The notes: generated by a model not told the origin, from the letters alone. A stretch of 63,643 nt of DNA, filler included, from Bigelowiella natans CCMP2755 (GCA_000320545.1; 7 parts of 7 records of this genome joined end to end with filler, not necessarily neighbours in it); one strand, 5' to 3'. Counted from the first letter of the whole stretch, positions 1 through 63,643 are shown. Numbers and translations: made by a program.

Positions 1-148
1 TTTAGGCCACACATCGCCCCCCCTTAACCCCCCCCACATCCCATGAATCTTTTTAAGCCTAGATTCCCCCCCCTCCCCCCCCTTTAGCCCTCTCTCCCCC
101 CAACTCTGTGCAGTCAAAACTCGTCCTGGACTATACGACAACACATTA

Positions 149-1312
149 CCTGGATAAGCGCAAATATATCCTGAGGGGCCAGAACGGGATTGACAACCAC
201 GGTCTCCCCCCCCCCTCCTCCTCCAGCAGCATTGGAAGTCGTAGCAGTAGCTTGCGTGCCCGATGTTGTCCCAGAGGCAGCGGCGACAGCTGCTGCTGCT
301 GCTGCTGCTGAAGCAGCAGCAATCGCTGCGACGGGATGGGTGATGACATTAGTGGTTTCATTGATATTAGTTGGTGTTGCGTTGGTGGTGGGGGGGGTAG
401 GCTGCTCATGATTGTTCGCTGCCGTTGCTTGTGCAGAGGAAGGGGGGCCGGAGGACGATGACGATGACGACGATTGTATACTAGCAGCATTTGGGTTGTT
501 GCTATTAGCTGCATCATTGGGATTAGCTGCGGCAGCTACTGCTGCCGCAGCTGCTGCAACTGCCTCCGCAAGCCCGCCATTATTTGTGGGAGCGATGGGA
601 GTCAGGCCCGCCCCTCCCCCCCCACCCCCCACGGGGGCCATCTGGAACATAAAGGGACCCAAGGGGTTGTTGAGGAGAGAATTAATCGTTGCAGCCTGAC
701 GAAAATACGCACTGAATTACTCTCCGATGGTAATGGCCGATCGCGACAGAGTGAGTTAGAGAGGGGGAAGAGAAAATTTGGTTGGGAAGGGGGGGGGGGA
801 GGTCGATGGAGTGCGAAGAGGAAGGATCTATCATGCGATTTTAGTGGAGATATGCAACTGTTCGTTCGATGGTAGGAGTCAGTATTATAAGATAGATGAA
901 AAGATCGATTGATTACCTGTGCCTGCACGGTTACATGCTGTTGATGTTGGTGGATTACTGCATCACCAGACCCAGTTGCAGCAGCAGCAGCTTGTTGCTT
1001 ATTATCCTCAACGCAGGTTACTTCTGATATAATCACCGACCAATCATTAAATCACGAACAAATGTTATGTGGATGAGAGAGAGAGAGAGAGAGATGTACG
1101 TATATAGCAAGGTCTCTCTACTCAGCCGTTGTATTACCTCCGCCTCCTTGCGTGCTAGGAGTTGGCATTGGAATAGACTCAGATATTGCCGCAAGGTTCC
1201 CAGCACCAGTGCCCTTTACTGCTTGTGCAATATAATATCTCTGGGGAAGCTGCTGTGCGCTCACCATCGCGCCGTTGTTGTTCGGATGTTGTCCTGAGAG
1301 AATATCACGCAA
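149..1312 (-). CDS. Multi-exon hypothetical protein, Ala/Gly/Asn/Ser/Thr-rich and low complexity; 3' end runs off the window
   Basis: GT-AG splicing of exons ~1290-1138, 1023-917 and 696-149 joins ORFs 1118..1312, 602..1036 and 114..662 in frame (QGGG|EVTCVEDNK...VQAQ|AATINSLLNNPLGPFMFQ...ALIQ|gt). No recognisable domain; start uncertain. Confidence 0.6.
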
Positions 1313-4300
1313 AGATTAAGGACGAAAGGACATGCTGCATCTGAACTCCGCCTGGAGAACAATTCCACCCAACGTCTCATTATGAGCGTCGCAGTTGCGT
1401 ATTTAACTGTGTCTCTCTCACACGTGGAAGGACCCCCCCACACACAACTCATTTCTCTTGTCGAAAATCGGAATTATCGGAGAACCCCGGAGGCTGTGTT
1501 CCCTTTGGAACCCATGGAAATAAATTTCAGTTCCATAGATTTATTTATAAAGCGTCCATAAGGGAAGCTCAAATCCGTAGATTTTGTGAAAAGTGAAGCC
1601 AGTATGAGAGGAAGATCGCCGTATGAAGGGGGGGGGGTGCGAAAGGATTGGTTGCATTTCTAATTGCACAATCGAGTTGAAGTTTAATCACCAAATCCTA
1701 ACATATTAGAATATCGATACCAGAAGAATGCGAAGGATCATCCTTTCCACGCTCGCCTTGTTCTCCTCCCATGATTGATGAGGGAGGAAGGGTGGGGGTC
1801 ACTGTGGCGCCGCTTTCGGCGGCCATTCAGCACTATGTGTGTTCCAAGATGAGTTTTTAAATATATAGTATTACTAAATTGATTATACATTTTCAAAAGC
1901 GTCAACAATATTTTTTTGTCTCATCAAATAATTGTCCAGAATTCTACTCACCATGGTTCCCTATTCAAAGACTATGGCAGAAGCGGTGTAGGGGATTTCA
2001 TATCAAAAGTGAGAATTAAATCTATAATTGTTCAAAATGACCTATAAATATTGAAATCCGGGCTTACACCCACCGAGCACCGGATTATCTCCGGGTTAGA
2101 AATAAAGGGATGTCACGGGATTTCACAGTTATCGACCGCAGAAAGAACCTCCAAGCAATTTTATATAACGACAATAACTCTGGCCTTAAATTTCAGGACA
2201 AAAGGAGCCGCCAAAACATTGGATAGAAAAAACCTGATCGGAAAAAAACGTTGTTCCGAACCATCATGTTTTTGTGCGATGTGCTAATGCGCCTCCCAAG
2301 TCAGCAGTTTTGACAGTTCGGACCTCTTCGAATCTTGACCAAATTTCTGGTCAAATCCCAGATAAGGGGTCTCAGCAGGCTGGTTCTCATGAACTGATCG
2401 ATGTGCCTTTTGTAGGCAAACTGGGCTTCGTGTGCATTGCGATCGTGCATGTGACTACTCACATAGATCTAGAGCACGAAAACAAGAAGAGAAAACAACA
2501 CGAGCTTGAGTGAGCGAACTGCTCGCTGAGAGGCCATGAGCAATGTCAGTTTTCGCTTTTACTCGGCATCTTGTCCCCTTTTCCTTGTCGCACATAATGA
2601 TATACCACCCTTTCCAGAATAATCACAAATTCCCACCTTGATTCAGCACGCGATCCCAGGGTAAACAGTGCCCTAGTGGGTTCGATGGTTTCCATTAAAG
2701 CTAAAAATAAGAAATTATTTGATGTCGCTCGAATAAATAACACTGCGAATTGTTGCGACACTCTGCCGAGCCTCGCCTCATCAGTGCTGAGGGTCAGTCA
2801 AAGCGAACCCACGCTTTGGTCCCGCCGCCCTCACTCCCCTTCGCCGCCGAGGCGGTGAACCTTCAATCGGGATTTCTGACTTCCCGCGGACAATTTGGAA
2901 GGGGAAAATTCGACTGGTAATCGCGTTTTCCTTAACGCATGCATTTCTGTGATGTTAATGAGCGGGGCGCCGACGACATTGCGTGTCGATTGTCAACCGC
3001 CGTTCCTTCCACGCTCGAATCTGGAGGCCAAGAGCAGAAATGGATGATAACCCATGGCAAACGAATCTACGATTTGGAAAAATCGATTGCGGCTAGAGAA
3101 AGCGGTTTGGGGGGGCGTGCGACTGAAATTAGTACTCTACGCGATGCTACTGCTTCCAATTATCGCTCCCATGACGCTTGCTGGTTCGCCAGACATCGTG
3201 CTCCATCCAACGACCACGAAACATCCAATGAAAATGATGATTAGTCCAAAATCAATCGATTCTGCAAACTTGTTTAGCCGTTTTCGATTGAAATGTTGTG
3301 TGAATGCTGAGCGACTCTCGTATCGATTGGTCACATCGATGTGGCCGATAATGTATAAAACGTGAATCTCCGTTTACTAAACGGAATAGCACCCATGCGA
3401 AGATTTGGATCATTATGGATGCCATGAAGGCATGGTTAGGGTGAAACATAGTCGACCCCCCTTTCCGTATCAGGATCAGGAAATTGCCTCGCATTTAAGC
3501 AGCGAGGGGGGGAGAATGAACGAATTTTGACTGATATAACAATTACTTAATCGCTCGTTTTGACAATTACTTGATCGCTCGTTTTGCTAATATGGATTTC
3601 CAATTTGCCAAAATTCTTAGGACACGTATCAGGGCGAAAGACATGAGTTCTGCGAAGAATGGTGGCTCCTCCTCCTCTCGTTCTGGCCGCCCGTCTAGAA
3701 AAAGGCACAAGCCCACAATGTATTCGCCTCCGGGAAGAGTCATGCCAGGTTTCCATTTGCTGATCTTACCCGCACTAACATTTACGGCAAAAATCAAATA
3801 TGATTTATGTGCACAACGATGATGTCATCCGTTTTTCTTTGCTTATTTTAAATATCCGCCATGTGATATATGCATATACACGTGGTATATATATATACAC
3901 GTGTTATATATATACACGTGTTATTTATAAAACCTGCATTATGTACCCGTATAACGATTAACGCGCAATACTTTGTAGGCCAATAGACATCAAACGCGGT
4001 CATCATTGAATTCACACAAAAGCAGCACGATTCTCATTTCTTTTGAAGTTCAGTGCCGTACACACTGTTGGCTTATCTCTGAGCTTGGTGTGCATTGAAT
4101 ACCACAGGATGGAAGGCGGTGCAAATAGCAGGAAAAATCGCGTTGAGAGAGAAGAGGAAGGCTGCTGCAGCCGCTGCGTCTTCGCGAAAATCCTCGCCAT
4201 CCAAACGGAAAAATCGAAAGCCGTCCGCAAGAAGTAATCCGTTATGACTATTACTTCAACAATATGAATCGTTTCTGAGAAATGCGCCGAAATATTCCAT

Positions 4301-4337
4301 CGTGTGTCGTTTGCCATTTCCTCAGTGGTCTAATAGA

Positions 4338-4373
<36 letters not shown>

Positions 4374-4427
4374 ATAAATATTCAGCGAAAAAGTGCGAGA
4401 CCTGCAAGAAGAGCCACGAGTGATAAA

Positions 4428-4539
4428 TGAGCGTGATGGTGTTGTTGTATTATCTTTCACAATTTCTAGCTGAAAGACGTTTTTTGTGAAGGCGAGAAGA
4501 TTATATAAGCTTCCAAACCCCCCTCCTTCCCTCTTCGTT

Positions 4540-4577
<38 letters not shown>

Positions 4578-5065
4578 CTGATTCCTTACAATCCAATACG
4601 TCCTCCCCGTGCCACCACCACCGCTTCTTCATCTTTACTACCAGCGGGACCTACGGATCTGGACGCTTCTGCAGCGTTCGTTGCGCCAACACGTTTTCTT
4701 CCACAGGTCATATCAAACGTGGTTATGCTAAGACTTATAGTGTAGTGTGTATGGTACCTTGGTATGTGTGTGTGTGTGTGTGTGTGTGTGTATGCGCGCG
4801 CGCGCTCATAAATCTCTCGAATCAACGATAGTAGTATTTTCAACAATATTGCCCATTTGCAACCATTTCCCTAAAAATAAGGGGAAATAATTAGTTTCAT
4901 CTTCTCTCTCCTCCCCCTCCTCCTCCTCCTCTTCTTCTTCTTCATCATCATCGTCATCATCATCATCAATATCAGCCAAATCGCGGAAGGCGACGGATGA
5001 GAGGGCTACGAGGAAGAATACGGTGTGCTATTCACGCATACACGCCCACATGATACATTACCTGT

Positions 5066-5104
<39 letters not shown>

Positions 5105-5232
5105 TGTGTGAGTGTGTGTTTGAGCGTGATGGTGTTGTTGTATTATCTTTCACAATTTCTAGCTGAAAGACGTTTTTTGTGAAGGCGAGAAGATTATATA
5201 AGCTTCCAAACCCCCCTCCTTCCCTCTTCGTT

Positions 5233-5270
<38 letters not shown>

Positions 5271-5372
5271 CTGATTCCTTACAATCCAATACGTCCTCCC
5301 CGTGCCACCACCACCGCTTCTTCATCTTACTACCAGCGGGACCTACGGATCTGGACGCTTCTGCAGCGTTCG
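4428..5372. repeat. Near-identical ~250 bp duplication (4428-4680 = 5121-5372) ending at a contig gap; probably an assembly artefact
   Basis: The copies match apart from (AT)n length. The second starts in a (TG)n microsatellite and ends at the N spacer. Confidence 0.75.
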
Positions 5373-5472
5373 NNNNNNNNNNNNNNNNNNNNNNNNNNNN
5401 NNNNNNNNNNNNNNNNTTAATTAATTAANNNNNNNNNNNNNNNNNNNNNNNNNNNNNNNNNNNNNNNNNNNN
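5373..5472. other. Artificial contig spacer N44-TTAATTAATTAA-N44 (also at 7578-7677, 31674-31773, 41519-41618, 61226-61325, 62425-62524)
   Basis: The same 100-bp structure occurs six times. The 12-mer gives stop codons in all six frames. Confidence 0.97.
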
Positions 5473-5519
5473 TGTGTGTGTGTATTTTGTGTTTGTGATC
5501 AATGCTAACAGAATAGAAC

Positions 5520-5618
5520 ACACTGCACAAGGAAGTGATGGCTCGCACTCCTTACATCGTCGTCCACTATATCGAAATCGTCCCCAAACGCGTCCTGCAT
5601 CTCTTCCATCTAGACCAT

Positions 5619-5656
<38 letters not shown>

Positions 5657-6631
5657 CAGTGAACGAAGGCACACATACTATACATTCATACATTCCCACC
5701 ATACCGCTTTGCTGACGTGCTTCACATCGATGATCAGGGTTCCTCCACCCTTTAGATTCAGCTTCGCACCGTGCGAGCGCAGCTTGCGGATCTATGGTAG
5801 GATTCAGGACGGGGGTGCCGACGGGAGAGCGAAGGCGTGAGTGGGCGATTGAAACATGATGATGACGATGATGCTGCCGCTCAATAGAGAGGCAGTATAT
5901 GCTTTGGGAGCTATAGAAACATATCATCACCATCACCATCATTATCACCATCATTCTTCTTCTCCTTCTCTCCTGTCTACTGCTGCTAAATCGTCGTCGT
6001 CGTTGTCGTCAACTATTACCAGCTCTCTGACTGTGAGACTGGCTCCGGCTACCGGCGTTTCCCGGCTCCTGCGTGTTAAGGAGGAGGAGGAGGAGGGCGT
6101 GTTGTCGTCGTCATTGCGACGATTGTGCAAGAACATGATGAGGAGTCTTCTACAGTAAGGCGACGACCATAACTTGCACTCGAGTTGTTTCATTTCATAC
6201 CATTGTTGACTAAAGAATGAATGCTACATCCCATGCTACTTACCCAGTAATCACGCGCACATACAAATACCATTCAGCATACACCTATACCTCTCTGCGA
6301 GGATGATCGCGAATTTGGCCTCACCCATGTCCTGCAGCAACACGAACACCGCAAACAACACACAAAAGCAAAAAATCGTTAAACTTCAAAAGAAACAACG
6401 ACTAGGAACTTTACTCACACAATGCTATACAGCAGCAGCTGCAGTGTATGTTAGTTGTGTGCCTTCTCCCCCACGCGTATCACCACCACCTTGCTCTCGT
6501 CGAGGGTGAAGGACATTTCTTGATTCCACTTCGTGTTGACAGCGGCTTGGACTTGCCGTGTTTTCTTTGTCACTTTGGCACTCGCACCAGGCAAGCTCAC
6601 CGACACGAACATCGACTGTTTATATGTAGGC

Positions 6632-6668
<37 letters not shown>

Positions 6669-6800
6669 CGATTCTTCTTCTTTTCTTCAGGTTTTTCTTT
6701 CTTGTTATCACCGTCATCAATATCATCACAATGTTGTCGCTTACCGCTTTCTTCTTCGGATCAACATTTAAACCTTCTGCACTCACAATCTGATGAATAC
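5520..6800 (-). CDS. Multi-exon C2-domain protein (partial; probably extends to ~4.0 kb and ~7.3 kb)
   Basis: Exon peptides QIVSAEGLNVDPKKKAVS / MFVSVSLPGASAKVTKKTRQVQAAVNTKWNQEMSFTLDESKVVVIRVGEK / DMGEAKFAI follow the C2 pattern (A.gL; V.v; kT......p.WnE.f.F; lG.a.i). Introns carry microsatellites. Confidence 0.55.
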
Positions 6801-8156
6801 CATGCACACGACGGATCGGTAGGCAGCAGCGTGATGAAAGGGGGGAAGAAGAAGAGGGACAAGCTACAGCCCCAAGAAGAGAAAGGAATTCGACGAAGAA
6901 CAGGGCGAAAAAAAGCAAAAGCAACAGCAGTGCACGCACCTTAATATCAACGTGACCGTCCAACGTGTCGCGAGTATCTTCATCCTACAACATTGGTCTA
7001 ATATGAGCACTGGGAGCTCTGGGGTGGTTTTGTACCATTGCGTAAGTATATTAATTACTTATTGTTATCATTCTTTTCTTTTTTTTTTCCCTCTTGTTTA
7101 TTATTTTATTATGGAGCACAAATCTGGACAAAGAATATCCACATATCGTAAGAGTGCTGTTTGTCTGTAGCTGGGGTGCATCTTTTCGATGTAAGATCGG
7201 GTATCATTGTTTGCATGTCCCCCCTCCCCTCCCCCCCCTTCGATAGAGTAGTATGCCTGGCATTGCTTGATCCGTGCGTCGATTGCTGGGCCGATGACAC
7301 TGAAAGGTAGTAGACAAGAAATATACCACACGGCAGCGTTAATATCTACCCACTACGCGTCAAAGCGTGTGCGCCCATATGCCTCCAAGTCCATAATAAT
7401 ATGTGTGTGTATATATATTATATATGTGTGTGTTAGGAAGCATACCTGTATACTTTACCCGTCATTTTTTCCAACGTACCTCCTTTTCCTTCAAAAATAC
7501 CACGCACATAAGTGATAGTTGGGTACTACTGCTTCTCGCGCGCACGCACACACAATACACACACAGAGAGAGAGAGANNNNNNNNNNNNNNNNNNNNNNN
7601 NNNNNNNNNNNNNNNNNNNNNTTAATTAATTAANNNNNNNNNNNNNNNNNNNNNNNNNNNNNNNNNNNNNNNNNNNNACCCCCCCCCCCCCCCCCCCCCC
7701 CCTCCCCTGAAACAACGACAACGAAAGGTCCCTGACAGCGCGCCGGGGATAGCCGCAGCGATCCGAAGGGCACGGGAGTCTTCGGGGATGATTTCTGCCG
7801 GAAAAAGAGCAGCAGCGCCCTGCAGCAATCAGCCAGCACGATCGCCCCTGTTGGAGCATCCTCCTCCTCCTCCTCCCCCTCCGCTTTAAAGCAGCAGCAA
7901 AGCAGCCTCGCCACGACCGAACACAAAGGAAGGGGAGGAGGAGGAGGAGAAGGGGGCGGGGAGGGGAATGTGTTTGACGGCGGATTTTGGAGCTCCACGA
8001 CAACAGCGGGGGGTCGGCCCACGACGCCCCCCATTGCTAGGTGGGTGGGGGCATTATTATTATCAGCTTTTTCATTCGATATTGCTGCTGCAAACTAATT
8101 TCCTCTGCTGCTGCGCGGAGAGCGGCCCGGAAACGCGTTCCGTTCGTCAGTCTTCG

Positions 8157-8192
<36 letters not shown>

Positions 8193-8222
8193 GTATTCGC
8201 CATTCCCTATATATGTGTGTGT

Positions 8223-8265
<43 letters not shown>

Positions 8266-8387
8266 TCTGCGTCTGCTGCTACTGCAGCTTACCAACGTCA
8301 CCAATCAACTCGCTTGTCGGCGCTGCTGCTGTACTGTCGGGTAGCATCTTATTCACATTCTATTCTCGTGTTTGCAGTAGCCGGAGC

Positions 8388-9149
8388 ATGGACAGCTTGA
8401 GCGCCACCCAGCCCCTTCCTTCCGTGCCGGCCGGCGATGGTAGCAGCAGTAGTGGCAGAGGAGAGGGGGCAGGGAAAGAGCAGAAGAAGAAGCAGCAGCA
8501 GCACGGAGAAGGGCTTGAGGGAGAGGCAGGGCAGCTCCCTAAGATCAAGGAGGAGCAGGCGAATAGCGTTGCGAGGTAGTGCTGACCATCCTCTCTCACA
8601 CCAAGATCATACCAAGCATCACTACCATCAACACCCTGCCAACCAAACTCGCTCGAGTCTCATTGATTTTCATTTTCTTGACGCTGTTTACTCGCTCCCC
8701 CCCCCCCCCCCCCCCTTTTTCCTCGCTTTTCTACCCTGTGACAACAGCCTGCAGCAGAAATCAACTGGCGTCACCGCCGTCAATGCAAGCAGCACCACCG
8801 CCAGCAGCGCCAATGATCTAAACGATACGAGTGGTCAGCAAAAAACAGAAGGAGGAGGAGGAGGAGTAGTGCTATCTTCTTCAATGACCGCAACGTCGAG
8901 GGCGGATACAAAGCATTCTTCTTCTTCGGCCTATTCATCGTCATCTGCAGGCTCCGGCACGGATAACAAGAAGACGCAGCAGCAGAGCACTGCTACTACT
9001 ACTACTACTACTACTAGTACTACTACTACTGCTGCTGCCACCGGCGGGCAAGGAGTAGTTGTCAATGACGGCGCGGCGCCAGTTCCAGAATATCGGTGCA
9101 CGGATGACCTGCATATGCAGTGCAAGGTGGTGATTTCGAAGATGTTGTC

Positions 9150-9182
<33 letters not shown>

Positions 9183-9827
9183 GTTGTTGTGATTCGATGC
9201 TGTTGTTGCTGCTAAGTTTGCTGTCTTGTGGTAGTAGTAGTAGTAGTAGTAGTAGTAGGAGGAGGAGGAGGAGGAGGAGGAGGAGGAGGAGGGGAAGGGG
9301 GGGGGAGGGTGGGTGTCATGGTACATCGCAGGATGGTAAGGGAGGTTTGCAGTGGTGATCATCACAGTCGCTCCCTTTCTACTTTAATAATATAAGTTTC
9401 ACCGCTTATCATCATCATCATCAATCATCATCATCAACAACCACTCTCATCCCAACACCGCCCCCCCCCGGCAGGATCTGCTCGGTGTGATCGGGCGCAG
9501 CTACATCTTCACGCAAAGCATTAACGTCAAGAAGAAGCTGCTGCAGAGCGTGATCGAGAAGAGCGGCGGCCTTCACGAGGCCAAGCTCGACATCAACGTG
9601 ATGCGGCTGATGAGGACCAAATTGCAGCGTTGGCAGCAGCTAGAGGATGCAATCGGCAGCGAGATGGTGATGATGATGATAATGATAATGACGACCACCA
9701 CCATGATGATGATGATGATGATGGTGATGATGGTGGTGGTGATATGGGGGGCAGGTGGAGGCCTTCAAGGAGACGTTGCTCGCTCCTATCCGAAGCATGC
9801 TTCCTGCCAACGCGAAGTTGGACGCAA

Positions 9828-9867
<40 letters not shown>

Positions 9868-9909
9868 AAGTGTGTGTGATAGTAAGTGGCGCGATTGTAT
9901 ATCGCCGCA

Positions 9910-9948
<39 letters not shown>

Positions 9949-10334
9949 CAGGCTACAAATAGATCACGAAGGCGAAGAGCTGTGGTAGAGGAATAAAAAA
10001 GGAGAAAATGTTTCCTTCTTCACGACGCCAACAGTAGTAGCCGATGAGGCGCAGCAATGCTACTACTACTTCTACTACTACTACTACCACTACTACTACT
10101 ACTACTTCTAATGCTGATTCTTTGATGATTATGTAGGAATCCCATAGTTTGCTTGTCATGGCGAGCGGATATGGGCTAGGGCTATTGAAGTATGTGGCCA
10201 AGTACGGGGTCACAGCGAGGCAGAAGACATCGCTGCGCTCAGTGTTTTGGGCTGTGAAGGAGACTTTCGATAGATGCAGCAAGCGGAAGACGGAGGTGCG
10301 CGGGCGCGTGCGTGCGTGTGTGCGTGTGTGTGTT

Positions 10335-10387
<53 letters not shown>

Positions 10388-10462
10388 AGCACTTGTGTAA
10401 AATACGAAGAGGAAGAAGAAGAAGAAGATATAAATCTTCGATTCTTTCTTTTCCATCGCCGC

Positions 10463-10506
<44 letters not shown>

Positions 10507-10617
10507 CCCTCCCTCCTCTCCCTCCTCTCTTTCTCTCTTTCTTCTCAGTGGTTTATTGCATAGAATGCACACCTCTCCAATTCTCCTCTCCGTAGACACA
10601 CAAACATGCACACATTA

Positions 10618-10657
<40 letters not shown>

Positions 10658-10799
10658 GTTCATATTGTGGTTATGTCAGGAAAAGGCCTCAGCTATTCAA
10701 TACCTGATGAGTCACGATATATTCTCGAAACAAATCAAGGTAAGAGTAGTAGCAGTCGCAGTAGCAGTAAGTAGGAGAAGTGATGTTGGGTCGGATAAG

Positions 10800-10834
<35 letters not shown>

Positions 10835-11050
10835 AATCATATCTTAAAGTACACTGCTAGAACTACATCCAGCAGCACCGTGTGTTCGCTGTGAGACCTC
10901 GCTCTGCTTCTGGTTGCTGTTGTTGTTGTTGTTGTTGTGTGGTGTGCCGCTAATCGAGAGAGTAATGATTGATGGATGGCCGTGGATGATTGTCTATGTT
11001 CATATAATGATAATAATAATAATAATAATGATGATATTATTATACACAAA

Positions 11051-11091
<41 letters not shown>

Positions 11092-11705
11092 TACAGGTCG
11101 GCAACTCCGACGTGGACGCTTTAGTGGCCTCGGTTCTGTACTCAAAACAGGTTGATGATCACCCCGAAACATGCCACCTCATCTATCATCTATCTGCGCC
11201 ACTCGTTGCCCCTACCTACGCTGGCCGGCCCGTTGTTAGTGCGTGCGTGTTGTTGTCCTGCTCTACAAGCCGTGCAAATCTTGCATTCCCATGTGATTTC
11301 GCGGGGTGCGTTCCAAACAATACTGAGAGGATTTCGGTTGATCTGTCAAATGAATGGCCAGTTTTTGTTGTTGGTTGTCGTGCTTAACCCCCCCCCCCCC
11401 TACCCAGGGAATTCAGCAAGGGAGAACGCTTGTTGAGGGGCTGCGGTTCGCCACACAAAAGGGGCAGAAGTACGAAACGTTCCGGGGTAATAAGCAACAA
11501 CAATAATATAAAGACTACAGCGATTTGAGGCGTATTAGCGATGATCGTGCCGATCGAGTGATGGAACTGCAATGCAGGAATCACGCCTCATATATGCCTA
11601 ATACCATGTGGTCTTCTTCTCAGGTTTGATAGATCGCGTTCGGGCCCATTGCAACGCTTGAAAGATGATGATGATGATGACGACGATGATGATAAGCTCA
11701 TGTAG
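8388..11705 (+). CDS. Multi-exon hypothetical protein
   Basis: Run of coding-like exons with GT/AG borders between microsatellite introns: MDSLSATQP..., YRCTDDLHMQCK|, DLLGVIGRSYIFTQSINVKKKLLQ...IGSE, ESHSLLVMASGYG...KRKTE|, EKASAIQYLMSHDIFSKQIK|, VGNSDVDALVASVLYSKQ|. Family not assigned; ends approximate. Confidence 0.45.
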
Positions 11706-11916
11706 TCGTGCCGATGACACCCGCTTGCTGCATGCGCCCGGCCAAAGATATGGTGTTGCTTTGTTTGGCTAGGACGTCTATCTCGACGGTCGGCATAGCT
11801 AGATAGTATGCGGTGTGCTTCTTGTATGTGTAGATGTTATTTTGGTTGGTATCCATAGATATGCGTTGCGTTGAAACTCCAATTTCATGATCAATGTGCG
11901 GCGCCCAGGAATTCAT

Positions 11917-11938
11917 CTCTAGATCTAGTCACGTGTGT

Positions 11939-11981
<43 letters not shown>

Positions 11982-12460
11982 AGCTAGCTAGAGGTAGAGA
12001 GCTAGATGGCTAGATGGCTAGATGAAGATCTCTAGTTAGCTAGCTAGCTAGCTAGCTAGTTAGCTAGTAGATCTGCTAGAGATCTGAAATGCTAGAATGG
12101 CCTCGCTAGCTCGTCTAGTCGTGCTAGCGTGTGGCATTCTAGCATTGCATCATCCTGGCGGCATCGCTTATGAGCAGACTAGCTAGCTAGCTAGCTAGGT
12201 AGAGCTAGCTAGCTAGAGAGGGTTGTGACGGCGCGCACTCGCTAGCTCGCATCACTAACATAGCTAGCTAGCGAGCTAGATGCACACAAGCCAGCTAACA
12301 GCTACACAGCTAGCTAGTAAGCTAGTAAGCTAGCTAGCTAGCAAGTCTAGAATGCGAAGGTTACGCCGTCATCAGTCTAATTTTCTAGCATAGAGCGCGC
12401 TAGTGCTAGTGCGAGCTACACGCCTAGCTAGCTAGAGGCCTTACGTACGTAGCAAAATGA
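11917..12460. repeat. CTAG/(GCTA)n-saturated degenerate block
   Basis: Dozens of CTAG tetramers, in tandem and scattered, within ~540 bp. Confidence 0.85.
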
Positions 12461-12645
12461 CTTAGTTCATGCGAAGATTCAGCTCATCTAGTAATGAAGA
12501 TGCTCTACATTGTTTACATAAATGAACAATTATTTACATAAATGAGAAAATGAACATGTAAAGATTACACATTCTGAGAATTTTAAACTTTCTTTTCAAG
12601 TTTATTACATATTACTATTTTGAAACATTTTTTCTGTCATACAAA

Positions 12646-15600
12646 TTAGGCCCTGAAAGCGTTGCACCATCGATTCCAGTGAATTAATGGGGCAATGTGT
12701 AGAGGCTCGTTAAAAGCTGCATCAAAAACATCAGCCAGTGCAGAAATTGCTATTATTCTCCAAACATTATTAAAATCACGTCGTTCCAGCTCCGTGCCAA
12801 CGACGACGACAATCACGCCACCTAGAAGCATCAGGAAGATGCAGGTCGACTGAGCGAGATATCGAACGTTGGCTGTGTAACGTTTCCTAACATTTAGAGC
12901 GAGGTCTACTCGATTTTGTGAATTAATAAACATTCGGGTGACTATGTAATCTATCGGAATCATTATCCACGAGACAAAAAGCGCACAAACTGGCCATGGT
13001 AATTGGTTGTTTGCTGAAAGAATCAATGTAGCGAGCGCAAACGTTCCGATTATTACTGCGAAGAGCGCCAACCTGAATGTATAAACGAAAAGGGTGACGC
13101 ATTGCATAGCCAATCTTGTGATGAGATACCATCGTTCCGAAGTCGAGAACTGGAATGCACTTCTGGTTATGAACGTCAACCAGGGGTGATAGTGGATGAG
13201 CGCTTCCCTGTAATACTCGCAGGCAGTAGGACTCTCCTTCTCAAGGTCTGTGGAGCTGTCAGATCCTGGCTCCTCAGCACTCTGTGAGAACCTTTGGAAA
13301 GAAGAGTCACTTTTTATTCAGAGAATGCGTGGAAGGATAAATGCTGGTCCATACCCGGTTACAAACTTCACTTCCTTCTTCTCATTCTGCTTCCTGTTTT
13401 TCTTTTTCAGTGACACGGCGTCCTCATCATCTTCTAGACGACTCCAGTATTTATGCCTTTCATCATATTCCTGATCATAATCACAGCGAATATTCATGAA
13501 TGCTCAAGTCGGCCAGTTCACTTGCCAGAGATTTAGGATGATAACTTTTAACATACCAGAGTAAATTTGTGAAGCGGTTCCTTTGTCGAATCTAAGTATC
13601 TCTCCATTTTGCGAATAGACTGCCCAACAAAGACGATACATAAGAGAAATTTTTTTTTCGAAGAGATGTTGATCGTCGAATGCAGCTAGCACCGAAGGGA
13701 TCACCTCTCTGCTTCTTCCTCCAATCTTCCTGGAACCCAGTGCGCCCCTGGTGCCGAAGAAGTGTCGTGGCTCGCTTGCAGAAGATTCATTTCGTATTCC
13801 ACCTAATGTAAAGATTCGTGTGAGAGAGTGAGAGAGAGTATCTTTGATTTTTTTTAAAAATTAGATTTCACATACCGCTCTTTGGAGATTTTGGGGAACC
13901 AAGCACAAACGCAGTATTTCTCCTCTTCCCCTCATGTTTATTGCCGCGCTTGATCATCGTCGAGAAGTTGTTTTCTTCCGCCATGCTTCCCTGGTTTGGA
14001 ATGGAGGTGGGTCTGAAAAGAGCGTTTCTGTTTTGGTGAAATTTCTTCTCATCCGACCCTAAATGAAACCGACTATTGATTCCTTTATTGTTGACGGCTC
14101 CCTCAGCCATGCTACTCTGGTTTAAAATGGAGGTGGGCTTGAACAAGCTATTGCCCTGACCATGCTGCTGCGAGTGGTTTTGAGGATTGAAGCGATGCCG
14201 TGCTTGCGCTGTGGACGGAAGGTTCATGCTACTAAACTGGCCTGAAGGCAAGCGGTCTGGGGCGACGTAGAGATTATCAAGGCCCTCTTGCGGATGACTG
14301 TCACCATTAGCCTCAGGTGCAACCTGAATGTACGATTCGCTGTCACCGTCGTCGTCCTCTTCTAACTCCGCTGCCTTTGCTGACTGTAGCAGTGACTTCG
14401 ACTCTGAACCCATCCTGGAATGTGGGCCTCGTTTTCGCCCATCACTGTTGTCATCGTATCCACTCACACTGGTGCGCCTTAGAAGTCCGGATGCCACCGA
14501 CGAGTCGTCTCGGTCGGTGTCATGCGGTACAGCTGCCATGCTGCTACCCATTGGGCTGGCATCATCAGCATTGGCACTCAGAGCTACATCAAGGTGATTC
14601 GAACTAATTTTTTGCTTTCGTTCCTCTGCGTCCGGGAGGACAAATGAAGGTCGCTCGTCATCCTCGTCCTCATCAATTGGTTCAGGGCGCATTGACGGTT
14701 GCCCCAGATGATGTACATTCCTCGTTTTCCTGTTCGAAGCAACTGAAAACAAACTGAACCTGTGGTCGTCCGAGTCCTGGCGATTGTGGGTAGGCTTGAG
14801 TTGAGAGATTTCGTTAGCGTTGCTTCTGCTATGTCGCAGTTGTGAGAGACGGGATTGCGAGGCATTTTCGTCCTCTTCCCCGTCTGTAAAGTAACTATAT
14901 CGTCTATCCTGATTCAATCCATCCATGTTCTGTTCAACCGGAGCGTCATCATCGGAACCCTCATTTGACCCGTTTGAAATGTAGCTAAATTGGCGTGGCT
15001 CGTCGTACTGCTGTTGGGGTACCAGATGATCGACATCATTTTTCTCGCCATCGGAGAAGGCAGAGTAGCGACGGTCCTCATAGAGCTTGGCATTCTTAGG
15101 CAAATCTTTCACATCCACGTCCCGGTTGTCATCTTCGCCATCGGAAAAGTAGAAATGATAGTCCGGTCGATCTTCCTTCGCGTCGTCTTGGCCTTTGTAG
15201 TCGACAGAAAGATCGTCATCTTCTTCATGCTGCTCCTCCTGGATTCCCGCTTCCTGCTGTACCTAAAACAGTAGCAATATGATAAGCAAAATGAGGTAAG
15301 CAACACGAGAGATAACATTTTAGAGATGCGCATACCGAATGCCAGAAGTTTTGCAGCTGTAGCGGAGCCCTGCCGAGCTCCATAGAGGCGCTATCGTTGT
15401 ATGTGATAAGGTTATTGATCTTCTTATTGTATAACCTGTCCATCGCCTCGGTCTGGAACTCATCTCGCATGTCGTGCGCTGCTTCAACATCAAACCCGCT
15501 GTTCATCTGTTTTAGCTTCTTTCTAAAGCCATGCCCTTGAGCGGCAGCTCTACGAAGAGCAGTGTATTTACGTTCGGGATCAGGATTTTGCCCTGAAGAA

Positions 15601-18600
15601 AGCCTAAACGAACATAATTTTAGTTTTGCAGAAACATACATATCGTATATTACACAAATACACAAAGCTGTAGCTCTTAATACCGTCGAACACGTTGTAG
15701 ATACTGCTGCTCTCTGGCCTTTTTTGGTTTCAAGGAAGGCAACGTATGGATAGCGAACGGTGTGCAATCGTCGCGGAGCTTCTTCAACAATCGAATAATT
15801 GCCGTATTTGATTTTACCCGTGGATTAAAGTTATCCCCGCCCATGTCTGAATTCGAAATAAGCCTTCGCTGATACTTTGTATCAGCAGCGAGATCCTCGT
15901 CATCAGCGTCGCTGCTATCATATCCGTCCACCGGTTTTAAGTTTGTACCAATCAGAAGAGGCATCTTTTTTAGCATCTGCATGCCTTCCTCCCGTCTCTT
16001 CACCTTCTTGGAGAACTTGAGCGCTCGTCTGATCTGATTCTTAAACAAATCCCTATCTCTGTAGTGGGCAAAGGGTAGACCAGCGATGAAGATGATATAT
16101 AGCCCCGCGAGGATCAGTGAGATGAAAGGAAACTCAACAATATTTGCAGCAGCAACAAAACCAACAGATAACGGGTCGATGTCTAAAAGATCCATATTGT
16201 CAGCAATTCGGGCTACGAACGTAGTCAGGTGATCACATGAGCAAGTAAGTTCTTGGTCTATTAGTGAAGAGAATGTGCAACCATTTTCTGACCACACGCC
16301 TTCATTTGGGGAAAAAAAGTTGCACGTGGCAGATCGGGTGAGTAACTGAGGAGTAATGGGGGGTGTGAGGGGGACGAGGGAAGGGAAAAGCGGAATGGAT
16401 ATCTCAATTGGATCTACCAAACCGGAAACTGTGAGCGGGTTGATGTCTGCTGGGTTTGATGGTCCGACGAAAAGATCGTAGTTTACTAGACTCGATCCAG
16501 TGAATCGGTCGACAGGGTTGTCCCCTCCATCCGTCAAGTTTGCATTGAAAGTTGCTAGGATATTATTGTGGAACACAGAGAGGACACTATCCACCATGCT
16601 GTTACTCTGAAACGACTCTGAGGAAACTCGGAACGAGAATCCATCAGCCCTACTCGTCAATGAGTCTATTTCAAGAGGGATAGCTTCAACTACAAGGGTG
16701 ATATTATTCTGGCTAAATGAGAGCACAGTTCCACGACTCACTCCAGCGAGAACACCTCGTGCAAGTCTAAAGAGAATCGTGTTTGATGAATTCAAAAGAG
16801 TGAGAGCAAATTCCCTTCGCTGTGGCGGCGTCTCTAATGCTGCTTGGATATTTCCTCCATTGATTTCAGGGGACAACAAACTGAACGCTCCATGCAAGTT
16901 GCCCAGGGAAAACAGTGCCGAATTAGTAAGTGCCATACTGAATACATTGTTCGAACTTGTGCTCTGCACCGTCACTAAATCGGTCGTCAGTTGATCTAAG
17001 AACTCCGTGGCTTCCTCTGTAAGATTCGCACTAATCTCATCGACTTCGTTGAGAATGTTCATCTCAACCTGAACCAATGTCAAAGCCCTTGTGCTCGATA
17101 CAGCCCCTAAATCTGTAGACGCTGTTAGACGTTCCAGTCCTTGAAGTAGGCTCTCACGAATCCCAAAACGACTACTCTCCTGAGCCCTTGGCAGCATACT
17201 GTCTACTGCCATGACAATCACAGCCGCGTCCGAAAATGCGAGGGCATCTACGGCGATGTTGAAGCCTCCCTCAATCTCATCGTTTAATCGAGATGCAACT
17301 TCTGAAGGGTTGTCTATATCTATACCAGGTATGGAAGAGGAAACTGTGACTCCTACATCAAACAAACTTGTGTCCCCTAGTTCATCAGTAACAGTTACGC
17401 TGACGATGACCGGACCATTTTCAGACGTAGGAATTGTTGGAAGTATGAGGGAAGGTATGCAACTCTCCTCGAGCAGATTTAGGACGCCCCGGTACGATAT
17501 AGAAAACGTATACGTCAGAGCTGAATCTCTGCCTTCAGGGTTGGTGAATCCGCTGCAATTTATGAAGACTGGAGTTGTAAAGACAATGCCTTCCAACGGA
17601 TCGACAACGCATGACCCGAGAATCGGAGGAGTGTTAGCGAAGACTTCGAGGGACGCAATTCCTATCTCCCCCGCGGTTTCCACTTTGACGAGAAAGCTAC
17701 TAGGTTCGCCAGCAATCAAATAGCTGGGGTCGACTGTTAGCACTTCCGAGTTACAGACCACGGAAACTCCGACGCCCTCGATGCAACCACCTCCAGACCA
17801 ACTATAGACTAAGTCGCTAGATGATGTATCAAGTATATTGGCCCTCAATTGTAAAGGTTCACTGCTACTGACTCTGAAGATACCACTCTCAGTCTCTACA
17901 AAAGGAGACAATACCTCAATACTAACCAACAAACGCGGATCATTTTTCACGAGGAAGGTCACAGAGTCTGAATCAGAACTTGAAGGCGCAGAAAAAATCA
18001 CAGTGATTACACATACAGTATCGACTATCAGTAGAGAAGCGGGAATGGAGAGAACTGCCGAGTCCAGAATAAGAGATGCTTCATCTTCGAGGCATCTAGA
18101 AACAGACCAGGAGAAAGACCGCTGGAGATCACTTCCAAGGATTGCAAGTGGATCAATGGAGTTGCTTGCGTTGAACACGACGTTACCCTCGGCATCAGGA
18201 CCCCCGAACACTTCAAGAACATTTCCGGGTTCAATCACTGCACGCACCTGTGGCCGTAGCAAGATGATGCAAGATGTAGCAACACTCCGTAAAACGCTAG
18301 TGGTTTCATCAGGTGCAACCACGCTTGTAATAAGCGTAACATTGAAACAATACTCGCCTGGTTTTCTTGGACCTTCAGGAAGAAACAGATCTCGTGCATC
18401 ATTATTTAATATGGTAAGTGTTGTGGGGCCTGAGATCTGCTCCCAGAGATAAGTGAACGACGCAGAATAGCCATCGCAAACAAGAAATTCGATAATTGTA
18501 GATCTAATGGTAACAGGGGCGTCGAACTCTACGGTCTTTGCCAAAGGCGTCAGCTCCAGAATTGGTGGTAGCAAAGTATCTTCTTGTGTGATAAGTATTG

Positions 18601-20035
18601 AGGTCGTGGCGTTACCTCCCAACCAGTTCGTACTAACAAGGACGATCTCAAAGGTTCTAGAGCCTCCGGAGAAGAACGGTAGTTGCTCATTAGGAATAGT
18701 GATCATTTGACTATTTATTTCACTGGCTGAAATGAGCAACGAATCAACATGTATTGACCCACTTTCGGCCAAAAACCAAATAAAATCAAGTTCTCTGCAA
18801 GCGTCACCAGAAACTCCCACGGCTGTAACCTGGATCGAGCCGCATACAGGAATTATCGTATCGGCAGTCAAAATTACCTCTGGGATGGGAACAGGATCTG
18901 GAGCCTGTAGCTCCTGGACAATTGAATCCAGCCTAGATGGTAAGAACATGGCCGGAAACATAGATATTTCGGCCCCAATTAAAATCGTTGCGTCCGGACT
19001 CATCTACATATAAAATCTCATTTGTTAGTCATGCAAATTACATCTTCGATATTAGTCTGACCTTGACTTGAAACTGATTGGGCGAGATTGCAGAACAATT
19101 AGGAGCTGAGCCCATTTGAATCAACGTGTCAGGTTCCACCCATCGTTCACATTCGAGAATACCAGAAATGAAGGGAGATCTTTTAAAAAAGTATGTTTAT
19201 CTTCCCAAGCCAAAAAATTGTACTTGAAACAGGATTACATCGAAAAGTTTACTGTAAGCGTTTTGCCGTCTGGCTGAAGAAGAGCGTCTCCAAAAGTGAA
19301 CGTGGTGTTGCAAATGGGCCCGCCCAGGCCAAAAGAACAATTACAGCTTTGAAAATCACCCAAAGCCATACCACAATCAAAGTTTGGGATGGTGTTGCCT
19401 AGTTTTACATGAAAAGAAATTAGCTTTGTGAAAGGGTAGATGAACATGCAGATGATAACCAGGAGATTCAATGAGGTAGAGAGTCAATTCCTCGGACAGT
19501 AACCAGTCCATTCCAGGGTCGAGTATCTCAAAAGTTGTGTTCAGCACTACTGCAGGGGGAGCTGGTTGCATTGGAAATCTAAAGACATCATTCAATCATC
19601 GCTCGTTTAACATCTGTTAGTTTTGTAAGTAGAATGAATGTCAAGTCAAAGGGTAAAAGACATACGTTTCGACGAGAAGGATTTCAGTCGAGGTTTCTCC
19701 GGGGAACGGAAGGACAGGTATTATGAACATATAAAATTGGCCATCCGCCAAAATGAAGGTTGTTCGAACCTGGGATATGCATGGTTGATTCAGATAAAAA
19801 TTTATCATTTTCCCTTCAAGTGTACGATTATTTGTCCAACCTGCGCAGTAGATCCAGCTCTAGAATCAATCGAAAGAGGTCCAGTGGCAAATCGAAGTGA
19901 AAAATAAAGATACACAGGATTGCCTTCTTCTTGCAGTGTAACCCCATTGTAACCAGGTTCCCTCCCAAAGTGGCTTAGGTGCCCCGATGCGGAGCAGACG
20001 GAAGCCAGGATAAATGCTACCAGAGGCCCCATCAT
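12646..20035 (-). CDS. Polycystin-1-like (PKD/REJ + GAIN/GPS) large membrane protein, multi-exon
   Basis: Signal peptide MMGPLVAFILASVCSASG at 20035. ORF 15677..19003 has REJ/PKD-like motifs (YLWEQISGP, FNASNSIDP, NTPPILGSCVVDPLEG) and a canonical GPS CNFF...VWSENGC...LTCSCDHL|TTF followed by a TM helix. Short GT-AG introns link ORFs 15225.., 13868.., 13504.. and the final multi-TM exon, which has the polycystin-like HYHPWLTFITRSAFQFSTSER motif. Confidence 0.85.
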
Positions 20036-20332
20036 TCAGGAGGAAAACGATTCCACCGTATTACTGCCTCAGCTCTCGGGGTGGGCAAGGTTTGTGTGGT
20101 TAGGCCTTGCTTCCTCTACTCTCTATCTCTTCTGTGCGACAAGACAGAATCCGCATTCCTTGTCCAAAATCGCCTTTAACTACCACCACAGCCGAGAGAT
20201 TGACGGGATTGCGAAACAGATCATAGTTTTTTCTACGCCGACAGTGGATTTAGTGCTGCGGGGCCCTCTAGAAGCTGTCGCACCACTGAATCACCCTGTT
20301 CATGCGCCAGTCTTGCGCGAAGTGAGAGCGTA

Positions 20333-22985
20333 GAGCTCCCAAGGCACGTGCGAGCATGTGAAAATCAACAACGCGTTTGTGCTGCCTGTTTTTGGGATGG
20401 ATGCGAGACGCACCTGAGATTCTCTCAGTGTCTCGAGGAACGTCACTCTCGCTTGCTTGTTCAAATGACTCCGGCCATTGAAACATCAAAGTCACTTCGT
20501 TCGTTCGTTCAATCGAAGCGGTGTGACAGAGCTAGAAGGGCTGTTCAAGTGCGATTCCAGACGTGCAGTGGGCTGATGCAACGCGTGAAATGAGGTGGTG
20601 AGGTTTTCATCGAAACAACTCACGTGCTTTGTGTTGTCTGCAAGCTTGTTCCCATTTTCACCATCAGCGCTGTGTGCATCGTTCAACCTCCAGTTTCAGC
20701 CACGTTGGCTCAGCACAGGGCAGCGTGACAAGATGACGTGCGCCGCTAGAAGATGGCATGACATCAAACATGCATGCGAACGCACCTTGAGACCTGCCAG
20801 CCTGGAGCTTGCAAGTCGTTTTGGACGTCTAGACGTGCACGATCGCCAGGTCGATTTGTGCTGTCGATTCGAGCTAGGAGCGTCACACTCGCACATGGCA
20901 CTTTGCAGCACATCGTGCGCTCACTTCACTGGTTCAGCTGCATCAAACACGTGCCAGCGTGCTCTCTGCAAGCTCTGGCTAGCTAGCCAGCTGGCCCTGC
21001 ACAGAGCTAGCTAGCTAGCTAGCTAGCCAGCCAGCTAGCCAGGTCCAAACGTCCAGGTTGTGGGTCGATGGTTGATTGAGCTGTGTTTGAATCACGTGTC
21101 GCGACTTGTGCATGCAGCAATGCCATGAGCGCGCTGCGGAACATTCTGCGAACCTTCTTGCGACACGTTCTGTTCTGCTGCAGCTGAGCATTGCAGCGAC
21201 TGCTCCAAGTCAGCCATTGCCACGCATCACACCTCCCCCAGTCGCGAAGATGCAGCGCTCTCAAGCAGCAGTGAACTTCATGAGATGCCAGTCGATGGCT
21301 TCGTCCCTGAAGTCTCTTCCTTGGTCATCTTGCCAGAAGTTGTCGTCGTCTTTGACCTCAACAGCATGCCAACTGTCTGACAGGTCCTCGAGCTGTGAAA
21401 ACCAACGTTCACATTGCAGTTCTGGCACAGCAGCGTGGACTGAACGATGATCTCCTTTCTTCAGCTTCTTCAGCAGCTTTTCCATGTTGCTTCTGCCTGG
21501 ACATCCAGCATGCACGGTCTTGTTCTTCCAGTCGTCGTCGAATCCACAGTCAGTGTTGTCGTGGCCCATGTCGAAGTCCGGCTTTGCTCCAATGGTGTCT
21601 CGGGCAATGTCCCAGATCTTGTTGTTGATCTCAGCATGTCGCAAAACATCATCACCAATGGAACAATTCTTGAGGTGATCAATGAACCTGTCAAATGCTC
21701 TCTCACCGTCCCAGTGCACGATGAACTCTTTTGCCGATTCGTTCCGTGACTTTGGCCACCTTGTTCCAGAACGGATCTTCCTTTTCTCTGCTTCTGGTGG
21801 GCTTTCTCACTCTGACCAGAGTTCCAGTCTTTGTGATCCGTCCATCGCACTTGACTGAAGTCTTTGAATCGTCCTTCTTCTTGGACACGCCCCCAGATGG
21901 ACGAGTGAAGAATGGCAACAAGTGACGAACACTGTCTGGAGTTGTCCCGTGAACTCTGCACAATGTGGCGATGACGCGATGCAGACGTTCCACCACAGCG
22001 TCACTTTGTGGTCTGTCAACAGGACCTGGTTGCACATTGGGATGAGGCAATGCAATTGGAGCAACCTCGTCATTGACGTGCAGCTTCTTGGGAGTCCCGT
22101 TCTCTGATTCCCAGCATCTGTGTTCGTTGTGGACTTTGGCCTTGTGGACGCCTTTGTTTCTCTTGGCTGTCCCGACTTTGCAAATTCGGCGAATCCACGG
22201 TTCTCCAGTGGCCACATCGACAAAAGTCATGCACCACACACCGGAATGCTTGCACATGTCAATCTGGACGACGTCGAAACGTTCTTTGGCGCAGATCCGC
22301 CCAGAAGACTTGGATGATTTGCTTTCATGTCGGGGAGTCCCAGCAGCTTTGAGAGCAGCACACTTGCAGCCCTGGATGAATTGTCGGGAATCTGGTGGTT
22401 TCTTTGACCAGTGACACTTTGAAAGGCGTTTTGCCATGTTGGTGTCGCTGGCATGATCATCACCATGTGCTTCGCACAAGAGTCTCAATCGTTGACGCTT
22501 GGGCACACAAGTTCTCCATTCTCCACCAGTGAACACTTCAACGCGATCTTCGAGGCGTCGGATGCGCAACTTCTTCAGTTCAGCTTCGACAACCAATGCC
22601 GCCGACTCTTTTGTGTCAGGCACAAAACCTGAGTCATCCTCGAAGAGATTGTGCAGGGTGTCGGGCACAAAGTCAGCAGGTGGGCGCTGGAACAGACGCG
22701 ACCATGTGTCTGCGAGCTGTTCGTCACCAGGCACACATCTGATTCGCCTGGTGTCGTCAAACTCTTCAGTCTTTGACCTCACATTGGCGAACTGCTCGTT
22801 GGCCGTCTCACAGTTTTTGCAAATGCCCAACAGTGGTCTGTGGTCGACACAAAGGTCAAAACCATGACGACAGGATGGTGGGCATCGTCGGAAACGCAGT
22901 TGTCCCTCGGTGCTGGCGAGCAGTTCGCCTTCAGTGGGAGAATGTCTGCTCTCCGCGGGACTGCACGACCTCCCCCGCAGCAGAC
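20333..22985. other. TpA-erased hypermutated tract 1
   Basis: By manual scan the only TA dinucleotides are 12 CTAG sites, all before 21040; none occur from 21040 to 22985. CpG is abundant. Confidence 0.92.
21060..21239 (-). mobile_element. Putative polypurine tract and 3' LTR of the Ty3/gypsy-like element
   Basis: About 20 nt after the pol stop (21261) the minus strand reads GGGGGAGG (21239-21232) then TGTGATG (from 21231), the PPT-TG junction of LTR elements. The LTR 3' end (~21060) is a guess and no 5' LTR is present to compare. Confidence 0.5.
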
Positions 22986-22990
22986 TACCA
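21261..22990 (-). pseudogene. LTR retrotransposon pol 3' half: RNase H, integrase (H2C2 Zn finger + rve core + SH3-like), extra C-terminal domain; hypermutated, with frameshifts
   Basis: RNaseH: SPAESRHSPTEGELLA...FRRC...DHRPL. Zn finger: VPKRQRLRLLCEAHGDDH...KCHW...FIQGCKC. Core: FDVVQID, MTFVDVAT, PQSDAVVERLHRVI. A frameshift near 21725 continues into ORF 21261..21719. RT-RH-INT order is Ty3/gypsy-like. Confidence 0.85.
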
Positions 22991-23000
22991 CACCACACCC

Positions 23001-23320
23001 CACATTTGATTTCCCATCTGCCGTTGGTAGGGGAATGACACAAAATTTTCATTTCAAAAATTCACCTACTGACGACCTACTGCTGAACTGAATTGCTAGA
23101 ATGACATGGCAAAATTGCACGAGCATGACATGTCAAGTGTTCGACATTTGATTTCCCATCAGCAATCAGTAGCAAAATGTGCGAAAATGCGCAACATGAA
23201 AGCTTCACCTACTGACGACCTGCTGCTGAACTGAATTGCTATGATGACATGATGAAAATCACAGGCACATCCCATGTGTTTTGTGAAAACAATCTTTGTT
23301 AAAAATGACATGGCAAAAAA
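23001..23320 (+). repeat. Degenerate ~145-bp tandem duplication with a recurring ATGACATGG motif; possible subterminal region of the inserted element
   Basis: CATTTGATTTCCCATC...TTCACCTACTGACGACCT(A/G)CTGCTGAACTGAATTGCTA occurs at 23003-23098 and 23145-23241. ATGACATG recurs at ~23101, 23125, 23244 and 23305. Confidence 0.7.
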
Positions 23321-23358
23321 TCATCGCAATGTTGCCCGTCACTATAGTCTTTGCAAGG

Positions 23359-25377
23359 CTATTGAGGGGAAGTTCTCTCGAAATTGAACACGTCGCAATG
23401 GATTTTCACGTCGTCGTTTTTCGGCCAGAAGTTAGAGGTCTCTCCAATGCGGAACTTATGCATCTGTCCTGGAACAATTCTGGTCCACGCGAATTTTTCG
23501 TTGATTCTTTTTGTCGAACGAACCGCAGAAAATGATATTCGTTTCGCTCCGATCTGCGTTGCCAAGGTGGAAACATAGTGCATCTTCAAGGTGTGACTCT
23601 TGGCATCAGCAACGTTAATGAGATGAAGCACTTTCTCCCCCTTGAATCGATAGATGCGAACTGCATCGAATGCTGCATTGTTCCATTCCAGAGGCACTGC
23701 CCAAACCTGTTCGCCATCTTTCACATCCTCAAATATTTTTTTCAGATCTTCAGTAGTTTCGTATTCGTGGACGGCATGGGCTTTCCAATCAACTGGAGCA
23801 TTTTTTGAGTTGCAGACGATGACCTTTTTGTCTTCTGTTTTCATTGCTGCTTTTAGTTGAGCTAAGAAGTCCATCTCCACTACCCAGCCCATGAAAGAAG
23901 GGTTTTGAAGGTTTTCGGCAATGTTGTATCCCATTTTCACCGCCAAAAAACTGTGCTTGATCACCAGTAGCTTTAACACGTATTTACTCACGAATACTGG
24001 ATGTTTATTTGTCACCAATCCCGGAGTCTTCAAAGTGCACACCAGATGGTTTATGGCGTCAGCGCTCTCGTGTCCCGCGGTACCCTTCAAAAGAGATTCT
24101 GCGTTTCCCACTTTGTCAATCATCCGATTTATTTGTCCCTTCACTGTTTTTAGATCTGTTGCAAACATCCATCGTGCAGAATGACCTGCAAAGTAGAACT
24201 TCTCGCGGAGCTTCTCGGAAAATTCATTCTCCTTGTCTAGACAATCGATATACGTACAGACTTCTTTTTGGAATGCCTCGTCCTTTGATGCAGCAAGGTA
24301 TTGCTCCAATGTCCACGGATGCATTGTATGGCGTATCACTTCATCGAAGGCTTCTTTGCCAGCCAAAGACTTTGTAACGATGTTAACCCGTACATTGTCG
24401 TAGTGGCATGATTGCTCAAGGGCTTGGTGGTGCTGTCCATCTATCCTCAGACCATCGAGCACCACGATGTCTGCTTTACTACCATTCAAGGTTCCAGTTG
24501 CTACTAATCTCGATTTGTTCAGCTCTCCATCATTGATAAAGGAGAACATCCGGGCAGCTTTCTTGGTCTCTCCGTTGAGGAAAACCACTGTCGGAGGTCT
24601 AGCACGCAAAAAATGGACCCATAAGACGTTCTTCCCCGCAGTCCACCTCGAGACTGCCCAGCCCCAAGTCGTCACCGATTTCCCAAGTCCAGGTGTTCCA
24701 ACTATTTCAAGTTCACGCTCCTCCTCCAGCTTAGTCCAAAGCTCAATGACTTCCTCCCGCCCATACAATCGGAGTTCGCCATTTCCGGTAGCATTGCGCA
24801 GACCAGCAATACCCAATCCGCTCACGACGAAGAATTTCCCTCTCTGTGGTGTATCTGATATGTATATCTGCGCTGAAATGTCTTCCCAGTGGGCCTCTTC
24901 CCCCCTGCCGCTTTCCTCCATTTCCATGGCTGAACACACACGCAAAAATATCTCAGCACACCGATTCTTCCTCAGATGTTACAAAAATACATTACCGGTT
25001 GCATCCTCGAATTTCTTTGACACGTCCTTCAGTTCTGCCTCCTTCGCCTGGATTTCCTTTTGAGTTTCAGCTATTTGCGCTTCTACTTTCTTTGTTTTCT
25101 CATTGAGCTCCTCCTTCGTAAACTTTTCTTCCGAGTAAAATTGTTCAAATCGCGCAAGTCGGTCATTCAGCTTGTTCTCCTTCTCCCTCAATTTCAAGAT
25201 TTCCTGCTTTGTAAGTTGGATCTGATTTCCCCATACCTCAGAACGCTGAGAACACATCAAAGCTTAAGCTCCCGAACGCAAGCCTCGTAGGATAAGTACC
25301 TGTGCTTTCGAACTTCTCCTGCTAGGGATTCTTTCATCTACCTTCCTTTTCTCGTCAAAAGATCCACTACGCTTCAT
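23359..25377 (-). CDS. Crinkler/RHS (CR)-type protein: coiled-coil N-terminus, P-loop NTPase, PD-(D/E)xK-like REase
   Basis: Walker A GTPGLGKS, Walker B IVVLDG, FYFAGHSARWMF, GWVVEMDF, and nuclease motif WAVPLEWNNAAFDAV...INVADAKSHTLK. Two short GT-AG introns (~25299-25246 and ~24995-24930) join an ATG at 25377 and coiled-coil ORF 24979..25260 in frame. TpA content normal. Confidence 0.75.
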
Positions 25378-25623
25378 CGAGTCTGATTTCGAGTCTGGTG
25401 TGAAGATCTTCACGGGAGACTCTCGTTGCGGCGAATCCCCGGAAAGAGCATTACCGGGAGTATTACCGGTATTGCCCGTTAGTGTCCGTTAGTGTCCGAA
25501 GATTAGGGACTCCCATTTTCATCCCGGAATGCCCAGCAGCGGGGAGAGTCTCCGGTGAAGAACTGACACGTGTGGCTGATATGGCAAAGACATTAAATGT
25601 CAAATTTTCGGGCACACGATGCC

Positions 25624-26990
25624 TCAAAGCTCCAGCCCAGTGATGGTGTTTTCGTACCCAGGTTTCACCCATTGATCCTCAAAGCCATCTTCAAACTCAA
25701 CATCCTGAGGGGTGTACTCACCAAATGCTGGGCAAGTCTGTTGATTATTTCTACTAAGATTGCATTCCACACAAGTCAATCTACAATTGTTCCACAGATG
25801 AGGTTGAGCATTATCAATTCTATCCACAGAAACATTATCAGCAGTAAATCCACATCTACACACAGGACATTGTGGATGATTATTAACAGTTCTTTTCATC
25901 CATTCCTCATCAATATATTCTTTATCTTTCCAAGTTCTACCAGCTCTTTTGTCCTGAGATTTATATGAAGATACTTTCATTCGTAGTTTTTGAGAAATCA
26001 TACTTTCTTTTAATCTGTAGCATTCTTTATCGCTGTGCTGATATATTTGTATCTGTGATAGGTCAGTTGAACGATTCATAGCAGTCCAGAGCCACTTGCG
26101 ATTAATTCTACAGGTGTCAGTATCGAATACGGTAATAGGGCCATCTACTGATAATCCTTGAAAACTATGATAGGTAGAGGCATATGATAATCTAAAATGC
26201 TTACTAATTAATTCTATAGGAATTCTTATTTCTTCCATATCACATACATCCTGTATTACAAATTCTTTTTTACTTACTTTAACAATTTCATAAGCATAGT
26301 TCACATATAGTTTTGGTTTCTTATTATATTTTTTACACACAATCTCCATACCAGCATAGTAGCAAATACCATCTACATAAACCTTTTTTCTCGGTTTCTT
26401 TTGTAGACCGTGGATATACTTACCTACTGAACGGGATCTAAAGTTGTAGAAGGTAATGTTATTAAGTGTTTTTACTTTATCCATACTTTCAACAACTTTA
26501 AAATATTTTTTTAGCACATCAAATGGTTTAGTTTTTACATCAAATATTTCTTGTTTTAATCGTGCAAGAGTATTTCTTTCCTCGTCTGTTTTTACTCTCT
26601 TACAGATTTTAAGAGTGATTTGATTAGGGAACATATCATTCATAGCTTCAGTTGTTCTAACATCAAGGTCTTTGATGTTGTTAAACAGATATTCGTTTTC
26701 AATGGGATCCAATTGAGCTAAATCACCAGTAGCAATAAATTTTTTATCAACATGCTTATCCATAAATAACTTAATTTTTGATAGTTGATGTAGTGAATAC
26801 ATATAAACCTCATCAAAGCATATAACATCATGTGGTGAAATATCAAATTTTCTTATGTATTTACATTCGTTGTTATGAATGTTAAGGCTAAATAATCTAT
26901 GATAAGTAATAGCATCGTGTCCGCTCTCACGAATATTTTGGCATAATTTATTAAACGGTGCTACGAACAAGATTTTTTTACCTTTATATT
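25624..26990 (-). CDS. SF1 (RecD/Pif1-like) helicase plus C-terminal HNH/His-Me endonuclease; C-terminal part of a PolB fusion
   Basis: Helicase motifs FVAPFN (Ia), TYHRLF, CFDEVYM (II), ATGDLAQL (III), TYHSFQGLS (V), WTAMNRS (VI). Nuclease CPVC...SVDRIDNAQPHLWNNCRLTCVECN. Walker A (PGSGKS) sits at the end of the upstream ORF, one nucleotide out of frame. Confidence 0.85.
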
Positions 26991-29474
26991 TTTAACTGAA
27001 TAACTCTTACCACTACCAGGTAGCAAAGCATTCACAAGAGTTCTATCATACTTATCAAATACGTTTGTAATTTCTTCTGTATTCCATTCATTCACAATAT
27101 CAATCTTATTAATGTTAATTGTTTTAGGTTCTACCACTTCATTTTCTAAAGGAATAAAGTATTGACCCATAACCTTAGTTTTTTCCTCCAATTTCACACC
27201 ACCAATGTCTTTATTAAAATCAAAGTAAGGTTTAATCTTGTCAACTTTATCTCTTACAATAATACAATCAGTTTTAATAGCTATAGGATGTAATCCTACA
27301 GATAAACATTTATTATATAAATTAAACATCTTAATAGAAACAAGGTCATATATCATATCTTTAATAGGTTTGAATGTTTCTCTTACCAGTTTTTTAGTGG
27401 TTCTTACAAGTAAGAATAGATCATCACTGATAGGGTTAATTTCGCCGCCACATAATTTCTTATAATGGTTTGCTTCATTCAAATTTTTGTAAATTTTACA
27501 TACTGATTTATGATTGTATTTCTTCTCAAGCTGTCCTGTAATTTTATTACATATGAATTTATTAGCATTGATGGTTCCAAGTTCTGTTTTACACAGTTTA
27601 TCAACTGCTTTGCTAAATTTAACAGCAGCAACATTAGAAGGTCTAATGTAGTATAGTATATCGTAACTATTTTCATTCATTTGTTTTAATTTAAATCCAT
27701 ATACTCTGTTGTATCTTTTAGGTAATAAGATATTATGAGCTTCACCTCCATCTAAACTCATTACAACATACATTGCAAGGTCTTCTATGGAATGATTATC
27801 ATATTTGACATAATTATCAAAATAATGAAAAATAGGAATTCGAGAGATTGATTTTAAAGCCCAAGTACAACATTTATTAACATCAATACCATTTCCAATA
27901 GCATCATCACTTAGTCTTCCTACAGCAGGTCCTTTAGGATATGCTTCATTCATTCTTAATGCTTCATCGTTAAAAATGCTTATGTGTTCTTTTTTAATAA
28001 TTTTTTGATAGAAGTCATCATCTGCTTTCACAAAATTTTCATAGTTATTTTCATTTACATCATAAGTAATAATGTCATTCATATTGTTATAGTCAGGATG
28101 AGATATGACACATAGTTTATTGCTAATTCTAAATGACAAAGAAAGTATTCTGTTATGTTGAAAAAATATTCTTGGTTCGTATTTGTGAACATTAATCATT
28201 TCAATTAATAATTCCCTCACATCGCCACAGTAAAAATATTTAATCCATTCATCATCCACTGTTTTAATGTGAGATACGATGTCATTAAGGTTTTCAATGA
28301 ATTTGAAACAATTACTTTTTTCTTCATCTATTGTTCTAAATTTGTATTTGTCATGTACTTGTAATGTATATTTGTTATATTCTACTTCTTTTTTTTTCTG
28401 TTCTAATTCTTTGATTTGGTGATTGAGCAAATAAGCATGATCATTGTGAACCATAACTCTAAAGTTTCGTGGTGAGATGTGCTTGTTGCATTTCTCAGGT
28501 GCAAACTTATCAACTAAATTATGCATGTTGTCGTAAACGGTTAGCCCCAATTTATATTTCTCAAAAAACTTTTTAATCTCTGCCAATGCAATGGCATTGT
28601 CCTTTTTTTTTTCTTTTTTTCCTACAATGTTACAAAGAGCATCATGAGCAAGATTTTTGCATCTGGATTTTTCAAATGATTTTTCATGTGAGTTCACAAT
28701 GGCATTGAACATGCAAGAATTCTCTCTGTTGCATTTTTTAGGTTGATGGAATGGTTCACCAAAAGTTTTAGCATCTTGGTCAATTTCACATTCAAGGTGT
28801 TTGCAATTCATGGCCACATTGTCATCATCATCTTTCACCACAATTTGACTGACATCATGATCACTTGATGATTCAGAATCATGAGATCCATTGCAAATGA
28901 TTTTGATGTGATCACCATGTTCAAATGAAGGGTCATTCATTTCCTCAGCCATGTTTTGGTTTCTCATTGACACTCCACAAACTTGTCCATCAAATGATTT
29001 TGATTTGATTTTGACAAATCTGCCAATGGCATTTCTGAATGCTTGAGTGGTTTTTTTCAAAACCACACCGTTGATGGTCATCACATTTGCCAATCTCAGT
29101 CCTTTGTGATTGAATTCATTGACAGCATGTTTTCTTTCTTCATCCACCTTGCGATGAACAAAAATTGCAAAACTTGCATTGCTGCCACCACAGATTGTTC
29201 CATGTGTTTTTTTCAGTTGGCTTTCGTTGAGGTTTCTGAAAGAATTGAGACTGCCATTCACAACTTCAAAAGGTGAACCTTCAACACTCAATTCATTGCA
29301 AGTTCCACCACCAATCTCAACTGATCGGTTGGTGTCAATGTTGCATCCACAACCATTTTTCATCTCTTTGTTTTCAATTTCAGCAAAAAGCTTTTGCAAG
29401 TTCTTTTTTTGAAGAGAACTGAACTTTCCAAAATTTTCCAAAAAACTTTTCATCATGTCATTGGACATTGTCAT
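26961..29474 (-). CDS. polB: Family B DNA polymerase (divergent, protein-primed/Polinton-PLV-like) fused to a helicase; 5' third hypermutated
   Basis: Motif A GIDVNKCC, motif B NKFICNKITGQLEK, motif C IAIKTDCII. N-terminal NSCMFNAI...VHNDHAY resembles the Cys/His pair of vOTU-like domains in pPolBs. AT-rich and intronless, unlike host genes. Confidence 0.72.
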   Translation of the reverse strand: MTMSNDMMKSFLENFGKFSSLQKKNLQKLFAEIENKEMKNGCGCNIDTNRSVEIGGGTCNELSVEGSPFEVVNGSLNSFRNLNESQLKKTHGTICGGSNASFAIFVHRKVDEERKHAVNEFNHKGLRLANVMTINGVVLKKTTQAFRNAIGRFVKIKSKSFDGQVCGVSMRNQNMAEEMNDPSFEHGDHIKIICNGSHDSESSSDHDVSQIVVKDDDDNVAMNCKHLECEIDQDAKTFGEPFHQPKKCNRENSCMFNAIVNSHEKSFEKSRCKNLAHDALCNIVGKKEKKKDNAIALAEIKKFFEKYKLGLTVYDNMHNLVDKFAPEKCNKHISPRNFRVMVHNDHAYLLNHQIKELEQKKKEVEYNKYTLQVHDKYKFRTIDEEKSNCFKFIENLNDIVSHIKTVDDEWIKYFYCGDVRELLIEMINVHKYEPRIFFQHNRILSLSFRISNKLCVISHPDYNNMNDIITYDVNENNYENFVKADDDFYQKIIKKEHISIFNDEALRMNEAYPKGPAVGRLSDDAIGNGIDVNKCCTWALKSISRIPIFHYFDNYVKYDNHSIEDLAMYVVMSLDGGEAHNILLPKRYNRVYGFKLKQMNENSYDILYYIRPSNVAAVKFSKAVDKLCKTELGTINANKFICNKITGQLEKKYNHKSVCKIYKNLNEANHYKKLCGGEINPISDDLFLLVRTTKKLVRETFKPIKDMIYDLVSIKMFNLYNKCLSVGLHPIAIKTDCIIVRDKVDKIKPYFDFNKDIGGVKLEEKTKVMGQYFIPLENEVVEPKTININKIDIVNEWNTEEITNVFDKYDRTLVNALLPGSGKSYSVKNIKVKKSCS

Positions 29475-29564
29475 TGCAGGTCAGATTTCTTCAAGTGAGA
29501 ATTGAACGAATGAAAATTTGAAAAAAAACCACAGTTTTTTTGAGAGTTTTGAAACGAACATGAA

Positions 29565-29780
29565 ATGGTTCAAAAAGAAAAAATCCACAGTGTTGCAATG
29601 AGCGAAAACAACAAAGTGTTCAAATCCAAAACTTCAGAACGTGTGAAAGAGTGCCACAAAAAGAACTCTCAAAAATGGCCACGGAAGGCAGAATGTGAAG
29701 CCTGCAATTGTGTGATTGGATCAGCATCACTGTCTCGACACAAAAGAACTGATGGTGTGTCCCCATTCTGTCCTTTGTGA
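29565..29780 (+). CDS. Small C2H2-like zinc-finger ORF of viral type (hypermutated)
   Basis: CEACNCVIGSASLSRHKRT, preceded by RVKECHKKN (likely ancestral KEYYKKN). Confidence 0.5.
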   Translation: MVQKEKIHSVAMSENNKVFKSKTSERVKECHKKNSQKWPRKAECEACNCVIGSASLSRHKRTDGVSPFCPL

Positions 29781-29865
29781 TTGTCAATGTTTTTCACAAA
29801 TGCTTCTGCAGGTTTGTCACTGACTTCAGGTTTTGTTGGAACTTTTTCATCCTTGTCATTGTTGC

Positions 29866-30135
29866 TCATTGCAATGCAACTGCACACTTTGCAACAATTT
29901 TGAACGAACGTTGATCAAACGACACCATTGCACTGTCAACTTTTTTGGGAACCTTTGGAATTTCTTTTTTCTTCTTTTCCTCCTCTTTCATTTTTGGTTT
30001 GCGAACATCCTTGAAGTGTTTCTTGTTGTGTTCACTCATCTTCTCTTTTTTTTCTTGACGTCTCTTCTTTTGGTGTGCTGTCATTTTTTCTCCATTTGAT
30101 TTGCAATGCACTTTTTGTTTTTCCTTGTCAGACAC
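29866..30135 (-). pseudogene. Small K/E-rich ORF of viral type (hypermutated)
   Basis: KQKVHCKSNGEKM-TAHQKKRRQEKKEKM-SEHNKKHFK reads as a KEYY.KNKEKI-type repeat with Tyr changed to His/Cys and Ile to Met. Confidence 0.45.
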
Positions 30136-30224
30136 TTGTTGAAATGGTTCAGATTTTCACACTTGAAAAAAATGATCTCAACTCAATTGACACATGAGTG
30201 ATTTGAGAGAAACAGAAAAAAGGT

Positions 30225-30761
30225 TCACACGACAGTGGAACAATCACTTGACCCGAAGAGCTGTGATCTCAAAAATGCACACTCTGACACAAATGCGTGT
30301 GCTGCGACTGTTGCGGTTCCTGTGCAGTCATCATCAATGCAGACCCAAACGAAGATCCACAATGGCAGAGCTCCGCCGTCGTGGGAGCAGGCGCGAAAGC
30401 TGGCTTCGCTGAAACAGTCTCCGGACATCGATGACCCACACGGGAACACTCGAAAGTGCCACTTGCCGTCTCTGGTTGAGAATCCTGTGAGAGGACGAGA
30501 CTGCTTGTGGATTGGGATCTGTGTGTGCGCCTCGTTTTCATCCAGAGTCGTGAAGATCTTCGTCATGGTCAGCTCGTCTGGCACCTCGTCGATCTTTCTC
30601 ACAGGGAAGTTTCGTCTCTTCAATGTCTTGTTCACACGACGCAGATTGTGTGCTGGCCTGAAACACGGGAGTGTTTCTTTCTTTGCGAGGATGAGCGGGC
30701 TGTTGTGTCCAGACGTTGAGGGCTTGACTTTGCCGTCGTTTGTCCATTTCTGAACCTGTGG
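30225..30761 (-). pseudogene. Reverse transcriptase fragment of a Ty3/gypsy-like LTR element (hypermutated)
   Basis: One frame: QVQKW.NDGKVKPSTSGHNSPLILAKK...FRP..NLRRVNK...FPVRKIDE...IFTTLD..EAHTQIPI...TGFSTRDGKWHFRVFPCG...WVCIDD. These are RT motifs, with YxDD appearing as CIDD. Confidence 0.88.
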
Positions 30762-31067
30762 TCAGTTTGCGACCACCAAATGCATGTAAGCGCGCATGTA
30801 CATGCATAGCATAAATGGTAGTGCATGCTGTGCTTTATTATATCTTACATTTGCATGTGAGCATGTTTATATAGGTTCAGGCTATCGTTCCTGTGCCTTA
30901 GTTAGTCATATAGGGGCATGTAACGTGAGTTACATGCCCGGAAATACAGTTATAGGAGGGGGCACGTGCAACTGGGAACATCCTTCTCGGTTGTTTCCCC
31001 AACCGTGGATGTTCCTAGGAGCACCCTCGGTATTTTACTTACGACATGGAGTCGGCCTACGTATTGT

Positions 31068-31108
31068 AATATTATAGGGGAAAATGGCCTACATTTTCCC
31101 TAATATTT
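31068..31108. repeat. Imperfect inverted repeat (hairpin)
   Basis: AATATTATAGGGGAAAATG-gccta-CATTTTCCCTAATATT. Confidence 0.55.
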
Positions 31109-31871
31109 TGGGCAACTGCTGCTGCGTAGCATGTTGCTGCTGGGGACGCTGTGTGCCCAGCACATGATGTGTATTGGCGCGCAACGCGCTAGTTTAGCAC
31201 ACTCTAAAAGACCCGCAAGCAAGCGGTAAGCTTTCTCCTTTGGTAGTTTGCTCATGCATGCTCATGTCATGTTATCTATTCAACAGGGTTTTAGTTTTGT
31301 GGATTTAAAGCATTGTAAAAGCATACATTGCACAGTTGTGTTGTTAGCGCTGCGCAATACAACTACACTGGTAGCGGACGAACTACGTTGAACTATGGAT
31401 CAAGGGAACTTATTTGGGTCTCAGGAGGAGACAAGTGACCATGTTGGGGAAGCTGAGGGCAAAGGGACCGAGATAGGAAATTCGGAAGTTTCGACGGGAG
31501 GCTATGGGCTTCGGGATGGCATCCCGGTGGCTCAGCCCGTGGCTTCTGAGCGAAAGTATAAAGCTTGGAAACGGGCGCCCGGTCCTACCCTGACTATGGA
31601 AGGAAGTTCTGGAGCCAGTTTGGGGGAACTTAAGGTGTTTACCAATGCCCGAAAGATTTGCAAAATTTGTTTTNNNNNNNNNNNNNNNNNNNNNNNNNNN
31701 NNNNNNNNNNNNNNNNNTTAATTAATTAANNNNNNNNNNNNNNNNNNNNNNNNNNNNNNNNNNNNNNNNNNNNTTCGTATCCTCTCTATTCAATGCTGGC
31801 TTGAAGATGACGGTGGTCCTATCATAAAATCAAAAATAAGTACAAATAAATAAATCCTGATCAGTAGAAGA

Positions 31872-31910
<39 letters not shown>

Positions 31911-32133
31911 TTATTGGTAGTACTAGTAGTAGCAGCAGCAGCAGCAGCACCTATCCCATATAATAGCATTTGGTCCTCACTGAGAGAACTTCCTCGCCTC
32001 TGGATTCCTTTAGTAAGTAGTATAAGAAGAGCAATAAAAGATCACTCGTTATATTGCTGTTGTTGCTATAACGTGCTTCTTTCTTTCTTCTTTTTCTTCT
32101 TCTTCTTCTTCTTCTTTGTGTCAAAGAATTATG

Positions 32134-32174
<41 letters not shown>

Positions 32175-32328
32175 GTATTTCTTGCTAAGAACTCACACAC
32201 TAAATCATCATCATCATCCTCCTCTTCCTCCTCTATTACTACTAGTAGTAGTGCTAGTAGTGCTAGTAGTGGTAGTCGCAGTAGTAGTAATAGCAGTATC
32301 GACGATGATGATGATGATGAGTAGTACA

Positions 32329-32361
<33 letters not shown>

Positions 32362-32903
32362 CACCAATGGGCAAGTCGTCACGATCACTACTTCCACCCC
32401 CCCCTGAGCTTTCTCCTAAGAATACAATGGCATTACTGTGTTTTCACATCAACAACAGCCGCCTCCAGATGACTTAACTTTCTTCACATTCTCTCTTTCT
32501 AGAAAGTCCGTTCAGTAGTAATGACTGAATCTTCTGTATGATACACTACTACTACTCCTCCTACTACTACTACTACTCTATTTCTATAGCAACGTGGGCA
32601 TGTTAAATGATGACAGAGAAGAGAGGCATAATACCAAGCATGCTGCAACCTCTACAACAACAACAACAACTACTACTACTACTACAACAACTACAACTAC
32701 TCAAACCTCCTCTTCCTCTAGCAAGGGGGTCTACATCATCACCCTCAGCAACGAAATCTCTCAAATCATCCAGCTTAAAGAACTCGTCCTCCACGGCCTC
32801 ACGCTGTATTAGTTAATGAGATGTTGTTGCTGCTGCTGCTGATGATGATCGTGTGCAATGATGATGGCGATAACGAAGATGTGGTGGTATTGATGGTGGT
32901 GGT

Positions 32904-32996
32904 GATACAATCTCATCATCATCACTAATTCTTCGACAATAATCCGTCACTGATACAATCTCATCATCATCACTAATTCTTCGACAATCCGTCACT
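32904..32996 (+). repeat. Tandem repeat, 2 x ~46 bp
   Basis: TGATACAATCTCATCATCATCACTAATTCTTCGACAAT(AAT)CCGTCAC twice. Confidence 0.85.
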
Positions 32997-33516
32997 CCTT
33001 ACTTCTCCTCTTTCCTTCTACATCTTCCTTTCTCATTCATTCATTCTTTACAACATTATAATGAGGAATACTTTTGCGAGATTATGGTAGCCTTGTGGTC
33101 AATGATAGGGGGGAATAATATCTATGTCAACTAGTCAATGTGATAAATATTGAAAATAATAGAAAACCATTTTTCTTTCTTTTCTTTTTTCTCTGTCAAG
33201 CTGCATCTGGCGAGGCGTGATGTCACGTTCAAAAATTCCTAAGACCAATAATTCACGTCAGAAAGGACTTCATTTTGTGTGAATTCATCACGACAAACGA
33301 AAACATAAAGGATCCTTTATCATTTACACCAGCATCTCAATTGCACTACAATTGATAACCACCACCTTGAAATTTTTCCTCGTCGTCATATGATCCTTCT
33401 TCATTGCTTGATGAACTAGTACAACGTGTAAATTATAAATAACAAAAAAATGCAGACAGCATTTATATTGTTATTATTATTATCAAATCGACGATCATCG
33501 ATGCAATGATGCAGCA

Positions 33517-34341
33517 TCAGCGCCACCTTGCCTGCTGCCGATGACGGTGGCCTATAGAATAAGCACCGCCTACGTGATCACCACCACTTTCATCATTGCC
33601 ACGTTCTCTCCTCCTCTTCCTCAAATTATGGTTTGGTTCCCCTCCCTTCAGTTGACGGTTCATCCTGGCATAATCGCTCGCCTCTTTTTGGAGCTGCTCG
33701 TTCCAAGATAATGATTGTGCTGATGCAGCTGCTGGTGCTTGTGATCGAATTTTGGATGATGGTTCCCTCTCAATTTCGGTGCCCAGGACATTGATTCGCA
33801 TCCTATGGAAATTATCACCATCCCATTTGTTATCATTATAATTAACATTGAAGATAATACCCGGTACTTCATGTGGTAGTAATTACTTTCTACGAATGGA
33901 TGATGAGATCTCAATAATGTACAACTACTACTACTACCTTTCAACCAACGACATTAGCAGGTAAAGAACCAGAACACGATGCATATAGAAGGCGTGGTGG
34001 TCCTCAAGGGACCATGGTTCAAAAGAAGGGCTAGCTTGTAGCTTGGCTAGCCAGAGCTAATATGGCGGTTGTTGGTGCGGGGGGACGCAGTGTCATCGCG
34101 TTGATTGGCATTATGGTATTATTGATTAAACCTAGGGCATTTTAAGCCTACGGCAACAGAAAATATCATATATTAAACAAATTCTGTAGAGAAACAGAGC
34201 ACGTGTCTGCCCTTCACGTCCTGAATCCATCCGAGTTACCAGGACAAACAAGCGCTGCGACTAATTTATTTTTCCTAATTAAGTAGAAACGAGCTTTATT
34301 TTGATAATCCACAGGTTGTCGATGGCTGAGAGTCTCTCCTG

Positions 34342-34381
<40 letters not shown>

Positions 34382-34720
34382 AGAAGCAGTACATGTAACT
34401 ACCAACTTCTGCAAGTAGTAACCGACAAACACAGGACGACTTCTGTAACTAATAACGTAGATCTAACAGAATGGGAAGCATAACTTCATCTCGTGGCACC
34501 TCACTGCTACAGCACGTGCACGGCATGCATTCGTACATACTACGACTACCTCCCCTAAGCCGCCTCATTACCACCTTTTATTTCTTGTAAGACGGAAGCG
34601 TATGTTCACCTTCGTCGAAGAAGATCATAGAGTGTGACTATGCCTACCGCTCGCGACGAGCTAGCTGCAACCTTCGTAGCTAGGACTGCAAGCGACTTTA
34701 AGATGGAAACTCCATCAGTT
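33517..34720 (-). CDS. Multi-exon hypothetical protein
   Basis: Spliceable exons PSYKLALLLNHGPLEDHHAFYMHRVLVLYLLMSLVER| and RSHHPFVESNYYHMKYR| lead into last exon ORF 33517..33801. 5' end uncertain. Confidence 0.35.
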
Positions 34721-35130
34721 AGTCCCAAATCAACAAGAGCCTGCGATGCGAAACAAGGACGACCTACTCACATAGTGAATTTTCAAATGGCAAGAATGGA
34801 CCCTGGGCAGCTTCCAGGTGCTGTCAAGGTAAAACATTAATTGGTGTTTTCATTAGAAGAACACCACAATACACTGTATCATTAATATGAATTTCTACCC
34901 TCAGTTTGATAACGAAAAGAATACCTTACCAGCAATGATGCACGGTCGACGTCGATCTGTCCTAAAGCAAATGTAGAAACTGTATAAATCAGACTCGAAC
35001 GAAAATAAAATTCAGCATTAATTACATGAGGATTTTTCAATTTCTATCTTCCTAAAGAAGATTCTAATCATTTGAATATTTGTTTTTATATTCTAGCAAA
35101 TCGAAGATCTTTGAACAGTCTGTGCAAGGT

Positions 35131-36579
35131 ATGATCTGTGGTGGAATGCTCGCAAAAAAGTCTGCGATTACAAAGAATCCAAGTCAAACTCACAAATCTC
35201 TCAAAAGTATCATGAGGGATACTACATATAAGGATGGAGAATCAAAAACAGAAAGATATCCGACTGACATAATACCTGACATGGATGAAAAAGATCGTGC
35301 AACTAAAAAGGGGGTTTACTATATCACGGTGATCCTCTGTGTGTCCTTCTTCATACTGAAGACCGTCCAACCTTTCATTCTTGATTTGAGCCGAGAAAAT
35401 GGCGTTTATCCTTTTCGCCCTTCTACGGCTATTTGGTTTAGTCGCATTCCCCTCGTGGTGTTCTTTTATATCTGGTGTGTTCTTGAGAATGAGACACTAA
35501 ATAATCCTCGAGATTGGCGCAAAAGCATTCCTTATATTTTTGTCGCACTGTGTACAGTTGCAAATGTCCTTGCAATTTATCGACTACTGCTTTTAAGGAC
35601 ATCAGCTTCGTAAATAACAAGACCAAGAGTAATAGCTAGCACACATGTCCACTGGACGATACTGATTCGCTTTCGTGCCCATGTAACCATTAAAACTGCC
35701 GTAAATGGTAAGTTCAAGTTTTTGAGTACAGAATATACAGCTGAGCCAAGACTCTCAATCGTAACGCAGTTTGGCTATATTTATGTACTTCTTGGTGTAG
35801 TTTCCTCCTCGTGTGAAGGCATTCTATTGCAGATAGCAGCCTCAAAGCTTCGGGATATGTCATTCATAAAACAGAGTTTTTTCTATCACTTTTATTCATT
35901 AATTTTGAGCTCAATACTTATGTTTGGATGGGACTACAACACAGTATTTGGAGAGCATTATGGCCCTTTTAAGGGTTGGAGCTGGATTGTTGCTATATAT
36001 ATCATCTGTATTGTTCCTTTGGTGGTTATGAAACATGCTGTAGCTGGTTTGGCAAGTGCAGTTGTAGTGAAACTTATTGTGTCTGCTACAACAGTAAGCT
36101 CTTTCATGCTTGCTATGTTAGCCCTTGGAGAAACTGCAACCCTGACAGAGGTCTTATTATGCTGCCAAATTTGCGTTCTATTGGTCACATATCAGATGGG
36201 CGGAGAGTTAACAGAGGCAAAGGCGGTGCTAACATCCGAACTTAAATCAATACATATGTCGAGAATAAGGAATGTGCCCATCTCGAAATCTTCGAAAATA
36301 AAAATTGACACCATAATGTACCCGAGTACGCCACCACACAAGGGACATCATTTAAGCATCAGTACTAGAAAGAGAGTCCGAGATGATGATTCACCACGTG
36401 GGAACAGAGCACATGTCGGAATAGCGATGAGCCGTGGCGACGGAACATCCCCAACACGGATTTCAGAAAATCGGGTTGAACCACCGTTTGTTGAGAGTGC
36501 ACACCATCATGAACACACTCCTACCCCCATGGCTGTAGCTGCAATTCACGCTGTAACACATCTCGAACAGATGAGATGA
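35131..36579 (+). CDS. Nucleotide-sugar transporter (SLC35A / UDP-Gal-CMP-Sia type, DMT superfamily); middle may be truncated
   Basis: Multi-TM ORFs 35080..35613 and 35722..36579 with QPFILDLSRENGVYPFRPSTA, GYIYVLLG..SSSCEGIL, GPFKGWSW and ASAVVVK motifs. Confidence 0.6.
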
Positions 36580-37079
36580 AATCTGTTGATGTTTGCGCGT
36601 TTCGATCATTGATTTATCAAATTGCTTCATCCATTTGCACTCGCCAATTCCACAACACTAGAACATTGCACCTGTTATACTCGATGCAACCACTTTGAAA
36701 CATTGATGATCCAGATGGTTGATGCAGTGTGCAGTTGTAGTGCAATTATTGTGGTCACCATGGACACAACGTAGGTAGTTACTGCAGCAACGAAGAATCT
36801 GCTGTGTGCAATGCGTGTCGCTGAACCCACACTCATTTCCGCACGTCATGGGCCAACGCAACGCGTGCATTTTTCAGTGCGCACATGTGACACCATTTCC
36901 AAAAGCCAAACGTGTGGCAAATTGACACTTGTCAACCAGCTCAAGTGCATATAGACAGCGCTGGCTAGCTGGCGGAGAGCCGCGACACAGCACGCTCGCG
37001 CCATTTCATCATCACGATCGAGTTGTGATCAAGTGAATTGTCGCACATGTGACGCACACATCCAAAGTATAGCTGTAGA

Positions 37080-38100
37080 TGAAAGCAAAATGGAAGAAAG
37101 CGGATCGCACATGGCGAACGTGTCCGTGGTTCCACCAACCAGGTGGAGTTGACGTTTCACCTTCTCTCCGACGATGGCTCCAAAACAATGAACACATCTA
37201 GACATCTAGACATGTGCATGTGGTGTGGTGCACGAAACATGCGTTGTACACACTGTGTCCGTGCAACATTCTAGCCGATGCGTCATCGATGAGCAAGTCG
37301 ACACGACAAAAGTGACTTGCAGCAGATGAGAGCTGCGCTCACACAATGAGGACGTTCGACAAGCATTGCAGAGTTCCCCCCTCAGCACAGGTCTTCACGC
37401 GCCAAAAGGTTGCACGATCGATTGAGCACGTCAGTCATGTTCAACACTTCAACAAGCTAGCAACATGCATCGCATCGCATCGCACATGGGTGACACAACG
37501 AAAGAAGTACATTGATGTTGTCACGCCTCAAACAACACTGGAACAAACGAATCGAGCAATCATGAACGAGTGAACGATGATGCGAACCAATCCCAACAGT
37601 GCAGCCAAAAGGATCATCAGAAGTGCCAGCCAGTCGTGCCCCGTTGGCTGCTGGCACTGCCAAGTGCTCTGGCTAGCTCCAGAGCTGGCTGGTGCTGCAT
37701 GAACGAGTGAAAGAACTTGAGTGACAATGACGAAGTTGGCTTTCCCACTGGTGCATGAGTGTGCTATCACAGACCAGTGACAGGATGTGTGCAAATGTGC
37801 AATTGTGTATGCACACAATGTCACGTTGTCCATCATTGGTCAGCGAGCCAGCCATCGAGCTGACACCACCACCTGTGTGTGTGCAATGCTCACTCTGAGA
37901 GCCAGAGAGCAGCAAACGTGGCACGCGAAAAATGGAAAGAAAAAAGAAGTGTTTCCGTTGGATCGAGCAGTTCAAAAGAATCGTGGGACGTGCTGACTCG
38001 TCCCTGATCCTCACCGCCTTCTAAGAACAAAGGAGACGGCGAGGAGGGAAAACAAAGACCAAGATCCTAGATGTGAAAATGCTCCATTCGACGTCACCGG
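37080..38100. other. Partially TpA-depleted intergenic tract
   Basis: Most surviving TA are CTAG; only a handful of others remain (e.g. ~37247, 37508, 37745, 37808). TG/CA-rich. Confidence 0.75.
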
Positions 38101-38468
38101 TACCCGGAGGAATGGATGGGACTTTGCTAGAGACTAGTGAAGAGATGCTCAAGTGTGCGTTCCGGGCCAAATTAGAAAAGACGTCATGAGAATGAAAGAT
38201 CAGTGTGTATTGCAGCATTGTGCACGTGCTAGAAAATCTAGATGTGGACATGCATGCACACACAGCTAGCAAGCTTAGGCTATGAACAAAGTGCTAGCAA
38301 AGATTAGCTCTCAAGTTGCCCACTTGAACAATAAGAAAAGAACAGTCAATGCGTAGTTACGGAACTAACTAGTTCAGAGGGAGTGGGTACTTCATTGTGA
38401 TTAATTCATCTAGTTATAGTGGAGTCAGGGAGATGAAGGTACATAGCCAGCTTGCCGTACATGACTAG

Positions 38469-38523
38469 ATGAGAAGGATGCAATGAAGTGATTAAATCTT
38501 TTCAATGGTCATCCTGATGTAGC
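38469..38523 (-). repeat. Dispersed ~55-60 bp repeat GCTACATTAGGATGACAATT...CATTACATCCGTCTCAT (other copies 51433-51487, 56044-56098, 56267-56322, 56410-56464, all +)
   Basis: Copies aligned by eye; internal GGATG...CATCC inverted repeat. Confidence 0.75.
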
Positions 38524-39132
38524 GCCATGCAAAGCAGCGGCTACAGCGCTCATGTTGCATCTGCTTTATCTCTTCCATCACATGTTTCATGCATTTAAAA
38601 GCATCTGTGTCCGGTCGTCGATGTCGTGCAGTACAGCGCAGCAGTTCTTAATTGCTTCTTTTTCGTACATGCATGGCTTGGCTTACAGACGGGGGCACAT
38701 AGCATTCGATGCACGATGCTGCGATTTACGTGATAGCGTGGTGGCTTTAATATTATTACTAGCGAAAAAAATTAATCTCTTAATTACCTCCGTCTTATTA
38801 CGTGTAAGCGCAATAGAACACAACAGCTGAAGTGGTCTAATGGTTGCCGTCAGGTATGATTATTGTTATTGTATAGCTGCTGTATCGTATGCTAGCGTGT
38901 ACTGATATTCTATAATTGTACATACCATCTGCGCGTGCATGCATGGATGGTTAGACGGCACTGTTAGATTACAGTACATTGGATTTCGAAAATGAACATG
39001 TCGTTGGTTCAACACCGCAATAACAATTTGACCCTGCGTCATAAATAGTGCATCATCTCAAGTTTTTCTTGATTTCCGAAAGTCCTGAAGAGTAGGATAT
39101 CTGGTCGTTTGCCATTCGCCGATGCAGCGTCT

Positions 39133-39776
39133 TTACGCGTCCATAATCATAATCTGATCAGCCATCACATCAGAGGAGTCTGTTGATTGTTTCTTCGTCG
39201 CACTAAGTGCCTCATTTCCAGCTGATTCCATTTGGCTTGAACAGCAAATGTAGAATACATCAATCAACCTTGTGACGATGCACCAATAATTCCAAAATTG
39301 CATTTAACATTGCGAAGACGGTCCTTTCCCTCTTCATTTTGTTCGGTTCGTGTCAACCCTCCCCTCCTCTCACATTTTAACACACAATCACACAAAACAA
39401 CCTTGTGAGACTTCAGAGCCTCGATCCAATCCGCCAGCTCCTCTCTAGTTCCAGCCTTGATTCTCATTTGTCTGGTTCTCATCTTTCCGAATTCCTGTGA
39501 AAAACGCGGGCGGGATTTCAGCTCAAAATTGAAACACAATAAGACCATTCTCAGTACCATGATGAAGTAATTAACCCCGCCTTCGTAGGGGGCTGTGTTA
39601 ATCACGCTGACACTCAGATCTCTGGAAAATGCAAAGAAATACTGTCACAATAAGAGCTTCGCTTTCTCAACCGAGTGTAGAAATCTATATACATTTTGCC
39701 GCTTGCTTTGTCTGACTTTTCATCTTCAAAATATTGAAACGTCTGGGATATTGCAGAAATATGAGTGGGTGAGAGT

Positions 39777-39823
<47 letters not shown>

Positions 39824-40743
39824 TTGAATTTCACACTTACTCCATCTTCAGACAGTCGAAAGAATCGCCTCTTAAACGCTTTGTTGAAGTATCCAGTCTT
39901 CTCCAAATAGCCTTCCTTCGCTCTGCTTTGCTTCGTAGTGCTTTCCTTCGTACTGCTTTCCTTCGTACTGTCTTCCTTCGTACTGTTTTCTTTCGTTTCG
40001 TTGTTTGACTAAATTAGTGAATTTTTGAAGACGTTATATATCACAAATATCAGTGCAAACTCCGGAAACTACCCACCATGCTGGGTTTGGCATTGACTTC
40101 CACAAGAGATACTACTTCAGCAGCCTACCATGCATTGGATAACTCATTTTAGCAAAGGGAACAGGAGGTGGAGGGAAGTCTTACAAAAAAGGAAAAGAGT
40201 TACCTCAACGGGGGCCCCGAGAATTAAATCCTCCCCGCTTTTCTTACCCTACGTGTTACACCCTCATGTTTTGATATATATATTACATTCATTTATAATG
40301 ATAGGAAACAAACCTTTGGTACAACCAAATACACGTTGGAGCCCTTGTACTTCGCAACAAACGTTTGCCCCTCCACCACTCCCTGGGGATACAGCAAGAT
40401 GTTCAGAGCACCCGCCAATTTAGTGAATAATTTGCTTACGCACCTCTGGGATAGTCGCCTTTAACATTGCGTCGGTTCCGCTGCTGCTTGGCATTTCCTC
40501 CTCCTCCAATGCAGTAGTATCGACAGCAAGCTCATTTATGCCGCCTTTGTTGTGACTTCCACTCTCGGATGATAACCTTTGCTTCAATTCGCCAACCTAT
40601 AAAACAAAAAAGCTGCTGCTGTTGCTTTTGCTGTGTAATGATGGAGATGTAGAAATGTCCAAGATCATTTAGTATCAACAATGATGATAATTATACTCTA
40701 AAACACATTCAAAGGCGATGTTAGCTGCTATGAGGCACATATG

Positions 40744-40780
<37 letters not shown>

Positions 40781-41320
40781 AAGAGGAGGAAAAGGAAGTA
40801 AATAGTAGGGTAACCTCCCATTGAGCAAGGGCAAGCCTATCCTTATACTCTTCGTATTTCAGTCGCCATTCACTGTATTGCGTATATTCAGATGTTAGGA
40901 CTATGTTGTTGTTGTTGTTGTGTTGTTGTTTCTCTATGTCGATGTAACAAGGCAGTATGCTCATTTTCTTACATAAATTCGTCGCCTTTGTCAGCCTTCA
41001 GAGCACGAACGTACTCCTTAGAGAATCAGTGTACCGAAATTTAGCGCATAGTCGTAGTTCAGGTGATGGTTAGTTGTAGGGTGAATTGTGATAGAAATAG
41101 AAATAGGAAATAAAAGTGAAGGAACCCAACCTGTACGAGCACGGTTTGACTTGGATTTAATCCAAGAATAGTGAGCTCCTAGTCAACACATCATCAATCA
41201 ACTGTGATCACTGCGGATATACAAAATGAAAAACACACACGTTTAGCGCATACACTTGACAAATTATTGCTACTACCTCTTTTGGAGGAGAAGAAGAAGT
41301 CGGCAATGATGTATCCCCTT
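39133..41320 (-). CDS. PH-domain protein with upstream coiled coil (5' end lost in gap)
   Basis: GYLEKTGYFNKAFKRRFFRLSEDG...MRIKAGTREELADWIEALK matches the PH domain start and end. Upstream exon EWRLKYEEYKDRLALAQWE. 15-nt coding repeat (STKES) at ~39920-39990. Confidence 0.75.
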
Positions 41321-41326
41321 GTACAG

Positions 41327-41361
<35 letters not shown>

Positions 41362-41760
41362 ATAATAAGTATTCATGTATTATTTATATATTTTTATACA
41401 GCCCAACACATGCATACATAAACGAAAAGATATCGTCTTTAGTTGTTCATATTTTCACGTTATGCTGCTATATTATCGAAAGAATGACACAAGCCGCGAG
41501 GTCACAAGCGAGCCGCGGNNNNNNNNNNNNNNNNNNNNNNNNNNNNNNNNNNNNNNNNNNNNTTAATTAATTAANNNNNNNNNNNNNNNNNNNNNNNNNN
41601 NNNNNNNNNNNNNNNNNNGATAATAGGTTTTTGAAAATAGTTAGTTCTGTAATAGTGAGTAGTCGTAGCCAGTAGTCGTAGCACTAGCCGTTGGATGTGA
41701 AACATTAATTTTGGTACTCAACGATGTGACAGTAGGTTGGGCGATGAATAAATTATATAT

Positions 41761-41828
<68 letters not shown>

Positions 41829-41939
41829 ATCAATTAATCAATTCGGAAAGACCACATTTGCTACTTGTTATCGTACTTAGCCGTAGCTCATTATCATCAT
41901 CATTATCATCAACAACAACATCGTATATACCGTGAATCA

Positions 41940-42095
41940 GAGAACACGTCTCTACATGGGCGACGTGTATCAAATCTACACTCGAGATGTGCTTGGATGG
42001 GGGCCGGCTATGGCAGGCTTGCTGGTACAATGCTTAATCGATTTCACACTGAATAGGAATAACGAACGACAAATATTGCAAAAAGAACACGCACA

Positions 42096-42136
<41 letters not shown>

Positions 42137-43825
42137 AGGGAGAGAGAAGAGTGCGTTGTTGGGATCGATTTTGCTGATGATATCATGGTACATAGACACT
42201 CATCCCCCTACACTTTCCTCTACCACCACCCTCTATCTCTCTCTGTCTATCTGTCTGTCTGTCTCTCTGTCTGTCTCCACCCCTCATTCAATTGCTAATG
42301 CTCTCTGAAACAATAATATGTAGTACTCGATTTGGGGCTTTATGTCTGGCTTGAGCGGGTGATGTCAGTGTTTCTTAGTGATGGCGTTGTACTACTACTT
42401 ACCTGGCTTATTCCTTAGGATGATTATCGTTAGATGATGTAGCTCTAATACCAAATCATAATGACGATGATGTTGGGGGGGGGAGGGGAGCGTATTGGCA
42501 TCCATTCTTAATATTTCCGTCCTCATCGCTGCTGCTGCTCAAATGATTGTAATGCCTCTATCCACTGTGTTCTGATGAAGGTACGTCTTTGTGTTTTTAC
42601 CCACTACTACTCTCCTGCAGGCTGATGACGTCACAAGCCATCAAGACTTTAGGAGCATATAGACTCACACAGGTACTAGATAAAGTACACCGCCCTACTG
42701 TCCATACGCCGTCGTTTTACTACATATAGAGGGAGGGAGGTCATCTTATATTACATTATAACTAGTTTTAGCATATATACACTAATGATGTTGTTGCTGT
42801 CCTGCTACCTTTTGTCTCTGGCATATTATATTATCTCTTTCAAACTCAACTTCGTAGGTGTCCAATATTTTTGCGATAACCGGGCAGTTTATGGTAATGG
42901 CTGCTACCACACCACCACCATTACCACCATTGCCACACCGCTATCATCACTATGTCTACTAAGAAACATGTGAATCTAAGGAAAGAAATGAATCTCTCAT
43001 CCCTCTTACACCCCATTTGATAGATAAAGAGCTCATTTATATCTTCTTGTTCTTCTTCTTCTTCTTTATATCCCCAACACTCCACAGGCGGGGGTGGCGG
43101 ACAGATCTAGCTTGTTCTTGCTATCAAGTCTTCCAGCGTCTTTAGGCGTACTCTCCACTGCAGCACCCCAGGTATGGTATGGTATGAATGGCGAGGTTAT
43201 CATCATGATCATTATTCTATATCAAGAATATAGGAACAAACTACAAGATCAGATGTGGTCAATATCATGATGATAATGATGATGATGACGAATAACAATG
43301 GACAATATACAGGCGCTGCTGACGGAGATTGCTCGGCAGAAGGGCATAGGGTTCGGTCAGCTTGCATCCGCACGTGCCAACATCGGCGCGATCATCCGAT
43401 GCGGTGCACTGCTGCTGTTCGGCCATGCGTACGGTGTTGGAGCCTCAATTGGGTTCCCAGGATTGCCTTTCGTTATCTCTGGAGCACTCATCGCATTGGC
43501 TCACCTCATCTTCATGTCAACGTCCTCCGATATTTGGGATAAAATCACTGAGAATACCAGCAGTGGGGGCGCTCCAGAGGCGGCCATACCCTCTGTAAAT
43601 GGCGTTTCAGGATCGTTTATGTCGACTTCAGAGAGTACAGCTGGTATTGATACTTCTACAAGTGAAAATATCATGACGGCATCAGAAGGAGTGAAGGGAA
43701 AATCAGATTCTTTTTCAACTTCCTCGACATCTTCCTCTCCTCCTGGTCGAATTGGGACAAAGGGCACCAGCAAAATCTCAGCTCCAATCGATAAATCCAA
43801 TGAGGCTGAAGACTTATTAGATTAA
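41940..43825 (+). CDS. MFS transporter, C-terminal exons (TetA/MFSD14-like)
   Basis: Exons YQIYTRDVLGWGPAMAG, SQAIKTLGAYRLTQ, SLPASLGVLSTAAPQ, ALLTEIARQKGIGFGQLASARAN...FPGLPFVISGAL. Confidence 0.65.
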
Positions 43826-44310
43826 TGGTAACATGTGGGCTAAGCTGACAGGCGATGTGCACGTATTGCTCCTGCTAAATCTCCTAATACACCATCATAA
43901 TGATGATAGAATCTTTGCAACACACATTTAATCAACAAGGTGATCGCTTTCTCCATGCAGATGATAATATCGATCATGTTTTATGGTTGTGAGCGTTTGC
44001 TAGAACATATTGCAAGCCTAGATGCGTGTCTTGAACCACTCATGCACATGTCTAGATGTACGTGTACGTGCATATGGACTTGCGTCTACAACAATGTAAC
44101 AACACAATGTGCAGTCGCATACAACACCGCAAAGCCCGGCATTGGCACGCCTGCAATGGCAGATTGTGCATGCGCATGTCAATGCCATGTATGTGCACAG
44201 CTAGACAGGTCACAAAACACACACACCTGATCCTAGTTTACATCTGCGATGCACACGATGTCTCAGCTCTGAGCTTTGTGGTGTCCCATGCTAGCATGAC
44301 TTGCCTATAG

Positions 44311-45641
44311 TTGCCGTCATCGCCGCATTGATTCATCACAATGATCGCGGTGATCGACTCCGCTGGCGGCATGGCTGCTTGATCGAGTCCCACCCAGCTG
44401 CGATGCGCTGAGAATGATCATTCAATGGAGAACATGAGCACACGTTGTTCATGCAGCGCATTCACAGAGCATGGAGACACGCACCTGGTTGCATGGTGGT
44501 GCAATGTGTGCTTCAGTCATCATCAATGCGCACTCAGATGGACACCCCTGGACCAACAATGGCACGCATGCAGCTTTCTAGCTTTCTAGCTTTGTTCATC
44601 GTGCACTTGATGCACATCATTTCACTTGCTCCAAGAATGAGATTTCAACAAAAGGTTGTTTTGCAGGCACGTGTGCGCGGGCGCGGGCGCAGATCGTGAT
44701 GAATTCACGTGCACTTCCATTTCCAGACCACACCAGCTAGCTAGCACGTGAACGGCACGTGCGTGTTGGTGATGGCGTCGGAAGTCCAGGAGTGTCCGTG
44801 AAGATGCAAAGTGAGATCAAGCAAGTTGGATGCGTTGGACGAACCATTGACGCTGCACGTTCGCTGCATCGCGGCGCCACGCGAACGCACACGTTTCGGA
44901 TCGAATTCATCTGAACGTGAAACTGGTGATGCTGCTAGGCTGGCCGTGTGCGTCTTTCTTGGACGCAAAGACATTCCTCGGTTTTTGCCACAAAACCTTC
45001 GTGGTCATCGCTGTCAAGTTCTCCGATCCCGATGAGTTTCTTCTCACAGAGAGAAGAAAAGAATGTGCTTCGATTGATCGTCGCGCAGGGCGAAGAAGAA
45101 GAAGAAGCAGTGGAAGGAGGAGAAAAGAAAGTTTGTTTCGTGCGAGGCTGATGAAATCCTGAGACTGAAAGAAAGAAAGAAAGAATGAAACACGATGATC
45201 GACTGTGTTTCAAAAGTGTCACATGACACTTGCCGAAACGCAGTGAACAATGAACAATGATGATGAACTGCATTTCCAAAGTGTTGCAAGACACTTGCAG
45301 TGTGCGAAACGCAGTGCCTCGAACTGGCTTCAGTGAGGGCTTTGACTGGTGAACTAGCAGGATTTTTCAAATTGGTGCAATCTAGCTGCTGTGAGACAAT
45401 GCAGCTAGCAGCAACGTGGCGACGGCGCAAGGCATCCACTCTGAGCAGGAACTTCCTGAACGCTGTGTCCACACGATGATCTGTGTTCAGATCATCCGAA
45501 GGAGCACCCAGCAAAACTTCAGTTTTGATGGATGGAGTCAGGAGCAGTGCTTTTGAACAATGAACAATGAACAATGATGATGAACCACATTTCCAAAATG
45601 TGACAAGACATTTGCAGTGTGCGAAATGCAGTGCCTCGAAC
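44311..45641. other. TpA-erased hypermutated tract 3, containing a ~110-bp direct repeat and decayed coding-like fragments
   Basis: The only TA dinucleotides are 8 CTAG sites. Repeat copies at ~45244-45355 and ~45554-45670. Confidence 0.9.
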
Positions 45642-45843
45642 TAACTTTGGTGAGGTCTAACTAGTGAAACCAGAAGGGATCAAGAATGGCATTTTGAGCT
45701 GGATGCGATGAGAGAAGCAGTTGCCGCCAGCGTCTGGAGCCAAAACGATGTCGCAGTGAATAAATCCCATGATGTCGTATCACTACTTTGTCGCAGTGAC
45801 GAAATTGAGTGGATTTCTCTACGATCTGCAACAAAGCCCAAGA

Positions 45844-47178
45844 ATGGTGGCTACGAGCCTTATGGCATCCCGCAAGCCCACCTGCACCGTAGCCTCCTTG
45901 GCGGCCGCTTCCATGCTAGGAGCGTGCCTGTTGATCCAAATCACATCATCTCCCTCTGTGTTAACGTAATTGTCTAAATCTTAACCATATGGGTGAAATG
46001 GGGGGGGCACAGGGTTTAGCTAGACGACGGGCCTCCTAGCACCACTCATGTCGGAGCCCCCTGTTCTCAACTGTAATCACCAAATTATGATTAGACTGTT
46101 GCTTTAGGTCAACGATAGGAGGATCAGGAGTAGCTAGCAGCCGCGTTTCGGGTCGGTGGATCAGAGGGGGTCGAGGAAACCATGGACGACGTGGGAGTCT
46201 ACGTCGCCACCACGTGGCACATGCAGCCCCCCCATCCGTCCCCGTTGAAGGATCGTCGAACATCGAGGATGGAGAGGAATCAATGGCTCAGAAGTTTAGG
46301 AAAATGATGGTACCTTGATTATAATATGTCCTCCATCCTCCCCCCTTGCACCACACCGTGGCTTAGCAAGTTGTTTCAAATAAAATCGATTAGACAAACA
46401 AACCTACAGTGGTTATCGGAGCTGGAGTTAGCGGCTTAGCTTGTGCGAAGATTCTCAAGGTTCTGAATCAAAATCGAAAAATATTAACAAGATGATGATC
46501 TCATGATCATATCATCATTACCACCACCATCTCGATTCCACATCAACAATACCTCTTCCTTAACCAGGAGAAGAATTTCAATGTGACCGTCTTGGAGGCA
46601 TCTGACGGATATGGTGGCCGTGTGCGCACAGACAACATAGGTATTATTGCAAAGTGTGAAGCATATACTTCTTTCCTATTTTCCTATTTCTTACTCTCTC
46701 TCTCTCTCTTGCTAATCACATCAAATGTGGTTTCAATGAGTGTTGCGGTGTGGAGATGGGTGTGTAGAAGAGTAGGAGGAGGTGGACACAAAAATGACCA
46801 GCAGGTCGAAAATATTGGTCTAAGTACAGTCATTGACATCTTCCTATCCCCCTCTCTTGTATCAGATGGATTCAAACTTGACCGCGGCTTTCAGGTGTTC
46901 CTCGATGCCTACCCGGACGTCCAAGACTACTTCCGTAAGAACAAACTCCCATAATTAACATTGTCCGAGCTATTTAATGTAGTAGCAACGGTAGTAATAT
47001 CGACACTGCTACTTAAACCAGAGTTGTCATACTATGAATTACGGTAGAACAATATCCCCCTAAGATATGATACTGTTGTTGTTATACAGGTGAAGCAGGT
47101 ATTGAGAAGCTCAAACTGAAGCAATTTCAACCTGGTACAGCAGTGTCTTTCTCCCTCGCCATGTGAGAGCAGAGAATA

Positions 47179-47253
<75 letters not shown>

Positions 47254-47591
47254 TCACATGCGAATACAGTTTTAAACCGAATGTGTAACTGATTGATAGG
47301 CGCGTTGGTCTATAACAATGGCGAATTCAGTCGAGTAGCTGACCCTCTACGCAGGCCTCAGGTACTAGTAGGCAGTTGAGGAGGTGGGGTTGGTTGATGG
47401 TAGTACTACGACATGAGGTGAAACGGAAGGGGACTACTACTAGTAGTAGTTGTTAGTAGTAATTAGTAGTATCTGATGCTCAAATCCGTATCATCCCTCC
47501 TCCTCCCTGGTTCCCATCATTCGACCCAATCAGCATTTCTCACCGCTCCGTAATTTGGCTCCCTCTTCTTTACCCTCTCCCCCCCCCCCTC

Positions 47592-47631
<40 letters not shown>

Positions 47632-49528
47632 TTTTCTCTTTCCTTTGTGGAACGTCGTTCGTGTCAGGACCTGTTCACGGCCCTTTCTGCACCAGTAGGA
47701 GACCTTTTCGACAAGATCAAAGTTGGCTTATATCGGCTTTACTGTACGTTTCTTTTCTTATAAACTGCTACCAATTGCTCTCGGTTCATTCCCCGCCACT
47801 GCTTTCTAATATCAACTTTCGCACCGCGTCCAAATTGAGTGCCCATAATATCGTCCTCCCTCCATCATCACTCCCTCCTCCTACCAGCCAATCTTGCTTC
47901 TGTGGAAGTACTAAATGAGACTCCAGAGATGTCAACCTATCAGTTTCTCAAAGAGGTGTGTAGACCTAATATACAGCCTGCATGCTGCTGAATCAGTCTC
48001 GCATGTGATGATAAATTAGATGGCGGTGTATTTAAGAGCTCATACTGCTGTTGGCATTTAGTCTTCTCCCCCCTTCCCCTTCCACCATCATATCTGCACA
48101 GGAGCAAGGACTTAGTGACGACATCATCGACAAGTTTTTCCGTCCTTTCCTCAGAGGTAATGGTGCTTAGTTTGCTACAAGAGAGGGAGGGGGGGGGGGA
48201 GGAAAAGAGAAGAAGGAATGTTAGGGGCAGTCACAGCACCACCCACGCCATTATGAAGCAGAGTAGACAATGGCTACTAGATAGAAGAAGAAGAAGAAGA
48301 AGAAGAAGAAGAAGAAGAGGAAGGACAAAACGATCGATCATTCACATATCTGAATTCTCCGCAACCCTTTCCTATCTCCTCCCCCCCCTTTGTTCCTGCA
48401 GGAATCTACCTATCTGAGCTGGAAGGTAGGCCGCTATCACACCTACCATTGCAAACTAGTTACCTTCTTGATTTCCGTGTGATTCGTCTACTTACGACCC
48501 CCACCAGACCAATCGTCGCACATGTTCAATTTCGTGTTCAAGATGCTGGCAGACGGATCTGCGACTCTGCCCGAGAACGGTAGCAGTAGTAGTATTCAGA
48601 ATGATGATAACGATGATGATAAGGATAATATTAATGATGATACTGATGATAATTATAAATGAAAACACAAGGTATCGGTGCTGTAACTGATTCGCTTGCC
48701 GAGACGCTCAAGGAGGACATTCGCCTGAATTCTCCCGTGAAAAAGGTAGTAGGAACCCAAGTGAGTGAGTGAGTGAGCAGTAGCGAGAGGAAGGAGGAGG
48801 AGGAGGAGGAGGAGGAGGAGGAGGAGGGATTAAAGTCATGTAAAATTGACTGATAATAACAACATCAAAAGAGAGTTGTGTTTATGACTTTCGCCAACGT
48901 TCTCTCTTCTGTTTTGCCCAATATCGTAACCAAATATCTGCTCTCCGATCCTCCTCTTCTCCAGGTAGAGCAAGGTAAGGTAACCCTCATGAGCGGGGAG
49001 GAGATCGATGCACAGTATGTAATCGTGGCCACAGACGGTAGTACAGACACCCATATCTGATGATTTACACGTCAATCTAGAAGACAATGCAGCATCCCCT
49101 CACCCCCCTTCCAATCCCTGTTTCCTTCTGAGTGAAAAGTCGTTTAAGCCTGAATCTCCTCCTCCTCCTCTTCCTCCTCCTCCCCCTCCACTTGTTTACT
49201 GTAGGGGTAACGGCCTCTAAGCTGACAGAAGGCATGGGTTTTGGGGTATCTTAATCCGAAATCGTTCAATGCATCACAGTCATCACTACATCGTCATTTC
49301 CTCATCAGCAGCATTATCTCAAGATCACTATCATCAATCATCACAATAATCTAATCTTAGGTTTCTGCTCCTGAAGATCGAAGCTCTCTCTGCTATTACT
49401 ACGCAATCGATGGGTATCATCATTGAAAATTCTTTCCTCCATTTTTACTTCCTTCCCTCCTGCTCTTCTGCCTTGTTGATATGATAATGATTTCTTACTC
49501 CTTTCACTCCCTCCCTACCCTCTCCCCC

Positions 49529-49573
<45 letters not shown>

Positions 49574-50563
49574 GATTAGACCTGCCCCGATCACGGATCC
49601 TGTCTTGATGCTTAATGGAGAACCGAAGACCAGCGAGCGTCCCGTCAACAATGTTGCATTTATGAGGTAGTAATATGATGATGATGATGATGATGACCAT
49701 GACGATGACGATGATGATGGTGATGCTGATGCTGATGGCGATGGTGGTAGGAATAGTAAGTAATAGCAACTTTGAGTAACTTGTCTGATCCTCCACTTCT
49801 TTCTTCCTGTGTATTTCGCCTATGATCTCGCATCATCATCATCGTCATCATTATCATCATCGTCTACAACAACAACAACAACTAATACTACTACTACTAC
49901 CACTACTACTAGCACTGTGCAACCTGGTGTTGCTCCTCGTGGCAAGTCGCTTGCCTCCGTAACGGTCGTCAGCCCTGAGAAGAGCGACATGGAACTTGAA
50001 CCTGCAGTCAAGAACCAACTCTCTGAATGGTGATAATACAGTTTATGATAATTAAGGTGCTGATGAATGCTACTCCTAATGATCATAAAAGGATATGAAT
50101 TTTGCAGTACATCGTGTACATATTACTTCTCTATGATGACACACACTTAAGGTTCGGTAAGGCTGAGGTAGATAAGTGGAGCTTGCTCAAGACATATCAG
50201 GTACGTGTATGTTCGGTGTGTGAGTTTTGCGTGTGTTTGTTGATAAGCTGCAGCAGCAGCAACGGGTGGCAGTAGAATACGGTGACGAGACAAGAGTATT
50301 TACACAAAGTCTTTCTTTTTAGTTTCATGTCTGCATTTTTTCTTACTGAAAGGGGTTTTCGATGTTCTCACAAGTATTGAAAAATCCACGTTATCTTCCT
50401 GTTCTTATATATTGGCCAACTTCACTTCGTAACCTTTATTTTCCCCCTCCTTGTCCATTTTCTTTCGTAGATCTCAGGGGCTCAGCCAGGGCAGCGGCCT
50501 CCCAACAATTTTGAGAAGGATGCGAAGGTAAACCATGATTGATCGCTGCGACTTGTAACGGAA

Positions 50564-50602
<39 letters not shown>

Positions 50603-50756
50603 TACATATTAATATATATGTATTTTATGTATGGAGAGGGGGTGAGAGAGGGAATTGCATCTTCTACAGCAGCAACAGCACAAGTCGTCCTCATGATACG
50701 ATGAGCATCTTCAATACCGCATTGAAGCCATGAGTATGTGCATTTCAAAAGCGATG

Positions 50757-50794
<38 letters not shown>

Positions 50795-51150
50795 TTGTGT
50801 GAGCAGATATGCGAAGGCATCTATTGCTGTGGGGACCACATGGACACTCCAACCTTGAATGGAGCCATCCGGTACAAATCAATAAATATGACGAGAACTC
50901 GATTGAAGTAGTTCCGTGAAGTCAAGATGTAGCATTAAAAAAAGTGGTGGTTGTTTTGAGGAAGAAGCTCACCCTCCCTCTCTCTCTCTCTCCTGAACAA
51001 AAACTTATCGAAATTCTCGTCGTCATTAGGTCCGGTGTGAAGGCTGCTGATGCCGTAGCCAAAGAACGTGGAGTGATGCGCAAGGCTATTCTTGACCGAG
51101 CTCTTCAAGGCGGTGTACCCTCTCAACTACCTGAGGATCCGAAGTTCTAG
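45844..51150 (+). CDS. Plastid-targeted FAD-dependent oxidoreductase (flavin amine oxidase family), many short exons
   Basis: Signal peptide MVATSLMASRKPTCTVASLAAASMLGACLLI, then an R/G-rich transit exon. TVVIGAGVSGLACAKIL, VLEASDGYGGRVRTD, GFKLDRGFQVFLDAYP, and C-terminal CGDHMDTPTLNGAIRSGVKAADAV. Confidence 0.88.
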
Positions 51151-52389
51151 ATCTTATTTTTAGTGGTCTGTATCGTATTTTGTTTCCACATCAAAAGGTA
51201 ACATTATTAAGATGCAAATCCATCAGCCTAAATACGCTGTGCTGCATGCATACATGCGCTTGCAGGCCATGTACGACAAACACAGACTACACAAAACGCA
51301 TATAGCTACAACAGCATCCAGCCATGTATACATGTAGAAGCCCGCTGCAAAGCTAGCTGTACATCGTTCGCACATGACAATAGAAATAAACAGAGATAAC
51401 ATAAGCGCTAACCATAGCCGCTGCTTTGCATAGCTACATTAGGATGACAATTAAAAGAATTTTATCGCTATATTATATCCGTCTCGTAATTAATACGATC
51501 TAGCGATGTATTGTGGCTATTGTTATTGCATTAGTCACCAGTTCATGTGAATAACACATTCCATTCAACATGCGTGCGGTAGAGCTGCCTGGCTAAATGA
51601 ATGACAGAAAATGTACAGTTCCGCGCACATGTATACGACATACGTGCTGCTCTTTTGCATCGACGTACGCACAACGTGCGCATATCTAATACTAGACATT
51701 ACATAGGTATATATTGGTGATGACACCCATCATCATTGCGCGAGCGCAATATTGTACATTATATTGGAGCAAGATGTATGCATGCGCATGGTCGTCATGT
51801 GTCATGTATGACGCGATACATTTAAGCATTTTCCCCGTATTGCAGCGCTGAAAAAAATCCGCAGTTGACACATGTGAGATATTGATATGTATGCGTGTTT
51901 TATTGATTTCTGATGTCTCAACTGCAACATTACGTACAACGTGTCCATTGTCGTGAAGAAGTAGAGAAAGATTTTCTTGTAGTTTGGTGTGTGAGGAGTG
52001 CATGAAATGAACATGCAATAGCGATGAACAGATCCCGCTTAAGTGTTAAGTATCATATCATTTGGCACTTGAGCCGATGATTTACTCACTGACAGACGAT
52101 ATTACTACTGATGATGATGATGAAGCAGTAAGTGCTAACACAAAGAGCAATCAAAGAATCATCGAGGGTTTCTTTAGAGGCCAATATCAATACCTAAACG
52201 GGAAAATAAAGTAGAAGAAGAGGATTAAATGACGTGCTATTGGATCTTCTAAGAAGAAGAGAGAGGGAGGGAGGGTGGAAGGGACAAAGATTAAAGATCA
52301 CGTGATCAAGATCGCAAGGGCAACCTATTTCTGATGTCAAAAAAACAAACATCTAGAAACAACAAGAGGTTTAATGGTCTTTCCCCCCT

Positions 52390-54475
52390 CTAACCTGATC
52401 CGATTTTGAGACCGAAGAAGGTGAGAATACCCTTGCCAGTAAGGCCCTCGATGATAAGGACGAGAAAGAAGCCAATCATGGCAGCTCTCGAGTTCAACAG
52501 CTCAGCCGTGGGGTTGAAGCCTGGAAGAAGAAGAAGAAGAAGAAGAAGAAGAAGAAGAAAGGGAAAGATGACCAAAGACAACAGGATGTTTATGAGGCAG
52601 GGAACATGATGATAAACTAAGACAACGGAGAGGGTTAACATTCACAAGTGCTACCTACCGCCGCTTGCTAGATATATTGGAATCAAATATTATTGATTGT
52701 TACAAGTACTACTACTTTGCTGATACTTTATTTTGTAACATCTCTTGCTGCCTGCCTCACTTTGTACGTACGTAGTAATACCAATTCGTGTTACACTTTG
52801 TACGTATTACCAATTCGTGTTTCAGAGTCTTTAGGCGCTTTGGCAGCTGGAATAACACCAGAAGGAAGCACGCCAGGTCCTAGCTCATCGTCGTAGAGAT
52901 CGTTAAGAGAGTTCGCAAAGTCCCTGGAGTATACAGGAAGAGGAAGGAGGAGGAAGATCAAGATATGAAAAACGTAACAGAGGATTAAAATAAAGAATAA
53001 AACATCCATCGGTGTTGATAATAATAGCTATAGAGCAGCAGAGCTATGTTGTTGCTGTTATTGTTGCTGCTGCTGTTTAAATGGCTAGATACCACACTCA
53101 AGGGTGTGGTTAATCCTCTCAGCTCAGTGCTGCTGCTGCTGCTGCTGCTGCTGGAAAGTAATATCATCCATGGTGGTAGTAAAAACCTAATCTCTCTCCT
53201 AGCATCACGCAGTTTCTTCAGCTTTTCTTGTTGCTCCATGCGTTTACGCTCAATCTCCGCTTTTGCGCGGATCTCCTCTTGCTTGTTCAATTCTGCCTTA
53301 TCTGGGGCCTGCAAACGGTACAATACTCAAAAGGGTTCTCCCCATCATAGAGTACACTCACAAGTGGTTAAATGAAATAATAACACACTATTTATCATAA
53401 CTTACTGCTGCTCACCCACCATAATCATAACTAATCTCGACCCTCCTCCTCTCCTCTGGCTCATCCACCTTAATATTGCTACATCCGACTACTACTACTA
53501 CTTCTTCTTCTTCATCCCTGGAACCCGAACAACAGAGGATTCTCTCTCAAAAACTTTACGGATAATCCGCGAAGAGTGTTTTGCGTACTACATACCTTCC
53601 ATGCACCAGCGGGCTCTGCAGCATTCGTCGATGCCACCTCTGATGGTGTCTAGAAACAGCGGTGATAGATGGATGGCGTCAGCACAATACTTGGTTGAGA
53701 AATTAGTTACATGGACTTCTTCGATTACTCTACCAAAGTCTACCACAGTTCTCTCTACTGTGATACCGTATTCTCGAATGTGTTCTTAAAGTTTATGGAG
53801 TGACCCTCACCCGTAACACCCACCACACAAATAGACATAATGAATATTCACTAAAACAGGAGAGGCACAACGCCCATCAATCCATCCTTCAGCTTATTTG
53901 TTAACTAGGGGATTATGTGTTCTCATATGTGTTCTCATTAGATTATTTCAAAATTACCGCGGGACGTTGAGGAGCCTTGAGGGAGGGTGGTGATTTCAGT
54001 TCGGGTGATTCAGCGAAGCTCTGAATTAGAGTAATTGATCAGTACGAAGGATTCTGCTCTCTCTCTTTCTCTCCCTCCCTCTCATTTTCTCTCTCCTTCC
54101 TCATCGCTCTTCGTGTGTGTTTGCATGTGTTTGCGTGCATGTGTAAAAGGAGGTCTCGATTCATCGAGAGTAAATGCACATCCCTAAAATGATGTTCACA
54201 ACTAACCTTATAACTGCGGCTGCGGGGGGCAACAAAAGATGTGAAGGAGGTGGCACGAGTTGTAACCAAAGCGGATCCTAGAGAGCTGTATCATATTAAA
54301 AAACAATCCAAAGATTAAGGATTGGTGTTGCTGCGTCATGTTTTGTCATAACGTGCTTGACATTTAACACCACAGCTCCTCACCTCTGTGAGATCGCACT
54401 AAGCATTCCCCAGATCATTATGACACATGAAGCACCAAGAGCTAGAGCAGCTAGGCGACGGCGTTTTTGAAGCAT
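52390..54475 (-). CDS. OHP1: One-helix LHC-like protein (OHP1/HLIP type) with bipartite plastid leader
   Basis: VLPSGVIPAAKAPKDSETRIG|FNPTAELLNSRAAMIGFFLVLIIEGLTGKGILTFFGLKIGSG matches the OHP1 helix (AE..NSRA.MIG...E....KGIL...G..IG.G). N-terminal MLQKRRRLAALALGASCVIMIWGML signal peptide. Confidence 0.8.
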
Positions 54476-55006
54476 TGACGCACGAGCGGGGCGGAAGGCC
54501 TATGCAAGGAATGGACCGTATCATTTGCTTGGGAATGTACTTTTATTCTCACCCTTGAAACATGGGGAAAAGAGTTCAAACCTGATAGTCTACGTATCCT
54601 GTTGTTTCCATCTGGTGTGTTGGTCGCGGGCAGCAGGGCTCTGTGTTGGAGGGCAGGTAATTCGTTGCGCAAGAGACCTTTCTAAAACCCCACGTCGACG
54701 TGATGAATGGTGAGCGTAGCCAGTGCCAAAAGAGACGAATGAAGCCGGAGACTCCCGAGAGATACCTCCACTTCGTTCTTTTCGGCTCATTATAATGTGC
54801 TTTGTTTCTTCTATACGACAACCCTTGCTATCCGATTTTCTGACAAGAGGGAAATAATTTGGCGCGTCGCAATGCCATGGTTTCGAAAAACCCAAACCCG
54901 CGTTCCGGTAAAGCGAAGCAGTTTTGCTCTCATTTTGGGTAAAAGAGATGTCTCATATTAAGATTCACCTGCATTTTTTCTGTTCTCTCATCGCCCATCT
55001 TCCACG

Positions 55007-55564
55007 ATGAGCAATGGCGGCTCATGGAACCCCGAAGCGCTACCACCGCCTTGCAAACCAATTTATTATCGAATAGTAGGTAAGCTGTCACCCAGAATTC
55101 CGTCCCAAAATTGAGAGAAGAGAGAAAAGTAGGAAGAGGGACAGACCGAGAGATTAGCCAAGGTGAAATTTAATCTGATAATCTATCAAACAGGCCAGCA
55201 GAGGGAATTTACGCACGATATTGAAGTGAAGAAGGCCAATTTCGGAAGAGAACGAGCAACACCTAGGGTGGAGGAAGAAGAGGACGTACCGTGTTATCCT
55301 CTCGGAAAAGAAAAAAAGCTATCAAGGAAACATATCCAAATTGAGTTTAGCGACCAGCACAATAGCTGGCGAATAACGTGTCTAGGTAAGAATGGCATAA
55401 CGCTGACCCTTCTCCACGATAAAAAAGGTAAGGACGGAAATTATAAGATTAAGCTCCTTAGTACGGGTGAATCTTATAATTTGAAAGGACTAACACCCAT
55501 TAGGACCTCAACAGGGTCTGTTAAATTTTGGTTCCAACCTGCAATACAAAATAAAAAAGATTAA
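55007..55564 (+). CDS. Small FHA-domain protein (2 exons)
   Basis: FGR...LSRKHIQI...CLGKNGI FHA motifs. Intron ~55080-55193 joins MSNGG...RIVG|QQREF in frame. Confidence 0.8.
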
Positions 55565-56360
55565 AATGAGCATAGAATAAGGTGATGATAAAACTTCTAA
55601 ATATAAGATACAGAATCACCTAGGAAACTTTCTGATGTTGCGCACACAGGCATAAGCGTGTGCCAGCTTCAATGTAGATATACAAGGCTAGCATGCGCTG
55701 AATGTGATGCATCCATGTAGTTATGTCAAACCGTAGCGTACGCATATGCTACTTTAGCTACATGCTGACGTGTACACCACTATAGTCAAGAGCAACTTAA
55801 CGGTAGACGATAAGTATAAATATAACGAGCACATATGCTATAAGCATGTGCATAGCACTAGAGCATGCATATGTGTACAAATGAGATTTGGCAATCAATT
55901 GCCTGTCATCATGGAGAGACGACGAAACCAGCGCGACACGCATACCGCTCTGCATTTTCATGCATGAGAGACATCGCAATAGAAATAAATGTGTACAATT
56001 TAAGCGCTGTGGCCGCTGTTTGCACAACTACATTACCAGATTATTAGGACGATGACATAAATTGATAAATTTTAATTTAATCATTACATCCGTCTCATAT
56101 ATACCTTTTTCGTTAAGACTGGACTATCTAGCTATGCATAGGCTTTAATTAGTTTTGCTTGCCTGATGTGACTTACAACAGCTTCTAGCTCGCAATGATA
56201 CGATGCAGCTATCTAGCTATGCATCATCTATAGTCCAAAAAGGTTACTTAGCACGCCGCATGCACAGCTACATAAGGATGACAATTTAAAACATTTAATC
56301 ACTTCATTACATCCGTCTCATAGCTATGCTACTTGTACATCGTATCGGAGCACTTGAACA

Positions 56361-56400
<40 letters not shown>

Positions 56401-56556
56401 ATCTTCAAAGCTACATTACGATGCTAATTGAAAAAAATTAAATATTCATCACATCCGTATCATATATTTAATCTTCAGAAGCATTGGATCGCGAGACGCA
56501 TACCAAAGCATTCTGGTTGTCAAATGAGTGATCGCCGATGACATCATTTGCAATCC

Positions 56557-57537
56557 TTACCGAATTGATCCGTATATGATCAACATCGCGATTTCAGTGC
56601 AAACTATCGTAGTAATAATGTACCTGGTCGACAAATCAAAAGAATTTTAAAACATTACGCGATGCTGACGAATGACACTGTAGTCCTCATCGTCATAGTG
56701 GCCGAAGAACTTTATTACCTGTAAAAAAGCCAGGGAGACTTGCGAGATAGTCCCCGAGCCTCCGAAATGAACGTAGAAACCGTGGACAAAGATCCCGTAA
56801 TGCCTAATTTTTCCGCCGTCTCCCATTGCTGTGCGCAGGGCCCGCTCTCATCTGTCACAACAAGCACGGCCTATTTATTGACAAAATCATAAGTAAAATT
56901 AATAAACGTGTCAAGGCCAACTTCTATGGTCTATGAAAAGTTTCAGCTCTGTGTGTAGCGATGTCACAACCAAGAGGATGCAGCCGAGCATGTTGGCTAG
57001 AAACCTGATGCAAGTTGGGTGAATAATGGCGATGATGAAAATGATAGCAACGATGAAGAAAATAACATAAACGGGACATTCATTTGAATATATTTGGTGG
57101 ACAAACATACGTGTAGAATGGAAAATTCCACGTAGAGACATCACAGAGGGACGCGGGAGTCAAAGCCGAGGAGTGCTGTGGTGGAGAGCTTGAAGAAGAG
57201 ATGGTTGTACTGCAACACAGAGTACTTGGTGTTGGCTTCTTGTTGAATCTCCCGAGAAACCACCTTAAACATGCTCCCGCCTAATGAGGAAGGATGACAA
57301 CTTAGAAGAAAACGAGAAGCATATCTTCAGGCCAAATTTTTAGAAAATTCGAAAAGATGTAATGCTACAACTAATATAGCGGTTGCAGAGTTATCGATGC
57401 TGTGTTGCGCACCCCCCCCCCCTCCACACTCACTGGTGCAAGAGCCATGCCAAGGAAGATCTCGTTACAATGATCGTTTGTTTCTGCATCCACCAAGAAA
57501 GCCAGCAGCCACCATAAAAACTGCATATATATATATA

Positions 57538-57574
<37 letters not shown>

Positions 57575-58299
57575 TTATTTATATATCGTGTCAATGTGTG
57601 CTTGTGGTGAGGTAAAATCAGAGTTGAATGATCTGTGTAAGTATATTAGAAAGACCGTAAGAGTGGCCCAGATGATGATCCAGTGTATTTCGATAGATCT
57701 ATTGCTGGTGAAGGAGTAATACTGGGAGGACGAGGGGGGAGCTATAGGAGTACCAGCAGATTTATTATCCTCGCTGTCACAATCTTTCTTTGCAGCAGCA
57801 GCAGTTTTAACATTATTGCCAGTATAGGTGGCAGCAGTTGTAGTTATTGTGCTTGTTGTCAGCGTGTTTGGGCAAGTTATTTTGCCTCCGAAAGTATCCT
57901 TTTTATCCTCAGTTAAAGAAACGTCGCAGCCCTCTTCCACCCTCTTGAGTGCTGCTACTGCTGGTGCTGACTGCTGACAACAGTGGATATGTTGAACTTC
58001 GACGTTCCTTCTTTTTTGATGATAGATGCCAATGGTATTATCATCACTATTACGTGCACCATTTACCCCTTGTCGCCCACATTGCTGCTCTTTTGGTGTT
58101 GGAGTTAGTATTAGATCCGGGATATGTGTCCCAAGCTCGTAGCTTCCACACCAGACCTGTTCGTGCGTATTTGCTTCAAGAAAAATAATGATGTTCTGAT
58201 GTTCTCGATTTTACTCTTCGATCTTTTACGCAACAATAAAAGAAATATCTTTTTAAGTGGAAGAAGCTAAAAAAGTGGCGAGATTCTATTCTTTTCGGT

Positions 58300-58336
<37 letters not shown>

Positions 58337-59431
58337 GTGACGCCAACTATGAGGCTAAAAACGGCCGAGGAAGCGTATCCATTGAAAAAACCTGAATGTG
58401 GAGATAGCGTAATTCGTTCCGAAAAATCAAATCAAGTTGGAAGATAGCGGATGGGGGAAGCTGTCCTGATTGGTAACCTTTTGCAGCATGAAAACTCCAA
58501 GAAGAGAAGGTGGTGCATGACCCGCAGAAGCCAGTCCCAAATCCAGTCTTGTTTACAGCCCATATGGGACCCTTAGAAAACCACCTCCACCGTTCGCTAA
58601 TTTTATTCTTATAGCGACGAGGATGACGACGATGGTGGAGAACAATCATCACATATATGACAAGAGACACAGAGGAGTCACACTCGCTATTCTAAGAAGT
58701 CAAAGAAGTCACAAGCAATGGCATCTTCAGCATGGAGGAGGAACTGAGATTGCACTACTAGCAGATGTTCCTCCTTATTATTAGCCGGAAAGTAGAGAAG
58801 CGGTTGCCCTATTTTCTTACCAGGGCGCCCAGAAGGACACAACCGACAATGTTCGCGAAGTAAAACCCCTCCCCAAAACCTGAGGAGAGTAGAAAGAGAG
58901 GGGAAGGGGGAAAGAGAAATGTTTTACTGTTAGCAGAGTGAAGGAACTGAGGATAAGTAATGAGCAAAAAAGGTCTAACCGAAAATTCGATCACGAAGAC
59001 GACGACAACTAAGGCAATGATAGTACTAGCAACAATTACCTATATGTCGCAGCCCTTCTCTATCTGGAGCACTTCGTAGAATAACTTTTTCTGAGATGAT
59101 GGGGTTAGTTGTTTAAATGGTGCGTTCGGATAACTACTCTGCTCGAATTTGGTGGTCGCGCCTCTCCTTGGCTAACGAACCAGATTATTCAAACAGCACA
59201 TTTCATGAAAATCGAAAGAGTGTGTTTCTCATTTTATATTATGAGATTCGCACGTAACATTGATTCATTACCGAGCTCAGAGAGGCTGAACCTTACAATA
59301 ACTCCTGCATACGACCATGTTGCTACTGCAAATAAAGAGACCCAGAATCCAGGCGAATATTTTCTGCGGCGCCCTATTGAAACGTCTACATAAAGTGTGA
59401 ATAATATCTGGGAATAATATCTGTTAGCCAT
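56557..59431 (-). CDS. FEX: Eukaryotic fluoride exporter (two CrcB/Fluc domains)
   Basis: AGVIVRF, FYFANIVGCVLLG, GFGTGFCGSCTTFSSW (domain 1); FLANMLGC, LGITGSLSTVSTFISE (domain 2); last exon YIITTIVCTEIAMLIIYGSIR*. Confidence 0.85.
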
Positions 59432-59498
59432 TTGGATGCATAAGAAAATGAGGCTCTACTACAAAGCTGTTTTTTGTGTTTTCAGTCGATCCTGCTGA

Positions 59499-60024
59499 AT
59501 GAGTGTCATAAGGCAACCTGTCGCCTTCCTTATGGGAGTGCCAGTAAGAATATTAAAGGGAGCAGTGAATGTTTTGGCATCGCCAATTGTTGCCATCTCA
59601 ACGCTTGCTCTTTCACAGTTCTGCGGCAAGGGATCCGATGAAAATGTACATGATGATGCTTATGTGCGATGCACGCTTGGATTATGCATTACCTGTGTCC
59701 TGCTTGCACTTATCCTCGGTGCACCTTGACGAATACTACTGTTTTGCTTTCCAATTATCATAGAAGCGCCCGAGCGCACTCGCGCTGAGAATAGCAGTAA
59801 TAGGTATTCCAGGAAAGGAGGACGTGCGGAAGGAGGAGGGAAGGAGGAGAAAATCCAACCGGATGAATGGACTTCGATGTTCCTATTCTCGGTATTCCTC
59901 CTACGACAACATTCTGGAGCAAGTCGCAGCACCGTTTTCACCTACGAATATATCCTTTCTGATTGGAGTTCGATCTATTATCAAAGTGAAAACACAGGTG
60001 TTTTTTGTCCTGCGTCAATCCTAA
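59499..60024 (+). CDS. Possible small hypothetical membrane protein
   Basis: ORF 59499..59729 has a hydrophobic segment and plausible downstream exons; no motif. Confidence 0.3.
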
Positions 60025-60179
60025 GGAGCAGACTCTACTAGATCTACTGTACTTTCCTGAGAGTATGATGTAAAAGAAGCCGAACAACAAAATTCCCGAC
60101 CCCCTACCATCGACCCGTCTGATCTAGTTGACGATTGGTGAGGCTAAGGGGAAAGTTGGGATTCATCCTGCTTTGATCG

Positions 60180-61032
60180 ATGATCCGCGCTATCGTCACA
60201 GTCGTCATACTTGTAATGAGCGTCGAGCCAACCCATGTGCACGTTGGTAGGCGGTCGTGGAGAGCGCCTGTAGGAACAAAATCACATTTTCCGATGATAT
60301 CCATGCGCCCTCAGTCATCTTTCCGAAAAGTAAGGAAGAACATAATGATGCAAGTGTCCCTATCGTCCCCGGAGGACGACAAGAATCCAGATCAGAAGTT
60401 CTTCCTCCCAGCCCCGACCATTTTCAAGCCATATGTTGGGGTTGATATTACTTCTTCTACGTCTCCTTGTTCTTCTCCTCCTCCTTCTTTTTGCTCAACC
60501 TAGAGTAGCTGTAAGGGTACCATGGTAAATCATACCGTCTTTACCCATCATCGAATGATAGAATCCTAAAAACTTAAATCGTCGTCCTATGATGTCGCAT
60601 GACAGACTGGCTACCGACGGACGACGAGGAAGGAGCTCGTAGAGGGACTGGTGTGGAGCTTTGAACAAAGCATGGTATGTATGATTTGCTTGTGGGTTTG
60701 TGTTTCCATCCAATTATAGCATCTAATTCTCCACATAGCATAATCTTTTGCAGCAAATGAAGAAATAACCGACTATATATCGTAGGAGCTGGGATCTCTT
60801 GCGGTCAATATTCGATCTATAGCGGTAGGATACTTTTTGCCGCCACTTCACACAACCTCCTCCTCTTCAAGTGTTGGCAATCAATGCCTATATTTATCCA
60901 ACCTCTATGCACTACCTTAATTCTCCTACCCGTTACCCTCTGCCTCGTCCCCCTCCCTCCCTCCCCTTTTTACTCTCAGGTTCGATTATCAAGCGGAAAG
61001 TTGTGGGTGCACGCTCCCCTTTTCCCGACACA
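60180..61032 (+). CDS. Plastid-targeted DUF4336 family protein (truncated by gap)
   Basis: Signal plus transit peptide MIRAIVTVVILVMSVEPTHVHVGRRSWR.... Then KPY|GYRRTTRKELVEGLVWSFEQ, LAVNIRSIA|VRLSSGKLWVHAPLFPT, the DUF4336 N-terminal pattern. Confidence 0.72.
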
Positions 61033-61081
61033 GTACGGTTGTGATGTCTATTATTTTGTCAATTGTATAGATTTCCCTTTT

Positions 61082-61120
<39 letters not shown>

Positions 61121-61412
61121 AATACATACACACAGAGAGAGATCTATTCTAGCAGCCATTTTCTTGCATCGTCTTATAGCGCTGCCAAATCCTTCTCCTT
61201 TATGCGATGCTTGGAACCAGGGAATNNNNNNNNNNNNNNNNNNNNNNNNNNNNNNNNNNNNNNNNNNNNTTAATTAATTAANNNNNNNNNNNNNNNNNNN
61301 NNNNNNNNNNNNNNNNNNNNNNNNNCATCGGCTTTTTACCCTTCGCTTTTAACATAAAATCGAGCGCCCCTTCTCTGCTTCTAAGAGGCTTTTTTTAAAA
61401 CACACACACACG

Positions 61413-61443
<31 letters not shown>

Positions 61444-61586
61444 ACAAACACACACACCTTTCCTTGTTCTTCTCCTCTCCTGCATTGTGTGGAATCGTGC
61501 CCTTTTCCTTCCTCTCTTGGCCTTTTTTGTGCTTTCTTCTTGAGATTTCTCACCGATGTCTTCTTCCCCTGCTATAAATATATATA

Positions 61587-61631
<45 letters not shown>

Positions 61632-62524
61632 TCTGCTAGATCGAAATAACAAGAGAAGGCTAATGGCCGGAGCGAAACTCGTAAGCATGCTACTCGTGAT
61701 GTTGTCAATTTGGTTCAATGAAAATATTGTATCGAGACGCTTGCTGATCCCCTCCCCCCCTCACTGGCCTTCTCGTGATAACTCAACATAGATACTCCGG
61801 AAGTTGATCCAAGAGCTCGAAATTACGAGTAAGTAGCAGCTGCGATAATAGCTCATCATGATGGTCATCTCAGCATCTGCTGCTCTCATTCAACTGCCCC
61901 TCCCCTTTGGCTATGTTTTCGCATGAGTGTTATTTTTGGAAGGGGGGGGGAGGGTTACATAGATGTAGTAGTAGTAGTAGTAGTAGTATTTCATTTTCCA
62001 ATACCCGGGTGACTGCCATCACACCTCCTCCCCCCCCCCAACACGATGCAGTGATTGATAAAGAATCTTGGGGAGCCCATCGGCATGTGCCTGACAAAAG
62101 CATGCGGGAATGTCTTATGTTTATCGTTTAAACGAGGTGACTCTCATACTCTTTTTCAGGGGATTTACTTTCCCACTGCAACGCACAACGTGGTCTTGGT
62201 GTGCCCCCTACGTGACTCATCTATGCGGGGACCGTTGCCAGGCCTGGGACTGAATCGCCCAAACGCATTCAGACCTGGTACTTATATTACGTCTGTTTTG
62301 TATCGCCGACAACATTATACAGATCTCGATTACCACCGCGCAAACACCCCCTCCCGAACAAGTATGGAGAGAGCCTCCTCCCTACATATATATCTCTATA
62401 TCTACCCTATCTATATATATTTAGNNNNNNNNNNNNNNNNNNNNNNNNNNNNNNNNNNNNNNNNNNNNTTAATTAATTAANNNNNNNNNNNNNNNNNNNN
62501 NNNNNNNNNNNNNNNNNNNNNNNN

Positions 62525-62780
62525 CTCGCGCGCGCGCGCGCGCGCGCGCGCGCGCGTCCCTGCCTTCCGCGCATATATATGTACATGCGCGCGCGTGCGA
62601 GCGCGCGCGCGCGCGCGCACACACACACACACACACACGCCCGCGCGCGCGCGCGCTCTCTCTCGCGCGCTCTCTCTCTCTCTCTCTCGCGCGCGCGAGC
62701 GCGCGCGCGCGCGACATTACAGAAAGCAATATGAAAGACACCCACACTCTCTCACCCTCTCTAAAGATACTCAGCGAGCT

Positions 62781-62850
<70 letters not shown>
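62525..62850. repeat. Compound microsatellite (CG)n/(CA)n/(CT)n/(TA)n
   Basis: Seen directly; representative of the many microsatellites in host introns. Confidence 0.95.
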
Positions 62851-62855
<5 letters not shown>

Positions 62856-62885
62856 CCTTCGATCGCTGCTGCTTATTCTCTCCAG

Positions 62886-63233
62886 ATGAGGAGTACAAGT
62901 CTCTGAGCCCGGAGCACTTCGTTCCCTTCCCCGCCATCCGCACGCCAAACTTCTCCGACGAGGTCCACATCGAGAAGGGGGGCGCGAGAGGGTTGGAGCT
63001 CAAGGTGCGAGATGTCAATGGAAGACTGCGCATCACCACCCTGGATCTCTTCCTTAAGCACATCGGTAAATTTATCGGCGATCTCGGCGAGGAGACACGC
63101 TGGAACGACCCCGTGGACTGTACAGTCCCATTGGCGGTGGCGCACCAATTTAGCATCCTCCCCCTCCCCCCTGGAAGCAGCAGCAAGGGAATTGGGAAGA
63201 AAATCGACATCGGAATTGCGGCTTTTGGCTACC
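62886..63233 (+). CDS. Internal exon of a hypothetical protein
   Basis: AG/GT-bounded GC-rich open frame: PAIRTPNFSDEVHIEK...QFSILPLP...AAFGYQ|. Confidence 0.55.
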
Positions 63234-63277
63234 AGGTTCTCCTCACCCACCACCACCATCACCAGCCAGGAGAAAGA

Positions 63278-63319
<42 letters not shown>

Positions 63320-63549
63320 CGAGTATAGTCTGCTTCGCTATGGCTGCTTTACACAACTTGGAAGAGGCCTTTTTGTTTTCCTTTCCTTTCGCTTGAAATT
63401 TTTCGCGGGTGCGACAGTAAGGAGACGTGAGGGGTTTGAGGAGATGTTCGGTTTGATTCTATGATAGCCATGGCTATTGTTACGCCCATCGTTTTGATGT
63501 TATTTTTTTGGGTTACCTTCTCTCTGTATCTTTCCCCCCCCCCACCCCC

Positions 63550-63587
<38 letters not shown>

Positions 63588-63643
63588 ATTATGACCCAAA
63601 GTTCCCCCCCACCCCCTCCCCCCCTGAAATGTACACAAATTTC

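What the first reader, a model, noticed from the sequence alone, without database searches (positions are those of the whole stretch)
20333..30786. Candidate RIP-like genome defence of opposite chemistry: saturating TpA to TpG/CpA hypermutation of mobile DNA
SEEN: by manual scan 21040-22985 and 28771-30786 contain no TA at all; roughly 1 per 16 bp or more is expected by chance. Neighbouring genes are TA-normal and CpG is retained. Conserved TA-containing codons are recoded both ways on one coding strand: RT YIDD>CIDD, YNSP>HNSP, AYxQ>AHTQ, VKK>AKK; RNaseH RYS>RHS, FRxY>FRRC; integrase YYW>CHW; the first ~300 aa of PolB have no Tyr while the rest is Tyr-rich. KNOWN: fungal RIP and 5mC decay are C>T and create TpA; ADAR editing of a transcript hits one strand only. 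INFERENCE: a double-stranded, in situ, repeat-targeted A:T>G:C mutator. Candidate mechanisms are a TadA/ADAT-like DNA adenine deaminase, deamination of 6mA, Pol eta-like WA mutagenesis, or miscoding of a modified T such as 5hmU. I know of no described pathway matching this, but could not search the literature.
Basis: partly seen in the sequence, partly recalled or inferred. Interest (0 to 1): 0.95.

Follow-up and report, generated by a model that had tools for sequence, protein, structure and literature searches.

The report
TpA-erasing hypermutation in Bigelowiella mobile DNA
Two 2-kb stretches of a dead retrotransposon and a virus-like polymerase gene in this algal DNA contain no T-A step at all because each was rewritten to T-G or C-A, likely by the host's own anti-parasite mutator (probably an adenine deaminase) that a 2026 preprint already reported in what is very likely the same alga; the addition here is that the word CTAG is the last to be erased.

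Summary
21040-22985 and 28771-30786 hold 0 TpA (about 106 and 171 expected), with CpA and TpG raised. Illumina contigs match parts base for base. The loss is derived: Tyr codons kept in intact relatives became His or Cys about equally, and TA>TG/CA explains 95 of 111 differences from a paralogue. The host is almost certainly Bigelowiella natans. A 2026 bioRxiv preprint measured exactly this TpA>TpG/CpA hypermutation in that species, so the process is already known and its enzyme is still unproven. The locus is a Ty3/Gypsy pol gene split by a nest carrying a Polinton-like-virus polymerase-helicase gene. Details absent from the preprint's main text: (1) saturation on an LTR retrotransposon; (2) one patch crosses two unrelated elements and fades over about 400 bp inside a gene; (3) surviving TpA lie mostly in CTAG (25 of 87 versus 160 of 3313); (4) an adjacent high-depth repeat and an intact multi-copy Gypsy family are unmutated, so repetition alone is not the trigger. 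Best mechanism: local DNA adenine deamination (inferred).

The parts
21040..22985 (.). TpA-free patch 1 (covers the RNase H-integrase part of the Ty3/Gypsy pol gene)
   Evidence: 0 TpA; CpA/TpG o/e 1.66/1.45
28771..30786 (.). TpA-free patch 2; runs without a break across the RT fragment, an intergenic stretch and the 5' part of the virus-like polymerase gene
   Evidence: 0 TpA; genes placed by tblastn; 0-difference contigs at 29541-29742 and 30554-30701
20334..21036 (.). Non-coding flank downstream of pol (possibly 3' UTR/LTR, not shown). All its TpA are in CTAG, many in a (GCTA)n array that also holds GCCA/GCTG units
   Evidence: 11 of 11 TpA listed are CTAG (the TpA at 21036 is also CTAG); contig X1 matches 19500-21126 with 0 differences
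30252..30758 (-). Ty3/Gypsy reverse transcriptase fragment, catalytic motif reads CIDD
   Evidence: 49% identical to residues 104-272 of intact pol P0167; Pfam RVT_1 E 0.002, below cut-off
21273..22974 (-). Ty3/Gypsy RNase H + integrase, frameshifted near 21725, no Tyr left
   Evidence: 41% and 38% identical to P0167 residues 421-1008; across RT and RH-IN, 47 aligned Tyr of P0167 meet 12 His, 12 Cys, 0 Tyr, 23 other residues
26964..29468 (-). Polinton-like-virus (Tlr1-like) protein-primed polymerase domain and start of the SF1 helicase; frameshift near 26988
   Evidence: 62% and 53% identical to intact P0003, P0004; fold matches phi29 polymerase; motifs DxNK, KxxxNxxxG, KTDC, GxGKS
25627..26988 (-). 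Rest of the SF1 helicase and C-terminal HNH-like Cys/His motif; TpA-normal
   Evidence: Pfam AAA_30, UvrD_C_2; 69% identical to P0004 834-1262; family profile hits RecD/Dda helicases
28390..28770 (.). Fade-out zone of patch 2 inside the polymerase ORF
   Evidence: Tyr shared by P0003 and P0004: 0 of 10 kept above 28771, 3 of 10 here, 34 of 42 below 28390
23362..24924 (-). Crinkler/RHS-like P-loop NTPase gene inside the nest; TpA o/e 0.48, intact ORF
   Evidence: ESM Atlas features 0.98-0.99 to Crinkler/RHS clusters; Pfam AAA_25 weak
23002..23277 (.). About 143-bp tandem duplication forming a high-depth repeat end; sharp right edge of patch 1
   Evidence: self-BLAST 23002-23133 vs 23144-23277, 75%; summed contig depth above 4000 vs 80 in the flank
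30758..31584 (.). High-depth, TpA-normal repeat that truncates the RT and forms the sharp right edge of patch 2
   Evidence: one 383-bp contig, 0 differences, depth 1613 vs 80; TpA o/e 1.19; loose ends at 30756-30758
37002..38201 (.). Further TpA-depleted patch, no recognisable protein; 8 of 18 TpA are CTAG
44152..45851 (.). Further TpA-depleted patch, no recognisable protein; in its core (44310-45642) 8 of 8 TpA are CTAG

Best explanation
The two patches are mobile DNA in which every TpA has been converted to TpG or CpA, about equally on both strands, likely after integration and likely by the host's locally targeted mutator already reported for Bigelowiella natans, which most likely deaminates the adenine of 5'-TA to inosine (a predicted TadA/ADAT-type enzyme, untested). 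Shown here: the loss of TpA, its derived direction, strand symmetry, independent resolution in different copies, a patch that crosses two unrelated elements and fades inside one gene, and slower loss of CTAG. Shown in the preprint: the change arises de novo in living lines, at about 1000 times the background rate. Inferred: (1) a silenced or otherwise marked chromosomal domain of a few kb recruits the enzyme; (2) inosine is read as G at replication, which gives TG or CA depending on the strand hit; (3) T>C and A>G changes can never create a new TpA, so the process runs to saturation, strips Tyr codons and kills catalytic motifs; (4) younger insertions that land later are unmutated and give the sharp edges. 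I put the process at about 0.95 and the deaminase chemistry at about 0.55-0.6.
For: 0 TpA vs 106 and 171 expected, CpA/TpG raised, ApA/TpT not lowered. Intact relatives keep Tyr: 150 of 150 profile hits have 3.6-7.9% Tyr, against 0.1% in P0002 and 0% in P0007; 15 of 15 metagenomic loci have TpA o/e 0.69-0.95. TA>TG/CA explains 95 of 111 residue differences between the window's TpA-rich part and paralogue P0002; the next-best dinucleotide rules explain 33 (AA), 30 (AT) and 0 (CG). Outcomes at 207 window TpA sites: 101 TG, 98 CA, 8 other; at Tyr codons alone 20:16, 1 other. In listed contig differences, 19 of 61 events are CA<->TG swaps and 9 are sites where a paralogue keeps TA. A DNA-replicating virus-like gene is hit as hard as the retroelement. 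Preprint: 210 of 211 and 20 of 20 de novo changes in two viral regions were A>G/T>C, all at TpA, and an ADAT2 homologue was proposed. TadA natively recognises U-A-C-G with U 5' of the target (PMC10586758).
Against: No enzyme was tested here or in the preprint, and no genome was held to search for candidates. The amphioxus DNA-editing ADAT2 cited as precedent prefers GAA and also deaminates C at TCG (PMC10354150), which does not match an A-only, TpA-only spectrum. Domain spreading rests on one junction and one gradient, which recombination between a mutated and an unmutated copy could also give. The host name comes from database labels of near-identical proteins, not from the window.
Confidence: 0.58

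Rival explanations
1. Same process, but the lesion is on thymine: a TET/JBP-type enzyme oxidises T in TpA of silenced mobile DNA (5hmU or further), and the modified base pairs with G, giving T>C.
For: In dinoflagellates TET/JBP-made 5hmU marks transposons, and earlier work cited there found preferential replacement of T in TA and TC (PMC11572971 passages). The spectrum is formally identical to A>G on the other strand.
Against: No 5hmU or TET/JBP evidence for B. natans was found or could be tested. TpC is not depleted here (o/e 1.27 and 1.20). The passages read report silencing, not mutation.
Confidence: 0.18
2. An error-prone polymerase (Pol eta-like, WA motif; recalled) re-synthesises silenced mobile DNA and misinserts G opposite T.
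For: Gives A>G/T>C on both strands and would explain patches with a fading edge.
Against: At a dose that removes all TpA, ApA/TpT remain at o/e 1.07-1.39. The AA rule explains only 33 of 111 differences against 95 for TA. Transversions are rare (12 of 164 and 10 of 158 places). The preprint found all such changes at TpA.
Confidence: 0.1
3. Adenines in TpA are first methylated (6mA) and then deaminated or mis-read.
For: Mirror of 5mC decay. The palindromic TpA target and the slow CTAG context fit a methyltransferase with flanking preference.
Against: Eukaryotic 6mA is mostly at ApT (recalled), and ApT is only mildly lowered (0.84, 0.79). 6mA motifs reported for giant viruses of this host are TGCA and CAN6TG, not TpA.
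Confidence: 0.08
4. On targeting only: a true RIP-like system that recognises repeated DNA by homology, with young repeats simply not yet hit.
For: Both damaged elements have several mutated paralogues, and all four patches lie outside recognisable host genes.
Against: The preprint's main target is a single-copy 186-kb viral region. A high-depth identical repeat beside patch 2 is TpA-normal. A multi-copy Gypsy family keeps 5.5-6.3% Tyr. The polymerase-helicase gene has paralogues along its length, yet only its 5' third is saturated.
Confidence: 0.2
5. RNA-level editing (ADAR-like) of retrotransposon transcripts before integration, native TpA avoidance, or an assembly artefact.
For: Only parts of the patches were matched base for base in other runs, and those runs hold about 0.70 of the words.
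Against: Both strands are hit equally; a DNA-virus-like gene is affected; intact relatives are TpA- and Tyr-normal; independent contigs are TpA-free; the preprint Sanger-confirmed 19 de novo SNMs.
Confidence: 0.02

Closest known systems
TpA-restricted hypermutation of integrated viral DNA in Bigelowiella natans (Mettrop et al., bioRxiv 10.64898/2026.01.13.699255)
   Same: Very likely the same species; same TpA>TpG/CpA spectrum on both strands; foreign or mobile DNA as target. The preprint also reports TpA-depleted CDS enriched for reverse transcriptase and DDE domains, and 124 depleted clusters.
   Different: The preprint shows ongoing mutation in a giant-virus and a virophage region that are far from saturated. 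This locus shows the end state on a Ty3/Gypsy element and a PLV-type gene. Its main text has no mention of CTAG, flanking context, LTR, Polinton or saturation; its supplements could not be read.
Repeat-induced point mutation (RIP) of filamentous fungi (recalled; described)
   Same: Dinucleotide-specific, both-strand, potentially saturating mutation of mobile DNA in the chromosome; can leak into neighbouring DNA (recalled).
   Different: RIP is C>T, creates TpA, depends on repeat homology and a methyltransferase-like protein, and acts in the sexual cycle. Here the change is A:T>G:C, removes TpA, occurs in clonal lines and hits a single-copy target.
TadA/ADAT2-ADAT3 deaminases, including amphioxus BjADAT2 (PMC10586758, PMC10354150)
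   Same: A-to-I chemistry read as G; TadA recognises U immediately 5' of the target A.
   Different: BjADAT2 prefers GAA and also edits C; no link to B. natans hypermutation has been tested.
Tlr1-like pDNAP-SF1 helicase-HNH fusion of Polinton-like viruses (Krupovic et al., PMC5499653)
   Same: phi29-like polymerase domain fused to an SF1 helicase and an HNH-like C-terminus; the paper names B. natans PLVs with this architecture.
   Different: Here it is an isolated, frameshifted, partly hypermutated gene; no capsid gene was recognised nearby.

Membership tests
B. natans TpA hypermutation (Mettrop et al. 2026) | Host is B. natans | tested here: met
   P0007, labelled B. natans (aug1.11_g5078), matches the window's integrase letter for letter over the aligned core; nearest polymerase paralogues are B. 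natans models
B. natans TpA hypermutation (Mettrop et al. 2026) | Changes are A>G/T>C confined to TpA, on both strands | tested here: met
   95 of 111 differences; 101 TG: 98 CA of 207
B. natans TpA hypermutation (Mettrop et al. 2026) | Target is viral or mobile DNA, host genes spared | tested here: met
   Both TpA-free patches lie on Ty3/Gypsy and PLV-type genes; the host REJ/GPS gene has o/e 0.71. Two other patches could not be identified
B. natans TpA hypermutation (Mettrop et al. 2026) | Ongoing de novo mutation at this locus | not testable with these tools
   Contigs of paralogues cannot be separated from new mutations of this copy
Fungal RIP | C:G>T:A transitions that create TpA | tested here: not met
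   TpA is removed; the CG rule explains 0 of 111
Fungal RIP | Triggered by repeated sequence | tested here: inconclusive
   Damaged elements are multi-copy, but an adjacent high-depth repeat and an intact multi-copy family are unmutated; these may be younger
Fungal RIP | RID/DIM-2 methyltransferase, premeiotic timing | not testable with these tools
   No genome held
TadA/ADAT-type DNA adenine deamination | 5' T/U preference | tested here: met
   Strict TpA target; TadA recognises U33-A34
TadA/ADAT-type DNA adenine deamination | Inosine intermediate and dependence on an HxE-PCxxC enzyme | not testable with these tools
   Needs biochemistry or genetics; the candidate Bn78255 is named in the preprint only
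Pol eta-type WA mutagenesis (recalled) | ApA mutated as well as TpA | tested here: not met
   ApA/TpT o/e 1.07-1.39 inside the TpA-free patches
ADAR-type editing of retroelement RNA (recalled) | One strand only; retroelements only | tested here: not met
   Strand-symmetric; DNA-virus-like gene affected
Ty3/Gypsy LTR retrotransposon | pol order RT - RNase H - integrase | tested here: met
   Both window pieces align in that order to P0167, which has Pfam RVT_1, RT_RNaseH and a weak Integrase_H2C2
Ty3/Gypsy LTR retrotransposon | Paired LTRs, gag | tested here: not met
   No LTR pair in self-BLAST of 19001-47000 and no tblastn hit for gag-like P0160: a truncated relic
Tlr1-like pDNAP-SF1 helicase fusion of PLVs | Protein-primed family B polymerase domain with altered motif C | tested here: met
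   Foldseek best hits phi29 polymerase, E 1e-8; motif C position reads KTDC
Tlr1-like pDNAP-SF1 helicase fusion of PLVs | C-terminal SF1 helicase and HNH domain in the same protein | tested here: met
   Fused in P0003/P0004, split by one frameshift in the window; helicase hits; conserved CxxC..H..N..CxxC; HNH hit to PacI only E 0.56
Polinton-like virus (whole element) | Capsid genes, packaging ATPase, terminal inverted repeats | tested here: inconclusive
   No long inverted repeat bounding the gene; no capsid-specific search was run

The most novel reading that the evidence does not exclude
B. natans carries a chromatin-domain-targeted DNA adenine deaminase that spreads over a few kb regardless of element boundaries or copy number, saturates LTR retrotransposons as well as viral genes, and has a flanking fingerprint (CTAG about 7.5-fold over-represented among survivors, C- or G-flanked half-sites intermediate) that can identify the enzyme in vitro. 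If unchecked scan notes of the same TpA erasure in diatom genomes hold, it is a widespread A-to-G counterpart of RIP across SAR algae rather than a quirk of one species.
Probability: 0.3. Interest if true: 0.85.

Novelty: already known. Interest (0 to 1): 0.5.

Why it matters
A natural, targeted A-to-G mutator of chromosomal DNA would be a new arm of eukaryotic genome defence and a natural counterpart of engineered adenine base editors. The process is in print only as one 2026 preprint among the papers my searches reached, and its enzyme and targeting rule are open. This locus confirms the process independently from old, saturated damage, extends it to a Ty3/Gypsy element and a PLV-type gene, and supplies two testable constraints: CTAG is mutated last, and repetition alone does not predict damage. 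It also warns annotators that such relics read as long open frames, because TAA and TAG stops cannot survive, and get called as genes (P0007, P0002).

Tried and rejected
No whole genome was held, so genome-wide TpA scans, copy-to-copy DNA alignments and deaminase searches could not be run. The viral-contig scan found no relative (487 pattern hits, 0 confirmed). The metagenome scan gave only distant relatives (22-32% identity), used as composition controls. A search for longer relatives of the RT fragment found none; the intact pol came from cluster members instead. Pfam found nothing above cut-off in 17 open frames from the unexplained patches and flanks. One-sided explanation of CTAG sparing: at half-sites the edited A was in CTA-H 21 times and in D-TAG 32 times (p 0.17), so it is inconclusive. 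The 'YTAR spared, RTAY lost first' rule from earlier scan notes: without CTAG the classes do not differ from background (15/35/12 vs 66/192/94, p 0.38). Absolute protection of CTAG is rejected: the coding cores hold 0 CTAG where about 7 are expected at background density, and a paralogue keeps CTAG at 30402 where the window has CTGG. Regeneration of CTAG by Dcm-like CCWGG methylation is rejected: only 5 of 38 surviving CTAG have the flanking C/G (CCTAG or CTAGG). CpG decay as the source of CA<->TG swaps is rejected, because intact relatives have Tyr, not Arg, at these codons. Expression: raw RNA reads (X21, about 6% of the run) give near-zero depth over both patches, but short reads and paralogues make this weak. 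Blanc et al. 2015 was not held and is known only through citations.


Full report
1. Observation. CpA is at o/e 1.66 and 1.75, TpG at 1.45 and 1.59, CpG at 0.80 and 0.58, ApA at 1.13 and 1.39. About 106 and 171 TpA are expected, or 69 and 111 at a host-like o/e of 0.65. The next-longest TpA-free gap in the window is 419 bp. The full span 20333-30786 is two patches around a TpA-normal middle (411 TpA in all). A 500-bp scan at o/e 0.30 or less finds four depleted regions in the window: 20152-23851, 28452-30801, 37002-38201 and 44152-45851.

2. Not an artefact. Contigs of public runs match TpA-free DNA with no difference at 29541-29742 (two runs), 30554-30701 and 21064-21388, and match 19500-21126 as well. 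The limits are real: only the longest pieces and 40 difference rows per call were shown (of 579 and 187), the best DNA runs hold about 0.70 of the sampled words, and over much of 21221-22812 only a paralogous version appears among the listed rows. Those paralogues are TpA-poor too. Of 61 listed difference events, 19 are CA<->TG swaps, 9 are sites where a paralogue keeps TA, 1 is the reverse, 5 are CpG-type and 27 are other. Transitions make up 384 of 464 places in run X1, and 152 of 164 and 148 of 158.

3. Host. The window's integrase matches gene model P0007 letter for letter over the aligned core, and the nearest polymerase paralogues are P0002 and P0005. P0007 and P0002 are labelled Bigelowiella natans, and P0005 is a Bigna1 gene model. 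The host is therefore inferred to be this chlorarachniophyte alga.

4. Anatomy (minus strand). An RT fragment (30252-30758) and an RNase H-integrase piece (21273-22974) align in order to one intact pol protein, P0167, at 49% and 41% identity; residues 273-420 are missing. P0167 carries Pfam RVT_1, RT_RNaseH and a weak Integrase_H2C2, which is the Ty3/Gypsy order. No LTR pair or gag was found. Between the pieces lies a nest of about 7.2 kb. It holds a 143-bp duplication at 23002-23277, a Crinkler/RHS-like NTPase gene, and a polymerase-helicase gene (25627-29468, one frameshift near 26988). The predicted fold of the polymerase part matches phi29 DNA polymerase (pLDDT 79, E 1e-8), the family profile hits RecD/Dda helicases, and an HNH-like motif is conserved. 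This is the pDNAP-SF1 helicase-HNH fusion that Krupovic et al. describe for Polinton-like viruses, including those of B. natans (PMC5499653, passages). A high-depth, TpA-normal repeat starts at 30758 and cuts the RT.

5. Direction and spectrum. Where P0167 has Tyr (47 aligned positions) the window has 12 His, 12 Cys, no Tyr and 23 other residues. In the polymerase gene, Tyr shared by two intact relatives are kept in 0 of 10 positions inside patch 2, 3 of 10 in 28390-28770, and 34 of 42 further downstream. All 150 best profile hits have 3.6-7.9% Tyr, and 15 of 15 related metagenomic loci have normal TpA. Paralogue P0002 is mutated along its whole length (0.1% Tyr). TA>TG/CA alone explains 95 of its 111 differences from the window's TpA-rich part, against 33 for AA, 30 for AT and 0 for CG. 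At 207 window TpA sites the outcome in P0002 is TG 101, CA 98, other 8, assuming saturation; at Tyr codons, where C and H are read directly, it is 20:16 with 1 other. Both strands are hit equally.

6. In situ action. Patch 2 runs unbroken across the RT, the intergenic DNA and the 5' third of the unrelated polymerase gene, then fades over about 400 bp inside that ORF. The sharp edges coincide with high-depth repeats. I infer a domain-level process acting after insertion, with later insertions unmutated. Recombination between mutated and unmutated copies is an alternative for the gradient. Against a simple repeat trigger: the repeat at 30758 has TpA o/e 1.19, and a sister Gypsy family (25-member cluster; 10 of the 15 listed members are B. 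natans models) keeps 5.5-6.3% Tyr in the two representatives measured. Both may simply be younger.

7. Context. In 20333-21036, 11 of 11 listed TpA are CTAG, and in 44310-45642, 8 of 8. With regions chosen on total TpA only and tandem CTAG collapsed, 25 of 87 survivors are CTAG against 160 of 3313 elsewhere (p 1e-12). Relative to host DNA, CTAG is enriched 7.5-fold, half-sites about 1-fold, GTAC 1.5 and TTAA 1.05 (4 sites each), and the other four contexts 0.3-0.5. Independently, 8 of 9 TA kept by paralogues are CTAN or NTAG (p 0.006). CTAG is slow, not immune: the coding cores have none (about 7 expected), and a paralogue keeps one that the window has lost. Which flank matters is unresolved (21 vs 32, p 0.17). 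A caveat is that GCTAGC-rich motifs may have been abundant in these flanks from the start.

8. What is known. Mettrop et al. (bioRxiv 10.64898/2026.01.13.699255) report a mutation-accumulation experiment in B. natans. They found 231 of 302 nuclear SNMs in two viral regions, nearly all A>G/T>C and all of those at TpA, in a subset of lines. The larger region is single-copy. They also report TpA-depleted CDS enriched in RT and DDE domains and 124 depleted clusters, and they propose an ADAT2 homologue. The finding is thus an old, saturated example of a described process. The main text does not contain CTAG, context, retrotransposon, LTR, Polinton, saturation or flanking. Supplementary tables S2, S6, S8 and S10 may bear on this and may list this locus. 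Searches showed no other paper on the process among the rows listed.

9. Mechanism. Adenine deamination is the simplest chemistry for a pure, TpA-only transition, and TadA reads U 5' of its target (PMC10586758, passages). Against it, amphioxus ADAT2 prefers GAA and also edits C (PMC10354150, passages). Thymine oxidation remains open, since dinoflagellate 5hmU marks transposons and favours TA and TC (PMC11572971, passages), but TpC is not depleted here. Pol eta-like synthesis fits poorly because ApA is untouched. 6mA at TpA has no support in what I read: viral motifs in this host are TGCA and CAN6TG (10.1101/2025.11.19.688996, passages), and B. natans is noted only for DNMT6 (PMC9998398, passages). 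Fungal RIP, ADAR and Pol eta properties are recalled, except where a call is cited.

10. Earlier scan notes (unchecked AI notes) describe similar TpA erasure in diatom-like genomes and a YTAR-spared rule there. I tested only that rule, on this window: apart from CTAG it is not significant.

11. Verdict. Observation confirmed; interpretation partly supported; process already known from one preprint on this species. The locus adds saturation, spread across elements and the CTAG fingerprint. Interest 0.5.

Noticed in passing
window 36560-38400 and 43830-45851: Two more TpA-depleted, CpA/TpG-enriched patches with no recognisable protein, rich in GCTAGC/GCTGGC/GCCAGC motifs like the flank at 20334-21045; the second has a 177-bp internal duplication (45241-45417 vs 45558-45733, 75%). 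Possibly decayed repeat ends.
   Followed up: partly
window 20980-21045: A (GCTA)n array mixed with GCCA and GCTG units, which looks like a microsatellite caught part-way through TA>CA/TG conversion.
   Followed up: partly
window 23362-24924 (-): Intact Crinkler/RHS-like NTPase gene inside the nest. RNA reads lie here and 42 reads carry a poly-T loose end at 23279, which suggests a polyadenylated minus-strand transcript from this gene or a paralogue.
   Followed up: partly
window 25400-25570: Imperfect inverted repeat around short tandem units between the helicase and NTPase genes (seen by eye); a 281-bp contig covers 25296-25576 with 0 differences at depth 594 vs 80. Possibly an element end.
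   Followed up: no
window 25964-26700: A contig of the RNA-guessed run X15 skips 26174-26408 and 26450-26687 (the latter with GT..AG ends) inside the helicase gene: possible splicing of a paralogous transcript.
   Followed up: no
window 26988: The frameshift between the polymerase and helicase frames lies in a homopolymer run, and some contigs show another length there; it may be copy-specific or an assembly slip.
   Followed up: no
proteins P0160, P0162, P0164, P0167: Gypsy proteins labelled Alexandrium andersonii and Karenia brevis sit in one 90% cluster with B. natans models, and the three read look identical to them by inspection; probably cross-contamination of transcriptome sets.
   Followed up: no
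window 15677-19003 (-): Single-frame 1108-aa REJ/PKD/GPS-domain (polycystin-like) host gene, TpA o/e 0.71, 1.3 kb from the mutated flank.
   Followed up: no
window 31674-31773, 41519-41618 and other gaps: Assembly gaps are written as N runs around TTAATTAATTAA, a scaffolding linker rather than biology.
   Followed up: no
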